Source: Eledone cirrhosa
Taxonomy: Eukaryota
Direction: 5' to 3'
NCBI GenBank assembly: GCA_964016885.1
Contig: OZ024742.1
Span: 176,638,001-176,702,000, forward strand
DNA: 64,000 nt
Part shown: piece by piece, positions 1-64,000 of the stretch
Position numbering within the stretch: position 1 is the first letter of the stretch
How the letters are laid out: each line of letters begins with the position of its first letter
Program-made: the position numbers and the translations under genes
Notes under the pieces: model-generated
What the model saw: the letters and a program-made list of their open reading frames with translations, nothing else
Told to the model about the DNA's origin: nothing
The model's database searches: none

Positions 1-109
1 ACATGATACTTCTACTGTGTTTTGATTGCATGCTCATATATGGACTGTACCCTTTGATAAGTTCAGCTAGGTCTCTGCCGTCTTAATACTACTGGTTTAG
101 TTCAGATCT

Positions 110-240
110 AACTGTCGAAACGGCCAGAGCTCAGCCGTCGGGGTCCTGAGTCTCTTCCTATTACCCAGTCTACTACCCTAAATATCGAATACTCTGGTGC
201 GTTATGGTCCACCTGGTTCATTACCACACTTTCTTTGTTA
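110..240 (+). repeat. Dispersed repeat, probable Penelope-like terminal fragment; second copy at about 10173-10298
   Basis: gtcgaaacggc..gagctcagccgtcggggtcct..ggtgcgttatggtccacctggttc is shared by both copies and each runs into (TA)n. The Penelope assignment is inference. Confidence 0.6.
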
Positions 241-309
241 TATATATATATATATAAGTTTATCCCGTGTTCAATCGAGAGTAACCACAGTAAGTAAGGT
301 ACTCAATAC

Positions 310-385
310 AAAGCAGAGTATAACTATTTAATATAGAAAGGATTCTACAGGACTAGAACTGTTTCATTCCGGAGAAGGCATCTCA
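310..385 (-). repeat. Short dispersed repeat; opposite-strand copy at about 12869-12925
   Basis: Reverse complement aatgaaacagttctagtcctgtagaatcctttctatattaaata matches aatgaagcagttctagtcctgtagaagccttttctatatttaata. Confidence 0.6.
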
Positions 386-449
386 ATAATGGGGTGTATA
401 AGTCGTACTGACTAAAAAAAATATTCTAACTCATATAATCTCCCTACCT

Positions 450-580
<131 letters not shown>

Positions 581-1049
581 CCTTGGTAACATTGATAGGT
601 TTCGGCTCTTATTGGATGTTTTTGTGTTGATGAATCTTGGTTCAATATTAGAGAGAACGGGTCCAGTTGTAGTGAAGTAGTTGTCCCTAATATTATCATC
701 AACTTTTGTAGAGAGAGGATAGCACGCTTAAGTGGATTTTAAGGTCGATGTTGATACCATTTGGGTAATGCTGATGGAATATTTTCCATATCAAACAGAT
801 GAAGTAGGCTCACAGGGGCTTCGGGAAGACTATAGTTTTTCTTGTCGACCCTAGGAGACAACCTCTGTCAGTCATGCTAACTGTTGTTTTATTTAATTGA
901 CGGGTGGGTTGCTTCAATTTCTATAATACCTTGTTTCTTGTGAGGAGACTACAGTGGAAATCAATATTGAACGTGGGGCCGGGCAGAGATAGAGAATAGA
1001 AAGATGTTTGTGTGGATGTCTCTTGACCACAATATTCTAAGAATCGAGG

Positions 1050-1755
1050 AACACATCCTGTGGGTCATGTCGACATTGTTGTTTATGTGAGTGTTCCAGT
1101 TTTGCTAACAACAATTACTCCAAGTCCTCAACTGTTGTTGGAGTGGGAGTGGGGGTGGGACAAAAATATGGTAACCTCAGTGCATCCTTTTGTCCAAAGC
1201 GGGTGAATTTAAATTAAGCAGCAAATTGATTTTTCTCCTATTGAATAACAGCAAACAAATCCGATTGAAAGCATCTCCGGTCTCCTACACCGTTGATGAT
1301 TTCCTGGAGCTTGGAATCATCTGCTAAGCATTTTATGTTGTTGAGCCTGATGGCGTCTTTGATGACACTGGTGTAAATAAGGAAGACAAGTGGTGCCCAA
1401 CACAGTACCTTGTGGTAGACCAACACTGATTTTGGCTGAACTTGAAGCTCCGACAACAAGAACAAGCTGGGATCTGGTTGTCAAGAAACATTTAATCCAC
1501 TCGAATACCTTTCAACTGATGTAAATGCTGGATAGTTTCTTCAATTGGATGCTGAGACCAACCCCTGTCAAATGCCTTACAGAAATCAAGGTATATTGGA
1601 GTATTGGAGCTCTCTACCAAAGGTTTTAAGGTGTCATCAAAGGGATGCAGAAACTGCAGTCCCTACCATCACAAAACCCATGATGGTGTGAGTTCAGCAG
1701 ATTGTTGCTTCCGAGGAAATGAGTTATTCGTGATCTAACCACCCATTACAATTTC
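1050..1755 (-). mobile_element. Decayed CR1/L2/Jockey-group LINE reverse transcriptase fragment
   Basis: Minus-strand remnants QGTVLG / PLVFLIY / KCLADDSKL / FQSDL, and an upstream YLDF-KAFD-like motif; frameshifted. Confidence 0.75.
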
Positions 1756-1757
1756 TC

Positions 1758-1807
1758 AAGAAGAAGAAGAAGAAGAAGAAGAAGAAGAAGAAGAAGAAGA
1801 AGAAGAA
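1758..1807. repeat. (GAA)n microsatellite
   Basis: Read directly. Confidence 0.97.
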
Positions 1808-2311
1808 TCTTCATATAATCATTATCACATCGACCACCGTCATTAGCATACTCTAAAGATATAATTTTCCAGTATCTCTGGCTTTTTTCTTCTTCCTTTC
1901 TCCGCCTTCTTCAGTTTATATATAATAATTTTATAAAAAAGAAATCAAAAATATTACATATACAAAATACCCAACAACAAAAAAAATTAACAAAGCAACA
2001 AAAAAAATAGAAAACAATTGTACAGAAACCAAGAGAGTCGTTTATAGTTATGTAATATTTCCTTGCATATACCGAATAGGAATTGGATTAACGGATTAGG
2101 AGAATAATAAATTAATACTCTCTGCCAACATTATTTCAAGCGTTCTCATGTCGACTTTAATATATACAATATAATATATTCTGATTATTGTTATTTCGTT
2201 GTTATTTCAAGATATTCCTCAAAATATATCGCATTGCACTAATCTATACGCTCTTTTAGTCATTTACGGATATTCACGTTTGTTGTTATATATATCATAT
2301 TTTACTGAATT

Positions 2312-2402
2312 TAATAATTGTTTCTACTTTAGGCACAAGGCCAGCAATTACCCAGTGCATTACTGGTACTTTATTTTATCGACCCCGTAAGGATGAAAGG
2401 CA
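2312..2402 (-). mobile_element. tRNA-derived Nin-domain SINE, 5'-truncated
   Basis: Matches the 3' half of the full copies (43287-43468); core gcctttcatccttacggggtcgataaaataaagtaccag. Confidence 0.85.
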
Positions 2403-2435
2403 GAAAGTAGAAATATGTGTTACAACTACCTAGAA

Positions 2436-5406
2436 CAGGAGTCAGCAACCTTTTGGAGAGAGAGGGCCAAACAGCTATGCAGTGTCATGGAGGAGGGCCA
2501 TGTTATTAAATATGTAAATACATTTTCTGGAGGTTTAAAGCAAAACAAGGAATTTAATATAATTTTATTTTAAGAAGGCCTCTTATTTTACTGCAGGAAT
2601 AAAATTTAAAAAAAAAAAAAAATCTACAAACAGATTCAACAAAAAAAAGCAAATTCCTTATTTTACTGCAGGAATAACAGAAAAACAACTACTATCACAA
2701 TCAATAAAATAAAAAAAAGCAAATTCCTTGCCACAAACGAAATACAGTTAGAAATGGTAAATGATTTAATGAGATACTTGTTTCTGCTTATTGTGCGATA
2801 ACTTCTCCACATCAGGTGAAATATTTGTCGATGACGGGAACAAAACATCATCCAGGTGGTCGTCACGCAATCTTGTTCTTAAATGACTTTTAGTATATTT
2901 CATTTTGAAAAAAGGTTGTTCACAAGCATATGTACTTCCAAATAATGATATCATCAGTTTCGCATTAGTCAAGAAGTTTTTATATTTTCTGCTTGGCAAT
3001 ATATATTTCTTGTAGAAGTCAGCGGTGGATTCGAACTGAAATTTCGATTTCAAAGATTCATCGCACTGTAAGTCAATTAAATCCAACTGATATTCTTCTG
3101 CCACTTGCTCGACATCTGTTTCGTAAGGAGTACCAAATAACTTAAATAGGGTTCCATATTGCCGAAAGTCAGCAAAACGAGAGGAAACTCGCTTCTCAAA
3201 TCCTTAATAGAGCTCCCAAAGATGTCTGGTTTTATATCTCTCTTGTGATTTTGGAGACTTGGGAAATGAGAGTTGTTTCCTTTTTGAAGTTGTGATTCCC
3301 ACAGCCGAAGTTTTCTCTCAAAAGCAGTAATTTGACCAAACATCTTAAATACAACCTTGTTCTTTCCTTGAAGCTCAAGATTCAAAGTATTCATGTGGGT
3401 ATTGATGTCCCCTAAAAAAGCTAAGTTCACAACCCACTGTGGATCCTGAAAGTAAGAATTATCTTGGTCTTTGCTCTCTAAAAACATAGAAATCTCTTCT
3501 CTCAATGCATATACTCGTTCTATCATTTTTCCGCGGCTAAGCCATCGAACATTTTAAAAATATGTAAGGTCGCCATATTCTGCTTCAATTTGTTTTAGAA
3601 AGTCTTGAAACTGGCGGTGATTTAGTTCTCTTGACAGTATACAATTCACTGTTTTCACGACCACTGCCATGATGTCCTTAAAATTCGGTGACTTTGCACA
3701 AAATGCTTATTGATGAATAATGCAATGAAGTTTGATTAGTTTTTTATCAATACCGATGTGGTTTTGGAGCAATGCAACAAACCCCTTTGTCTCTCCAACC
3801 ATTGCTGGTGCTCCATCTGTGATAAAGCTTTGATAAATCCAGATTTATTTCGGTAATCCATTTTATTATGCTTTCCAAAAATCTCCTCCAGTGCTAGTGT
3901 CCTTCATAGGAATCAATTGTACAAATTCTTCCACAATATCAAATGTTGGTGTTACACCCCTCACAAACACTGCAAGTTGACAAGTATCCTTCATATCTGT
4001 GGTTTCATCGATAGCAATGGAATAATACTCCAGATTATTTAAAATGCCCTCCAAGCCACTTCTGACATTTGCTGCCAGCTCTTCAATTCGCCTTGTTACT
4101 GTTCTTGCCGATAAGCTGATCGCAGAAAATAATTCGCTTTTTTTCTGGACAAACAACATCTGCTACCTTCAACAATAATTCTTTGAAGAAATCTCCATAA
4201 GTAAAAGGTTTCATCCTTTCTGCAATTAGTTTTAACACCTCGTAGCCAGCACGAGTGTTTCGTTCACTTTCTTCAACTTTTCTAGTGAAAAAGGATGATT
4301 GCTTTGTTACATTATTTCTCAGGCGTGCAACTTCGTTTACTTTTGCTTTTCCAGTAAAACTGTTGTAATGATTACGACAAGTTTCATAGTGCCGTTTAAT
4401 ATTTGAAACTTTCTTCACAGCAATGGTTTCTTGACAAATTAAGCAAACACATTTTCCGAAGTGCTCAATGAAAAAATAGCTAAGTGTGCAGCCATCGTTA
4501 AAAGTTAGGCACTCCAAATCCACTTTTCTTTTCTTAGCTTCCCTGGGCTTGTTTTTGTTCAAACAAAAAAGATTTATGGAAAGGAAAAAGAACAAAAAGT
4601 ATAATAATCAGAATGAAGAAATAAGAAACAATGGAAAACAAATGTAAATGTAAATACAGTAATGCGATAAAATATGATAATTGTGAATTAATTATATAAA
4701 ACCAGGTTTCTAACGACGTTGTTAGATCAGGGTTGCCATTTGTTTTTTTAAACCACTTTTGGCCTAATTCTAATAATAATAATTCACACAATTTATCACA
4801 AATAATTAAATAAACGTTATTATCGAATAAAAATACCTACTGTATAGTTGTTATACCACCAGACAACAAACTCAAATGAAAATACTCTGGGGAGGAGGGA
4901 ACGAAGTCATTTTTCCAGGGGCAGCTTTACATTGTGCCGACGGGCACAGGTAAGGTCAGGCAAACGAAGACGACAATAATTCACGAGTGATTTTATTGTA
5001 TGACAATATGGGTATAAAAGCGAATCATGCGAACCTTCCAGTCGCTGAGGAAAATGCATACTTCCAGCCAACATTTGTGTTTGTTGACTGGAACAAAAAC
5101 ACATACATAAAATCACAGGAAATAATAATACAGGTGATATAATGCTTGGCGGAAAGCCCAGAAAAATATGGATAAGAGGAAATAATAATAAATGGAAAAT
5201 ATAATAAGGTTACAAAGGTATCTGTAAATATATACGCTATGAGCAGCGATTTGTGATGGGCATCAGGTCGACATATCCTTGGGGTGAACTACTGTATCTG
5301 TATTCGATACTAATTAGATAATTAGTGTCCAGTGTAAGATGGCGGGCCGGTCAAAAATCACTCGAGGGCCGGATGTGGCCCGCGGGCCGGGTGTTACCGA
5401 CCCCTG
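2436..5406 (-). mobile_element. Complete hAT DNA transposon (Buster/Charlie/SPIN, GTF2IRD2-like transposase) with TIRs and 8-bp TSD
   Basis: TIRs caggagtcagcaac (from 2436) and gttaccgacccctg (to 5406), 11/14 match. Identical flanks ACCTAGAA at 2428-2435 and 5407-5414 fit the NNNTANNN Buster preference. GGGCC subterminal motifs at both ends. Confidence 0.95.
2766..4545 (-). pseudogene. Frameshifted hAT transposase
   Basis: Zinc-finger CVCLICQE..NIKRHYET, catalytic IAIDETTD, TDGAPAMVG, HCIIH and dimerisation FGSTYACEQ..MK..KS..RTRL motifs split over at least 4 frames. Confidence 0.93.
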
Positions 5407-5780
5407 ACCTAGAACACGACGCATTAATAATGCGCCCAACATCAGCCAAACCCAAAGCAAGCACGCTACCATAATATCATCACCACCAAATAGTATATCA
5501 ATCTTTAAAACACCCACATGCATAACTTGCAATCCTAAACTTTGCCGGAATTCTCAACGCGATAGATTATGTTTGTAAGGAGAATATCCCTTTGCTGATC
5601 TTACAGAGATTTCACACACTAATAGAAATAGGACTCCATGCCATCACCAAACCCACAGTAAAATCGCTACCTGCTGTATTAGAGTTTGTCCAAACTTTTC
5701 CCCGAAACTCAAGAACCACGCAGATATCCAATAAGTACAAAAGCACAACCAAACGCACAAACGTAATAGTAACGATAATC

Positions 5781-6640
5781 TGAGTTCGAATTCCGCTGGG
5801 GTTAGCTTTGCCTTTCCTTCTTACGGGGTCGATAAATAAAGCACCAGTAATGCACTGGATCGATTTAATCGACTTCCACTTCCTTTCAAATTGCTGGCCT
5901 TGTAACTAACGTCGAAACAATTATTATTGGGATCGATTTAATTAACTTATCTCGCCACAAATTGTTGGTCTTGTTCCTAAATTAAACAATAATTGTTTCT
6001 ACTTTTGGCACAAGGCCAGCAATTACCCAGTACATTACTGGTACTTTATTTTATCCACCCCGTAAGGATGAAAGGCAAAGTTAACCTCGGCGGGATTTGA
6101 ACTCAGACCGTAAAGGGACGTAACTATGCTGGAAAGCATGGCGTCCGACTCTCTACTGATACTGCCAATCCACCGCCCTAAATTAAACAATAATGTTATT
6201 ATCATCGTGACAGTGGATTTGCAGTATTACTATAGCACCGGACACCATGCTTCGCGACATGGAGTTACGGCCCTTTAAGTTCTGATTTCAAAACCCGTCG
6301 AGGTTAATTTTACGTTTCATCCTTACGTGGTCAATAAAATAACGCACCAGTTTAGCACTAGGGTCGATTTAATCGACTTTCGCCTACCCCCAAAATTGTT
6401 GGCCTTGTGCCTAAATCAGATAACACTACTATCGTTACGACAGTGCATTTGCAGTATTTGTAGTATACAGTTACGTTTGTTTATGTTCTGAGTTCAAATC
6501 CCTACGATGTTATCTTTACCTTTCATTCTTACGAGGTCGATAAAATAAAGTAACAGTAATTCACTAGAGTCGATTTAATCGTCTTTTCTCTCCCCCAAAA
6601 TTGTTGATTTTGCCCCTAAATCATAAACTACTATTATCAT
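5781..6640. mobile_element. Cluster of 4-5 SINE copies (+ 5781-5928; - 5988-6178; + about 6208-6430; + about 6437-6640)
   Basis: Repeated B-box gagttcaaatcc/gagttcgaattcc, Nin core and ggccttgtgcctaaa tail. Confidence 0.85.
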
Positions 6641-7099
6641 GCCAATATAAATACACACATTCCAATTCGTCATTCAAATCGTATTGACTTTTCTTTGCTT
6701 TTCCGTTTATAAATATTTACATATTTCTTCCAACCTAAAACATGTGCATACACATACCTCAAACTCGAGAGTGGATTCTCTAAAATGACAGGTAGTAAAT
6801 ACCATATCAATGATTGTATATATGTAAGTAATAGGGTGTGTGTGTGCTTGTAAGTACGAAGCTGTGAGCAAAAGTATGTTAATATAAGAGAGTGTGTGTG
6901 TCTGTTTATACAGAGCTGTGAAGAGAAAAGTAGAGGTGTTCGTGATATTCTGTTGGTCTGTATCAGCTGAGCCATAGGAATCTAGCGGTGAATGTACAAG
7001 CGCATGTGTGATAAAGGACAGGGTGAACGTGACGGGGAGGGGGGCAAAAGGTAGAGAAGTAAACGCGAGCGTATATGTGTAATATTAAAGAAATTGTGA

Positions 7100-7570
7100 T
7101 GGGAAGTTGAGTCCATGAAGGAAACAAGACACAAGGCGTTAAATCAAACTCTGTTTAGTCCCGGTGCGCGAAGCCTATGATCCGTGATGTAAAAGGACAA
7201 CAAGGACTGATACATGTAGGGAAGAGTGACTTGAGGAACGGAAATGATGGCGACAGGAGTATCCATACCGAGTCGTATATCTCTCAAATGTTCAGCAAAA
7301 CAGTCCGCCAAAAGGCTTGCCGTTTGTCCGATGGAACACCGGAGGCCATACACAACGTGGATGGAGGTACAGGTAAAGGAGTGCCGGATACGGAATGAAC
7401 CGTTGGTGCCTGTGAGAGTGGTGAGGTTGAAAATGAAAGGGCAGTTGTTACGGCGGCGACACGATAACAAGGAAGAGAGCCGGGTGGAGTCGTAGGATAG
7501 GACGAGAAGGAAGTGCGTACCAGAAGGTCGCGGAGATTACGGGCAGGCTTAAATGCGGTGATAGGTAGGT
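7100..7570 (-). mobile_element. Penelope-like element fragment (GIY-YIG endonuclease remnant)
   Basis: FTCTSIHVVYGLRCSIGQT..LADCFAEHLRDIR..PVA resembles the PLE GIY-YIG region, with a deletion. Confidence 0.8.
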
Positions 7571-8084
7571 TAGGAAAAAGGCTGTTCCAATCCCCTCTCT
7601 TTCTCTCCGAACTTTGCTATTTCATAAAGATGGACTTATGCTAAATACGTTGAAACGCGCGTTTACTTCCCTCCAAGCGTAAACCAAATAACATTCTGTG
7701 TTTTTGCATCTCTGTGTTTGTCCGGTTTATTCTTGAAATGTATATACAGTTTTCTTTTTAATTTACGGAGAAGGCTTTTCAGTTTATCAGAAAAGTGGAA
7801 GGATCATCGTTGTAATTGACGGAGATCTAACGCTCACGCACACACTAACACGCACGCACACACGCACGCACGCGCACACACACACACACGCACTCATACG
7901 CAAGGAGATATACACACAATGATATGTACGTATACATGGGCACCTGCGAGTGTGTTTGTGTGCATGTGTGCATGTGATGTGTGTGTACGGGAATGCGTTT
8001 CTATATAGAAATATCACACTTGAACACTATCGAAAAGCGAGCCATTTCATGGTATTAAAGAGACGATATATTTATCTTGTAAGC

Positions 8085-8220
8085 GACGAATTGGCAGAAT
8101 CATTAGAACGTTGGATAAAATGCTTTGCGATAAAAGCTTTGAATTAAAAGCGCTCCGGCCGAGGTCAACCTTGCCTTTTATCTTTTCTAGGTCCATAAGG
8201 TGCCAGTTTTATACTGGAGA
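8085..8220 (+). mobile_element. Degraded SINE copy
   Basis: tggcagaatcattag A-box remnant; gccgaggtcaaccttgccttttatc core. Confidence 0.55.
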
Positions 8221-9248
8221 CGATTCTTCCTTAATATCTCTTTCTTGCTTGATATTTTTCACTCTCCCTTGAGTAAATCGTCGAAGGATGTGCTTCCTCA
8301 GTTTTACAATGCCCCCAAAACGCTGTATATTACTACTCCCCCCCCCCCTTACGACTCCACTAGAAATTACGAGATTATACATGTTCATGGCCTATAATGC
8401 AACACTGCCGGGAGTTTCTTCTTTGCATCAGTTCGTATATTTGTGTTCCCCTTTATTTATTCTGTTTTCTCTCACCAGCGTTGAAACAAATGATACAAGC
8501 CACTTATCAACTGCTTGCACAAAAAGATCTATTAGTTTTCTGAAGACGGATTATCTACCTCAATATAGCCAGGGATGCACAAGATGAAAATATTCTAATA
8601 AGAAATCACGCTAAATTGTCCTTCCAAATTACTTTGAAATTTTATGAAATTGCTATACATTTGCTTGAACAGGGCGATGCTAGCAAGATGTGAGATTAGT
8701 TCTTCGGATCTCAACAATGATAAAAGCACGTGAGTAATCATTAAAATGGTAATTAGCCAAATGCAGTATCTTCTTCAAAGCGGCCAGAAAATTCTTCAAC
8801 GCAAATTTATCTCTGTTTTCTTCAATGGCAATTATATGGAAATCTTCTTTGCTTTTGCTTTGCAAAGTAGAAATGTTGTTTAAACGCAAATTTCATTCGC
8901 TTTAACTGATGATAAAAAATTCCCTGGTTATAATTAGTTCTTTATACAAATGTTTGTGTATATGTGTGTGTCTGTGTGGGTTTGTGTACGAGAGAGAGAG
9001 AGAGTGTGTGTGTGTGTGTGTGTGTGAGGGGGTGTGGGGGTGCGTGTGTGTGTGTGTGTCAGTGTGAGAGAAGCAAAGACAGAGAGACTGAGAGAATATT
9101 TGTGTATTTCTGCTAGTTTCTTTCAGTGATGTGTTGAAATGAGCGTGTTTCAGTGCGGCTACTTTGCTGGTTATTTCGCAAAGATGTGTAGGCTTAGTCA
9201 TGTATGATTTCAGTTCAATTTGTATAGATGTATGTATGCATGTGCTCT

Positions 9249-9304
9249 GCATACATACACACACATACATATATATATATACGTATACAAACATACACAC
9301 ACGC

Positions 9305-9374
<70 letters not shown>

Positions 9375-9484
9375 AGACATACATATATACATACATACAT
9401 ACATACATACATACATACATACATACATACATACATACATACATACATACATACATACATACATACATACATGTATCTATATAT
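9249..9484. repeat. (TA)n/(TACA)n compound microsatellite
   Basis: Read directly. Confidence 0.97.
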
Positions 9485-10093
9485 TTAGAATAGGATGATG
9501 ACGATCGTGGTAATGTCGATAATGCTGTGATGGCGTTTTTGGTAGAACAACACTATTTACTCAGAGACGAGGGGAAAGAAATTTCATATCGACAGGTTAA
9601 ACCTCATGGGGTCGACTTAAAGTAGGAATTGTAAGCCTAGGTTATTGAATGAACGTCACTGTAAAATGGTTGGAAATAATACACTTACTGTTCAGAAATA
9701 TTAAATATTCATCAGTGAAGATATGTTGCCTTTTCAATTATGAACGATTGTGAAATTTATTGTCCGTACACAAGAAAAGGGTAGATCAATGTCCAAATAG
9801 ATGAACAACTCTAAGCATGACAGATGGAGATTAAATTGCAAACAAATAACAAATGAAAGAAGAAATGAAAGGAGCCAATCTTCAGATCTGACCAAGAAAG
9901 CAATTTTATCATTGTCGTTTCCTTTGCTGATACTATATGCCGCTTGCAACACTTGGCAAAAGGAATGTCAGATTCGACCAAGGAAACTAATTCACTGATG
10001 CAAGTGCAACCCGATATACATCACATCTCACTCACCTAGACAGCAACAGACACTCGCACACACACACATAGTGCATGTATATATATATAAAGG

Positions 10094-10216
10094 AACGAGT
10101 AGGACCCCGACGGCTGAGCTCAAGCCGTTTCGCGGGCTAATTCTGGACAGAATTATTCTGAGTCCAGAATTAGCCGTCGAAACGGCTTGAGCTCAGCCGT
10201 CGGGGTCCTACTCGTT
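10094..10216. repeat. Near-perfect palindrome (about 55-bp arms) at the start of the 10173-10298 repeat
   Basis: aacgagtaggaccccgacggctgagctcaagccgtttcg ... cgaaacggcttgagctcagccgtcggggtcctactcgtt. Confidence 0.9.
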
Positions 10217-10298
10217 ACTATTACCCACTCTACTACCCTAAGTATTGAGTACTTTGGTGCGTTATGGTCCACCTGGTTCCTTACCACATTTCCTTCGT

Positions 10299-10330
<32 letters not shown>

Positions 10331-10961
10331 AATATGTGAGCTCGTTAATTGTTCTTATGACCTCAGCGTCCGAAAGAAGATGGTGTAGTGGTCGGATTTT
10401 ATGTGATCAGAAAATTATTCTTTCCACATTCTTGGTAGCAGGTGTGGAGGAGGACTTCTTATTACGAATATCAGCAAATTAAGTTCTCCAGTAGACCCCA
10501 CCTCTCTCTCTCTCTCTCTTACTTTCGTGCTGTTACTGTAGGTTCACCCAAGTGACCACTCTATGCGTAGTTTCCCATCTGTAAAGAGGTGTAGAACTAA
10601 ACAGAGTGTAGAATAATGGTAAAAGGAATAATTGTTATGCCTTCATTACGTTTATTGAGTACTGACGCGCGTTTCGCTATTGATCATCCCAAGGTTATAT
10701 CTGTATGGAATCAAAACCTCGTCGGTCCTCTGCTGTTGTCATTACAACAGCTGAGGTCCGACGAGCTTGTGATTCACAAGTGACAATTCTTTTGCAGCTG
10801 GAAAGTTCCCATTCAAGGTGTGTTTGTGGAAGACCAGTGGTCATCAATGCATGCCAAACTCCCCTCACATCGCCGCCGTTGTCCAAGGGATAGTCCGATA
10901 CAGCTTGGCACTAATGACGTCGCAAATCATTTCTACATCTGAGAGACCTGAAGCAACTTGA

Positions 10962-11080
10962 AATAATTGTTTCTACTTTAGGCACAAGGCCAGCAAATAC
11001 CCAGTGCATTACTGGTACTTTATTTTATCGACCCCGTAAGGATGAAAGGCAAAGTCAACCTCGGCGGATTTGAACTCAGA
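10962..11080 (-). mobile_element. SINE copy, truncated after the B-box
   Basis: Matches the family sequence. Confidence 0.88.
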
Positions 11081-11268
11081 TCGTACGTGAAATAATGCGC
11101 TTTGCTCAAGAACACAACGCACAGCCCGGTAGGATATTCGAACTCACAAGCTTATGAGCTCAACGTTAAGCCGCCCGCCTTCACTTTATATATATGTATA
11201 TACATATATAAAGTTATCGATATAGATATAGTATATATACTTATATATATACAATATGCCTATATATC

Positions 11269-11339
<71 letters not shown>

Positions 11340-11340
<1 letters not shown>

Positions 11341-12107
11341 TAAAACATGTCTATAAAATCACAAGATAAAATATATACTATTTCCTCTCCCAATTAGCAT
11401 AATTAACTATATAAAAAATCGAATAGACCAGGCTATACGAATGAGGCTTCTATGAAGGAATCTCCGACAAATGACCAAAACTAGTGCTTCGCGTCGGCCG
11501 TAGTGGAATATTTATCGAATATTTCGATAGCGTAATCGCCTAGATACAGTCAACTAAGCAGAATTAGGTTTAAACTAGGAGAAAACAGAATACATTTAAA
11601 TACCTCTACCATGGTTTCGTCCGTGTTTTGAGTTTTCCAATAATTATGTAATAATTATATAAACTCGAGCGCCGGATTCTTCAGGAAGCTCGCTCATATC
11701 TAGACATTAAATTTTCCAAAACGATCGCGCCAAGAATTCATTTCAAAATGGCTAAAAATCATGAAGTAGCCGCGGTCAAGTTGGAAGGGGTGTGGTAGTT
11801 GCTTACGACTGGTGGCATTTTTGCTAGAAAGCACAGCACAATACAGCCAAATTTTATCTCAACCTAGTGGGAGATTATTACATATAAAAGTTTACATATA
11901 TATATACATACACATACATATACGTGTTTTGCAACTAGTCACTTTGTGGCTCAATGAAAAATTAATAAATTAAACAATCAGAGCTATATAGCATAAAACA
12001 TGTCTATAGAATCACAAGAGAAAATATATACTATTTCCTCTCCCAATTAGCATAATTAACTATATAAAAAATCGAATAGACCAGGCTATACGAATGAGGC
12101 TTCTATG
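11340..12107 (-). mobile_element. Non-coding unit with about 116-bp direct terminal repeats (11340-11455, 11992-12107) and an internal hammerhead motif; PLE pLTR- or retrozyme-like
   Basis: cataaaacatgtctata..gaatgaggcttctatg is duplicated with 2 mismatches; flanked by TA-rich microsatellites. Confidence 0.55.
11603..11688 (-). ncRNA. Type I hammerhead ribozyme-like motif
   Basis: Minus strand reads cttc-CTGAAGA-atccg..long hairpin..cggac-GAAAC-catg-GTA-gagg: conserved core, palindromic stem III loop, GUA cleavage triplet, one mismatch at the base of stem II. Confidence 0.7.
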
Positions 12108-12135
12108 TATGTGTATGTATATATATATGTAAACT

Positions 12136-12172
<37 letters not shown>

Positions 12173-12280
12173 ATATATTCAAAATTAAATTAAATTAATT
12201 TAAGAGTGTCATGACAGAGGGACATACGCCACTCTCTGACATGACACCCTTAAATTAATTTAATTTAGTTTTGAATATAT
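12173..12280. repeat. About 108-bp imperfect palindrome between TA/TG microsatellites
   Basis: atatattcaaaattaaattaaattaatttaagagtgtcatg.cagag ... ctctg.catgacacccttaaattaatttaatttagttttgaatatat. Confidence 0.85.
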
Positions 12281-13057
12281 ATATACGGCCCCTTTTAAAA
12301 CCGTCTCACTCCTTTATAATATTAACACACCAGTTGATACCTTATTGATAATTATTTAAGGAACACATGTCGGAGAATACTTTACGTCTGTTTACGACTA
12401 AAGACGGTGGATTATTTGATCAAACAGCCTATCTTCACTAGAATAATATATTTATATAGTTGTATTTAGAGTAAGTCGCCCACCTTAAAAACATTCAACT
12501 TACGAACAAACGTCCGCAGATACGAAGAGTCTCACGAAGAAGAGAAAAGAATGTCTGAATTTGAACTGAATTTGACTCTTTCAGTAGGTATATATTTGGC
12601 AGAATTAAAAAAGTCCTTTTTTTATTTAACAATTTATTGTCATTAGTTTATATTATTTAAATTCTCATTTTTAAATCTTACGTATACCTCTATATACTCA
12701 GTGGCGGAGTGGCGGACTATCCAGGTTGCCAAGTTGCCCAATGGCAAGTGGGAACCAAAGGGGCCAGTTAGCATTGCAGAGCCTCACATTAGCATTGCAG
12801 GGATCACTGTAGTATTTTAGGAGCCATTGTTAGCCTTCGAAATGATTTATTCCTGATTATTTCTCCCCAATGAAGCAGTTCTAGTCCTGTAGAAGCCTTT
12901 TCTATATTTAATATTTATACTCTACTTACTCTGATTAACCCCGATTAAACCCGGTACTAGGGACGGTGGAGATGCTAGTCATGGGTTCAGTCCTGGTGAA
13001 CAAGTACATGTAAGCTTCATCTGTTTTTATTTTACATCCCATAGAAAAAAAAACTGA

Positions 13058-14153
<1,096 letters not shown>

Positions 14154-15891
14154 ATATATATATATGTACGTTCGGAAACATGCATATTTACTCAAAATGT
14201 GTTTCTTTATTGGGGTTTCACCAATTTTAAGATCTAAGATGTAAGAGGTTACACTGTGTCTCATTGGTTGAAGTGTTATGTTTTAATCTCAATCTCTCTT
14301 TCTTCAATACACCAATCTGTGAACATGTGCGGTGCGGTCGTTAAGGGAACTAGAAGTAGGTGATGCCATGGGGGTTTCAGTAGCTCCGATGTGATGGTGT
14401 CTTGTATCGCGGGCTTCCAGTTAGATAAAAATTGTGTCTTTTGATGCACTCATGTCGTGTGAATTTAATAAAAGGAAAACTACACGCCAGAAAAGTAAAA
14501 TGAGTGTATGTGTGGTTAAGGATTCGTAACCATGTAGCTTTGGTTTAGGTTACTATATTTATTGACCCCGAAAAAATGAAAGGAAAAGTTGACCTCGGTT
14601 GTATTTGCATTCAATCGTCTCCAGTACTCGACTGTACGAGCTATAGTCGATCGATCAATGGTCCTCCGTCTTTCCAGTTGTTCGGTCAAGGAGGTAGTCT
14701 GCAAGCTTAAGAAATTAACTTAAAAGTATTTCGCAGACACGGGATGTTCCGTATCAGAAGGTAGAGCTTGGTTGCGTTTTCTAATTACAGGAAAAGACTA
14801 TTCAACGGGCTTCCTAACAATATTTTGTCTACCCAAATTCATTCAAAAGTCATAGGTTGACTTCACTTCCGATGTTATGGTAAATGACACTTGCCTAAGA
14901 TACTACTCAGTGGGATCAAACCTTGCGAAGTGAATGTCTTCACCATTCGTCCATGCTGCATGTACGCCAATCTCTAGAGAGAAATTGTTCTGACAAGCAT
15001 CCGCCCGTACTGTTCTGTGAATTATTCTCCAGTACAATTTGTACCGATAATCAGAAATCAGTCCAACTGCAGTTTTACCTTTTATTGTTGGTAAAGTGTA
15101 AGTGAAATATGTATGAAACAAACCGGTAAAAACTAAGGTTTCCTTCATTGCCACTCCACACATTGTTCCTCGCTTTATATTATTAGCCCTCAGTACATAT
15201 AACTGTAGCAGCCAATAACGAAACAGTTACGTTTCAAGGGATATTAATACAACAAATAACTTTCTGAAACATCTGACCTTTCTATGTTAATATTTCCTAT
15301 AAAACAGAAAGCTATAAACGGTGTTCTAATCTGCTCACAAATAAAACCATACGCAGTCTTATCTATACATCTACTGAAAGTATGATTTTCTTCTTCTAGC
15401 ATGCCTGCAGCGCTAGAAGTATTGAATGCAAGCCAATATAGAGGCAAACATTATTAATATATTACACCCCTTCCTGTTCTGCCAACCGTTTTATTACTTT
15501 ACATTATTCTGTCTATATTCATGATTGTGTCGCACTTATTTAGATACTTGCAGAAAAATTATTACTGAGATTCGCATCATCTCGGAGAACTAATTCATTT
15601 TCTTTCTCCTGCGACATGATTTCCCTGTTGGACATTTTCTGAAATTATAACGAAAGACGGAGACAGAAAGAGATAAGAAGAGAAAGACATAAGAAGAGAG
15701 ATATAAAACAGAGAGAGGGAGGGAATAAAGACCCAGAAAGGGACAGAGATAAATACAGAGAAAAATGGAGTCAGAGAGAGATGAAATGCAGAGACATAAA
15801 TACGGAGGGAAAGGTCGAGAGGAATAAAACAGAGAGGGAAAGAAAACAAAGACAAAGAAAGAGATTGTGTTTGTCAGAGAGAGACATAATC

Positions 15892-15892
<1 letters not shown>

Positions 15893-15940
<48 letters not shown>

Positions 15941-15952
15941 GAGAGAGAGAGA

Positions 15953-16010
<58 letters not shown>

Positions 16011-16016
16011 GAGAGA
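15893..16016. repeat. (GA)n microsatellite within a purine-rich tract
   Basis: Read directly. Confidence 0.97.
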
Positions 16017-16469
16017 AATACAGAGATGAGGGGAAGTGAGAAAGGGGGAGACAGAACGAGACATAAAATGCTAAATTACACAAGAACATCTAAGATAAAC
16101 ATAGACAACTGATAAAATTGAAGTTTCAAGATTCTCTGTGTTTTAATTGTTTTATGGTCTTTATGTGCACAAGTAACAATTCTTCTTATTCAATGAGACA
16201 TTTGTGTTATTTTTTGAAAATTATTTTCCCATTTTGATCGAATAAATTCATATACACACACACACACACAAACATAAACATACAAACACACACACACATA
16301 TACACACACGCGCGCACACCATATATATATATATTCGCAAATTAATACAGGGAGATTATATATGTGTGTGATTGTATATAAATATATATGTGTGTTTAGA
16401 TGTATATATATGTTTATATATATATATACACATATGTATATATGTATATATATTTGTATATATACATAC

Positions 16470-16531
<62 letters not shown>

Positions 16532-16882
16532 GCGTCGTGTATTAAACTGCGGTTAACATAAACAGAGTAACGCATAAAATTCAATTCAGCAAGCGAAAAT
16601 AACAATGTAGGTGAAAAACAAAGTGAAAATGAAATAAACCACATTTCCTAATTTGCTTTTTTAAGGCAAGAGTTTTATTTTTTCTCTGTTAGTTTATAAA
16701 ATATTCTTTTCCACACAAATAAAGCAGTAATAATTCAATTTAACTTACCTGTACTTGAATTTTGTCTTCAACAAAGAAAATATAAAAAGAAAATATAAAA
16801 ATATAAAATATAAAAATAGAACATTCAACGTTTGTCAATACGGTAAATATTTGTAAGATTTAATTTAATTCTTTTTATTATC

Positions 16883-17133
<251 letters not shown>

Positions 17134-17288
17134 AAAATAACAGATTAAAGTTTAAGCAAAGAATCGTTGCTTTCACCCTTAACGGGATCTTCTGAAACTA
17201 ACAAAGTTAATATGTGAACGCAGAAGTGAATATTTCAAAAAACATTGCAACCGGAGGAAGACAGGAAGACGATACTTTGGTTTGTGGA

Positions 17289-17560
17289 TACGTTCCCTGG
17301 CAAAGAACGGGAAAAAACGAATATTATACATCATTATTAGGAGCGGTGAAAAACAATTACACGCAAAGACAAAACCACGTTTATGGTATAAAAGAAGTCG
17401 TATACTAATATTGTATTAGTTGGTTCATAGAGACGTTCTCTGGCAATGAACGGAAAAAACGAAGATAATATGTCATATGCGGAGCGAGGAGTACAATTGC
17501 ACACACATACAAAACCACGTAAATTGTATAACTGAAGTCTTAGACTAAAATTCTAATTAG
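17289..17560. repeat. Diverged two-unit tandem repeat (period about 143 bp)
   Basis: acgttc.ctggcaa.gaacgg.aaaaaacgaa..caaaaccacgt..gaagtc recurs at 17290 and 17433. Confidence 0.7.
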
Positions 17561-17880
17561 GAAACCGAATGATGCTCGGCTTCAGAGTTAAGAATAAAGT
17601 AAATAAAATACATAGGTAATAGAAATTAAATAAATACATACACGCATCCAAATATTTGGTCTACGGTTCTTATATATTTGATATATATTTATCCTTATCG
17701 AGCCCTCTTTGGATTTTAATCTTCAAATTTATTATTATTACTATATATATATATCTAGCATGTATATATATGTATATGTGTGTGTGTATGTGTGTATGTA
17801 TATATGTATGCAAATGTGTGTGAAGGGTTTTCCGCAACATATGTATGCATGGCTAAACTGGTTCTCATTTGACTGTATTC

Positions 17881-18004
17881 CTCTTCTTCTTCTTCTTCTT
17901 CTTCTTCTTCTTCTTCTTCTTCTTCTTCTTCTTCTTCTTCTTCTTCTTCTTCTTCTTCTTCTTCTTCTTCTTCTTCTTCTTCTTCTTCTTCTTCTTCTTC
18001 TTCT
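17881..18004. repeat. (CTT)n microsatellite
   Basis: Read directly. Confidence 0.98.
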
Positions 18005-18229
18005 CACCCTCTTATTTCTGGAAGGTCATGGAAACAGAGTCTTCAAACACACCTTCCAGTGGCCCTTGTCAGAAGCAACTGTCTCTAATTGAGTGGGCTG
18101 GATCACCAAGCGGGAGTGGATGGGCTCTGGATTCTCCTGCTGGTTGGTTTTGCACGTAAAAATCTGTCCAGCAACTTTTCCTAAGACATATTTATATATA
18201 TGTATACATATTTATGCAGTAGGCTCATA

Positions 18230-18780
18230 TATAGAGAATGCTATAAAATATCTCATAGAATAGGATAAATACACTTAGAACGGGAAAAAAGCTGAACATA
18301 TATATAGACCAATTTTTAACCGACATACAGTAATAATCAGCTACACCTGGGCTAAAATCATTAAAGTCCGAAACACCCGAATCATCAAAAATGTATGAAC
18401 GTTCCCATACGCGCATGCTCTTTCTGAAAGTTCGGAATCAGGCCCTCTTGATCAGCAATGCAAGATACCCGTTGCAATGTATGAAACTTATGGAACCGCC
18501 ATCCAACTGAATCAGGAGAAAAATGTCAAAACCTATGAAGATATGATGGAAGGTCGCATCAAAGGCCACGTCCTTAACCACGAAGCGACATTTTGGCACC
18601 CGGATAAACGAACAGCCAGAAAGCTGGCAAGCCACGTGCCGTTGCGGACTTCTTCATTTATGGGAAAATCCTGGATTTCAAGTCCGTACCATTACGGGAA
18701 GAAGGCTTGTAAAGTATGCACCGAAGAACGATTGGAACATCTTAAGACGGCTACGTTCTATGAAAATAGACCTTAATATG
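18230..18780 (+). mobile_element. Decayed Penelope-like GIY-YIG fragment (second PLE type)
   Basis: KTYEDMMEGRIKGHVLNHEATFWHP..KLASHV and PYHYGKKACKVCTEERL resemble the PLE YIG..FK.R..NH..F and C.LC.EEK motifs. Confidence 0.6.
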
Positions 18781-19194
18781 AATGTCAACTTTTTCAACTG
18801 ATGCCACCCATATGTAAATACATCTTCCATAATTGGAAGAACTCTGACTAACAACTAGACAACTACAAACCAAAATCTGATAGCCCGAGCTTATCCCCAA
18901 GCCTTACAATAAAACATTATTTTCTATGATATTTTTCTAACACACTAAGAAGCCTTGAAAAGAGCCATCCCTCCAACGTCAATGATATCTACCTAGCTGT
19001 CAACAAACCTTCTAAGTAAACAGCCCGCTATATTTTTATAGCTCACATAATAGACTTCCTAACAATAAGTACGAATACATTTATTCTATTTAACACAATA
19101 AGTGTTAACCTTCCTTATAGATAATTGAACTTTTCCAAATTCTCTACCCTTCCATATACTTTCTCTAGAACGTTAATCTCACGCTTATGACGAA

Positions 19195-21410
19195 GATGCT
19201 CGTGTGCAGCCAGAGGCATTCACTAAGTGGTTTTCTTAAAGTTCCCTTTCTTTAACCAGTTCCATGTCTGCATTATCTTATCAACTTCCAATATCCCTAA
19301 GTACACATAAACTTCATCTTCTACTTGCTACATAACCTTCCCTAATGGCAGCACCAATCCCTCTATTCTTTTAACTTTGCTTCTGTTCCAGTTTAATACA
19401 CCACACGTTTTTAATCCGAACACGATTCTGATAGCAGCACCAAATATGTACCGTATCAACGAGGGAACCAAGCCGGAATTCATTTTTACAATAAAGCTTA
19501 AGGTCGTCCATGAATAATAAGTGATTGACGTTTTGCTGGCGATCTTTGAATTCATACCCATACTTAACATTTCTCAAGATCATTGTCAGTGATATCACAC
19601 ACAGAATAAACATCAGTGGTGACATTCTGTCCCATTGGAATATACCTCTCTTGATTTCTATTGTTCCTAAATGCCTTCCATATGCTGTCAATTCAGACTT
19701 CCACTCTTTCATACTTTTCTTTACGAATCCCTCAACATGTGATGCAATACCAAATAAGGTATCGCCGTATCCAACAGTAAGGCATAATGTCATATCTTTT
19801 GCAACAATCGATCCACGCAATAGTCAAGTTGAGTGTTGTCCTTTTGCTATCCTTAAGTATTGTTTTATCTATCAAAATTTGGTCCTTTGTACATCTGTAC
19901 CCCTGCTTGCTCCTTTTCTGATGATCTGGTAGAACTCAATTTTTTTCAGGATGCCCGTACACTGATTGTGCGATTATTCCAATCAATAATTTCCACATAA
20001 GTGGTAGGCATGTTATTGGTCTGTTGTTGTCTATTGCATTCCCTTTAGTGTCAACTTTTAAGCACAAAACTGTCCTGCCCTTTTGCCAGCAACTCTGGTT
20101 AGCATTGTGTAGAGTTGATCTATGATTCGTCCATGGCATTGACAAACACTTTTGATCCAGTAACCTTGACCTCCATCTAGTCTCGGAGACATCAAGTTGC
20201 TCATCTTTTTTTCTGGCTTCATTCATGTCCCTAGGGAAATAATTAGTTCTGGCTATTGTGGGCAAACTGTTGTTTGTTTAACTTCTAACCAAATATCGTT
20301 TCAACACATTTGACTTTCAATGTTATCCGGTATAATCACTTCATCTATATACTCTCCATTTATTTCTCGGTAAAATCTCTTTCCATCTACTCTGGATAGT
20401 CTATTCTGATGACATTGTTTTATTGTTTGTTCGTGTTTAGCTATCATTTCATTTTTTTGCTATGAGACATTGTTTGAGTTCCTCCATTACTACTTTTATA
20501 TCTTTTCTTTCAATACCATACTTTCTTTCCAGTGCTCTGTATTTTCTGTCATTTCTAAGCTCCTCCTTCTCTTTTCGGACTAAAAGAAATATCCTTCAAG
20601 AAGGTGTCCATACTGGCCTGTATTCTCCTTTTCCAACATGGCGCTTTTTTCGTCTTCCTTAGTGTGTTTCTTTGCCTTGACCTATTGTCTGTTTCAACAA
20701 TGCTTGCTGACTTTATCAGGTCTTTTGTTTCTGTCATGTTATTTGTTTTGATTTATTTCAGAACTTCATTCACCTTATATATTTCTCGATTCAACTTGCA
20801 TTGATTAACCTTCTTTAAGTTGCAAATAAGATACCTGTTGTCCTCCTGTAACCTTGCATTTATTCCGTCGTACAATGCCTTCTGTTCGCCAGTCATGTTA
20901 TCATTAATGTTATTGTTTCCATACCATCTACATTTCGCTTCACAGACAAACCATCTGTACCCTATTTCTGCGGATTACCAGAAATCTCTTCATCCTTGGC
21001 GTCTGCTGTAGTTTGCCTTTTCTAATTTCACCATTTCTTTCACTGCTGTTTCTGATAGCAACTTTTGATAGCTTCGAATTCCACTTCTGTCAACCAGCTT
21101 TTATTTCTTATTGCTCTGGCTTGGTCACATAACCTGTGCTCTGTGAGTTGTACCAAGCCTCTTTCTCTCTATTTTTATGCATTCGTTTTCGGTATCCTTT
21201 GATAGGGACCACATTTTCACCTACAGGATTATTCAAGTAGTAACACTCCATGACCACAACATTTACTTGTTTACTCCACCCCCGTCGTGGTTGATGGTCC
21301 ATTGCTGAACAACGACCTGCTGGAGCCGAGCCATGTACTGCATGTCTGCTGGACACGATACCTTTACCATCAAGGGTTCCAGTCCCTTTAATTCCATTGT
21401 TCTCCATTAC
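19195..21410 (-). mobile_element. Old, deleted R4/Dong-type non-LTR retrotransposon (family D)
   Basis: WSKQVNVVVMECYY N-terminus, [43 protein letters not shown]; many stops and deletions. Confidence 0.85.
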
Positions 21411-21589
21411 TTATTTATTTACCATAATCACTCACATGACGTAGACAAAACATCTAACATATGAGGTAGCGATTATTAGATTGCGCAACTTCCAGTGTTT
21501 TTATCGTAACACCATCACTACTGTTAGTATTATAAAGAAATCATTATCTCCATCATCACTATCGAACTCATCATCACCATCACCATCAC

Positions 21590-24500
21590 CAGACATTCAA
21601 ACATTACAATGAAACTTATGTTATTTTTTAAAGTTGTTATCAATTTATTTGTTTATTATTTATATTCGTCTACAGCGTGATGGTGCCACGCTAAAATCAC
21701 CGGGGGTGAGGAAATCCCTGGGGGTGATGAAATCACCGGTAGTTATGTAACCATACATTCACCAATCCTCGCTATGGGTGTTTAAATGTCGAACCTAAAC
21801 AGTTCGAATAACGGTGACAAGGAGACTGGAACGCCATGTGACAGACACTCACCCAGCAAGTACCCCCTGGCCCAACAGCAGGGACCTGGCTGTCATCCAA
21901 ATACTGCGGGTGTTGGAGGAAGAGGAAGGAGGAAAGGGGCAATAACTAACTGGACGAAAGAATTGACTAGAACTGTCATGGAATGTTACCTGAAGAGTAA
22001 CCCCAAGGAAAAGGGCTATAGGAAACGGATGCATAACATCTGGAACGAGATTGGACTATTTAAATTAGATGAACAAAAATTGGCCAGGCAGGCTCGGGTA
22101 ATAAGAACTAATGGGTGGATAAGCGAGTTGGAACTGGAGGAACTGAACAGAGAGATTAGGTTAGAAATGTAGAGTGGAGTATGCCAGGCAAACGAGCCAG
22201 TGGGAAATGAAGGTGAAGACGTTGAGAGAACGGAGGAACCAGCCGAAGGAGACAATGATCTGAATGCTGAAATAAATAACATCTGGAACAAAGATACGGC
22301 CATTGAGGAAATGAATGCTGACGGGCTAGGACAAGATTTGGTTGATATCCTAAAATTAGTGGTAGATGAAATGAACAATGATAGTGGAAAACCTATGAAC
22401 CTATGATTTGTAGACAGAAAAAAGTTAAAAGAAACAACAGCTAAGGTAAACACAGTTATCCCATACCTTGAGGCGAGGAATATTCACTAATCCAACAATA
22501 TCATCAAAGCAACAGCAAATGCGGTGAGGAAATTACCTGGCATAAAAAGGAGAGGAAACATCAAACAAGAAAGATCAGAACCATGGTGGAAGAAACGACT
22601 GAATGGTCAAATCAAGGAAATGAGAAATGGCATTGGAAAGCTTGAGTCCCTACTGAATGGGACACTACAAAACATAGACACTAAAAATAGACTGGAAATA
22701 TAGTACAAAAGCTAAATATCATCATAGAGGAACTGAAGCAACCTATTTTACCAACGTGGGCAAATATTAGGCGGTATGAGAGCAGAGTCAGTCAGTATAG
22801 ACATAACCGCGTGTTTGACAACAACCAGATGTTGTTTGGACGGCTTGAAAGGAAAGAAAGAGGCAACGACTTGATCTCTGGGGCTGAACATAATAAGACA
22901 TTCTGGAAAGGAATATGGGAGCAGGATGTTGAACATAATGATCAGGCAGTGTGGATTGAGACAGTACAAAATGAGATTAGTGAACAAGCACACCAACAAA
23001 CTGATTTGAGCAACACAGTTGAAACTCTTATAGGGCAGGCCAAAAAACTAACCAACTGGAAATCACCAGGCACCGCTGGTGTGCAAGGGTATTGGATCAA
23101 AAATATAACATCCCTCCACCCGAAACTGACAACCATGTTCAATGACTGCTTGATGTCGGGTGAAGTACCAGAGTGTTTGACAAAAGGTACCACAGTTCTG
23201 GTAATGAAAGACCGAATCAAGGGTAATGACGTTACCAACTATAGATCTATCACATGTCTGTCCGTAATGTGGAAACTGTTAACTTAACAAGCATTGTGTC
23301 TGAGGAAATCTACCATCACCTCCACATAAACAACTTGTTACCGGACTAACAGAAAGGATGCCGAAAGAAGTCCCGTGGTACAAAATACCAGTTACTTATT
23401 GATAAGATGGTTATGAGGAATTGCAAGCGGAGTCACACTGTTCTTGCCATGGTATGGATAGATTACAAAAAGGCATTCGACATGGTACCCCATTCTTGGA
23501 TAACCAAAAGCCTAGAGATCTTCAAGGTGGCAGATAACATCAGACAGTTGTTGAGCAAAAGTATGAAGTCCTGGGAAACAGAGTTAACATCGGGTGGAGA
23601 ATCCTTGAGAGGCGTGAAGATCAAGAGAGGTATATTCCAGGGATATAGTTTGTCCCCTCTAATGTTTGTCCTTTCCCTGATACCCCTAACCATTATACTG
23701 CGAAAAGTGAGAGCAGGATACAAGTTGGGAAAAGGGAGAGCTTGCCATCAATTACCTCCTCTTCATGGACGATTTAAAACTCTTTGGAAAGAGTGAGAAG
23801 GAGTTGGATGTACTTGTTGACACTGTCCGTATTTTCAACAATGATACATGTATTCAATTTTGTATTAATAAGTGTAGATTCCTAGATATAAAGAGGGGGA
23901 TATTGAGCAGAAACAACGGAATCCAGGTACCAACAGGCGAGATGATAAAGTAAATTGACACTGAAGAAGTATACCAATATTTAGGATTTTGGAGGCAGAT
24001 GACATCAATAACAAAAAAAATGAAGTAATTGATAAGATCTCAGTACATTAGGAGAGAAAGGAGCGTATTAAAATCACATCTAAATAGTAGGAATGTCATA
24101 AGTACAGTGAATTCCCGAGCTGTGTCTATTATTATGTACAGTGCGGGAATTCTAAAATGGAATGTTGCTGAACAAAAACAAATGGATAGGAAGACTAGGA
24201 AGCTATTGACTATCTACAACATGTTCCAGAAGGGGAGTGATGTCGATAGACTCTACTTAAAGAGATCTGAAGGTGGAAGAGGTCTTCAGGATAGAAGACT
24301 GTGTTCAGGATAGAAGACTGTGTTCAGGATAGAAGACTGTGTTCAGGATAGAAGACTGTGTTCAGATGGAGGAAAACAACCTGCACAAATACGTGACTGA
24401 CAGTAGGGAGACAATGCTCAGAACTGTACTGAAGGAGGGGACAATAGACCAGGGTATGTCCAAGAAGGAAATAACAGCAAGAAGGAAGAGCAATCTTCAT

Positions 24501-25325
24501 GAAAAAACCCTTCATAGTACCTTCTTTGAGAATACTGAATTTAGAGATCCACAGACATGGAACTGGTTGAAAAGAGGAAACCTTAAAAAGGTTACAGAAG
24601 GAATGCTAATGGCTGCGCAAGAGCAGGCCCTGAGAACGAAATGGGTGAAACACCATATTGACAAGGAGGAGTCTAGCCCACTGTGCAGGATCTGTGGAGA
24701 GAGAGAGGAGACTGTGGCTCACATTGTATCCGAGTGTAAACACCTAGCCCAGAATCACTATAAAGGCTGGATACATGATGTGATGGGCAGGGTGATCCAC
24801 TAGCACCTATGCAAAGTAAACAATTTATCACATTCTGAGAAGTGGTATGAGCATAAGCCAGAGTCGGTGATAGAAAACGATCAGGTGAAGGTGCTGTGGG
24901 ATTTTAGGATACAGACGGACAAAAAACTGGAACACAATAGACTTGACCTGGTGGTTTTGGACAAAGAAAAAAGATCGTGCCTGATTGTGGATGTGGCCTG
25001 CCCATTCGACACGAGAGTGCAAGAGAAGGAGAGGGAGAAAATTAACCGATACCAGGACTTAAAGTGGGAGGTAAAAAGGATTTGGAACTGCCATGAGGTC
25101 AAAGTGGTTCCGATTGTCATAGGCGCACTAGGTACTATCTCAAAGATTTTCCAGGGATGGTTAAAGAAAATTGGTCCCGCCACGCTTTTTGGAACACTTC
25201 AAAATGCATGCTTGCTGGGAACAGTAAGAATCCTCCGATACGTCTTGAATATCTGAGGCTGCAGGTTGGTTTCATATTCATTTCAACAAACTTTGCAGTT
25301 AAATAACATCAATGACTGAGACTCA

Positions 25326-25326
<1 letters not shown>
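21590..25326 (+). mobile_element. Full-length degenerate R4/Dong-type RT-RLE element, family A copy 1, followed by (TAA)n at 25326-25378
   Basis: ORF remnants 21786-25256: WTKELTRTVMECY, RT (GIFQG.SLSPL, MDDLKL), CCHC CRICGE.EETV.HI..EC, RLE R.DLVV..DVACP..K..RY..L. 5' end defined by homology with 54798. Confidence 0.93.
24285..24365 (+). repeat. 4 x 19-bp perfect tandem repeat (ttcaggatagaagactgtg) inside Dong A1
   Basis: Read directly; single copy at the equivalent site in A2 and A3. Confidence 0.95.
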
Positions 25327-25378
<52 letters not shown>

Positions 25379-25384
25379 GGGAAG

Positions 25385-26016
25385 AAGACGCACGAGGTGG
25401 TAGAACGTCACGAAATTGCTCCCGTAAGTTTTTTGATTTTTAACATATTTAAATCAATTGTGAAAGAACAATTCTTAGCACAAATGTTGCATAAAGGCAC
25501 CGAATGAGGTCCCATAAAGTTTCGGATCCATATTATATTGTTGTATCGCTCAAATATTCAATTTTGTATTATATATTTTGTATTCAAAAAAAGAAAATGG
25601 TTATAAATGGAACAAAACACCCTCTGTCTACACTATATAGAACAGCGGCAATTTCAATTTCACCAACACCAGAAACTTGATACACTACCTATCCCATCAC
25701 ACTAAATATAACGGCAACTTCACCGGCATCATAATAATAATTACTATTATTATTGTCTCAAATTAAAAAAAATGTCTCAAATTTAAAAAAAATGTTTAAT
25801 TCAAATTTTACGGGAATATGTCAACACAAAATATAATGAAAATATATATTAAACATACGAACACAAACTCATAGATACTATATCAGTAACCACAACACCA
25901 CCGCTGCCACCACCCCACCACATCCATCATCGCCGCCACCACTCATTCAATGCTACTGACACTATTCCCCTGTTAACTTGAGAGAGAAAAGGGAAGGTGG
26001 TGGTAGCACTAGACAA
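25385..26016 (+). repeat. Orphan repeat, probable 5' UTR and ORF1 start of a Tx1/L1-like element (copy 1)
   Basis: Homologous to 53562-54244; starts after (TAA)n; ATG about 212 nt in, in aaagaaaATGG context as in Tx1-B. Confidence 0.6.
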
Positions 26017-26494
26017 GAGAGAGGCTAGCAAAAGATATAAATAGATTGACTTGGTGACCTTGCCACGGACAAACGTCTACATCAACAATTATGGGACTGC
26101 TGGCTCACCCCTTCCTCACCAACAATATAAAAAGCCCCGGCACCACCACCGACATAGCCAGCAGCAATAACAGCCAACTACAACAAAAAGTATATTATAT
26201 TATTGTAATGCACTGGGTGATTGCTGGCCTGGAGTGGAGACAATTATTAGTAATTTCATTCTTAAGCCACGCAATGCTCACATTAAGGAACCACTCATGA
26301 TAATAACAATTTAAAAAAAACAACAAAAAGAAAACCCCGTGACCAAGAAATACCGGGATGGCGGCCGACGGGGAATAGCCATGTCTCTAGGGGAGAACGA
26401 CCCCTCTAGTCTTGGTTGACACTCGTTCTAGAAGTGGTAACACGAAAAGATTACCCCTTGGCGGATAAGGATAAAACGCGACAAAATAAAGTAG

Positions 26495-29400
26495 ATGTCT
26501 AATGATGAAATCTCATACCGGATCGGCCGTCACCCGGGTAAAAAAGGGCCGCGTCCCTCAGAGAGGAACCAGACTGGGGTCGAAAAATCAGCTAATGGTT
26601 CAAACCTTCCCATCACTTCGGAGCTGGAGACCTCCCATAACCGGAATACTCCTACTGTTGGCCCTCCATGCTCACCACCAAGAAATCCAAAGAAAAAGAG
26701 AGAAAAATGGTCAAGGGAAGATAATAAAGAAGTCCTTGAGGCTTTCTACACTGCCATGTACTACCCATCAAATACATCGAATACAGAGCAAACATATATC
26801 AACTGGAAAAAGAAACATCCCGAAAACAGAGGCTATATTGACAGTAACAAACTAGCCAATATACGAAGAAATATTGTAAGAAAAAAGTTACTAACTGATA
26901 TAGAAATTGATCAGATCAAGCTAGTAGCACAAAGTCAGCGAAGGGAAAATGAAGCATGTGTCAGTGAAAACGAGGTAAACTGTAACACTTCGAATCCCAG
27001 AGTTGGGGCGGAATCACTGGCAATAGAACAAATTAAAGAAAGGAGCGAAAAAGTGGAGGGAGTGCATGCTCAGGATGAAACTCCAAATGAAAATAATGAG
27101 ATCGTAAATGATAAAGAAATGAATGAAAATGAACTTGCCAACTTGAAGGATGAAATTATGATCGAATGGATGAAAATGAAAGAATCTGACATGGGGGAAC
27201 GAGACACCCTCCCTAAGATCCAGAACTCCAAACAGAACCAAAAGATAATACACAATACTAACATAATTCTCAAAAACATTATCATCACAAACAAACTAAG
27301 CATTACTGACTTAAATCATCTCTATTATGCATCGGCTAAAGTCACCACTCACTTATGTGGAGTGAAGATGAAAAAACAAAGGAATTCCCACAAGAAATCT
27401 ACTTGGCAAGATAACATCAATCGCCAAATAAACCTTCTCCGATCTGACATAGAAATTTTAACAAACTATAAAGTAGGTGAACATGTTAAACAAACTAAAC
27501 TTAGAAAATTGAAAAAAAAGTACAGTATAAGATCAACATGTGACATAGACATGCTGATAGAAACAATCAAGCAAAAAGTGTCGGCCAAAGCTGCTCGTAT
27601 AAGGCGCTTTGAAAAACGATCTAGATTCTATAAGGACAATAATATGTTCAAAAACAACCAAAGAAACTTCTACAGAAAAATTGGTAAGTCAACAATAACT
27701 GCTAAATCAATACCACCCAAGGAGGAAGTGCAAGAATTCTGGGAAAAGATCTGGGCCGAAGAAAAAGTTCATAACATACATGCCCCATGGATAGACAGAC
27801 AAATGAAAGAAACAGCTCACCTTGAAGAACAAACATGGGAAAATATAACAGTTGAACAGCTGCGCTTGGCTCTAAGAAAAACCAGCAAATGGAAATCCCC
27901 AGGAAAAGACAAAATACAAAACTTTTGGATAAATGCCTTCACAGAGTCTCATGAGCTGTTAGCCCAACTTTACAATGAAATAGTTAAGGAGCCAGAAAAG
28001 ATACCATCATGGCTAGTTAACGGCATTACATTCCTGCTACCGAAGAATGATGAGACAAACAATCCCAAAAATTACAGACCGATAACCTGCTTGACCACAA
28101 TGTATAAAATTTTAACATCAGTCCTAACTGAATACACATATGACCACCTGATAACAAATGACCTATTTCCCATTGAGCAGAAAGGGTGTAAACGAGGCTC
28201 ATATGGCTGTAAGGATCAGCTTCTGGTTAACAAAATGATACTGGAAGATTGTCATAATAGACACAAAAATCTATCGATTGCTTGGATAGATTATAAAAAA
28301 GCATTTGATAGTTTGCCACACAGTTGGATTGAAAAATGTTTAGAGATTTTCAAAATATCCCCCGTTATCAGGAGGTTTTTGTCATTCAGTATGAGGACAT
28401 GGAGAACGACACTCCTTTTGAATAGTGAAACAAAATCACTGGAAGCTGGAGAAGTTAACATTAATTGTGGAATTTTTCAGGGTGACTCTTTATCACCGCT
28501 TTTATTCTGCATCGCACTTATACCATTAAGTAAAATGCTCAATGAAACAAAACATGGATATAGAGTCTATGACAAAACCATTAATCACCTGTTCTACATG
28601 GATGACCTGAAACTATTTGCAAAAAATGATGAACAATTGCAAGGGCTATTATCCACTGTGAAGCAGTTCAGTGATGACATTAAAATGGAGTTTGGACTGG
28701 ATAAATGCGCCAAAGCAACGTTCACCAGAGGAAAGCTGCTGAAGAGTTCAGACATTAATCTTGATCGGGGGAACGTGATAAGAGAGCTTGATCAAGAACA
28801 AACTTACAAATATCTAGGTGTTTGTGAAGGAGACGGAATCAAGCACTCGACAATGAGGGAAAGGATAAGGAAGGAATGTTACCGCAGAGTCAGAGCAATC
28901 TTAAGAACGGAATTGAATGCAAGGAATAGGATCGATGCCATAAACACGCTTGCCATACCAGTAGTAACCTACAGTTACAATGTCATCAACTGGTCAAGCA
29001 CAGAGATCCGTAGGCTCGATACAAAAATCCGAAAATTCTTAACCATGCACAGAATGCATCACCCTAAGGCAGACATAGATAGAATATATCTCCCTAGGAA
29101 AGAAGGAGGACGTGGGTTAATCCAGTTAGACATTGCGTTGAAAACTGCAACAATTGGATTATCCACATATCTAAGGGAATCACATGATTGGATGATCAAA
29201 CTCGTTTTGAAACACGAAAGCACCAAAAGATCATATTCCATTACAAAAGATGCACAAAGATACAGTAATGGACTACAAATTTCAGAAGCCCCATTTACTG
29301 CTGAAATGGAAAACACAAAAAAAGCAAAGCAGGTAAAAGTAACTGCAAAGAAAGAACTGCTACAGAAACTGGCTAAGAAATGGCAAGAAAAGCCTCTGTA

Positions 29401-29821
29401 TGGAAAATACCCAGAGCGAGCTAACAATCCTGATGTTGACAAAACTTTAACCCATCAGTGGTTGGCATCCTCTGGACTGAAATCGGAGACTGAAGGACTG
29501 ATTATATCCGCACAAGATCAGTGTCTGCCAACAAAAAATTACCAAGCCAACATAATAAAAAATGGGTGCAGCCCATTATGCCGTGTATGCAAAAAACAAC
29601 CAGAGACCATTGACCATATAATTTCAATGTGCAGTCCTATAGCTCCAACCGAATACCTAAACAGGCATGACAGAGCTGCACAATACATACATTGGATAAT
29701 GTGCAAGCCTTTGACCTGCCCCATCAAAAGAATTGGTGGGAGCATCAACCACCTCCCATACTTGAAAAAGATCACATCTCAATCTTGTGGAACTTTAGCA
29801 TCCAAACAGACCGAAAAATAG
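26495..29821 (+). CDS. R4/Dong-type polyprotein: N-terminal region, reverse transcriptase, CCHC knuckle; frameshifted near 29708
   Basis: 1108-aa ORF with [53 protein letters not shown]. Confidence 0.93.
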   Translation: MSNDEISYRIGRHPGKKGPRPSERNQTGVEKSANGSNLPITSELETSHNRNTPTVGPPCSPPRNPKKKREKWSREDNKEVLEAFYTAMYYPSNTSNTEQTYINWKKKHPENRGYIDSNKLANIRRNIVRKKLLTDIEIDQIKLVAQSQRRENEACVSENEVNCNTSNPRVGAESLAIEQIKERSEKVEGVHAQDETPNENNEIVNDKEMNENELANLKDEIMIEWMKMKESDMGERDTLPKIQNSKQNQKIIHNTNIILKNIIITNKLSITDLNHLYYASAKVTTHLCGVKMKKQRNSHKKSTWQDNINRQINLLRSDIEILTNYKVGEHVKQTKLRKLKKKYSIRSTCDIDMLIETIKQKVSAKAARIRRFEKRSRFYKDNNMFKNNQRNFYRKIGKSTITAKSIPPKEEVQEFWEKIWAEEKVHNIHAPWIDRQMKETAHLEEQTWENITVEQLRLALRKTSKWKSPGKDKIQNFWINAFTESHELLAQLYNEIVKEPEKIPSWLVNGITFLLPKNDETNNPKNYRPITCLTTMYKILTSVLTEYTYDHLITNDLFPIEQKGCKRGSYGCKDQLLVNKMILEDCHNRHKNLSIAWIDYKKAFDSLPHSWIEKCLEIFKISPVIRRFLSFSMRTWRTTLLLNSETKSLEAGEVNINCGIFQGDSLSPLLFCIALIPLSKMLNETKHGYRVYDKTINHLFYMDDLKLFAKNDEQLQGLLSTVKQFSDDIKMEFGLDKCAKATFTRGKLLKSSDINLDRGNVIRELDQEQTYKYLGVCEGDGIKHSTMRERIRKECYRRVRAILRTELNARNRIDAINTLAIPVVTYSYNVINWSSTEIRRLDTKIRKFLTMHRMHHPKADIDRIYLPRKEGGRGLIQLDIALKTATIGLSTYLRESHDWMIKLVLKHESTKRSYSITKDAQRYSNGLQISEAPFTAEMENTKKAKQVKVTAKKELLQKLAKKWQEKPLYGKYPERANNPDVDKTLTHQWLASSGLKSETEGLIISAQDQCLPTKNYQANIIKNGCSPLCRVCKKQPETIDHIISMCSPIAPTEYLNRHDRAAQYIHWIMCKPLTCPIKRIGGSINHLPYLKKITSQSCGTLASKQTEK

Positions 29822-30144
29822 ATGCAAATAGACCTGATATAATATTGAAGGACTTTCAAAGGAGGGTATGCCTGCTAATTGATATGTCTGTTCCAATAGA
29901 CAAGAATGTATCTATAAAAACATTTGAAAAATTGAGCAAGTATAAGGACCTGGAGATAGAAATTGGAAAAATGTGGAAATTGAGAACTAAAACAATACCA
30001 GTGGTTGTAGGCGCTCTGGGAATGATACCTAAGGGGTCTAACGACTACTTATCGCAAATCCCAGGAAACCCGCGTATAGGAGAAATACAAAAGATAGTAC
30101 TAATGGGAACTGCCCATATACTAAGGAAGATCCTGTCAATATAA
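29692..30144 (+). CDS. Restriction-like endonuclease (PD-D/ExK) C-terminus of the same polyprotein
   Basis: NRPDIILKD..LLIDMSVP..EKLSKYKDL. One base is missing relative to copy B2 (aagcctttgac vs aagcattttgac). Confidence 0.9.
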   Translation: MDNVQAFDLPHQKNWWEHQPPPILEKDHISILWNFSIQTDRKIDANRPDIILKDFQRRVCLLIDMSVPIDKNVSIKTFEKLSKYKDLEIEIGKMWKLRTKTIPVVVGALGMIPKGSNDYLSQIPGNPRIGEIQKIVLMGTAHILRKILSI

Positions 30145-30302
30145 GTACATCACAAGTCTAAACACTAAGGATGCATGTGTGAATATGTGTGTTCTTTCTT
30201 GAACATGGCGGACCTTGTTGTCTCTTGAGGTCACTGGTTGTGACTTGGTGATAACTCGTATAAACATAAAGCAAGATAAATGCAAATAATAATAATAATA
30301 AT

Positions 30303-33300
30303 GATTTCTTTTATTAGCCACCAGGGCCGACATGTAGGGGACAATACAAAGACAGGGACAGTGGGGGGTTTACAATAAGGTGGAGTAAAATTGCACAACT
30401 GCACGACTAATTTAACAATGAAAATATAAAAATATAAAATAAACTATGCATAAATATAATAAAATAAATTCCCCGATAGGGGGTGTACGCCCCTGGGGTG
30501 CTTCAATCCTGAACCACCCTCCGCTTCTAGGGCACCCAGGGAGAGCACCCCTCTCCTCAAGTTAGCTAGCCTATAGGCGCATGCTCAGAGTAGGCCCATT
30601 CACACGAGCCATTGTCGCCACGTTCACCCATCTTTTAGCAAATGTACTGGAGGGCAGCACTTCTCTCTCCACCCTCACCTTCCTTTCCAGGTGAAACTTG
30701 AAGAAATTGATGAGGGATTGGCCGAAGAGAAAAGTGTCTGTCTTTAGTCCTTTCAACGTGGTCCACCATATAATCTCTTTCGCAACTGCCACCAGACAGA
30801 GGAAAATTTCCTGCTCTTCCTGACTTAAGGAAGGCGGTGGATCGATCTTCACTATGGACTCGGCCGATAGTCGGATTCGTTCCACACGCGAAGAGTAGCT
30901 GTTCGACATAACTCCACAAGTCAGTAATGCACGGATATTGGACAAGTGCGTGCAGACCGGTTTCGTCGTTCTGTGCGCACGTTGCGCAGGTCCGTCTGAC
31001 AGCACTTCCGTGCCTGTAGAGTTTATCCCGAACCGGCAGTGCCCCCCCCCCCCGGTAGCACTGCCAAGCGAGGGATTTCTGGAAATTGTCCGTCGTCCCC
31101 GGCTCAAAAGTCCTCCGGTACAGACTGGTCAGTTCGACTTCGTCGAGGCCCAAAGCTTCTCCGAGTGCGTCATCGCACTTGCCCACCACTAATCCTCTAT
31201 AAAACTCGAGAGTGGAAGTTCCACTGATCGCATTGCCCGCTTGGTAGAGGGCAGTGAGTGCCTGGCAACATTCCAGGTGCCAGTCACCCAGTCTCGCTCT
31301 CTTCTTGACGCAGGACTGCAGCTCAGTCAGAGAAATGAGCTGCGGATAGGCCCGTCTGATAAACGGCGACCACACCTGTTCACCGTTGAGGCAGAATATC
31401 TGGAGATGTCGCAGCCTCAACGCATGTCTGCGCATCATGAGATTCGTCATGCCCAGCGCTCCGCGTAGAGGGTGCTGACAGCAGATGGACCGCCTCACCA
31501 ACGGATCTTGTCCCATCCACAAGAATTTGAAGAGGAGCCGTTCCAGTTTGACGAGGCGCGGCGGGGGCAAGGCACGACGGTCAGGCGGTAGTAGATGACG
31601 GACGCGATGTACGCATTCGCCGCCTCCGCGCGACCTTTCAGTGATAGCTTCCTCCCAGCCCATTTTGGGGTGAGACTGGCTACTCTGCTCTTTACCTCGT
31701 CCCAATTATTTTCCACCTGGAGGTCTGGTCCGAACCAAACCCGAGCAACTTTACCGGTCCGTCCGTCCAGCGCCCCACGACGCTGTTGGACGGCATGGGC
31801 TTGCCTCTCCAGGTTCAGAGCAGCAAGCCCACCGACATTTCCGGGTTAAGTTTGGCTCCTGTCAACCTTTCATATTCCTTCAATAAGGTGCCTACCACCT
31901 CGATTTCTGAGGTGTTCGACACCATCACGGTGATGTCGTCCGCATAAGCCGACACCGCCTTTCCACGTCCCGGTTCGAGCGGGATGCCCTGCAACAGCTC
32001 CAGCTTCCGCAGTAAAGGCTCGAGAGTCAATACGAACAGAAGGGAAGAGAGAGGACACACTTGACGGACCGATCGGGATAGCCGAAATGGTTCCGATAGG
32101 TGGCCATTAACCTTGACCACCGAGCATGTGTCGCTGTGCATTGCAACGATCCAGCTTCTAAAGACAGGGCCGAGGCCAGCTGCTTTGAGGACAAACTCCA
32201 GATACCGATGGTCGACCCTATCGAATGCTTTCGATTGATCTAAATTGATCAGAGTCCCACCGAAGCCAGGTTTACACTCTACCATCTCTATGATGTATCT
32301 CATGAGGTGGAGATTGTCGTGTATGGACCTGGCTGGGATTGCGCAAGTTTGCGCCTCCCCAACCAAATCCTCGACGACAAGCGCCAATCTCTTTGCTAAC
32401 ACCCTGGCCAAAATCTGAAACTCTGTGTTGAGCAGAGTTATGGGCCTGAAGTTGTCTAATGTATCCCTCTTGTTCTCGTCTTTTCTTATCAGCGTCACCA
32501 CTCCCCTGCTCACAGAACTGGGAATACTCCCATTCTGCTGCCAGTTGCAGTAGAGTGCTTCAAGGAGTTCGGAGAACTAGTGTGGCATATTTATGTAAAG
32601 CTCGTAGGGCAGGCCATCCAAACCGGGTGACTTGCGCCTAATGCAGCCGACAAGGGCGTCCTGAATTTCGGCTGAAGTAATCGGCCTTTCGCAGCGCTCA
32701 GCGTCGACCGACGAGATGCGCGGCAAGCCGTCAAGATAGGGACTGAAATCCGCTACTCTCTCTGACTCACCACTCTCTCAGAAACAACAGAGCAAAGTGC
32801 TGGCGAAAGGCCTCAGACATCCGCTTGGAATCGCTTATCTCGTGTCCGTCTCGGTCCGCCAAAGACCGAATTGTGGTTTCATTACCACGCTGCGCCTCCG
32901 CCACGCGGGCCCATCGAACAGCTTTAGTTCCCTCGTTACTCAGAGCACGCGCCTTAGCTCTGACAATGCAACCTTCGTGTTTGGCATTGAAGAAATGGTC
33001 TAATGCCATTCTCGCCCCTAGCACGTCAGTTGCGATGCCACTACAAATAGCCTCGTCTAACTTATCTACCAGCTCCCCCTCCTGTCTATTTTTCTCTAAC
33101 GCTAGTTCTATGCTGAACTCTATCGAAGTTACTTTAATCTCTCTTTTGAGAGCCACCCACCATCTGTTGTTGATGATCCCCCCTGTCAACTTTTGTTTAA
33201 CTAAATTCTTGACTCGGTCCCTGTAAGCCTTACGTGCCGGAAATGACATGTTCAGCTTCCAGTAACCCGGTCCTAACCTACGCGTTTTATTTAGGTCGAC

Positions 33301-35982
33301 CGTACAGATCACAAATTTGTGATCTGAATAGGCGACCGTTTTAAAAAGTGGACAGCCCACACTATTTCTATCTATTTTCCTAATGAAGATCCTGTCTATA
33401 TACGATCTAGATGACCCCATTCGGTTGGTCCATGTCCATACTTGTACATTGGGGAAATCTAGTCGATACCTGACAGACAGTTGGAACTGGCTGAGTAGGT
33501 GCTTGAGGCTTTTGCACCCCCACTCCTATCGGCTACTCCCACACAATCCCAGCGTGCGTCCAAGATGCCATTCCAGTCCCTCGCTAACAGTATAGGGCGA
33601 TCGTACCTAGAAAGGTCTCCAGGCGCCTAAAGATGTCAGGTCGTCTGACGCCTGTAGGGGCGTAGACGGCCAGCAGTCTAAAGGCACCACCTTCGCTACT
33701 TCTCACATCCAAGACGACCAACTTACTGTCCGGGTCCCGGAAGATCGAACTTACCTCGAGATCCAGTCCTTTCCTAAACAGCACTTCCACCCCTCATACC
33801 CGGCCTGCTAACAGATTCGAAGATCTGATAGTTGTCGAAAATGGGGGCTAGTGCGCGCGTGTCGGAAATTATGGTCTCGCTTACGGCAATCACATCCATT
33901 TCCAGCGACCTGAGGTCGTTGAGCAGGCGACCCTGCTTCCAGGGTGACCCCAGGTCGCGAACATTTAAACTTCCTACTCTTAATATGGCCATATGTGTAA
34001 GCTAAGAGAGAGATAGGGAAGGTTTACTTACCTCCCGGGTCTTGTGAAGGTCCTGTTGGTTCGACCTCCATGGTTGGTGGGGTTTCTTTTGAGAACCCCT
34101 TTAAAAGTCTTGATGTGGGTTTCACATTCGGGGTTCCCACGTCTTGAGGAAAGCTCTCTCGAATTTCTTTGAAAGAATTGAGTGACATTCGGACCAGAAG
34201 CAAATCTTCTGGCACGCAAAATGTGCTCATTTCAAAAATCTCCCCCTCTGTTTGAATGTCCTCGCTTCGCGCTAAGAGGGCCATCAGTTTATCGTTGACC
34301 CTTCTGACAAGCACGAAGTTTTTAACATTTTGTTGGTGTGGTTTTATTTGTTTTCGTTTTGGTGAAGGTGTTGGCGATGGTTTTGGTGGCGTTGTTTCGG
34401 GTATGTCTATGTTTGTTGTAGGTGTGGTGTCTGCAATTTCAGGTATTTGTGTGTTTATTTGTACTTGTGTTTGTTTAGGTTGTTTGCGTTTCGGGGATTG
34501 TGGAGGTGGTGTCGATGTTGCTGATGGTGCTGATGTTATTGGGGAAGTGTTTGCGTTAGTGGTGTCTGTATTTTTTGTTGTGTGTGTTTTTGTGTTTTGT
34601 TGGGGCTTTTTTTTGTGAGTTTTCTGTTTTTTTGCACTTTTGGGTTTTCCTTCATCTTCGCTGCTGGAAGACAAAGGGTCTGTGTCTGTGAGTGTCTCTG
34701 TGTCTGTGTGTGCGTTTATTGTTTTGTCTATGTGTATAATTGGGGGAGGGGGGGGGTAGGGGGAGTGGGAGAGCTTTCCTCGTTTTCTCCTTGGATTGGT
34801 TTTGGTGTAGGTGGTGATCCGGCTGTATTTGATGTTGGTGTCCGTGTTTTTGTTGATGTTGTTTTTGGTGGTGGTGGTGCAACTTTCCGTTCTGACACTG
34901 GCGTTGGCAACAAAGGAGGTTTGCGACCCTCTGCATTTTTGCGCTGAGGGCAGAAGGCTTGAAGATGCGTTGCTTCCCCGCAGACGAAGCAGCGTGGCCT
35001 TCTTCCGTCAATCATTAGTTGGATTGTTGTCCCGTCCTGCAGGCGGGCAAAATCCGGGATGTTATTCATATCCTCCGGTTTCATTTGGAGTAGAATCTCC
35101 AAAGACATTCCGGACCAGTCTTCTCTCTCTGTCCTTTTGATGTCCAGGAGGGTGGTGTCTGTCCCCTCCTCGATTACGCATCCCAGCAGCCACCATATGT
35201 TCATTCCTGGTGGGATGCTGGGAATGCGTACCTTCACTGTCCTTTTACCCATATAGGACGGATGCATGATAATGCGTTCCGTTCTGCAGGGGGTCACCGA
35301 TTGCTTAATAGCGAGGGCCTCGGTTTTGAACAGTACCGAGATGGTACCGAACTGTTTGCCTCTTGCTTTGTACTCTATGTTACTTCCGATGTACTCCAAA
35401 GCAGCCTCTACCTCTGCTTGGCTCGCAAGTTCCACTTTTCGTGTCTGCACCGAAATACATCGAAAGAGCACCGTCCTCCTTTGCATGGCCGCTATTGCCT
35501 CGTCTGGGATGGTCAGGTTTGCCCAGGACTTCTCCCGTTTAATTAGCCTCCACGCTTTGGCCAACTGTTCGTCTTTATCGCTAATATCAATATCAATATT
35601 CAATAAGCGCTATGTTTTTGCTGCTGCTGCAGTAAATGTGGTGTTTCTGATGCTCTTATTGTTGATGTCATTCTTGCTGTTGTTATTGGTGTTGCCACCG
35701 CCATCCTTGTTTACATTGAAGCTGTCGGTGTTATTGTCGTTATTGGTCTGAGTTGTTGTTGTGGTGGTGGTGGTGGTGGTGGCGGTGGTGGTGATGTCGT
35801 TTTCAGATGATACTGCTGCTATCGCAGAAGGTTGTGATGGTAGCTTTTGAGTTTTGCCTTCACATTCAGTAGAGTGGATGACAGGCATGACTGTAGCCGT
35901 CGTAGTCGTGGTGAAATCTACAGTGGCTGTCGCTAAACGTTTGACCTGAACGTTGTTTACCGTTTCAAGGTCGAACATTTCC
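30303..35982 (-). mobile_element. Tx1-clade (L1 group) non-LTR retrotransposon, family A copy 1, lacking its 5' UTR
   Basis: ORF1 plus APE-RT ORF2; AATAAA followed by (ATT)n at the 3' end. Confidence 0.92.
30571..33992 (-). pseudogene. Tx1 ORF2: AP endonuclease + RT + C-terminal Cys motif, multiple frameshifts
   Basis: GSLNVRDL, VSET, VYAP, SYIDRIF, YSDHK, GYWKLN, FRPITLLN, LDQSKAFDRVDH, AYADDIT. Confidence 0.92.
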
Positions 35983-35984
35983 AT
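34024..35984 (-). pseudogene. Tx1 ORF1 (gag-like, CCHC knuckle, T/P-rich linkers); one stop and one frameshift
   Basis: GRRPRCFVCGEATHLQAFCP (CX2CX4HX4C). Confidence 0.85.
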
Positions 35985-35987
35985 AAT

Positions 35988-38900
35988 TTTCGATTGATCT
36001 AAATTGATCAGAGTCCCACCGAGGCCAGGTTTACGCCCTACCCTCTCTATAATGTATCGTATTAGGTGGAGGTTGTCGTGTATGGACCTGGTTGGGATTG
36101 CGCAAGTTTGCGCCTCCACAACCAAATGCCCGACGACAAGCGCCAACCTCTTCGCTAACACCCTGGCCAAAATCTGAAACTCTGTGTTGAGCTGAGTTAT
36201 GGGCCTGAAATTGTCTAATGTGTCCCTCTTGTTATCGTCTTTCCTTATCAGCGTCACTACGCCCCGGCTCACAGAACTGGGAATACTCCCGTGTTGCTGC
36301 CAGTTGCAGTAGATGGCTTCAAGGAGATTGGAGAACAAGTCTGGCATATTTACGTAAAGCTCGTAGGGCAGACCATCCAAACCGGGTGACTTGCGCCTCA
36401 TGTAACCGACAAGGGTATCCTGAATCTCGGCTGAAGTAATCGGCCTATCGCAGCGCCCAGCGTCAGCCGTCGAGAGTTGCGGCAAGCCATCGAGGTAGTG
36501 ACTGAAGTCCGCCACCATCTCTGACCCGCCACTTCCCCCGAACAACCGAGCAAAATGTTTGAGAAAGGCCTCACACATCCTCTTGGAATCGCTCCGCTCG
36601 TGCCCATCTCGGTCCGTCAAAGACCGAATCGTGGTTTTATTACCACGTTGCGCCTCTGCCACGCGGGCCCATCGAACAGCTTTGGTTCCCTCGTCTCTCA
36701 GAGCACGCGCCTTAGCTCTGACAATGCAACCTTCGTGTTTCTCATTGAGGAAATGGTCTAATGCCATTCTCGCCGCTAGCACGTCAGTTGCAATGCACTA
36801 CCAACAGCCTCGTCTAACTTATCTACCAACTCCCCCTCATTTCTATTTTTCTCTAACGATAATTCTTTGCTAAACTCTATCGACATTACTCTAATCTCTC
36901 TTTTGAGAGCCCCCCCCCCCCCTATCGTTGACCCCCCCCCCCCCCTGTCAACTTTTTCTTAACTAAATTGTTGACCCGGTCCCTGTAAGCCTTACATGCC
37001 AGAAATGACATGTTTGGCTTCCGGTAGCCAGGTTCTAACCTACGCGTCTTATCTAGGTCGACTATACAGATCACAAACTTGTGATCTGAATAGGCGACCG
37101 TTTCAAAACCTTTTTCAGCTTACACTATTTCTGTCTATTTTCCTAATGAATATCCTGTCTATATACGATCTAGATGACCCTATGCGGTTAGCCCAGGTCC
37201 ACTCTGGAGTATTAGGGAAATCTAGTCGGTACCTGTCAGACAGTTGGGACTGGCTGATCTGCTCTCGCTGACAGCAATTACATCCATTTCTATAGACTTG
37301 AGGTCGTTGAGCAGGTGACCCTGCTTCCAGGACGATCCCAGGCCTCGAACATTTAAGCATCCTACTCTTAATACGGCCATGTTGGCAGGTTAAAAAGAGA
37401 GAGAGGAAGGTTTACTTACCTTTCGGGCTCTTGTGAAGGTCGGGCTGTTCGACCTCCATAGTTGGTTGGTTTCTTTTGGGAACCCCTTTAAAAGCCTTGA
37501 AGTGGGTTTTACGTTCGGGGTTCCCACGTCCCAAGGAAAGCTGTATCGTATTTCTTTGAATATATCGATCGACATTCGCACCAGAACCAAATCTTCCAGC
37601 ACGCGAAATGTGCTCCATTTAAAAATGTCCCCCTCTTTTTGTATATTTTCACTTCGTGCTACGAGGGCCATCAGTTCCTTGTTGGCCCTCCTGACGAGCA
37701 CGAAGTTTTGTATGTTTTGTTGGTGTGATTTTGTTTGTTTGCGTGGCAGTGGTGGTGATGGTTTTGGTGGTGTTGTTTCGGTTGTGTCTGTGTTTGTTGT
37801 GAGTGCGGTGTCTGTAGTTTCAGATGTTTGTGTGTATATTTGTTCTTGCGTCTGTTTAGGTTGTTTGCGTTTGGGGGATTCTGGTGATGGTGATGGTGGT
37901 GTTGATGTTATTGGAGAGATGTTTGCTTGGGTGGTGTCTGCGTTTTTTTATTATGGGTGATTTTGCTCTTTGTTTAGTTTTTTTTTTCTTTTTGTGTTTC
38001 CTTTTTTTGTATTCTGGGGGATTTGGGTTTTCCCTCATCTTCACTACTAGTAGATGAGGGGTATGTGTCTGGAAGTGTGTTTGTAGGTATGTTTATGGTT
38101 TTACTGGTGTGTGTATTTTTTTTTTGGGGGGGGGGGGAATTAGACAGCTTTCCTCGTTTCCCACTTGGGTGGTCAATGTTGGTGGTGGTCTTTCTATTGG
38201 TGGTTTTGCCGGTGCTGGTGTTGGTTGTGGTCCTCGCCCCGGCGTCGGCAGCAGTGGAGCCTTTCGACCCCTTGCCTCTTTCAGCAGTTGAGGGCAGGAG
38301 GCTCGCAAATGGGTTTTTTCCCCACAAACAAAACACTGCGGCCTTTTGCCTTCGGTCATAATGTGAATGACCGTCCCATTCTGATGGCGGATGTGGTCCA
38401 GGATTGTCTTCACATTCTCGGGCCTGATCTGGAGAAGGATCTCCAGGTCAACGCCGGACCAGTCCTCTCTGGCCGTTCTGGTCACTTCTATAGGGACGGT
38501 ATCCGTCCCCTCAACAATCACACATCCCAGAAGCCACCACATGTCAAGTCTTGGTGGGATTCTGGGAATGCGGAGACGGGCCGTTCTTTTTCCCATGTGG
38601 GAGGTGTATATTATGACCTTGTTGGTTTTGCAAGGAGTCATAGCGTGTTTCATAGCGAGGGCTTCTGACTTGAACAACACCGAAATGGTGCCGTACTGTC
38701 TGCCCCTCTCTATGTATTGGGTGTCTTCTCTGATGTACCTCAGCGTGACTTCAACATCTTATTGGGGGATTAAAGCTGCCCTTTTGGTTTGTGCTGAGAT
38801 GCATCTATAATGCACCGTTCTGCGCTCCACTGCCTCGATAACTTATACCGGGACAGTTAAGTTGGTCCAGGTTTGCTCTTGCTTGATGAGCTTCCATGCC

Positions 38901-39579
38901 TGGGCCAACTCTTCATCTTTGTTTGAGACGTCCATGTTAAAGCATGGCCTCTTTTTTGCTGTGAAAGTGTTCTTCTTGTTTTCGTTGGGGGTGTTGTTGT
39001 CGTTGTCGTTGTTCTTGTTGGTGTTGTTGTTAGCACTGTCGCTGTTATCATTGTTGTCTTTGTTGCCACCGTTGTTATCGGTGCAGTTGGTATTGTTGCT
39101 GCTGGTGTTGTCGCTATTTGTTTTCATGTTAGTGGTGTTGATATTGTTGTGCATTTGTTATTTGTTTTTGTTATCTGTATTTCCGTTGTGGCTGTTATTG
39201 TCATTTTTTTTCAAAATTAGAGTCCTCATTGGTATCATTGGTGTCTTTGTTTACATTGTTTGTGGTGGTGATTGTGTTATCAATTTGTGTTAGTTTCGCT
39301 GTAGCGCTCCTCTCAACTTCCACGTCGTTATCGCACGACAGCAGACATATCGCTGGGGGCATGGCTCAGCCATGTTATTTTTTCTCCGTAAATTTTTTAA
39401 CATGTAAAATAAGTTCAAATATTTGGGCCAAAAGACCCAAATATTATACTTTCCCGTTCACAGGGCAACATCTAAGGGTTATATCCCTTACACAACAAGA
39501 AATATTTAACAACAAATCATTTTAACAGACAAATAAAGCGACTTACTGGGACCGAGCCAAAAAGACGTCCGAACAGACC
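35988..39579 (-). mobile_element. Tx1 family A copy 2: 5' end, ORF1 (about 37412-39370) and a deleted, 3'-truncated ORF2
   Basis: Begins after (ATT)n at 39580; CFVCGEKTHLRASC; APE internally deleted near 37260; RT breaks off at LINLDQSK. Confidence 0.88.
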
Positions 39580-39589
39580 AATAATAATA

Positions 39590-39696
39590 ATTATTATTAT
39601 TTCTACTTTAGGCACAAGGCCAGAAATTACCCAGTGCAACACTGGTACTTTATTTTATCGAACCCGTAAGGATGAAAGGCAAAGTCAACCTCGGCG
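39590..39696 (-). mobile_element. SINE copy (5'-truncated) inside a (TAA)n tract
   Basis: Family match; TAA repeats on both sides. Confidence 0.88.
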
Positions 39697-39712
39697 CGAT
39701 TAATAATAATAA

Positions 39713-42667
39713 AAACAATGAGATCGTAAATGATAAAGAAATGAACGAGAGTCAACTTGCCAATTTGAAGGATGAATTATGATCGAATGGATGAAAATGA
39801 TAGAATCTGATATGGGAGAACGAGACACTCTCCCTAAGATCCAGAACTCCAAACAGAACCAAAAGATAATACACAAGACTAACATAATTATCAAAAACAT
39901 TATCATCACAAACAAACTAAACATTACTGATTCAAGTCATCTCTATTTTGCATCGGCTAAAGTCACCACTCACTTATGTGGAATGAAAATAAAAAAACAA
40001 AGGAATTCCCACAAAAAATCTACTTGGCAAGAGAACATCAATCGCCAAATAAACCTTCTCCGATCTGACAGAAATGTTTACAAACTACAAAGTAGGTGAA
40101 CATGTTAAACAAACTAAACTTAAAAATTGAAAAGAAAATACAGAATAAAATCAACAAGTTACATAGACATGCTGCTAGAAATAATCAAGCAAAAAGTGTC
40201 GGTCAAAGCTGCTTGTTTAAGGCGCTTTGAAAAACGATTTAGATTCTATAAGGACAATAATATGTTCAAAAACAACCAAAGAAACTTCTACAGAAAAGTT
40301 GGCAAGTCAACAATAACTGCTAAATCAATACGACCCGAGGAAGAAATGCAAGAATTCTTGGAAAAGATCTGGGCCGAAGAAAAAGTTCATAATATACATG
40401 CCCATGGATAGACAGACAAATGAAAGATACAGCTCAAATTGAGGAACAAATATGGGAAAATATAACAGTCGAACAGTTGCGTTTGGCTCTTAGAAAAACC
40501 AGCAAATGGAAATCCACAGGAAAAGACAACATTTTTGGATAAATGTCTTCCCAGAGACTCATGAGCTGTTAGCCAAAATTTAAAATGAAATAATTAAGGA
40601 ACCAGAAAACATACCGTCATGGCTAGTTAACGGCATTACATTCCTGCTTCCGAAGAATGATGAGACAAACAATCCCCAAAATTACAGACCGATAACTTGC
40701 TTGACCACAATGTATAACATTTTAACATTAGTCCTAACTGAATATGCATATGACCACCTGATAAAAAAATTATCTATTTCCCAATGAGAAGAAAGGGTGT
40801 AAACGAGGCTCATATGGCTGTAAGGATCAGCTTCTGGTTAACAAAATGATACTGGAAGATTGTCATAATAGACACAAAAATCTATCAATTGCTTGGATAG
40901 ATTATGACAAAGCATTTGATAGTTTGCTACACAGTTGGATTGAAAAATGTTTAGAGATTTTCAAAATATCTCCCGTTGTCAGGAGGTTCCTGTCATTCAG
41001 TGTGAAGACATGGAAAACGACACTCCTTTTGAATAGTGAAAAAAACATCACTGGAAGCTGGAGAAGTTAATAATAATTGTGGAATTTTTCAGGGTGACTC
41101 TTAATCACCGCTTTTATTCTGCATAGCACTTATACTATTAAGTAAAATGCTCAATGAAACAAAACCCTTAATCACTTGTTCTACATGGATAACCTGAAAC
41201 TATTTCGAAAAAATGCTGAACAATTTCAAGGGCTATTATCCACTGTAGAGCAGTTCAGTGATGACATTAACATGGTGTTTGGACTAGATAAATACGCCAA
41301 AGCAACGTTCCCCAGAGGAAAGCTGCTGAAAAGTTCAGACATTAATCTTGATCGGGGGAATGTGATAAGAGAAGGTGATCAAGAGGAAACTTACAAATAT
41401 CTAGGTGTTTGTGAAGGAGACGGAATCAACCACTCGACAAATGAGGGAAAGGATAGGGAAGGTAGGTACCGCAGAGTAAGAGCAATCTTAAGAACAGAAT
41501 TGAATGCAAGGAATAGGATCGCTTGCCATACCAGTAGTAACCTACAGTTACAATGCCATCAACTGGTCAAGCACAGAGATCCGTAGGCTCGATACAAAAA
41601 TTAGAAAATTCTTAACCATGCACAGAATGCATTACCCTAAGGCAGATGCAGATAGACTATATCTCCCTTGGAAAGAAGGGGACGTGGGTTAATCCAGTTA
41701 GATATTGTGTTGAAAACTGCAACAATTATCTACATATCTAAGGGAATCACATGATTGGATGATCAAACTCGCTTTGAAACACGAAAGCATCAAAAGATCA
41801 TATTCCATTACAAAATATGCACAAAGATACAGTAATGGACTATAAATTTCAGAAGTCCCACTTACTGCTGAAATGGAAGACACAGAAAAAGCAAAGCAGG
41901 TAAAAGTAACTGTAAAGAAAGAACTGCTACAGAAACTGGCTAAGAAATGGCAAGAAAAGCCTCTGTATGGAAAATACCCAGAAAGATCTAACAATCTTGA
42001 TGTTGACAAAACTTTAACCCATCAGTGGTTGGCATCCTCTGGACTGAAATCGGAGACTGAAGGACTGATTATATCAGCAAAAGATCAGTGTCTGCCAACA
42101 AAAAATTATCGATCCAACATAATAAAATTGGATGCAACCCATTATGCCGTGTATCTAAAAAAACAACCAGAGACCATTGATCATATAATTTCAATGTGCA
42201 GTCCTATAGCTCCAACCGAATACCTAAACAGGCATGACAGAGCTACACAATACATACATTGGATAATGTGTAAGCATTTTGACTTGCCCCATCAAAAGAA
42301 TTGGTTGGAATATCAACCACCTCCCATACTTGAAATAGATCACATCTCAATCTTGTGGAACTTTAGCATCCAAACAGACCGAAAAATAGATGCAAATAGA
42401 CCTGATATAATACTGAAGGACTTTAAAAAGAGGGTATGCCTGTAAAAACATTTGAAAAATTGAGCAAGTATATGGACCTGGAGATAGAAATTGGAAAAAT
42501 GTGGAAATTGAGAACTAAAACAAAACCAGTGGTTGTAGGCGCTCTATGAATGATACCTAAGGGGCCTAATGATTACTTATCGCAAATCCCATGGCGGACC
42601 TTGTCTCTTGAGGTCACTGGTTGTGACTTGGTGATAACTCGTATGAACATAAAGCAAGATAAATGCA
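39713..42667 (+). mobile_element. R4/Dong family B copy 2, 5'-truncated and degenerate
   Basis: Colinear with 27092-30284 with stops, frameshifts and deletions; TAA before and after. Confidence 0.93.
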
Positions 42668-43286
42668 ACTGTAATAAAAATAATTATACGAATAATAATA
42701 ATAATAATAATAGGAGCGGGCTGAATAACATCATGGACGCCCATAACAAAGCTCCCCACAAGATTTGAAATAAATCGAACACCATCGACAAAACAATAGT
42801 AAAAACACTAAGAAAACGAAGTGGAAACATAATGGACGAATACCAAAGAAGCCTACAAAAAATAAATGTTGTACACGGATCGTCCTTATAACGTTATGTT
42901 CTTCATTAACATAACGGACCACATGTGGAAATAAAGAAACTGAATATCAGCCGCACTACTACGCAGAAATTTAATCAAATGAAAAAGAAAAACAATATAT
43001 GTAAGTAACAAACTCTATTGATTATATTACACATACATGTATTATAAACACAACTAAAAATGTACACAAAACAAACATGCAGATATACAGACTTTCGCTC
43101 TTTGAACTTAAAGAAAAAACTATTTGAAGAAGAGAAACGGTCGCAGATCGGACGACATACGTTGCTTATTTCTAGGAGTAACTTTTGTCTAATTTGGTAT
43201 TCCCTAACACGAAAATTCGACAAATTATTTCACCACTTATCTCTATAAATATTTTTATATATTTACCCATTACAATAGCTGTTTAC

Positions 43287-43468
43287 TGGCAGTATTGGTA
43301 GAGGGTCGGACGCCATGCTTCCCAGCATAGTTACGTCCCTTTACGATCTGAGTTCAAATCCCGCCGAGGTTGACTTTGCCTTTCATCCTTACGGGGTCGA
43401 TAAAAATAAAGTACCAGTAATGTACTGGGTAATTGCTGGCCTTGTGCCTAAAGTAGAAACAATTATTT
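43287..43468 (+). mobile_element. Near full-length tRNA-derived Nin-domain SINE
   Basis: A-box tggcagtattgg, B-box gagttcaaatcc, Nin core, tail gaaacaattatt. Confidence 0.9.
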
Positions 43469-44237
43469 GAAGAAAAGAAACAGACAAAGATCGGAAAACA
43501 CACTGTTTATTTCGGGGGATAAGTTCTGTTTAATAACAAAAAAATCCGACTAATTACTATGCAATCACCTCTGTGGCTGAAGATCTGACAGATGTATATA
43601 TATTTTTAAATATTTCCCCAGTGCAATTTTCTTTTTTTTATATTTTGGTCGATTGTGGCTCAATTTCAGATTTTGAAAGGAAAATGTGTCCATTTTCCTT
43701 TCAAAATCTGAGATTTAGCCACAATCGACCAAAATGTAAAGATCACTTCTCTCACCCACCACCACATTCACAACCACTTACTCACACATTCACACCAGTA
43801 AATCCCCAATCTATTTTTAGACTACTGTCACTGACTGCTACCTACCTCCCTTTTCAGTGTCTAATGTGTGGGTATATATGTATGTGTATATACATACTTG
43901 TGTATAAGTATGCACGTGTGAATGTATATTTATGTATGTGTATGGAGTCCACATAAAGGACAAAACAAAGGGGAAGAAAAAAAGAATACTAGCACCCCAT
44001 TTACACCTCAAACTCAAAATAGACAGAAAATAACATCGGAGAAGCAAATCCTATGAACTACAATGTCACCCTACCCACTACCACTCCCAGCACCCCAGCC
44101 CTCAGCATTAATCTCCAATAACACCGCTCACACCACAAGAACAGTTGAGAAAATTCTCGTACACCTCTTACAGCTGCAACCATAACAATATCACCTCAAT
44201 CAACAACAGCAATTACCATAACTATACTGTTATAATA

Positions 44238-44424
44238 GTAATAATTGTTTCTACTTTAGGCACAAGGCCAGCAATTACCCAGTGCATTACTGGTACTTTA
44301 TTTTATCGACCCCGTAAGGATGAAAGGCAAAGTCAACCTCGGCGGGATTTGAACTCAGATCATAAAGGGACGTAACTATGCTGGAAAGCATGGCGTCAAA
44401 CCTTCTACCGATACTGCCAATCCA
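44238..44424 (-). mobile_element. Near full-length SINE copy
   Basis: Reverse complement of the 43287 copy. Confidence 0.9.
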
Positions 44425-44431
44425 TACTAAT

Positions 44432-47400
44432 AATGATCTCAGTGCCAGCCAGCAAATGCACTACCCAAAGAGCCGGGCAACTTTCCGTGTACGTCCAATA
44501 CCATGCGTAGCGCAAGTATGTAGTGCGAGATGAACAAATAAAAATTAATACACAATACCAAATCGCTTTTCCTATGGTTAATCAGGAATCGCGTCCCTCA
44601 GGAATGTGCCAACCTGAGATCGAAAAATCCTCTTCTGGCACAAACTCTTCTCCAATTATGGACCTGGATGGTCACTTGATCGGGGATTGCCCCAAGTCGA
44701 GCCCTCAAGATCTACCACCCAAACGACCTCTTAAAGAAAAACCTAAAAGGATGAAATGCACCCAGAAGAGTATAAAGAAGTAATATATGCATATTACTAT
44801 GCATTATGTAAGCCATCACAAGACAGACACACTTTAAACTGCTACAATATCTGTAAAACTCGGAATCAAGCTAACAGACGTGATATGGATGGAAATAAGT
44901 TGGCAAATGTAAGGAGGTATATCTTCAGAAATAATAGACTCACAGACACTGAACTAACTTCGATCAAGCAGGCTGTGGAGAATTACAAATATAAATGATG
45001 AAAGAACTGAAGAATCTCTTGGAAATAGTAACCAGTCAGATGTCTTTACTGAAAGACCTCCCTCTAACCAAATCACAAATAGGTTTGTAGAAATGAGAAG
45101 GCCTATTGAACCCGCTGAAAATAGCCAGGAGAGGGACTTAGAAACAGTAATTGAAAACCAAAGATCTGCTGAAGACTACATGGAGACTATGAAGGAATTA
45201 AAGCAAAAAATACTGAATGAGCTTGCAGGAGTAAGACATGCTAGTATAAATGATAGAGAACCACTTAAAAAATTCCCAAATACAATCCAAAATAGAAAAC
45301 AAATAATGATTGGTAATTCTGTGACAAAAGAAATCATAGAAGAACTAGAACCTGATCTTACTGAGTTAGATGAAATAATTTATGCACCTGCTAGAGTAAT
45401 TGAAACAAGTTGTTTACCACCAAAAAAACTAAAAAAGTCGAACCTTCGAGGTAAACCAATTTGGAGGAGTAGAATCGAGAAGAAGATTGACGTAATGGGA
45501 GGAGAAATATCTTTATTGAGTGAGTTCACCGCTGGAAATGATATAAGATCCAAGAAGGTAAGAAAGCTAAAGAGAAAATATGGACTGTCTTCTAGAGAAG
45601 CAATAGTTTCAACAAAAGAATCTCTGAAACAAAAAGTCAAAATAAAAGCCCAACGAATTCGTAGATTCGAGAGGCGAAACAACTTCTACAGGCAAAATAA
45701 GTTGTTCTCATTCAATACCAAGTCATTTTATAGAGAAGTAGGGAAGAAAAAAAAATTATTGAAGTCCATAGAAGAAGTTGAAAACTTCTGGAGTAAGATT
45801 TGGAGTGATGAGAAGGCATATAATGCTAATGTATATTGGATTAGTCGCCTGGAAAAATCATACACAAATTTAGAAGAACAGACGTGGGAAGACTTAAGGA
45901 CAGCACTCAATAAATCTCATAAATGGAAACTCCTGTTAGAGACAAGGTGCCAAATGTCTGGCTTTCCTCACTCCTGTGTACTCACAATATATTGGTCAAG
46001 CTGTTTAATGGAATCATGAAAGATCCAAAAAATACACCTGATTGGATAGCAAGTGGCATTACCTACCTTCTACCAAAGAACAACGAAACCAAAGATAAAA
46101 AAAAACTATCGGCCCATAACCTGCTTGTCCACCACTTATAAACTATTAACCTCTATTCTCTTGGAAAAAGCATACATGTTTTTGGAAGAGAACAATCTTT
46201 TCCCCATTAAACAAAAAGGGTTCTGACGAGGTTCATAGTTTGCAAAGATCAACTTTTGATTAATCGTATGATCCTTGAGAACTGTCATAATAAACACAGA
46301 AATCTCAGTTCGGCATGGATCGATTATAAAAAAGCCTTTGACAGCATACCACACTCATGGATTCTGATATCACTGGACATCTTCAAAATCTCACCTGTGA
46401 TCTGAAACTTCCTGAAACACAATATGTCATTATGGAACACAAATCTCCAATTGTCTCATTCCACTGTGGTACTGTGCTCTAGGAATATAAAAATCAACTG
46501 TGGTATATTCCAGGGTGACTCACTTTCACCCATGCTTTTCTGCATAGCCTTTATACCCCTTTATATCCGAACTTAATAGAACAGGGTACGGTTATAGAAC
46601 TGACAACAAAAGCCACCTATTTTATATGGATGATTTGAAGCTATATTGCAAAGATGATGACGAACTGGAAGGCCTTTTGCGGACAGTAAAAACGTTTAGC
46701 GATGACATCGGGATGGAGTTTGGACTTGATAAGTGTGCAAAAGCCACTTTCAAGAAGGGGAAGCTTGTCAACTCAGACTCAGTTGAATTGGATGCTGAAA
46801 CAATCATAAAGGAACTAGAGCAGGAACAAACATATAAATACTTAGGGATTAATGAGGGCTCTGGCATACAGCATGGAAGTATGAAAGAGAGGGTATGGAA
46901 AGAATATTACAGGAGAATACGTGCAGTTCTGAGATCAGAACTAAACGCTCGTAACAAGGTGCTAGTCAGAAATTCCTTGGCAGTCCCAGTTGTCACTTAT
47001 AGCTTCGGTGTTTTGAACTGGAATATGAGTGAAAGAATCGACACCAAATCCGTAAGATACTGACCTGTAATAGGAAGCACAACCCAAAAGCAGATGTGGA
47101 TCGTCTTTACCTTCCTAGAACTCAAGGAGGCCGTGGCCTGATCCAATGTGAACTGGCTCACAAGACCAGCATCATTGGACTGGCTAAATACCTTTAAACA
47201 ACTAACGACTGTATGCTGAAACTTGTTGAAAAACATGAGAGAAGTAAGAAGCTTCATTCTACATGGAAGGAGAGCAAAACATATGCTACTGATGTCATGC
47301 TTGATCCCCAGGCTTGACAGACTAAAGAAACTGTTGCAACTGATGCTGCTAGGCACATAAAATCACTGGCAAAAGCCAAAGGGCAAGGGCAATTAGCATC

Positions 47401-48405
47401 AAATTGGGAGCAGAAACATTCTGCATGGCAAATAGGTGACCCGTAGCAAACAAGCTGATGTTGACCAAAAGCACACCCATCAGTGGCTACGTAGTTCAGG
47501 GCTAAAGGCGGAGAGTGAAGGCTTCATCTTAGCTGCCCAAGATCAAAGCTTATTGACTCGTAATTACCAGGCCAATGTGATGAGAAACGGAATAAATCCA
47601 AAGTGCCGATTCTGCAACGCTGAGGTTGAAACAGTGGATCAGTTAGTCTCTGGATGTAAAATTTTAGCACCAGTAGAAACAAATATATACATGAGAGAGT
47701 TGGCCAATATCTACACTGAGTATACATATATACACATATGCATATGCATATGTAAATACAAGGAGGGATATCAATATGTCGGCATTACAAAATCAAAGCT
47801 GAAGACAAGTGGTACACTCATCACCCTGAGGCTGTAACTGAAGGAGAAAAAGTAACAATTCCCTGGGACTTTCCTGTACACACTGACAGGAACATAAAAG
47901 CAAATAGTCTGACTTCATTGTAAAAGATCAACATAAGAAGGTTTGTTTATTGATAGATATGAGCATCCCATGTGATCACAATATCGCGGCAAAAGAATTT
48001 GACAAGCTACGAAAATATAAAGATCTGCTTAGTGAAATTTAGAAAATGTGGCACCTCAAGGCCGTTACAATACCAGTGATTGTGGGAGGGCTGGGAATGA
48101 TCAAGAAAGGAACAGAACAATATTTGCGAGTGATTCCTGGTTTACCCTCTCTGCACGAGGTGCAAAAAATTGTTTTGACTGGTACTACACATGTATTGAG
48201 AAGAGCACTAACTCTGTAAGATTGATATCCCTCCTTGTATTTACATATGCATATGCATATGTGTATATATGTATACTGTTTTATTATTATTATAATCCAT
48301 GTGCTCTATTAACTGGCTTACCAATGCACATTGTGAATTTATTTGCCCTAGGTGTCAGGAAGACGCTCGGCATATATCTCAGAAACAATAATGAAAGAAA
48401 ATAAA
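44432..48405 (+). mobile_element. R4/Dong family C, near full-length and degenerate, with (TAA)n tail
   Basis: NKLANVRR N-terminus (as in family B), GIFQGDSLSP, YMDDLKL, CRFCNAEVETV, RLE remnant ending about 48219. Confidence 0.9.
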
Positions 48406-48417
48406 AATAATAATAAT

Positions 48418-48536
48418 AATAATTGTTTCTACATTTGGCACAAGGCCAGTAATTACCCGGTGTATTACTGGTACTTTATTTTATCGACCCCGTAATGATG
48501 AAAGGCAAATTTAACCTAGGCGGGATTTGAGCTCAG
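48418..48536 (-). mobile_element. SINE copy inside the (TAA)n tail of Dong C
   Basis: Family match; followed by (TAA)n at 48540-48612. Confidence 0.88.
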
Positions 48537-48539
48537 TCG

Positions 48540-48612
<73 letters not shown>

Positions 48613-48613
<1 letters not shown>

Positions 48614-49717
48614 TACCGCGTGAAGCGCATGAAGGGGAGAAATCCCATGTAACTTCACCTTCCGTAGGGAAACTACCCAACAATTAGCCTCTCGCCCGTG
48701 GGTAGCGGGCCCGGACTCGGGGAATTCTTAGGCGCCCTCCGTGCCGGCGATTGGAGCCTTGAGGCAGGGACACACCTCGGCCCCGCTTCACGCGGTAAGA
48801 CCTCACCGCAGACCGGACCATCCGTGTCCTCGTAGCCCATACGCGTATCAGCGACACGGATGTCTGCCCGGCCGCCGACCTGTTTGAGCCGTGAGAGCCC
48901 GACCGGGTTGCCCCACTCGACTCTTCGGTCTCCAACGGAGTGGTCTGGCGCAACTCCGAGCTGCCTCCACCAAACGGGCTGACACCGTACCAATGGATGA
49001 AAACAACCCGGCGCGTTGGGACAGCCGGGTCTGGCCTGGTACTGGGGCGGGCTCTCGCCGCCACCAGAGCCGCCACGCAACCCGGCTGCTTTGGCCCGCG
49101 CCAGCCCAATAAGCGGAGTTTCGGGCGGGAGCGGATCTGATATGGCCGGGCCAATAGTTGGGCGACTCCCCGACCTTAGAGAGCGCCACTTGATACAAAA
49201 ACAAAGAAACAACGCCGCTCGTACCAGCAACGACGTGTTATGAATAATTTCGGCTCGCTTGGTCACCCGGGAGGTCCTTGCGACTGTTCGGACCGCCAGG
49301 GCTAAAGCTCTCTCGCCACGTCAAGGCGGAGCCAGGAGGGAGGTCGGCGGGCTATCGCCTACCACGGCGATATGTACCAATCTCCAGCCCTCCGCCTACT
49401 AATCAAAATGCATAGGCGAATCACGCTAACCCGTGCGGGGCCGGTCGAAGGCACACGATGCCCGTCGGCCTCCCGGCCAACGTTGCGTCCTCGAACTAAT
49501 CTAAACGCATCACGGAGCCGGCGATTGCTTTAAGAGTCTAAACCGTCTGCGTCCGTAGCCTAACCTAATTATCTAGTCTAACGCACCGTTGCTCGCCCTG
49601 CGACGGGTGGTCGGGAGTTCCTAGGAGCATCCCTTCCCAAGCGTTTTTAAACTACGTTAACTACCGGGACGCCCTCGTCATCGCCCGTGACGAGGCATTT
49701 GGCTACCTTAAGAGAGT
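48613..49717 (-). mobile_element. Unclassified 1.1-kb GC-rich insert headed by the 28S rRNA R2 target sequence; possible R2-derived or rDNA-insertion retrocopy
   Basis: Sharp GC/CpG-rich island flanked by (TAA)n and ataataat; no similarity to other elements in the window. Confidence 0.55.
49688..49717 (-). rRNA. 30-nt fragment of 28S rRNA (helix 69-71, R2/I-PpoI site); not an rRNA gene
   Basis: Minus strand ACTCTCTTAAGGTAGCCAAATGCCTCGTCA is the conserved eukaryotic 28S sequence as I recall it. Confidence 0.9.
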
Positions 49718-49725
49718 ATAATAAT

Positions 49726-52196
49726 CAGAACCGCATGATCGACAACAACCAGAAGATGCTGTTTGGACAGCTTGAGGGGAAAGAAAGAGGCAACGACTTG
49801 ATCCCTGGGGCGGAGCAAACTAAAACATTCTGGAGAGGAATATGGGAGCAGGATGTTAGACACAATGCCCAGGCAGGGTGGATTGAGACAGTACAGAGGG
49901 AGATCGGTGAGCAGGCACAGCAACAGACTGATTTGAGTATCACAGTTGAAACTCTTAAGGGGCAGGCCAAAAAACTAACCAACTGGAAATCGCCAGGCCC
50001 AGATGGTGTGCAGGGGTATTGGATTAAACATTTAACATCCCCCCACCCGAAGCTGACGGCCATGTTCAATGACTGCTTGGTGTCGGGTGAGGTGCCAGAG
50101 TGGTTGACAAAAGGTACCACAGTTCTGATAATGAAAGACCGAATCAAGGGTAATGATGTTACCAACTATAGACCTATCACATGTCTGTCCGTAATGTGGA
50201 AACTGTTGACGAGCATTGTGTCTGAGGAAATCTACCATCACCTCCACACAAACAACTTGTTACCGGACGAACAGAAAGGATGCCGAAAGAAGTCACGTGG
50301 TACAAAGGACCAGTTACTTATTGATAAGATGGTAATGGGGAATTGCAGGAGGAGACACACTGATCTTGCCATGGGATGGATAGACTACAGAAAGGCATTT
50401 GACATGGTGCCTCATTCCTGGATCACCAAAAGCCTGGAGATCTTCAGGGTGGCAGATAACATCAGACAGTTGCTAGGCAGGAGTATGGGGTCCTGGGAGA
50501 CAGAGTTGACATCAACTGGAGTATCCTTGGGAAGCGTGAAGATCAAGAGAGGTATCTTCCAGGGAGATAGCCTGTCCCCTCTGTTGTTTGTCCTTGCCCT
50601 GATGCCCTTGACCATTATGCTGCGAAAAGTGAGAGCAGGATACAAGTTGGGAAGGGGAGAGCTTACCATCAATCACCTCCTCTTCATGGACGATCTTAAG
50701 CTCTTCGGGAAAAGTGAGAAGGAGTTGGATGTGCTTGTTGACACTGTCCGTATTTTCAGCAGTGATATATGTATGCAGTTTGGTATTGGTAAATGTGGAG
50801 TCATTGTGATGAAGAGGGGTAGGTTGAGCAGAAGTAACGGGATCCAGATACCAACAGGTGAGATGATAAAGGAAATTGACTCTGAGGAAGGATACAAGTA
50901 TTTGGGCGTTCTGGAGGCTGATGGCATAAAGAACAAAAAAATGAAGGAATTGTTAAGAACTGAATACATTCGGAGAGTAAGGAGCGTATTGAAGTCACAT
51001 CTGAACAGCAGAAATGCCATAAGCGCAGTAAATTCCCGAGCTGTGTCTATTATTAGGTACAGTGCGGGAATTCTGAGATGGAATGTTGCTGAACAGAAAG
51101 AAATGGATAGGAAGACTAGGAAGCTATTGACTATCTACAACATGTTCCACAAGAGGAGTGATGTCGATAGACTCTACCTAAGGAGATCTGAGGGTGGAAG
51201 AGGTCTTATCAGCATAGAGGACTGTGTTCAGATGGAGAAAAACAACCTATACAAATACGTGACCTATAGTAAGGAGCCAATGCTCAGAGCTGTACTGAAG
51301 GAGGGGACAGTAGGCCAGGGGATGTCCAGGGAGGAAATAACATCAAGGAGGAAGAGCAGCCTTAAGGGAAAACCCCTTCATAGTACCTTCTTTGAGAAAA
51401 CTGAATTTAGAGATCCACAGACATGGAACTGGTTGAGAAGAGGAGACCTCAAAAAGGCTACAGAAGGAATGCTAATGGCTGCGCAGGAGCAGGCCCTCAA
51501 AACGAAGTGGTTGAAGCACCATATCTACAAGGAGGAGGCCAGCCCACTGTGCAGGATCTGTGGAGAGAGAGAGGAGACTGTGGCTCACATTGTGTCCGAG
51601 TGTAAACACCTAGCCCAGACCCACTATAAGGGCTGGAGACACGATGTGATGGGCAGGGTGATCCACTGGCACCTGTGCAAAGTAAACAATCTACCACATT
51701 CTGAGAAATGGTATGAGCATAGGCCAGAGGCGGTGATGGAGAACAATCAGGTGAAGGTGCTGTGGGATTTTAGGATACAGACGGACAAAAAACTGGAACA
51801 CAATAGACCTGACCTGGTGGTTGTGGACAAAGAAAAAAGATCGTGCCTGATTGTGGATGTGGCCTGCCCGTTCGACACGAGAGTGCAAGAGAAGGAGGGG
51901 GAGAAAATTAACCGATACCAGGACCTAAAGTGGGAGGTTAAAAGGATTTGGAACTGCCATGAAGTCAAAGTGATCCCGATTGTCATAGGCGCACTGGGGA
52001 CTATCTCCAAAAGTTTCCAGGGATGGTTAAATAAAATCGGCCCCTTGACGCTTTTTTAACGCTTCAAAAGGCATGCTTGCTTGGAACAGCAAGAACCCTC
52101 CGATACGTCCTGAATATCTGAGGCTGCAGGTAGTGGCTTGATATTCAATCCAACGGACTTTCCAGTTAACCAACATCAATGACTGAGATTCAAGGA
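49726..52196 (+). mobile_element. R4/Dong family A copy 2, 5'-truncated and young, with (TAA)n tail at 52197-52261
   Basis: Colinear with A1 from about 22802. Confidence 0.95.
49735..52059 (+). CDS. R4/Dong RT + CCHC + RLE open frame (N-terminus missing; frameshift in the last 20 codons)
   Basis: YRPITCL, GIFQGDSLSP, FMDDLKL, CRICGEREETVAHIVSEC, NRPDLVVVD..IVDVACP. Confidence 0.9.
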   Translation: MIDNNQKMLFGQLEGKERGNDLIPGAEQTKTFWRGIWEQDVRHNAQAGWIETVQREIGEQAQQQTDLSITVETLKGQAKKLTNWKSPGPDGVQGYWIKHLTSPHPKLTAMFNDCLVSGEVPEWLTKGTTVLIMKDRIKGNDVTNYRPITCLSVMWKLLTSIVSEEIYHHLHTNNLLPDEQKGCRKKSRGTKDQLLIDKMVMGNCRRRHTDLAMGWIDYRKAFDMVPHSWITKSLEIFRVADNIRQLLGRSMGSWETELTSTGVSLGSVKIKRGIFQGDSLSPLLFVLALMPLTIMLRKVRAGYKLGRGELTINHLLFMDDLKLFGKSEKELDVLVDTVRIFSSDICMQFGIGKCGVIVMKRGRLSRSNGIQIPTGEMIKEIDSEEGYKYLGVLEADGIKNKKMKELLRTEYIRRVRSVLKSHLNSRNAISAVNSRAVSIIRYSAGILRWNVAEQKEMDRKTRKLLTIYNMFHKRSDVDRLYLRRSEGGRGLISIEDCVQMEKNNLYKYVTYSKEPMLRAVLKEGTVGQGMSREEITSRRKSSLKGKPLHSTFFEKTEFRDPQTWNWLRRGDLKKATEGMLMAAQEQALKTKWLKHHIYKEEASPLCRICGEREETVAHIVSECKHLAQTHYKGWRHDVMGRVIHWHLCKVNNLPHSEKWYEHRPEAVMENNQVKVLWDFRIQTDKKLEHNRPDLVVVDKEKRSCLIVDVACPFDTRVQEKEGEKINRYQDLKWEVKRIWNCHEVKVIPIVIGALGTISKSFQGWLNKIGPLTLF

Positions 52197-52207
52197 ATAA
52201 CAATAAC

Positions 52208-52261
<54 letters not shown>

Positions 52262-52263
<2 letters not shown>

Positions 52264-53045
52264 TTTCTTTATTAACCACAAGGGTTTACATAAAGTAGAC
52301 ATTAAGGACAGTGCAGGACAATGCAGGACGGTACAAATGGGCATTTCTGCGTGTAAAAAAACAAAAACAGAGGATGTAACAAAAATAACAATGAAAATAA
52401 CAATGAAAAATTCCCCAATAGGGGGGAGACTTCGGAGGGACATTTGTGGAGAAAGCCCAGTAAAAAGCCACAATGACCCTGACCACCAAGGCAAGTGCCC
52501 TCTCCCAGTTTTCCACCTTTAGTTTACAGGTATATACTCAGAGTCGGCCCATTCACTCGGGCCATTCTTGCTTCTCTCACCCATCTTTCAACAAAATGCT
52601 GGGAAGAGAGCACTTCCTTCTCTACTCTGATTTTCCTTTTCAAATGAAATTTGAAAAAGTCAATCAGAGCATCACCGAAGAGGTAAGTGCTCGTCTTCAG
52701 CCCTTTCAAACGTGTCCACCATACTATCTCTTTCGCCATGGCCACCAGGCAGATAAAAACTGCCTGCCCTTCCCGGCTAAAGGAGGAGGGCGGGGCAATC
52801 CTCACGATGGACTCAGATGATAGCCGGATCCGTCCTAAACGCGACAGCAGGTGTTCGACATAAACCCACAAGTCAGCAATTTTCGGACACTGGACGAGTG
52901 CGTGCAGGACGGTTTCGTCGCCCTGCGCGCATCTCGGACATGCCCGGCTGACGGCACCTCCATGCCTGTAGAGTTTATCCCGAACTGGCAAGGCTCCTCG
53001 GTAGCACTGCCAGGCCAGAGATTTCTGGAAGTTGTCCATAGGCCC
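52262..53045 (-). mobile_element. Tx1 family B copy 1 (3' 0.8 kb only)
   Basis: ORF2 C-terminus CPRC..ETVLHALVQC; 3' UTR with AATAAA abutting (ATT)n. Confidence 0.92.
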
Positions 53046-53544
53046 TGTGTAACTTTAGCATCCAAACAGACCGAAAAATAGATGCAAATAGACCTGATAT
53101 AATATTGAAGGACTTTAAAAAGAGGGTATGCCTGCTAATTGATATGTCTGTTCCAATAGACAAGAATGTATCTATAAAAACATTTGAAAAATTGAGCAAG
53201 TATAAGGACCTGGAGATAGAAATTGGAAAAATGTGGAAATTGAGAACTAAAACAATACCAGTGGCTGTAGGCGCTCTGGGAATGATACCTAAGGGGTCTA
53301 ATGATTACTTATCGCAAATCCCAGGAAACCCGCGTATAGGAGAAATACAAAAGGTAGTACTAATGGGAACTGCCCATATACTAAGGAAGATTCTGTCAAT
53401 ATAAGTACATCACAAGTCTAAACACTGAAGATGCATGTGTGAGTAGGTATGTTCTTTCTTGAACATGGCGGACCTTGTTGTCTCTTGAGGTCACTGGTTG
53501 TGACTTGGTGATAACTCGTATGAACATAAAGCAAGATAAATGCA
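53046..53544 (+). mobile_element. R4/Dong family B copy 3 (3' 0.5 kb)
   Basis: RLE end and 3' UTR near-identical to B1 and B4; TAA tail. Confidence 0.93.
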
Positions 53545-53561
53545 ACTATAATAATAATAAT

Positions 53562-54244
53562 AAGACGCACGTGGTGGATAGAATGTCTTGAAATCGCTGC
53601 CGTAAGTTTTGAATTTTTAACATATTTAAATCATTTGTGAAATAACAATTCTTAGTACAAATGTTACGTAAAGCATCCGGCTTGAGCCCAAAAAAAATTC
53701 GGACCCAAAATATATTGTTATAAGGCTCAAATATTCTACTTTGTATTGTACATTGTATATTCAAAAAAGAAAATGGCTATAAATGGAAGAAGAATAACCG
53801 CCCCTCCTCTGTCTACACTATATAGAACAGCCAAACAACAGCAATTTCACCAACACCAGAAACTAGATACACCACCTACCCCATCACCCCTCTGTGTACA
53901 CTAAACACAACAGCCAGATAACGGCAATTTCACCACCACCACAACCAATCTCAACATAATAATGATAATAATAATTACTATTATTATTGTCCCAAGTTTT
54001 AACAAAATGTTTAATTCCAACATTAAGGGAATTTATGTCAACACATGTACGCGACTAACCCCATAGATTCACCTAACGGACATCAGTAACGACAACGGCA
54101 TCACTACAGTCACCGCCGCCGCCCATCAATCATTACTACCACTATCCCATCACCGCCGCCACCACTCCTTCATTTCTACCACCGCTACCCCCCACTACCT
54201 TCTGTTAACTTACGAAAGGGGAGGATGGCGATCTCACTAGACAA
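53562..54244 (+). repeat. Orphan Tx1/L1-like 5' repeat (copy 2)
   Basis: Homologous to 25385-26016; ATG at 53773. Confidence 0.6.
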
Positions 54245-54346
54245 TATTGATAAACAAGATTAATATTTAATTTTGGATCAGGAATGTTGGAGTCGAAAAT
54301 GGCAAAATGACTAAACGACTACAGATTATTATTTCACCATCAATAC

Positions 54347-54530
54347 CACCACCACTGCCACGATGAAAACTCTGGTCGAATCAACTCAAATTTATACCCC
54401 AACTACAACACCATCACTACAGTAATACGACCACATCACCACCACTACCACGATGAAAACTCTGGTCAAATCGACTCAAATGTATACCCCAACTACAACA
54501 CCATCGCTACAGTAATACGATCACATCACC
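54347..54530 (+). repeat. 2 x 90-bp tandem duplication
   Basis: cgatgaaaactctggtc at 54361 and 54451. Confidence 0.9.
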
Positions 54531-54797
54531 CCCACCACTGCCTCAGTATCGCTACCGCCGCTATTCTCTCACACTGCCTCCTACTAGTGGCTGCTAGCAC
54601 AGCACCACCACCACATTGTAGAATTCCTACTAAAAAAGAGAAAGGCATCAAAATATATAGATAGACTCAAAAGAAAAAAAACAAAAATCAAAATCAAAGC
54701 AGCACAGCAACAACAACAACAAAAAAAAAACGTAAAGAAAATAAGAATGAAGAGAGAAACAAACGGACGGACAGAGAAAGGAAGGGAAAAACTAAGT

Positions 54798-56822
54798 CAG
54801 ACATTCGAACACTACATTACAAAGAAACTTATGCTTATTCATTTTTGGGGTTTTTTCTGCCTGTTTGTTTGTTTGTTTATTTGTGTTCGTCTACAGCGTG
54901 ATAATGCCACACGTGAGCCACGTGGAGCGACGCAACCACCGGAGACGGTGAATCCACCGGTGGTTATGTAACATTCGCCAATACTCGATAAGAGTGTTTA
55001 AATGTCGAACCTAAACAGTTCGAATAACGGTGAAATGGAGACTAGAACGTCATGTGACAGACTCTCACCCAACAGGTGGCAGATAACATCAGACAGTTGT
55101 TGGGCAAAAGTATGAGGTCCTGGGAAACAGAGTTGACATCAACTGGAGAATCCTTGGGAAGCGTGAAGATCAAGAGAGGTATCTTCCAGGGAGATAGCCT
55201 GTCCCCTCTGTTGTTTGTCCTTGCCCTCATGCCCCTGACCAGTGTACTGCGAAAAGTGAGAGCAGGATACGAGTTGGGAAAGTGAGGGCTTACCATCAAT
55301 CACCTCCTCTTCATGGACGATCTTAAGCTCTTCGGGAAGAGTGAGAAGGAGTTGGATGTGCTTGTTGACACTGTCCGTATTTTCAGCAGTGATATATGTA
55401 TGCAGTTTGGTATTAGTAAGTGTGGAGTCATTGTGATGAGGAGGGGTAGGTTGAGCAGAAGTAACGGGATCCAGATAAAAACAGGTGAGATGATAAAGGA
55501 AATTGACTCTGAGGAAGGATATAAGTATTTGGGCGTTCTGGAGGCTGATGGCATAAAGAACAAAAAACTGAAGGAATTGTTAAGATCTGAATACATTCGG
55601 AGAATAAGGAGCGTAATGAAGTCACATCTGAACAGCAGAAATGCCATACGTGCAGTAAATTCCCGAGCTGTGTATATTATTAGGTACAGTGCGGGAATTC
55701 TGAGATGGAATGTTGCTGAACAAAAAGAAATGGATAGGAAGACTAGGAAGCTATTGACTATCTACAACATGTTCCACAAGAGGAGTGATGTTGATAGACT
55801 CTACTTAAGGAGATCTGAGGGTGGAAGAGGTCTTATCAGCATAGAGGACTGTGTTCAGATGGAGAAAAACAACCTACACAAATACTCGATTGATAGTAAG
55901 GAGCCAATGCTGACAACTGTACTGAAGGAGGGGACAATAGGCCAGGGGATGCCCAAGGAGGAAATAACATCAAGGAGAAAGAGCAGCCTCAGGAAAAATC
56001 CCTTCATAGTACCTTTTTGAGAAAACTGAATTTAGAGATCCACAGACATGGAACTGGTTGAGAAGAGGAAACCTTAAAAAGGCTACAGAGGGAATGTTAA
56101 TGGCTGCGCAGGAGCAGGCCCTCAAAACGAAGGGGTTGAAACACCATATTTACAAGGAGGAGGCTAGCCCACTGTGCAGGATCTGTGGAGTGAGAGAGGA
56201 GACTGTGGCTCACATTGTATCCGAGTGTAAACACCTAGCCCAGACTAACTATACGGGCTGGAGACATGATGTGATTGGAAGGGTGATCCACTGGCACCTG
56301 TGCAAAGTAAACAATTTACCACATTCTGAGAAATGGTATGAGCATAAGCCAGAGGCGGTGATAGAGAACGATCAGGTGAAGGTGATGTGGGATTTTAGGA
56401 TACAGACGGACAAGAAACTGAACCACAATAGACCTGACCTGGTGGTTGTGGACAAAGAAAAAAGATCGTGCCTGATTGTGGATGTGGCCTGCCCGTTCGA
56501 CACGAGAGTGCAAGAGAAGGAGAGGGAGAAAATTAGCCGATGCCAGGACTTAAATTGTGAGGTAAAAAGGATTTGGAACTGCCATGAAGTCAAAGTGATC
56601 CCGATTGTCATAGGCGCACTGGGGACTATCTCCAAAAGTTTCCAGGGATGGTTAAAGAAAATCGACCCCTTCACGCTTTTTGGAACGCTTCAAAAGGCAT
56701 GCTTGCTGGGAACAGCAAGAACCCTCCGATACGTCCTGAATATCTGAGGCTGCAGGCAGTGGCTTGATATTCATTCCAACGGACTTTTCAGTTAACTAAC
56801 ATCAATGACTGAGACTCAAGGA
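54798..56822 (+). mobile_element. R4/Dong family A copy 3: intact 5' end, about 1.7-kb internal deletion, (TAA)n tail at 56824-56893
   Basis: 5' UTR and first 24 codons joined directly to the mid-RT sequence gtggcagataac at about 55075. Confidence 0.92.
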
Positions 56823-56830
56823 GTAATAAC

Positions 56831-56894
<64 letters not shown>

Positions 56895-57136
56895 TTTTCT
56901 TTATTAACCACAAGTGTTCACATAAAGTAGACATTAAGGACAGTACAGGACAATACAGGACGGTACAAATGGGCATTTCTGCGTGTAAAAAAACAGAGGT
57001 TGAAATAAAATTAGAAAGAAAAATTCCCCAATAGGGGGGAGACTTCCAAGGGACATTTGTGGAGAAAGCCAATTAAAAGACCACAGTGGCCCTGACCACC
57101 AGGACAAGTGCCCTCTCCCAGTTTTCCATCTTTAAT

Positions 57137-60100
57137 TTACAGACACATACTCAGAGAAGGCCCATTCATTCGGGCCATACTTGCTTCTCTCACCCATCTT
57201 TCAACAAAATGCTGGGAAGAGAGCACTTCCCTCTCTACCCTGATTTTCCTTTTCAAATGAAATTTGAAAAAGTTAATCAGGGCATCACCGAAGAGGTAAG
57301 TGCTCGTCTTCAGCCCTTTCAAACGTGTCCACCATACTATCTCTTTCGCCATGGCCACCAGACTGATAAAAACTGCTTGCCCTTCCAGGCTAAAGGAAGG
57401 GGGCGGGGCAATCCTCACGATGGACTCAGCTGATAGCTGGATCCGTCCTACACGTGACAGCAGGTGTTCGACATAAACCCACAAGTCAGCAATGCTCGGA
57501 CACTGGACGAGTGCGTGCAGGACGGTTTCGTCGCCCTGCGCGCATCTCGGACATGCCCGGCTGACGGCACCTCCATGCCTGTAGAGTTTATCCCGAACTG
57601 GCAAAGCTCCTCGGTAGCACTGCCAGGCCAGGGATTTCTGGAAGTTGTCCATAGGCCCCGGCCCGAAAGTCCTTCCGAAGAGATTGGCTAGTTGATTTTC
57701 GTCGACGCCTAGAGTTTCTCCAAGTACGTCGTCGCTCTTCCCCTCCACTAATCCCCTATAGAACGCCAAGGTGGAGTTTCCACCGATCACATTACCCGAT
57801 TGGTCGAGGGCTGTGAGCGCCTGAAGACATTCCAGTCTCCAAGCGCTCCCTCTCGGTCTTCGCTTGACCCAGGACTACAGCTCCGTCAAGGAGACGAGCT
57901 GGGGAAAAACGTGTTTTGCAAACGGCGACCACACCTGATCACCGTCGAGGAAGAGGTGGAGATGTCGTAGCCTGAGCGCGTGTCTGCGCATCATCAGCCA
58001 CGGCATGCCCAGCCCTCCACGTAGCGGGTGTTGACAGCAGATGGACCGCCTGACCATCGGAGCGCGTCCCTTCCACAAGAAGCGAAAGAGCAAACGCTCC
58101 AGCGCAGTCAGGCGAGGCTTAGGACAAGGTACGACGGTCAGGCGGTAGCAGATGACAGACGCGATGTACGCGTTAGCCACCTCCGCTCGACCTTTCATGG
58201 ATAGCTTCCTCTCCGCCCATTTCTGGGTGAGAGAAGCCACCCTGCTCGTCACCTCGTCCCAGTTTTTGTCCGTCTGGAGGTCCGGACGGAACCAGACCCC
58301 TAGCAATTTAACCGGTCCGTCCGTCCAGCGCCCGACGACGCTGTTGGACGGCATGGACCTGCCTCTCCAGGTGCCGAGCTGCAGGCCCACTGACTTTTCC
58401 TGGTTGATCATTGCTCCTGTCACCGCTTCGTATTCTCTTAGTGTAGTGCCGATCGCCTCGATGTGTTTGGCGTTCGACACCACTACGGTGACATCGTCGG
58501 CATATGCTGACACGGATCTTCCGCATCCTAGTTCGCGCGGGACCCCCCTCAACGTCTCCAGTTTGTGCAGTAATGGCTCGTACAATAGGGACGAAAGCGG
58601 ACATCCTTGGCGGACCGAGCGCATGATGTTGAACGGTTCCGAAAGGTGACCGTTCACTCTCACTACAGAGCAGATGTCGCTGTGCATGGCAGCGATCCAG
58701 CCTCTGAAGACGGGCCCAAAGCCAGCCGCCCTCAGGACTGCCGTTAGGTAACTATGGTCGACCCTATCGAAGGCTTTCGACTGATCTAAATTGATCAAAG
58801 ACCCACCCGTGCCAGGTTCCCTAGCTACCCTCTCTACGATGTATCGCATGAGGTGGAGGTTGTCGTGGATGGATCTGTCGGGAATGGCGCATGTCTGTGC
58901 CTCTCCCACCAGACCACCAACGACAAGCGCCAACCTCTTTGCTAGCACCTTGGCCAAAATATTGAACTCTGTTTTTAGCAGAGTTATGGGCCTAAAATTA
59001 TCTATGTTATCCCCCTTGTTTTTGATCCTTTCTCAGCAGCCCCACCGCTCCTCGGCTCACAGAGCTGGGAATTTTCCCGTTCTGTTGACAGTTGGAGGCC
59101 TCCGAACAAGTTTGGCATTTGTACGTAAAGTTCATAGGGCAGACCATCCAAACCAGGCGATTTACCCCTTGTGCAACTAGTCATTGCATCCCGTACTTCA
59201 GCGGTTGTTATCGGCTTTTCGCAACACTCCGCCTCAGTGGCCGAAAGCCGCGGCAGTCCGTTGAGGTAGACACTAAAGTCCATCCCTCGATCCGGCCCGC
59301 CACTGCCCCCGAACAGCTGAGCGAAGTGTCGCTGAAAAGCTTCACACATTTGCCCGGGATCGAGTAGCATGCGCCCGTCGTGGTCCACCAAAGACCGGAT
59401 CGTGGCTTTGTTGCCACGACGCGCCTCCGCCACTCGGGCCCATTGAACGGCTTTCGTCCCCTCATGTCTGAGACCACGCACCCTAGCTCTGACAACGCAG
59501 CCTTCGTGCTTTGCATTGAAGAATTGGTCAAGGGCCAATTTCGCCGCAAGTACGTCGGTCGCGATGCCTTTGCTAAGTGCCTCATGTAATTTTCTAACTA
59601 ATTCTCCCTCTGCTCTATTTTTCTCTATTGCTAAAGTCTTACTAAACCTAATGGACTCTATTCTAATTGCTCTTTTCAGAGCAAACCACCACTTGTTGTT
59701 GACGATGGCCCCCGTCAACGCCCGCTTAACTAGTTCGCTAATCCGGTCTCTGTAGGCCTTGCGCGCTGGTAAGGACGCGTTTAGCTTCCAGTAGCCGGGT
59801 CCTCGTCTATGAAGCCTATCTAAGTCAAGCACACAGATCACGAATTTGTGGTCCGTGTAGCTGACTATCTTGAATTGTGGACAGCCTATGCTAGACCTAT
59901 CTATTTCCCTACAAAATACTCTATCTAGATATGATCTGGATGACCCTATGCGATTTGTCCAAGTCCACATTGGTACATTCGGAAAATCCATTCGGTACCT
60001 GTCAGACAGTTCAAAACGTCTGAGCAGGTTGGTGAGACTCTTGCACCCTCCTTCCCTAACCACTAATCCCACACAATCCCAGCGTGCATCTAAGATCCCG

Positions 60101-60527
60101 TTCCAGTCGCCCACTAACACTAAAGAGCGGGACGTTCCAAGAAAGGTCTCCAGACGCCGGAAGAAATCAGGCCGCCCTGCTCCTGTCGGGGCATGAACGG
60201 CCACTAACCTGAAAGCTTGCCCGTCTCCGTTGGTCACGTCCAGCACCACCAACTTACCTTCTGGGTCCAGGAAGAAGGCCCGTATGGCAAGATCCAAACC
60301 TCTCCGAAAAACACAGCAACTCCTCCCCCCGATCCCGGACGGCTGGGAGATGCGTACACATCGTAGCCGCCGAAGATCGGTGCGAAAGCCTGTGCATCGG
60401 AGATTCTGGTCTCGCTGATGGCCACTACATCTATGTTTAGTGACCTGAGGTCGCTGAGCAGGTGGCCTTGCTTCCATGACGACCCCAAGCCACGCATATT
60501 TATGCTGCCTATTCTGAGTGAGGTCAT
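57137..60527 (-). pseudogene. Tx1 ORF2 (APE-RT-Cys), several frameshifts
   Basis: GSINMRGL, ISET, VGDWN, SYLDRVF, TDHK, VRQGCPLS, AYADDVT, CPRC..HALVQC. Confidence 0.93.
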
Positions 60528-60561
60528 GTTGAAAAGGAGTGGAAAAGATGGGAAAGACCAC

Positions 60562-62555
60562 TTACCTTACTTCTCGTAGGGGAAGGACGGTTTTTCCATC
60601 CTTTTCACTGCTTGTGGCCTCCTCAGGAAGGATGTCCTTATAAATCCTCCTGGAGAGTGCTTGTCGGAAGTCTCCGATGTCTTTGGGTAATTTTTGTTTT
60701 AGTGTCATGTACGTTTTCTGTGTGATGCGAGTGATTTGTATGTGTGGAGGTGGTGTGAATTTTGGGGTTGTTGTGTAGTCTTTTTCTGTGATGCTGGTGT
60801 TGTGTTGGATGTAGTGTAATAATTGCTTGTTGTTCAAATTTAATGCTGTGTAGTGTGTATCGTTTTGGTTGTTTTGTTTTGTTTGCGTTTGTTGTGGGTT
60901 TGTTTCTGTTTCGCATTTTGGTGACTTTTGTGGTGTAGGTGATGGTGGTGTTGGGGTTAATGATGGTGATGGTGTTGGTGTTTGGGTTGATGGGGTTGGT
61001 GATGCTGGTGTGGATACTGGCATATCTGTCCTAACTTTTTTGTTTCTTAGTTTATTTGTTTCCCTCTGTATTTTGTTTTTGGAGGGGGAAGGAAGAGAAT
61101 TTTTTCTTTTTTGGTTTCTTTTTTTTTTTCGGATATCGTTTCCCACTCCTCGTCGTCACGATCTGTCTCCAGTTGTGATAGGCCGGGGAGTGGCAAATCC
61201 TCCACAGCCGTTAGTTTTGGTTGTGGTGTGGTGGATGGTGTAGGCGCTGGTGCTAGTTCTGAAGCGTTGGGTGGTGGTGGTGTTGGTTTTGCTGGTGGTG
61301 GTAGTGGTGTTGGTTTTGCTACTGTTGCTGGGGTTGTTGCTGTTATAGTTGCTTCTGTTGTTGCTGCTACAGTTGTTGCTGCCATCTCTGCTACTGGTGG
61401 TGTTGATGGTTGTGTCACTGGGGTGGGTAGGAGAGGTGGCCTCAACCTTTTAGCCTGAGGGCAGAAAGCCCTTAGGTGGGTTCCTTCACCACAAACGACA
61501 CACCTAGGTCTTCTGCCCTCGACAATTACCGTGAGGTGGCTGCCGTCAGTGAGGTCTATTACCTCTGGGATCTCCTCAATGCTTTTTTGGTCCGCTTGGA
61601 TCAGGAGCTCCATCCCAGATCCGGACCAGTTTTCCTGCTTTTCTTTTGCTACTGCTATTATTTTCGTGTTGGCTTCGATGCCGGCGAGGACAGCCGCTAT
61701 TAGCCAGGGAATTTCGATGGCCGGTGGAACGTGGGTCACCCTGATCTTTACGAGTCTCTGGCCACAATAGCTTGGGACGAGTGTGAGGTCGTCACTTTTT
61801 AATGGGGCCATGGAGTGTTCTCTAGCCTCCTCTGGTGTTTCAAAGAACACATCCACGGTTCCACACTTTTGCCCACGTCTGATGTGGGTTTTTCTTGCCC
61901 ACACATGTCCCAAAGCTTTTTGGATTTGGGACTCAGATGCCCGTTCCACTCGGCGCGATTTTACATTTATTGTTCTATACGACACGGTGCACAGGCGCCG
62001 ATGCTCCATTTTATTAGGTGGGGGGGTGAGGCTGACCCTGTACCCATCTTTCTTTACCATTTGTTTGGCATTTTCTAAATCTTCTTGAGTTACCGTGAAC
62101 GCTTCGAATTGTTTTGCTACGATGGCGAAACTGAGGGTCGGTTTTATAATGTCATTGTTGTTGTTGTTGCTATCGTTATTTGTGTTAATCTTAATTTTTG
62201 TTTCAGTTGTGGTGGTGGTGACGTCACTCGTCTTTGGTGCGGAAGAGTCCATTTTGCTTGATTTCATTTCGACATCACGAGTTAATTTATTTTTTTCTTC
62301 TTTTGTTTCTGTTGTCGCGGTGGTGGTGGGGGTGGTGGTTCTCGCGGTGGTGGTGGTGGTGGAGGCTTTAACACCTGCAGTCATTGGTAATGGCGGGAAA
62401 TGAATGTCTGCCTGAGACAAATTTAAAATATTGCTACTGCTTATATTTTTTTTTGTGTTGGCAAACGTAGTAACATTTACAATGGTGGTGTTGGTGTGAG
62501 GTGTTATTTTGAGAGGAAGGCTTTCAGCTGCTTCGTGCAGAGGGGAATTAGCCAT
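60562..62555 (-). CDS. Tx1 ORF1 (about 660 aa if the single -1 shift at the A11 run 61119-61129 is corrected)
   Basis: GRRPRCVVCGEGTHLRAFCP knuckle; ORFs 61047-62555 and 60562-61146 overlap. Confidence 0.85.
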
Positions 62556-62793
62556 TTTCTTTCAAAGAAATTTTTGGATAATAATAAAAGTTAAAATTTT
62601 GGGCACAAGGCCCCAATCTTTTTGGGTGTCCTTTTCGGAAAACAATGTATGTGCGCTTATAAACAGTTAACAATAAAATTTTCCATAAATGACAATTTTT
62701 AACAAACGGAAATAACAAACCTTTGCGGAGCTCACGATGATACGATTTACTACGTAGGTCGCCAATAATAATAATAATAATAATAATAATAAT

Positions 62794-63305
62794 CACATCT
62801 CAATCTTGTGGAACTTAAGCATCCAAACAGACCGAAAAATAGATGCAAATAGACCTGATATAATATTGAAGGACTTTAAAAAGAGGGTATGCCTGCTAAT
62901 TGATATGTCCGTTCCAATAGACAAGAATGTATCTATAAAAACATTTGAAAAATTGAGCAAGTATAAGGACCTGGAGATAGAAATTGGAAAAATGTGGAAA
63001 TTGAGAACTAAAACAATACCAGTGGTTGTAGGCGCTCTAGGAATGATACCTAAGGGGTCTAATGATTACTTATCGCAAATCCCAGGAAACCCGCGTATAG
63101 GAGAAATACAAAAGATAGTACTAATGGGAACTGCCCATATACTAAGGAAGATTCTGTCAATATAAGTACATCACAAGTCTAAACACTAAAGATGCATGTG
63201 TGAGTATGTATGTTCTTTCTTGAACATGGCGGACCGTGTTGTCTCTTGAGGTCACTGGTTGTGACTTGGTGATAACTCGTATGAACATAAAGCAAGATAA
63301 ATGCA
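62794..63305 (+). mobile_element. R4/Dong family B copy 4 (3' 0.5 kb) between TAA tracts
   Basis: RLE end plus 3' UTR. Confidence 0.94.
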
Positions 63306-63325
63306 TAATAATAATAATAATAATA

Positions 63326-63748
63326 ATACAGACGGACAATAAATTAGAACACAATAGGCCTGACATGATACTTTTGGACAAAGAAAAAAGATCGTGCCTG
63401 ATTGTAGATGTAGCCTGCCCATTTGACACGAGAGTGCAAGAAAAGGAGAGGGAGAAATTTTACCGATACCAGCACTTAAAGTGGGAGGTAAAAAGGATTT
63501 TGAACTGCCATGAAGTCATGGTTGTCCCGATTGTTCTAGGTGCACTAGGTACTATCTCAAAGAGTTTCGAAGGATGGTTAAAGAAGATTAGTCCAGCCCC
63601 GCTTTTTGGAACACTTCAAAAGGCATGCTTGCTGGGAACAGCAAGAACCCTCCGATACGTCCTGAATATCTGAGGCTGCAGGTAGCGGATTGATATTCAT
63701 TTCAACAAACTTTCCAGTTAAATAACAACAATGACTGAGACTCAAGGA
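63326..63748 (+). mobile_element. R4/Dong family A copy 4 (3' 0.42 kb)
   Basis: NRPDMILLD..YVLNI stop, then 3' UTR and TAA. Confidence 0.93.
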
Positions 63749-63769
63749 ACAATAATAATAATAATAATA

Positions 63770-63928
63770 ATCTCAAAGAGTTTTCAATGATGGTTAAAAA
63801 ACATTAGTCAGCCTCCTTTTTTGCATGCTTCCTGAGAACAGAAAGAACCCTCTGATACGTCTTGAACATCTGTGGCTGCATTTGCACAAACTTTCTAGTT
63901 AAATAATATCAATGACTGAGACTCCAAG
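63770..63928 (+). mobile_element. R4/Dong family A copy 5 (3' 0.16 kb, degraded)
   Basis: gatacgtcttgaacatctg..caatgactgagactc then aataataat. Confidence 0.85.
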
Positions 63929-64000
63929 AATAATAATATTTTTATAATTTGTTGATGTTGTTGTTACGTCCTGGCTTTAGCAACTACAAATCAAAGTAGG

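Follow-up and report, generated by a model that had tools for sequence, protein, structure and literature searches.

How did a piece of the 28S rRNA gene spanning the R2 target site come to head a GC-rich insert outside the rDNA? The locus that raises this question lies in the window, a 64,000-nt stretch of the Eledone cirrhosa genome. Here, insert positions are numbered q1-q1104 along the minus strand (q1 = window position 49717), and 28S positions are counted from the R2 nick (+1). As originally predicted, a GC-rich insert of ~1.1 kb is present at 48614-49717. Its head (q1-30) agrees at 30/30 positions with the host's own 28S gene (L023) over -12..+18 around the R2 site, and an 8-bp stem (q23-30 with q38-45) forms the hairpin described over the 28S/insert junction. 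The head segment +1..+18 is a duplication of downstream 28S. The window gave no Rfam match at the gathering score and is therefore not rDNA, so the placement outside rDNA also stands. With a probability of about 70%, we consider the insert to be a stray and nearly complete retrocopy of a SIDE-like, non-autonomous derivative of R2 that is ~1.19 kb long.

The surroundings of the insert were only partly as described. The (TAA)n setting holds on the 3' side, where a 74-bp (TAA)n tract (48540-48613) adjoins, but at the head just 8-9 A/T bases separate the insert from an inverted LINE. Similarly, the tract does adjoin the end thought to be flush on (ATT)n, but family homology ends at q1093. Because of this end point and because q1091-1105 is a perfect 15-nt inverted copy of q920-934 (48613-48627 vs 48784-48798), the final 11 bases were probably templated locally, as a patch. 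Contigs from public runs X1 and X2 (one sample, which may be the source) cover 29/30 bins, with a low contig depth over the insert (about 9-103 in two runs), and no contig or read spans either junction of the insert. Runs X5 (RAD reads, LINE only) and X4 (other organism label; one 151-nt contig) were set aside as evidence. None of the sequencing runs listed as holding the sequence was an RNA run. All features are collected in Table 1.

Table 1. Coordinates of the features (window positions unless a locus is named; q, position along the insert)
Feature	Position	Strand	Basis or detail
(TAA)n microsatellite, left flank, likely priming/target tract	48540..48613	+	TRF 24.7 copies, 100%
Terminal patch of 11 nt, matching 48786-48796 in inverted form; probably not part of the element proper	48614..48624	-	L008, L016, L024, L068 continue differently
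3' part, collinear with terminal ~560 nt of L061; ~95 nt short of family 3' end	48625..49112	-	local alignment
Middle segment, conserved in insert family, no match to R2 UTRs	49113..49250	-	sequence comparison
Predicted HDV-like ribozyme core	49251..49334	-	descriptor match, covariation in family and across lineages
Predicted P1	q2-8 with q404-410 (P1' 49314-49308)	-	7 bp
Predicted P2	q384-390 with q460-467 (49334-49328 with 49258-49251)	-	7 bp, one bulge
Predicted P3	q391-393 with q401-403 (49327-49325 with 49317-49315)	-	3 bp
Predicted L3	49324-49318	-	7 nt
Predicted P1.1'	49307-49306	-	single P1.1 pair
Predicted P4	q417-452 (49301-49266)	-	11 pairs
Predicted catalytic C in J4/2, C-Y-A-A context	49262 = C456	-	same context in 27/31 cores scanned
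Predicted 375-nt J1/2 loop, closed multi-branch domain bringing P1 and P1' together	49335..49709	-	MFE fold, alignment fold
8-bp hairpin, 28S +11..+18 with element sequence	49673..49695	-	fold and comparison
28S-derived head, -12..+18 around R2 site	49688..49717	-	30/30 to L023
Predicted P1 5' strand = 28S -11..-5; predicted cleavage just 5' of 49716	49710..49716	-	P1' pairing scan
A/T spacer, 8 nt, element head to LINE; target remnant or untemplated	49718..49725	+	sequence
5'-truncated RLE-type LINE, Dong/R4-like, opposite orientation to insert	49726..52195	+	TAA target, domain order
(AAT)n tract, (AAT)22 at LINE 3' end, common tail-to-tail with minus-strand Tx1-like LINE	52196..52261	+	TRF
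Sister SIDE loci	L030-L038, L042-L044, L046; e.g. G000 C12:25.05-25.10 Mb, C4:352.08-352.16 Mb, C25:22.1-23.0 Mb		
R2 lineage copies	L056:1264-4908; L144:3546-7373		

Predicted HDV-like ribozyme

The original prediction had recognised no HDV fold by eye, but a generic HDV descriptor predicts one in the insert, with one match on the sense strand and 0 on the antisense strand. On shuffled sequences, any match arose in 4/1000 cases and a match with P1 in the head in 0/1000, counts that are not to be read as probabilities. In silico, the match has the nested double pseudoknot of the fold (P1, P2, P3, P1.1, and P4) with C-N-A in J4/2. P1 spans a 375-nt loop and pairs 28S -11..-5, which is the sole 7-mer in -45..+20 pairing P1' at ≥6/7 for all four P1' variants tested. 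An internal alternative P1 (q376-382) was rejected: it pairs at 6/7 vs 7/7 for the head, and no copy begins there. In five family copies, which are related sequences, 96.4% of 110 cells pair and 4/22 pairs show a two-sided change; slid-register controls in the same copies pair in 29-51% of cells.

The predicted core was also detected at the 5' ends of R2-type insertions, in 27 pattern matches, 19 of them with an exact upstream-28S anchor within 200 nt. Altogether, 27/31 loci scanned yield 11 distinct cores from the insert family, two R2 lineages, and a sister SIDE family of the rDNA. P2 is paired in 76/77 cells of these cores and all seven P2 pairs change on both sides, a count biased towards structure since the cores were selected for a 6-7-bp P2, which 4/31 loci do not have. 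As far as can be judged from sequence, the insert core covaries with the predicted ribozymes of R2 elements seated in host 28S genes. Among six core-pattern matches, L174 and L179 were examined as family members and rejected as an unrelated repeat with only the ribozyme core in common. There (L174:1440-1700, minus; L179:1420-1670), this other repeat stands behind a pyrimidine tract with a near-identical P3/L3/P1' core; we presume that it is possibly the 5' end of an RTE-type LINE.

Other properties of the predicted fold are less typical. The minimum free energy structure pairs q2-7 with P1'; P1 is absent from the centroid, and z for the fold as a whole is only -1.3. Rfam scans returned no ribozyme family in the window (gathering score) nor in five loci at E≤5. 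The predicted cleavage-site pair in the -11 register is C-G in 11/11 cores, without the purine that HDV-like ribozymes usually have at this position. Registers of -12 or -13 give A-C or G-U with a P1' strand of 8-9 nt, and in this model cleavage there is possible. According to passages of PMC8233481, the first pair is usually G-U in HDV-like ribozymes, and G1A reduces CPEB3 activity.

Dispersed family and R2-type elements of the rDNA

A genome search with the insert returned 25 matches from 20/20 candidates, one being true 28S. The remainder are 19 distinct loci including the window, and searches with diverged copies add two, giving 21 dispersed loci with an overall identity of 68-99%. Identities fall into tiers of 92-99% to the window copy, of 68-85% (L005, L012, L080, L008, L016, L021, and L068), and of about 59-73% for the tail of L061, to which L087 is 88% identical. 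A head pattern search found eight head-bearing copies at seven loci, with starts in 28S at -12 or -11 (window), -11, -10, -10, -9, -6, -6, and +4. Seven begin within -12..-6, and the eighth (+4) sits behind an internal jump. Further upstream 28S precedes 0/8 of the heads. The young-subfamily head is 30/30 identical to 28S, and the heads of older subfamilies have drifted. Copies inside a 28S gene were found for 0/8 heads and 0/9 matches to the 3' part.

As to whether dispersed copies share both ends, a check suggested with the original prediction, the 5' end is common but the 3' ends are scattered over the 21 loci; 2/21 extend to the 3' terminus, and no tail is shared. L008 and L016 run ~95 nt beyond q1093 to a terminal hairpin, both stopping at the same base, and full length is therefore put near 1.19 kb. 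HDV folds have been reported as unusually stable in cells (passages of PMC11331408), and such stability may therefore have favoured 5'-anchored survivors. Many members of the family are short internal pieces between (TA)n or inverted repeats. Around the fragments at L007:1450-1760 and L016:1400-1920, flanking DNA forms long inverted repeats, with the fragment in the middle. In addition, one internal duplication (from q~197 back to q46) is common to the separate loci L003:1315-2009 and L009:1451-1693 (minus). Together with a similar back-jump in run X1, this suggests a source variant with the duplication.

The 28S survey scored 40/157 28S candidates, and the assembly has one exact uninterrupted R2 site; thus, the main arrays are probably missing, and the family's absence from rDNA proves little. 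None of 28 R2- or 28S-bearing regions compared held a parent R2 with an insert-type 5' end, and a search for 28S resuming at +19 found no copy. Two R2 lineages, alpha and beta, coexist in the genome, with proteins about 50% identical. R2 alpha has an open 1214-codon frame (best match R2Tg, E 5e-142), three zinc-finger-like motifs recognised by eye, and a 3' UTR made of tandem repeats. At its 5' junction in L056, downstream 28S is likewise duplicated. [quoted passage not shown] At L063:7403-8990, a ~70-bp 28S piece just downstream of the R2 site is amplified in >20 tandem units.

Besides these R2 elements, 13 loci among the 40/157 scored candidates carry an abundant sister family of 1.15-1.37-kb inserts with a precise +1 junction. 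Their 5' junctions are variable; they have no R2 protein match and contain blocks of the R2-beta 5' and 3' UTRs. The P4 region of their predicted HDV-like ribozyme measures 170-245 nt, and some junctions duplicate 28S from -20 to -26, further upstream than -11. Judged by the criteria of PMC3414825, this family is a conventional SIDE, and it fits the SIDE sequence criteria better than the insert family of the window. A full-length sister SIDE (L211:3148-4344; G000 C7:22.097 Mb) lies in (CA)n outside rDNA and starts inside P1. As a control, it shows retroposition of such RNAs to microsatellites in this genome.

The 3' part of the insert was compared with the same elements. The segment q606-1098 is collinear with the last ~560 nt of L061, a frameshifted R2-ORF copy joined to 28S +1, at 59-73% identity. 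Local alignment to this tail gave z=17 for q1011-1104 and z=4.6 for q681-1010 (0/200 shuffles each), and L008 scored z values of 10 and 16 (200 shuffles). No signal was obtained against the main alpha or beta R2 3' UTRs or the sister SIDE. L061 thus appears to place the 3' end of the insert family at the R2 site once. By its RT, L061 falls within beta, and the other beta copies have another 3' end. Its tail may therefore be chimeric, and it is on this one junction that the putative R2 3' UTR identity of the insert's 3' part depends.

The insert has no ORF and no Pfam match, and tblastn against 176 stop-free segments of R2 loci gave only weak off-frame matches (best E 0.001). Indels against relatives are non-triplet in 9/9 (L008), 12/12 (L005), and 2/2 (L002) cases, and in 7/8, 13/14, 10/11, and 1/1 in the remaining comparisons. 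The single ORF with zinc fingers, Myb, RT, and RLE by which an autonomous R2 is defined is absent from the insert. A C2H2 remnant had been proposed at ~48770-48820; it comprises two cysteines 12 residues apart, with no histidines and no Pfam match, and was rejected in view of frame-breaking indels in relatives and no R2 protein match.

Proposed origin and capture of the window copy

The inverted LINE beside the insert has a stop-free frame at 49651-52059 with an RT domain (PF00078, E 2e-23), and its RT is nearer to R2 than to L1 among solved structures. It is truncated at 49726 relative to longer copies, which continue upstream differently. Its name, Dong/R4, is our assumption, based also on target repeat and domain order, as is in part the name Tx1 for the neighbouring LINEs. 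Family copies touch a LINE ORF at 6/21 loci, with the window ORFs and R2 alpha as the only references. At the window (L001), L002, and L011, the copy is inverted at the LINE 5' truncation and the 3' break of the element lies on a microsatellite, and at L004, L006, and L018 it has the same sense as the LINE. L002 and L011 are direct fusions to Tx1-like LINEs without an A/T spacer. Within the window, Tx1-like LINEs end on (ATT)n in the insert's polarity. Dong-like LINEs of the plus strand and Tx1-like LINEs of the minus strand abut tail-to-tail on a common (TAA)n tract at 52196-52261 and at 56824-56893. Further LINEs at 26495-29818 (+), 30638-36797 (-), and 57878-62561 (-), among them an RT ORF of 1108 codons akin to that of the Dong-like LINE, and Tx1-like copies that contain parts of APE and RT, explain the other GC-rich stretches of the window. 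Dong is shown with upstream TAA repeats in a passage of PMC3774820.

Capture in the Tx1 polarity, the route originally proposed, is still one candidate, and the adjacent inverted 5'-truncated LINE, which had been missed, adds twin priming as another. Twin priming has been held responsible for inverted chimeras of snRNA/L1 and of 5S or tRNA/L1 in passages of PMC4476161 and PMC13174262. We see about an even chance that the window copy is the second primer of the adjacent Dong-like insertion, a reading weakened by the 8-9-nt A/T spacer, which L002 and L011 do not have. Nearly as likely is a separate, later insertion into this (TAA)n tract, because of the spacer and because the Tx1-like LINEs end on (ATT)n in the insert's polarity.

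The original prediction had offered several origins for the insert. A retrocopy of a whole non-autonomous rDNA insertion fits both the predicted ribozyme cut in upstream 28S and the ~20-bp downstream-28S duplication. Another option, a 28S-headed SINE, fits poorly, since what the copies have in common is the 5' end and not the 3' end. In its fuller form, this would be a 28S-headed SINE-like or ribozyme-headed element now only outside rDNA, transcribed by host read-through or from its own promoter. All 21 loci are indeed outside rDNA and the insert contig depth is low, but the scattered 3' ends without a shared tail, the lack of a tRNA-like head in the insert, and the same kind of stray copy produced by the sister rDNA SIDE (L211) make it unlikely. 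The remaining option, the processed 5' end of a coding R2, would make the insert the long UTR and decayed ORF start of an unassembled full-length element. The predicted R2-type ribozyme, the 28S head, and the several R2 lineages of the genome agree with this. Nevertheless, we judge it highly improbable: the 3' half resembles an R2 3' end, matching sequence that ends at 28S +1 (L061), two relatives end at that aligned terminus, nearly all indels are non-triplet, and neither Pfam nor R2 proteins gave a match.

Two further explanations bear on the head and on the junctions. An R2-related element might target a site after 28S +18, its whole 30-nt head then being a remnant of the upstream gene, with the cut 29 nt ahead of the junction. 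This would suit the 30/30 head of the young subfamily and an offset of 28-29 nt, the common R2 spacing in passages of PMC3774820. It is very unlikely, as the search for 28S resuming at +19 found no copy, the homologous 3' end in L061 joins at +1, and older-subfamily heads have drifted from 28S. The least probable reading is a DNA-level capture of rDNA-insertion fragments in break repair, or an assembly chimera, without any RNA step. The short, internal pieces flanked by (TA)n or inverted repeats, the templated 11-nt patch, and the junctions unspanned by reads would be expected from it; however, the 5' ends cluster where cleavage is predicted, with further upstream 28S in 0/8, three copies adjoin 5'-truncated LINEs in inverted orientation, and the insert is contained in public-run contigs.

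Under the preferred reading of a stray retrocopy of a non-autonomous R2 derivative, the source element would sit at the R2 site of 28S genes and be co-transcribed with rRNA. Its RNA would free itself by the predicted HDV-like ribozyme at about 28S -11, and R2 protein could mobilise it in trans. At a (TAA)n target, the freed RNA may have been primed internally near q1093 and copied by a LINE reverse transcriptase to the cleaved 5' end. In its sequence features, the insert would work like an R2 SIDE and probably belongs among them. For the genome as a whole, we propose more tentatively, and at somewhat less than even odds, that no fewer than two independent and long-lived families of R2 parasites, ORF-less and ~1.2 kb in length, inhabit its rDNA, outside flies, with a common HDV-like ribozyme cutting 5' of the cytidine at 28S -11. 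Their ribozyme-capped RNAs would have been repeatedly caught by unrelated microsatellite-targeting LINEs, and three successive subfamilies erased by rDNA turnover would survive as scattered fossils.

Comparison with known systems

ORF-less inserts occupy many assembled 28S genes in this genome. The second family is recorded outside rDNA and is therefore beyond erasure by concerted evolution. Which RNA features R2 proteins require is a question of current interest for R2-based gene insertion, and such families bear on it. In the literature searched (subscription papers and Repbase aside), there was no report of a SIDE outside Drosophila, none on octopus R2, and no relevant cephalopod ribozyme; among the papers listed, SIDEs occurred in the Drosophila paper and in two others that cite it. 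SINE28 is the name of a 28S-derived SINE. Like such a SINE, the insert family has 28S-derived 5' sequence and dispersed copies, but its head of only 30 nt serves as the predicted ribozyme P1, and its copies are anchored at the 5' end, vary at the 3' end, and have no tail in common. "28S rRNA" is cited as a SINE source in a passage of PMC13174262. Main-text passages of the R2 surveys PMC5035012, PMC13188248, and PMC13580325, supplements aside, mention molluscan R2 but neither octopus nor non-autonomous forms.

The Drosophila R2 SIDE (R2Dwi_SIDE; Eickbush & Eickbush 2012) is 529 bp long, and a survey covering 39 Drosophila species described SIDEs as rare and tenuous, according to passages of PMC3414825. 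Like the SIDEs described there, the insert has no ORF, a predicted R2-type HDV-like ribozyme at the 5' end, a 3' end that may be related to an R2 3' end, and an unrelated middle, and autonomous R2 coexists with it. Unlike them, its family measures ~1.19 kb, is known here only from copies outside rDNA, and lives in a host that is not an insect and, by its SINEs and microsatellite load, probably an octopod; the predicted cut lies within upstream 28S and not at the junction, and the insert carries an 18-nt downstream-28S duplication with no poly(A) tail seen.

With the snRNA/L1 and the 5S or tRNA/L1 chimeras in passages of PMC4476161 and PMC13174262, the insert shares a 3'-truncated antisense RNA copy whose 5' end lies at the junction with a 5'-truncated LINE. 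Its cargo differs from that of the snRNA/L1 chimeras in being a 1.1-kb rDNA-parasite RNA, and its carriers are Dong/R4-like and Tx1-like microsatellite-targeting LINEs rather than L1. In addition, target duplications are unreadable in the microsatellites at insert loci.

Published R2 ribozymes take a P1 strand from 28S, with a J1/2 of 23 to >700 nt (Eickbush, Burke & Eickbush 2013, PMC3774820), and the cut sites in the main text of that paper are 0, -9 to -36, -13, -25, -27, -28, and -29. The predicted site at -11, the C-G first pair, and the non-coding element set the insert apart from the ribozymes of that main text. The earwig R2 in the same source has a 22-bp downstream-28S duplication at its 5' end. 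It is this R2 among the published ones that the insert notably resembles, with a predicted P1 5' strand taken from 28S, a long J1/2, and a duplication of downstream 28S.

Follow-up and report, generated by a model that had tools for sequence, protein, structure and literature searches.

LINEs are taken to work from a single bicistronic RNA. A different strategy is known from LTR elements with one ORF: in Drosophila copia an intron of about 3 kb, spanning all of POL, is spliced out to give a gag-only RNA, and splicing likewise yields an mRNA for the structural protein only in the plant Ty1/Copia element EVD (shGAG) and in BARE1; in the copia/EVD group the donor is conserved, and U1 also blocks premature termination (excerpted text of PMC5580714). 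In human L1, conserved splice sites of the LINE RNA give the SpIREs, dead-end products whose donor lies in the 5' UTR and is kept within a RUNX3 site; these sites are regarded as by-products of other functions, splicing is said to harm the element, and an ORF2-spanning intron is not described in the excerpted text (PMC5860796). ORF1-only, non-autonomous derivatives of L1, i.e., the form expected of a spliced-RNA retrocopy, are represented by the HAL1 (half-L1) families of mammalian genomes (excerpt of PMC5753468). As for L1-Tx1 elements, 13 recently active families with 421 insertions have been reported in Octopus vulgaris (PMC13282606); PMC9115989 contains neither "Tx1" nor "splic".

The window (i.e., the whole 64-kb stretch of DNA analysed here) harbors three minus-strand elements, B, A1 and A2, and a shorter copy, B2 (Table 1), which is probably a segmental duplicate of B and hence not independent of it. 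ORF2 matches RVT_1 (7e-26) and zf-RVT (1e-8) above the Pfam cut-off, which Exo_endo_phos (8e-5) narrowly misses, and its RT matches LINE-1 ORF2p in the PDB at 4e-28, R2-type proteins reaching 6e-10 or weaker in a database that holds few LINE clades. ORF1 has no match in Pfam; a CX2CX4HX4C knuckle is seen in it, and its Atlas matches (0.90-0.94) are zf-CCHC and ZCCHC3 RNA-binding clusters. In the L1 clade/Tx1, ORF1 consists of an RRM plus a CCHC knuckle (PMC5203782), and the RRM part is here a lead. Single pieces of ORF1 gave no match in word-indexed protein searches, fold searches with the C-terminal domain returned weak small alpha/beta matches alone (no E <0.001, best Z 5.4), and Rfam returned 0 matches. 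Domains and PDB similarity suggest L1-clade elements, putatively of the Tx1 type. A target-sequence preference is typical of many Tx1 elements; here, (ATT)n is found at 3/3 of the 3' ends and 2/2 of the intact 5' ends, two of these 3' ends possibly belonging to one insertion. With Tx1 the elements share the two ORFs, the CCHC-knuckle ZCCHC3-like ORF1, the endonuclease-RT-zinc finger ORF2 and an apparent microsatellite targeting; they differ in the donor placed on the ORF1 stop, the pyrimidine spacer and the 3' UTR acceptor, of which the literature searched holds no description for Tx1, as the sequence-only reading had supposed for splicing of this kind.

Table 1. Elements and splicing-related features of the window (in motifs, the slash marks the putative exon-intron boundary).
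Feature	Position	Strand	Details
Element B	56894..62763	-	full-length but decayed L1/Tx1-type non-LTR retrotransposon; (ATT)n flanks both ends
B ORF1	60562..62555	-	ZCCHC3-like core, CCHC knuckle, low-complexity linker, ~80-aa C-terminal domain
B donor candidate AG/GTAAGT	60560..60567	-	GT at 60565, phase 2; contains ORF1 TAA; context AAG/GTAAGT, 60565-60560
B inter-ORF spacer	60528..60559	-	82% pyrimidine
B ORF2	57137..60527	-	endonuclease, RT, zf-RVT; disrupted by frameshifts and a stop
B CAG in ORF2	60514..60516	-	would close a 52-nt intron, ORF1-ORF2 fusion in frame
B second AG/GTAAGT	60252..60259	-	in ORF2 endonuclease, codons E-G-K-L
B third donor-like site	60208	-	8/9 consensus positions
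B conserved 3' UTR motif	57021..57038	-	C-run/G-run, possible small hairpin
B T-rich tract and candidate acceptor	56979..57022	-	branch-like TTCTAAT (57016-57010), CAG ending at 56979
B putative terminal exon	56894..56978	-	in-frame stop after 20 codons, AATAAA at 56905
Copy B2	52262..53045	-	3' 0.8 kb alone; candidate acceptor CAG ends at 52347
Element A1	30303..35987	-	ORF1 start to 3' tail; decayed, no 5' UTR
A1 donor candidate AG/GTAAGT	34026..34033	-	GT at 34031, phase 1; ORF2 ATG 33992; context GAG/GTAAGT, 34031-34026
A1 donors in ORF2	33721..33756	-	AG/GTAAGT at 33754 (8-mer 33749-33756), CA/GTAAGT at 33726
A1 3' UTR	30399..30483	-	conserved motif (30483-30466), T-rich tract, candidate acceptors at 30444, 30407 and 30399
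Element A2	35988..39579	-	5' UTR, ORF1, ORF2 as far as RT; joined to A1 ORF1 start
A2 donor candidate AG/GTAAGT	37414..37421	-	GT at 37419; ORF2 ATG 37380; context AAG/GTAAGT, 37419-37414
Other AG/GTAAGT	57294 and 52681	antisense	outside the junctions
Other AG/GTAAGT	16743		outside the elements

In all three elements AG/GTAAGT, an exact match to the 5' splice consensus, overlaps the ORF1 stop, 38-39 nt upstream of the ORF2 ATG. Both the presence of this perfect consensus at the three ORF1/ORF2 junctions and its location in different ORF1 frames in families A and B had been claimed from the letters alone, and both are confirmed: in B (phase 2) the motif is read AGG TAA GT, with the stop TAA at 60564, and in family A (phase 1) it is read GGT AAG TAA, with the stop at 34026 (A1) or 37414 (A2), the frame of A2 being deduced from A1 because of a 1-nt deletion in A2 about 50 nt upstream of the junction. 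ORF1 of B carries one frameshift (near 61050-61150), and its terminal frame resembles both A copies (p = 0.0005 each, 2000 shuffles), the two other terminal frames giving p = 0.16-0.72. The last ~24 residues of ORF1 are predicted to be unstructured. Since the motif is kept at one position in differing reading frames, coding for protein is not a sufficient explanation.

Within the 340 nt preceding ORF2, B, A1 and A2 share this motif (offsets 40, 41 and 41) and no other 8-mer; the two families have 36% identity in the ORF1 core and agree at 205/381 (54%) of their fourfold sites. The probability that the motif falls by chance no more than 12 nt from a chosen point is 3e-4. It might nevertheless have been retained in A and B by common descent without selection on the RNA, starting from one ancestral sequence made up of a stop and Gly-Lys codons. 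Its neutral retention is estimated at 0.007-0.07 (the upper value, 7%, if TAA is discounted), only two families are compared, similar motifs occur within ORF2 and on the antisense strand, and the finding was selected from a large scan. The window as a whole has more matches to the 8-mer than chance predicts (8, with 2.16 expected and 0/100 shuffles reaching that number), but these are not independent, the three junction matches representing one ancestral site. We consider this explanation unlikely, in that no other 7-mer is shared by the flanking ORF1 DNA and the nucleotides stayed while the frame changed. Two ORF1 proteins from outside the window, compatible with the motif across long branches, also argue against it: P0010 ends in GK and P0008 (Argonauta hians) in GKS, which is what the phase-1 motif encodes, and both cluster with A1 and B with moderate support (80/81 and 89/88, not starred).

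Among the outside loci that have the C-terminal motif, 2/6 end in this way (p = 0.002), or 2/8 if two looser cases are added (p = 0.004); the other four of the six (P0006, P0062/P0155, P0016 and P0065) have no GK end. Of these four, the two with Octopus RefSeq names end, respectively, in Q and in a tail that does not resemble the 3' ends of the window. The tail of P0006 was dropped as evidence of splicing, having no convincing match in the six frames of the window (best score 37), and it seems frameshifted relative to P0155. Two pattern scans of prokaryotic genome contigs gave 50 matches with 0 confirmed, and then 0. GK could also be conserved at the protein level in the A group, which would leave B as the sole witness of the frame change.

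Further strong donors lie 280-360 nt into ORF2, the one at 33726 in A1 being the homologue of that at 60257 in B; a perfect donor in ORF2 is expected from codon usage alone with P = 0.046. The sequence-only reading had missed these sites, as well as the possibility of an ORF1-ORF2 fusion through a short intron. Of the seven sense-strand sites with 8-9/9 consensus positions, six fall within 360 nt of the ORF1 stop, whereas the plus-strand RTE-like elements (15.7 kb) hold just four such sites, none of them 9/9. This distribution would fit sites that bind U1 without productive splicing, suppressing premature polyadenylation or aiding transcription, with the 3' T tract given over to polyadenylation. 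Tracts rich in U can play that part upstream of AATAAA, and several AATAAA occur in the A-rich ORF1s; at the EVD donor U1 does inhibit premature termination (excerpt of PMC5580714). However, ORF2 of B has no downstream AATAAA to suppress (there is one in A1 and one in A2), and the exact placement on the stop and the clean acceptor of B are left unexplained, so that U1 binding of this kind is in our opinion an improbable full account.

The analysis of the 3' UTR reveals a good candidate acceptor in B and an ambiguous situation in A. As had been proposed for family B, CAG follows a T-rich tract at 56979 and 52347, ranking 1/123 and 1/15 among YAGs, although the ranking rests on a pyrimidine count devised here, which rewards T-rich tracts of any kind; B has no other AG from the conserved motif down to the poly(A) signal. 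The branch-like TTCTAAT, placed by the sequence-only reading in B2, is present in the 56979 copy and absent from the 52347 copy and from A1, i.e., the branch point is not conserved. In A1 the TAG at 30407 and the CAG at 30399 are indeed present, but a third AG (TAG at 30444) comes first in the same crude ranking, where 30399, the AG aligned to that of B, is 6/119; a 2-nt gap brings the GCAG of A1 into line with that of B. The distances to the tail, given earlier as about 85-105 nt, measure 84 (56979), 85 (52347), 107 (30407) and 99 nt (30399). Downstream of the acceptors of B, B2 and A1 (30399) there is an in-frame stop, the same codon being TGA in B and TAA in B2; after 30407 no stop precedes the tail. 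The segment following the AG is conserved at 46/73 positions, marginally above neutral (p = 0.07), and the 3' UTR folds differ little from shuffles (z = -0.4 to -1.4 only). The conserved 3' UTR motif (16/18 nt identical between A1 and B) sits within the proposed long intron.

The spacer between the ORFs lends itself to two further readings. Motif and spacer together may act as a termination/reinitiation signal for the translation of ORF2, resembling a donor only in appearance: the distance to the ORF2 ATG is constant, the spacers are 78-82% pyrimidine within an A-rich context, stops occur in two frames around the motif, and a small hairpin forms over the stop of A1. Yet B folds differently, the junction folds are no better than shuffles (z +0.4 to -1.5), and the exact match to the splice consensus is left unexplained, which makes this reading decidedly unlikely. 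The spacer might otherwise provide the pyrimidine tract of a short intron running from the donor to the nearest YAG of ORF2 that can be used (52 nt for B and 58 nt for A), whose removal would eliminate the ORF1 stop and the ORF2 ATG and fuse the two ORFs in frame. The phases fit in both families (phase 2 to CAG 60514 in B, phase 1 to TAG 33974/37362 in A; about 1 in 9 by chance), and 60514 ranks 5/123. We regard such a fusion as very unlikely: ORF2 codons suffice to explain the AGs, in A1 a TAG comes earlier (at 30 nt), and a length of 52-58 nt may fall below the minimum intron size of the host; cis-preference (excerpt of PMC5860796) also predicts that this spliced RNA would serve as a template, with loss of the intron, which 3/3 copies have kept.

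The explanation we tentatively prefer, without considering it probable, is that AG/GTAAGT is a 5' splice site under selection at the RNA level and that an intron of about 3.6 kb removes ORF2 to leave an ORF1-only mRNA. From the motif and the in-frame stops we infer that U1 would bind the donor and that splicing would take out of some transcripts everything from the donor at the ORF1 stop through the AG ending the 3' UTR T-rich tract (B, 3587 nt; A1, 3633 or 3625 nt). What remains would consist of the 5' UTR, all of ORF1 and a short new tail, with the stop in the last exon followed by the poly(A) signal, and would benefit the element by supplying excess ORF1p; the unspliced RNA would be the source of ORF2p and the template, and the intron would therefore be inherited. 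The earlier proposal that ORF2 may lie in an intron is partly supported, by the donor conserved across frames and the good candidate acceptor of B, and weakened by the ambiguous acceptor of A and the unconserved branch point. Compared with copia, EVD and BARE1 (excerpt of PMC5580714), a conserved U1-like donor ends the structural gene here too, and the candidate acceptor past the catalytic gene is clear in B and may be any of three AGs in A1; on the other hand, the present elements are bicistronic LINEs whose ORF1 already has a stop, and their splicing is predicted, that of the LTR elements proven.

The precise ORF2-deletion copies anticipated by the sequence-only reading did not appear: none of the 4 element copies in the window is of this form, which also separates them from HAL1 (excerpt of PMC5753468). 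The endonuclease deletion of A2, the A2/A1 fusion and the 5' break of B2 were ruled out as spliced products, their ends not being GT-AG. Because an RNA that lacks ORF2 has no means of copying itself in cis, the long intron does not require spliced copies in the genome, and their absence would not refute it.

If this reading, which we rate somewhat below an even chance, is correct, an octopod lineage of Tx1-type LINEs (in Octopus-like hosts and Argonauta) would carry ORF2 in a functional, selected intron and use a spliced mRNA reserved for ORF1p, in convergence with the gag strategy of copia, and the conserved 3' UTR motif, being intronic, may mark only the unspliced RNA as template. With an intron over ORF2 kept by selection, a LINE would meet in another way the need for far more ORF1p than ORF2p; such an intron would offer a route to half-L1 elements, and host splicing would become a control point for these elements.

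The window (41% GC), in which microsatellites and decayed retroelements are abundant, carries a LINE with two ORFs in four copies, all on the minus strand, which belong to families A (A1, A2) and B (B, B2) and are interspersed with putative plus-strand RTE-like elements. Its ORF2 matches endonuclease, RT, and zf-RVT, the nearest PDB match being LINE-1 ORF2p, while the ORF1 core is similar to the zf-CCHC and ZCCHC3 clusters and has relatives attributed to Octopus bimaculoides, O. sinensis, and Argonauta hians, which makes an octopod the probable host. Repeats of the (ATT)n type adjoin the copies at 3/3 3' ends and 2/2 intact 5' ends, and the sequence features fit the label Tx1. The Tx1-type and RTE-like elements lie tail-to-tail, both ending in the same (AAT)n/(ATT)n repeat. 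B and B2 have flanks in common and are probably a single duplicated insertion.

Coordinates of the LINE copies and of other features of the window
Feature	Position	Strand	Remarks
B	62763-56894	minus	full length
B2	53045-52262	minus	LINE copy
A2	39579-35988	minus	LINE copy
A1	35987-30303	minus	LINE copy
(AAT)n/(ATT)n tracts	30285-30302, 39580-39600, 52196-52261, 56824-56893, 62764-62793		hold Tx1-type elements
A2/A1 fusion	35984-35990		in-frame, A2 ORF2 to A1 ORF1 start; probably a deletion within a head-to-tail pair
Probable segmental duplication	50448-53566, 55075-63329		about 5 kb of Tx1-type element probably gone from first copy
C-run/G-run 3' UTR motif	57021-57038, 52408-52425, 30466-30483		common to both families
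C-terminal ORF1 domain	60565-60867, 34027-34344	minus	about 80 aa, conserved
RTE-like element	26495-29821	plus	1108-codon open frame with RT domain
RTE-like element, second copy	39708-42591		90% similar
Presumed hAT-type transposase	3077-4607	minus	open frames resembling a decayed copy
Short interspersed repeat	2312-2402, 5775-6634, 10957-11085, 39580-39701, 43287-43472, 44232-44424, 48406-48536		many copies; one matches the N-terminus of gene model P0155
Possible host microexon	16750-16766	minus	AG behind a long T-rich tract, followed by 17 nt and CAG|GTAAGT (GT at 16748)

The motif AG|GTAAGT, which matches the 5' splice consensus, overlaps the ORF1 stop 38 (B), 39 (A1), and 39 (A2) nt before the ORF2 ATG. 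The sequence-only reading had claimed a perfect donor at all three ORF1/ORF2 junctions, lying in different ORF1 frames in the two families; both claims hold, the motif being in phase 1 in A and in phase 2 in B, since comparison with shuffles supports the terminal ORF1 frame of B. The families are deeply diverged in sequence (74.5% identity over 3382 ORF2 columns, 205/381 identical fourfold sites, 75/211 identical residues in the ORF1 core), and over the 340 nt preceding ORF2 the donor is the sole 8-mer common to the copies, its two halves being the only common 7-mers. By chance, the 8-mer would fall no more than 12 nt from a given point with a probability of 3e-4 (9e-4 given the TAA of B); for neutral retention the probability is 0.007 (8 nt) or up to 0.07 (5 nt). 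All these figures are post hoc and refer to one ancestral site. Further copies of the 8-mer occur in B, one within ORF2 (P = 0.046 under synonymous recoding) and one antisense, in B2 (antisense), and in A1 (at another ORF2 site), which calls for caution against over-reading the donor. A chance origin appears unlikely; the donor probably reflects selection on RNA, as a U1-binding site of some kind.

A role limited to U1 binding suits the clustering of strong donors at the ORF border (6/7 within 360 nt), and such a role is shown for EVD (PMC5580714); however, the ORF2 of B harbors no AATAAA for U1 to suppress. It is also possible that the motif is a translation signal, although folding lends this no support. 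An intron of 52-58 nt would instead yield an in-frame ORF1-ORF2 fusion in both families, the frames fitting in A and B (a 1-in-9 coincidence), but cis-preference should lead to its loss.

A profile built on the ORF1 cores of the three copies gave 727 matches, with the best 150 listed. Of the 151 outside proteins covered, 7 have the C-terminal motif as recognized by pattern, or six loci if P0062 and P0155 count as one. P0010 ends in GK and P0008 (A. hians) in GKS, both as predicted from a phase-1 G|GTAAGT, whereas P0006, P0062/P0155, P0016, and P0065 lack a GK ending (2/6, p = 0.002 at a 0.6% per-site background; 2/8, p = 0.004 with P0043 and P0050 added). GK is also terminal in two fragments without the domain, about the chance expectation. 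As the outside evidence comes from proteins only, the two endings are compatible with the donor motif rather than a confirmation of it. A tree was built from 20 ORF1 cores selected among the longer matches, with A2 omitted. B, P0010, A1, and P0008 cluster together in it (80/81, with 89/88 and 88/83 at the inner nodes; none starred), and the proteins without GK lie outside this cluster. The last ~24 residues of ORF1 are predicted to be unstructured; the C-terminal domain, without a match in Pfam, is predicted to adopt a small alpha/beta fold (mean pLDDT 78), with weak structural matches.

Among the 123 YAGs downstream of the donor of B, the CAG at 56979 takes the top rank when scored simply by pyrimidines, and it is preceded by a 64-nt zone without AG and, about 32 nt upstream, by TTCTAAT, presumably a branch motif. 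The sequence-only reading had placed this motif in B2, whose acceptor ranks 1/15 but has no TTCTAAT. The proposed 3' UTR acceptors stand out in B and B2, whereas A1 is ambiguous, with TAG 30444 (rank 1 of 119), TAG 30407 (rank 2), and CAG 30399 (rank 6), of which CAG 30399 is aligned with the B acceptor. The identity between A1 and B is 35/87 in the 3' UTR after the stop, 16/18 in the C-run/G-run motif, 22/43 in the tract, 46/73 after the AG, and 11/12 at the poly(A) signal. On the basis of these ranks and identities, the three AGs of A1, and the non-independence of B and B2, the evidence for an acceptor is moderate at best.

The removal of ORF2 by splicing is, tentatively, the best single explanation. 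Splicing from the donor would remove the native ORF1 stop, and the frame across the junction stays open for 20 codons before a stop in B and B2, and for 9 codons in A1 via 30399, with no stop via 30407. A stop in the last exon followed by a short 3' UTR escapes nonsense-mediated decay; the spliced mRNA would be spared in this way, which might be the reason for the place of the donor on the stop. ORF2p favours the RNA encoding it (PMC5860796); since ORF2p would be made from unspliced RNA only, we infer that an ORF2-containing intron is of a kind that a LINE can retain. The C-run/G-run motif is located inside the proposed intron and, if required for reverse transcription, would bar the copying of spliced RNA, so that no half-L1 copies would be expected. 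Copia elements offer precedents for such splicing (PMC5580714); no report of a LINE, Tx1 or other, with an intron across ORF2 turned up in a literature search that was judged from listings and the first lines of abstracts and covered few subscription papers and apparently not Repbase Reports.

The T-rich tract of the possible microexon and that of the A1 3' UTR are identical over a stretch of 22 nt. If this microexon is real, the LINE copies may sit in sense inside a host intron.
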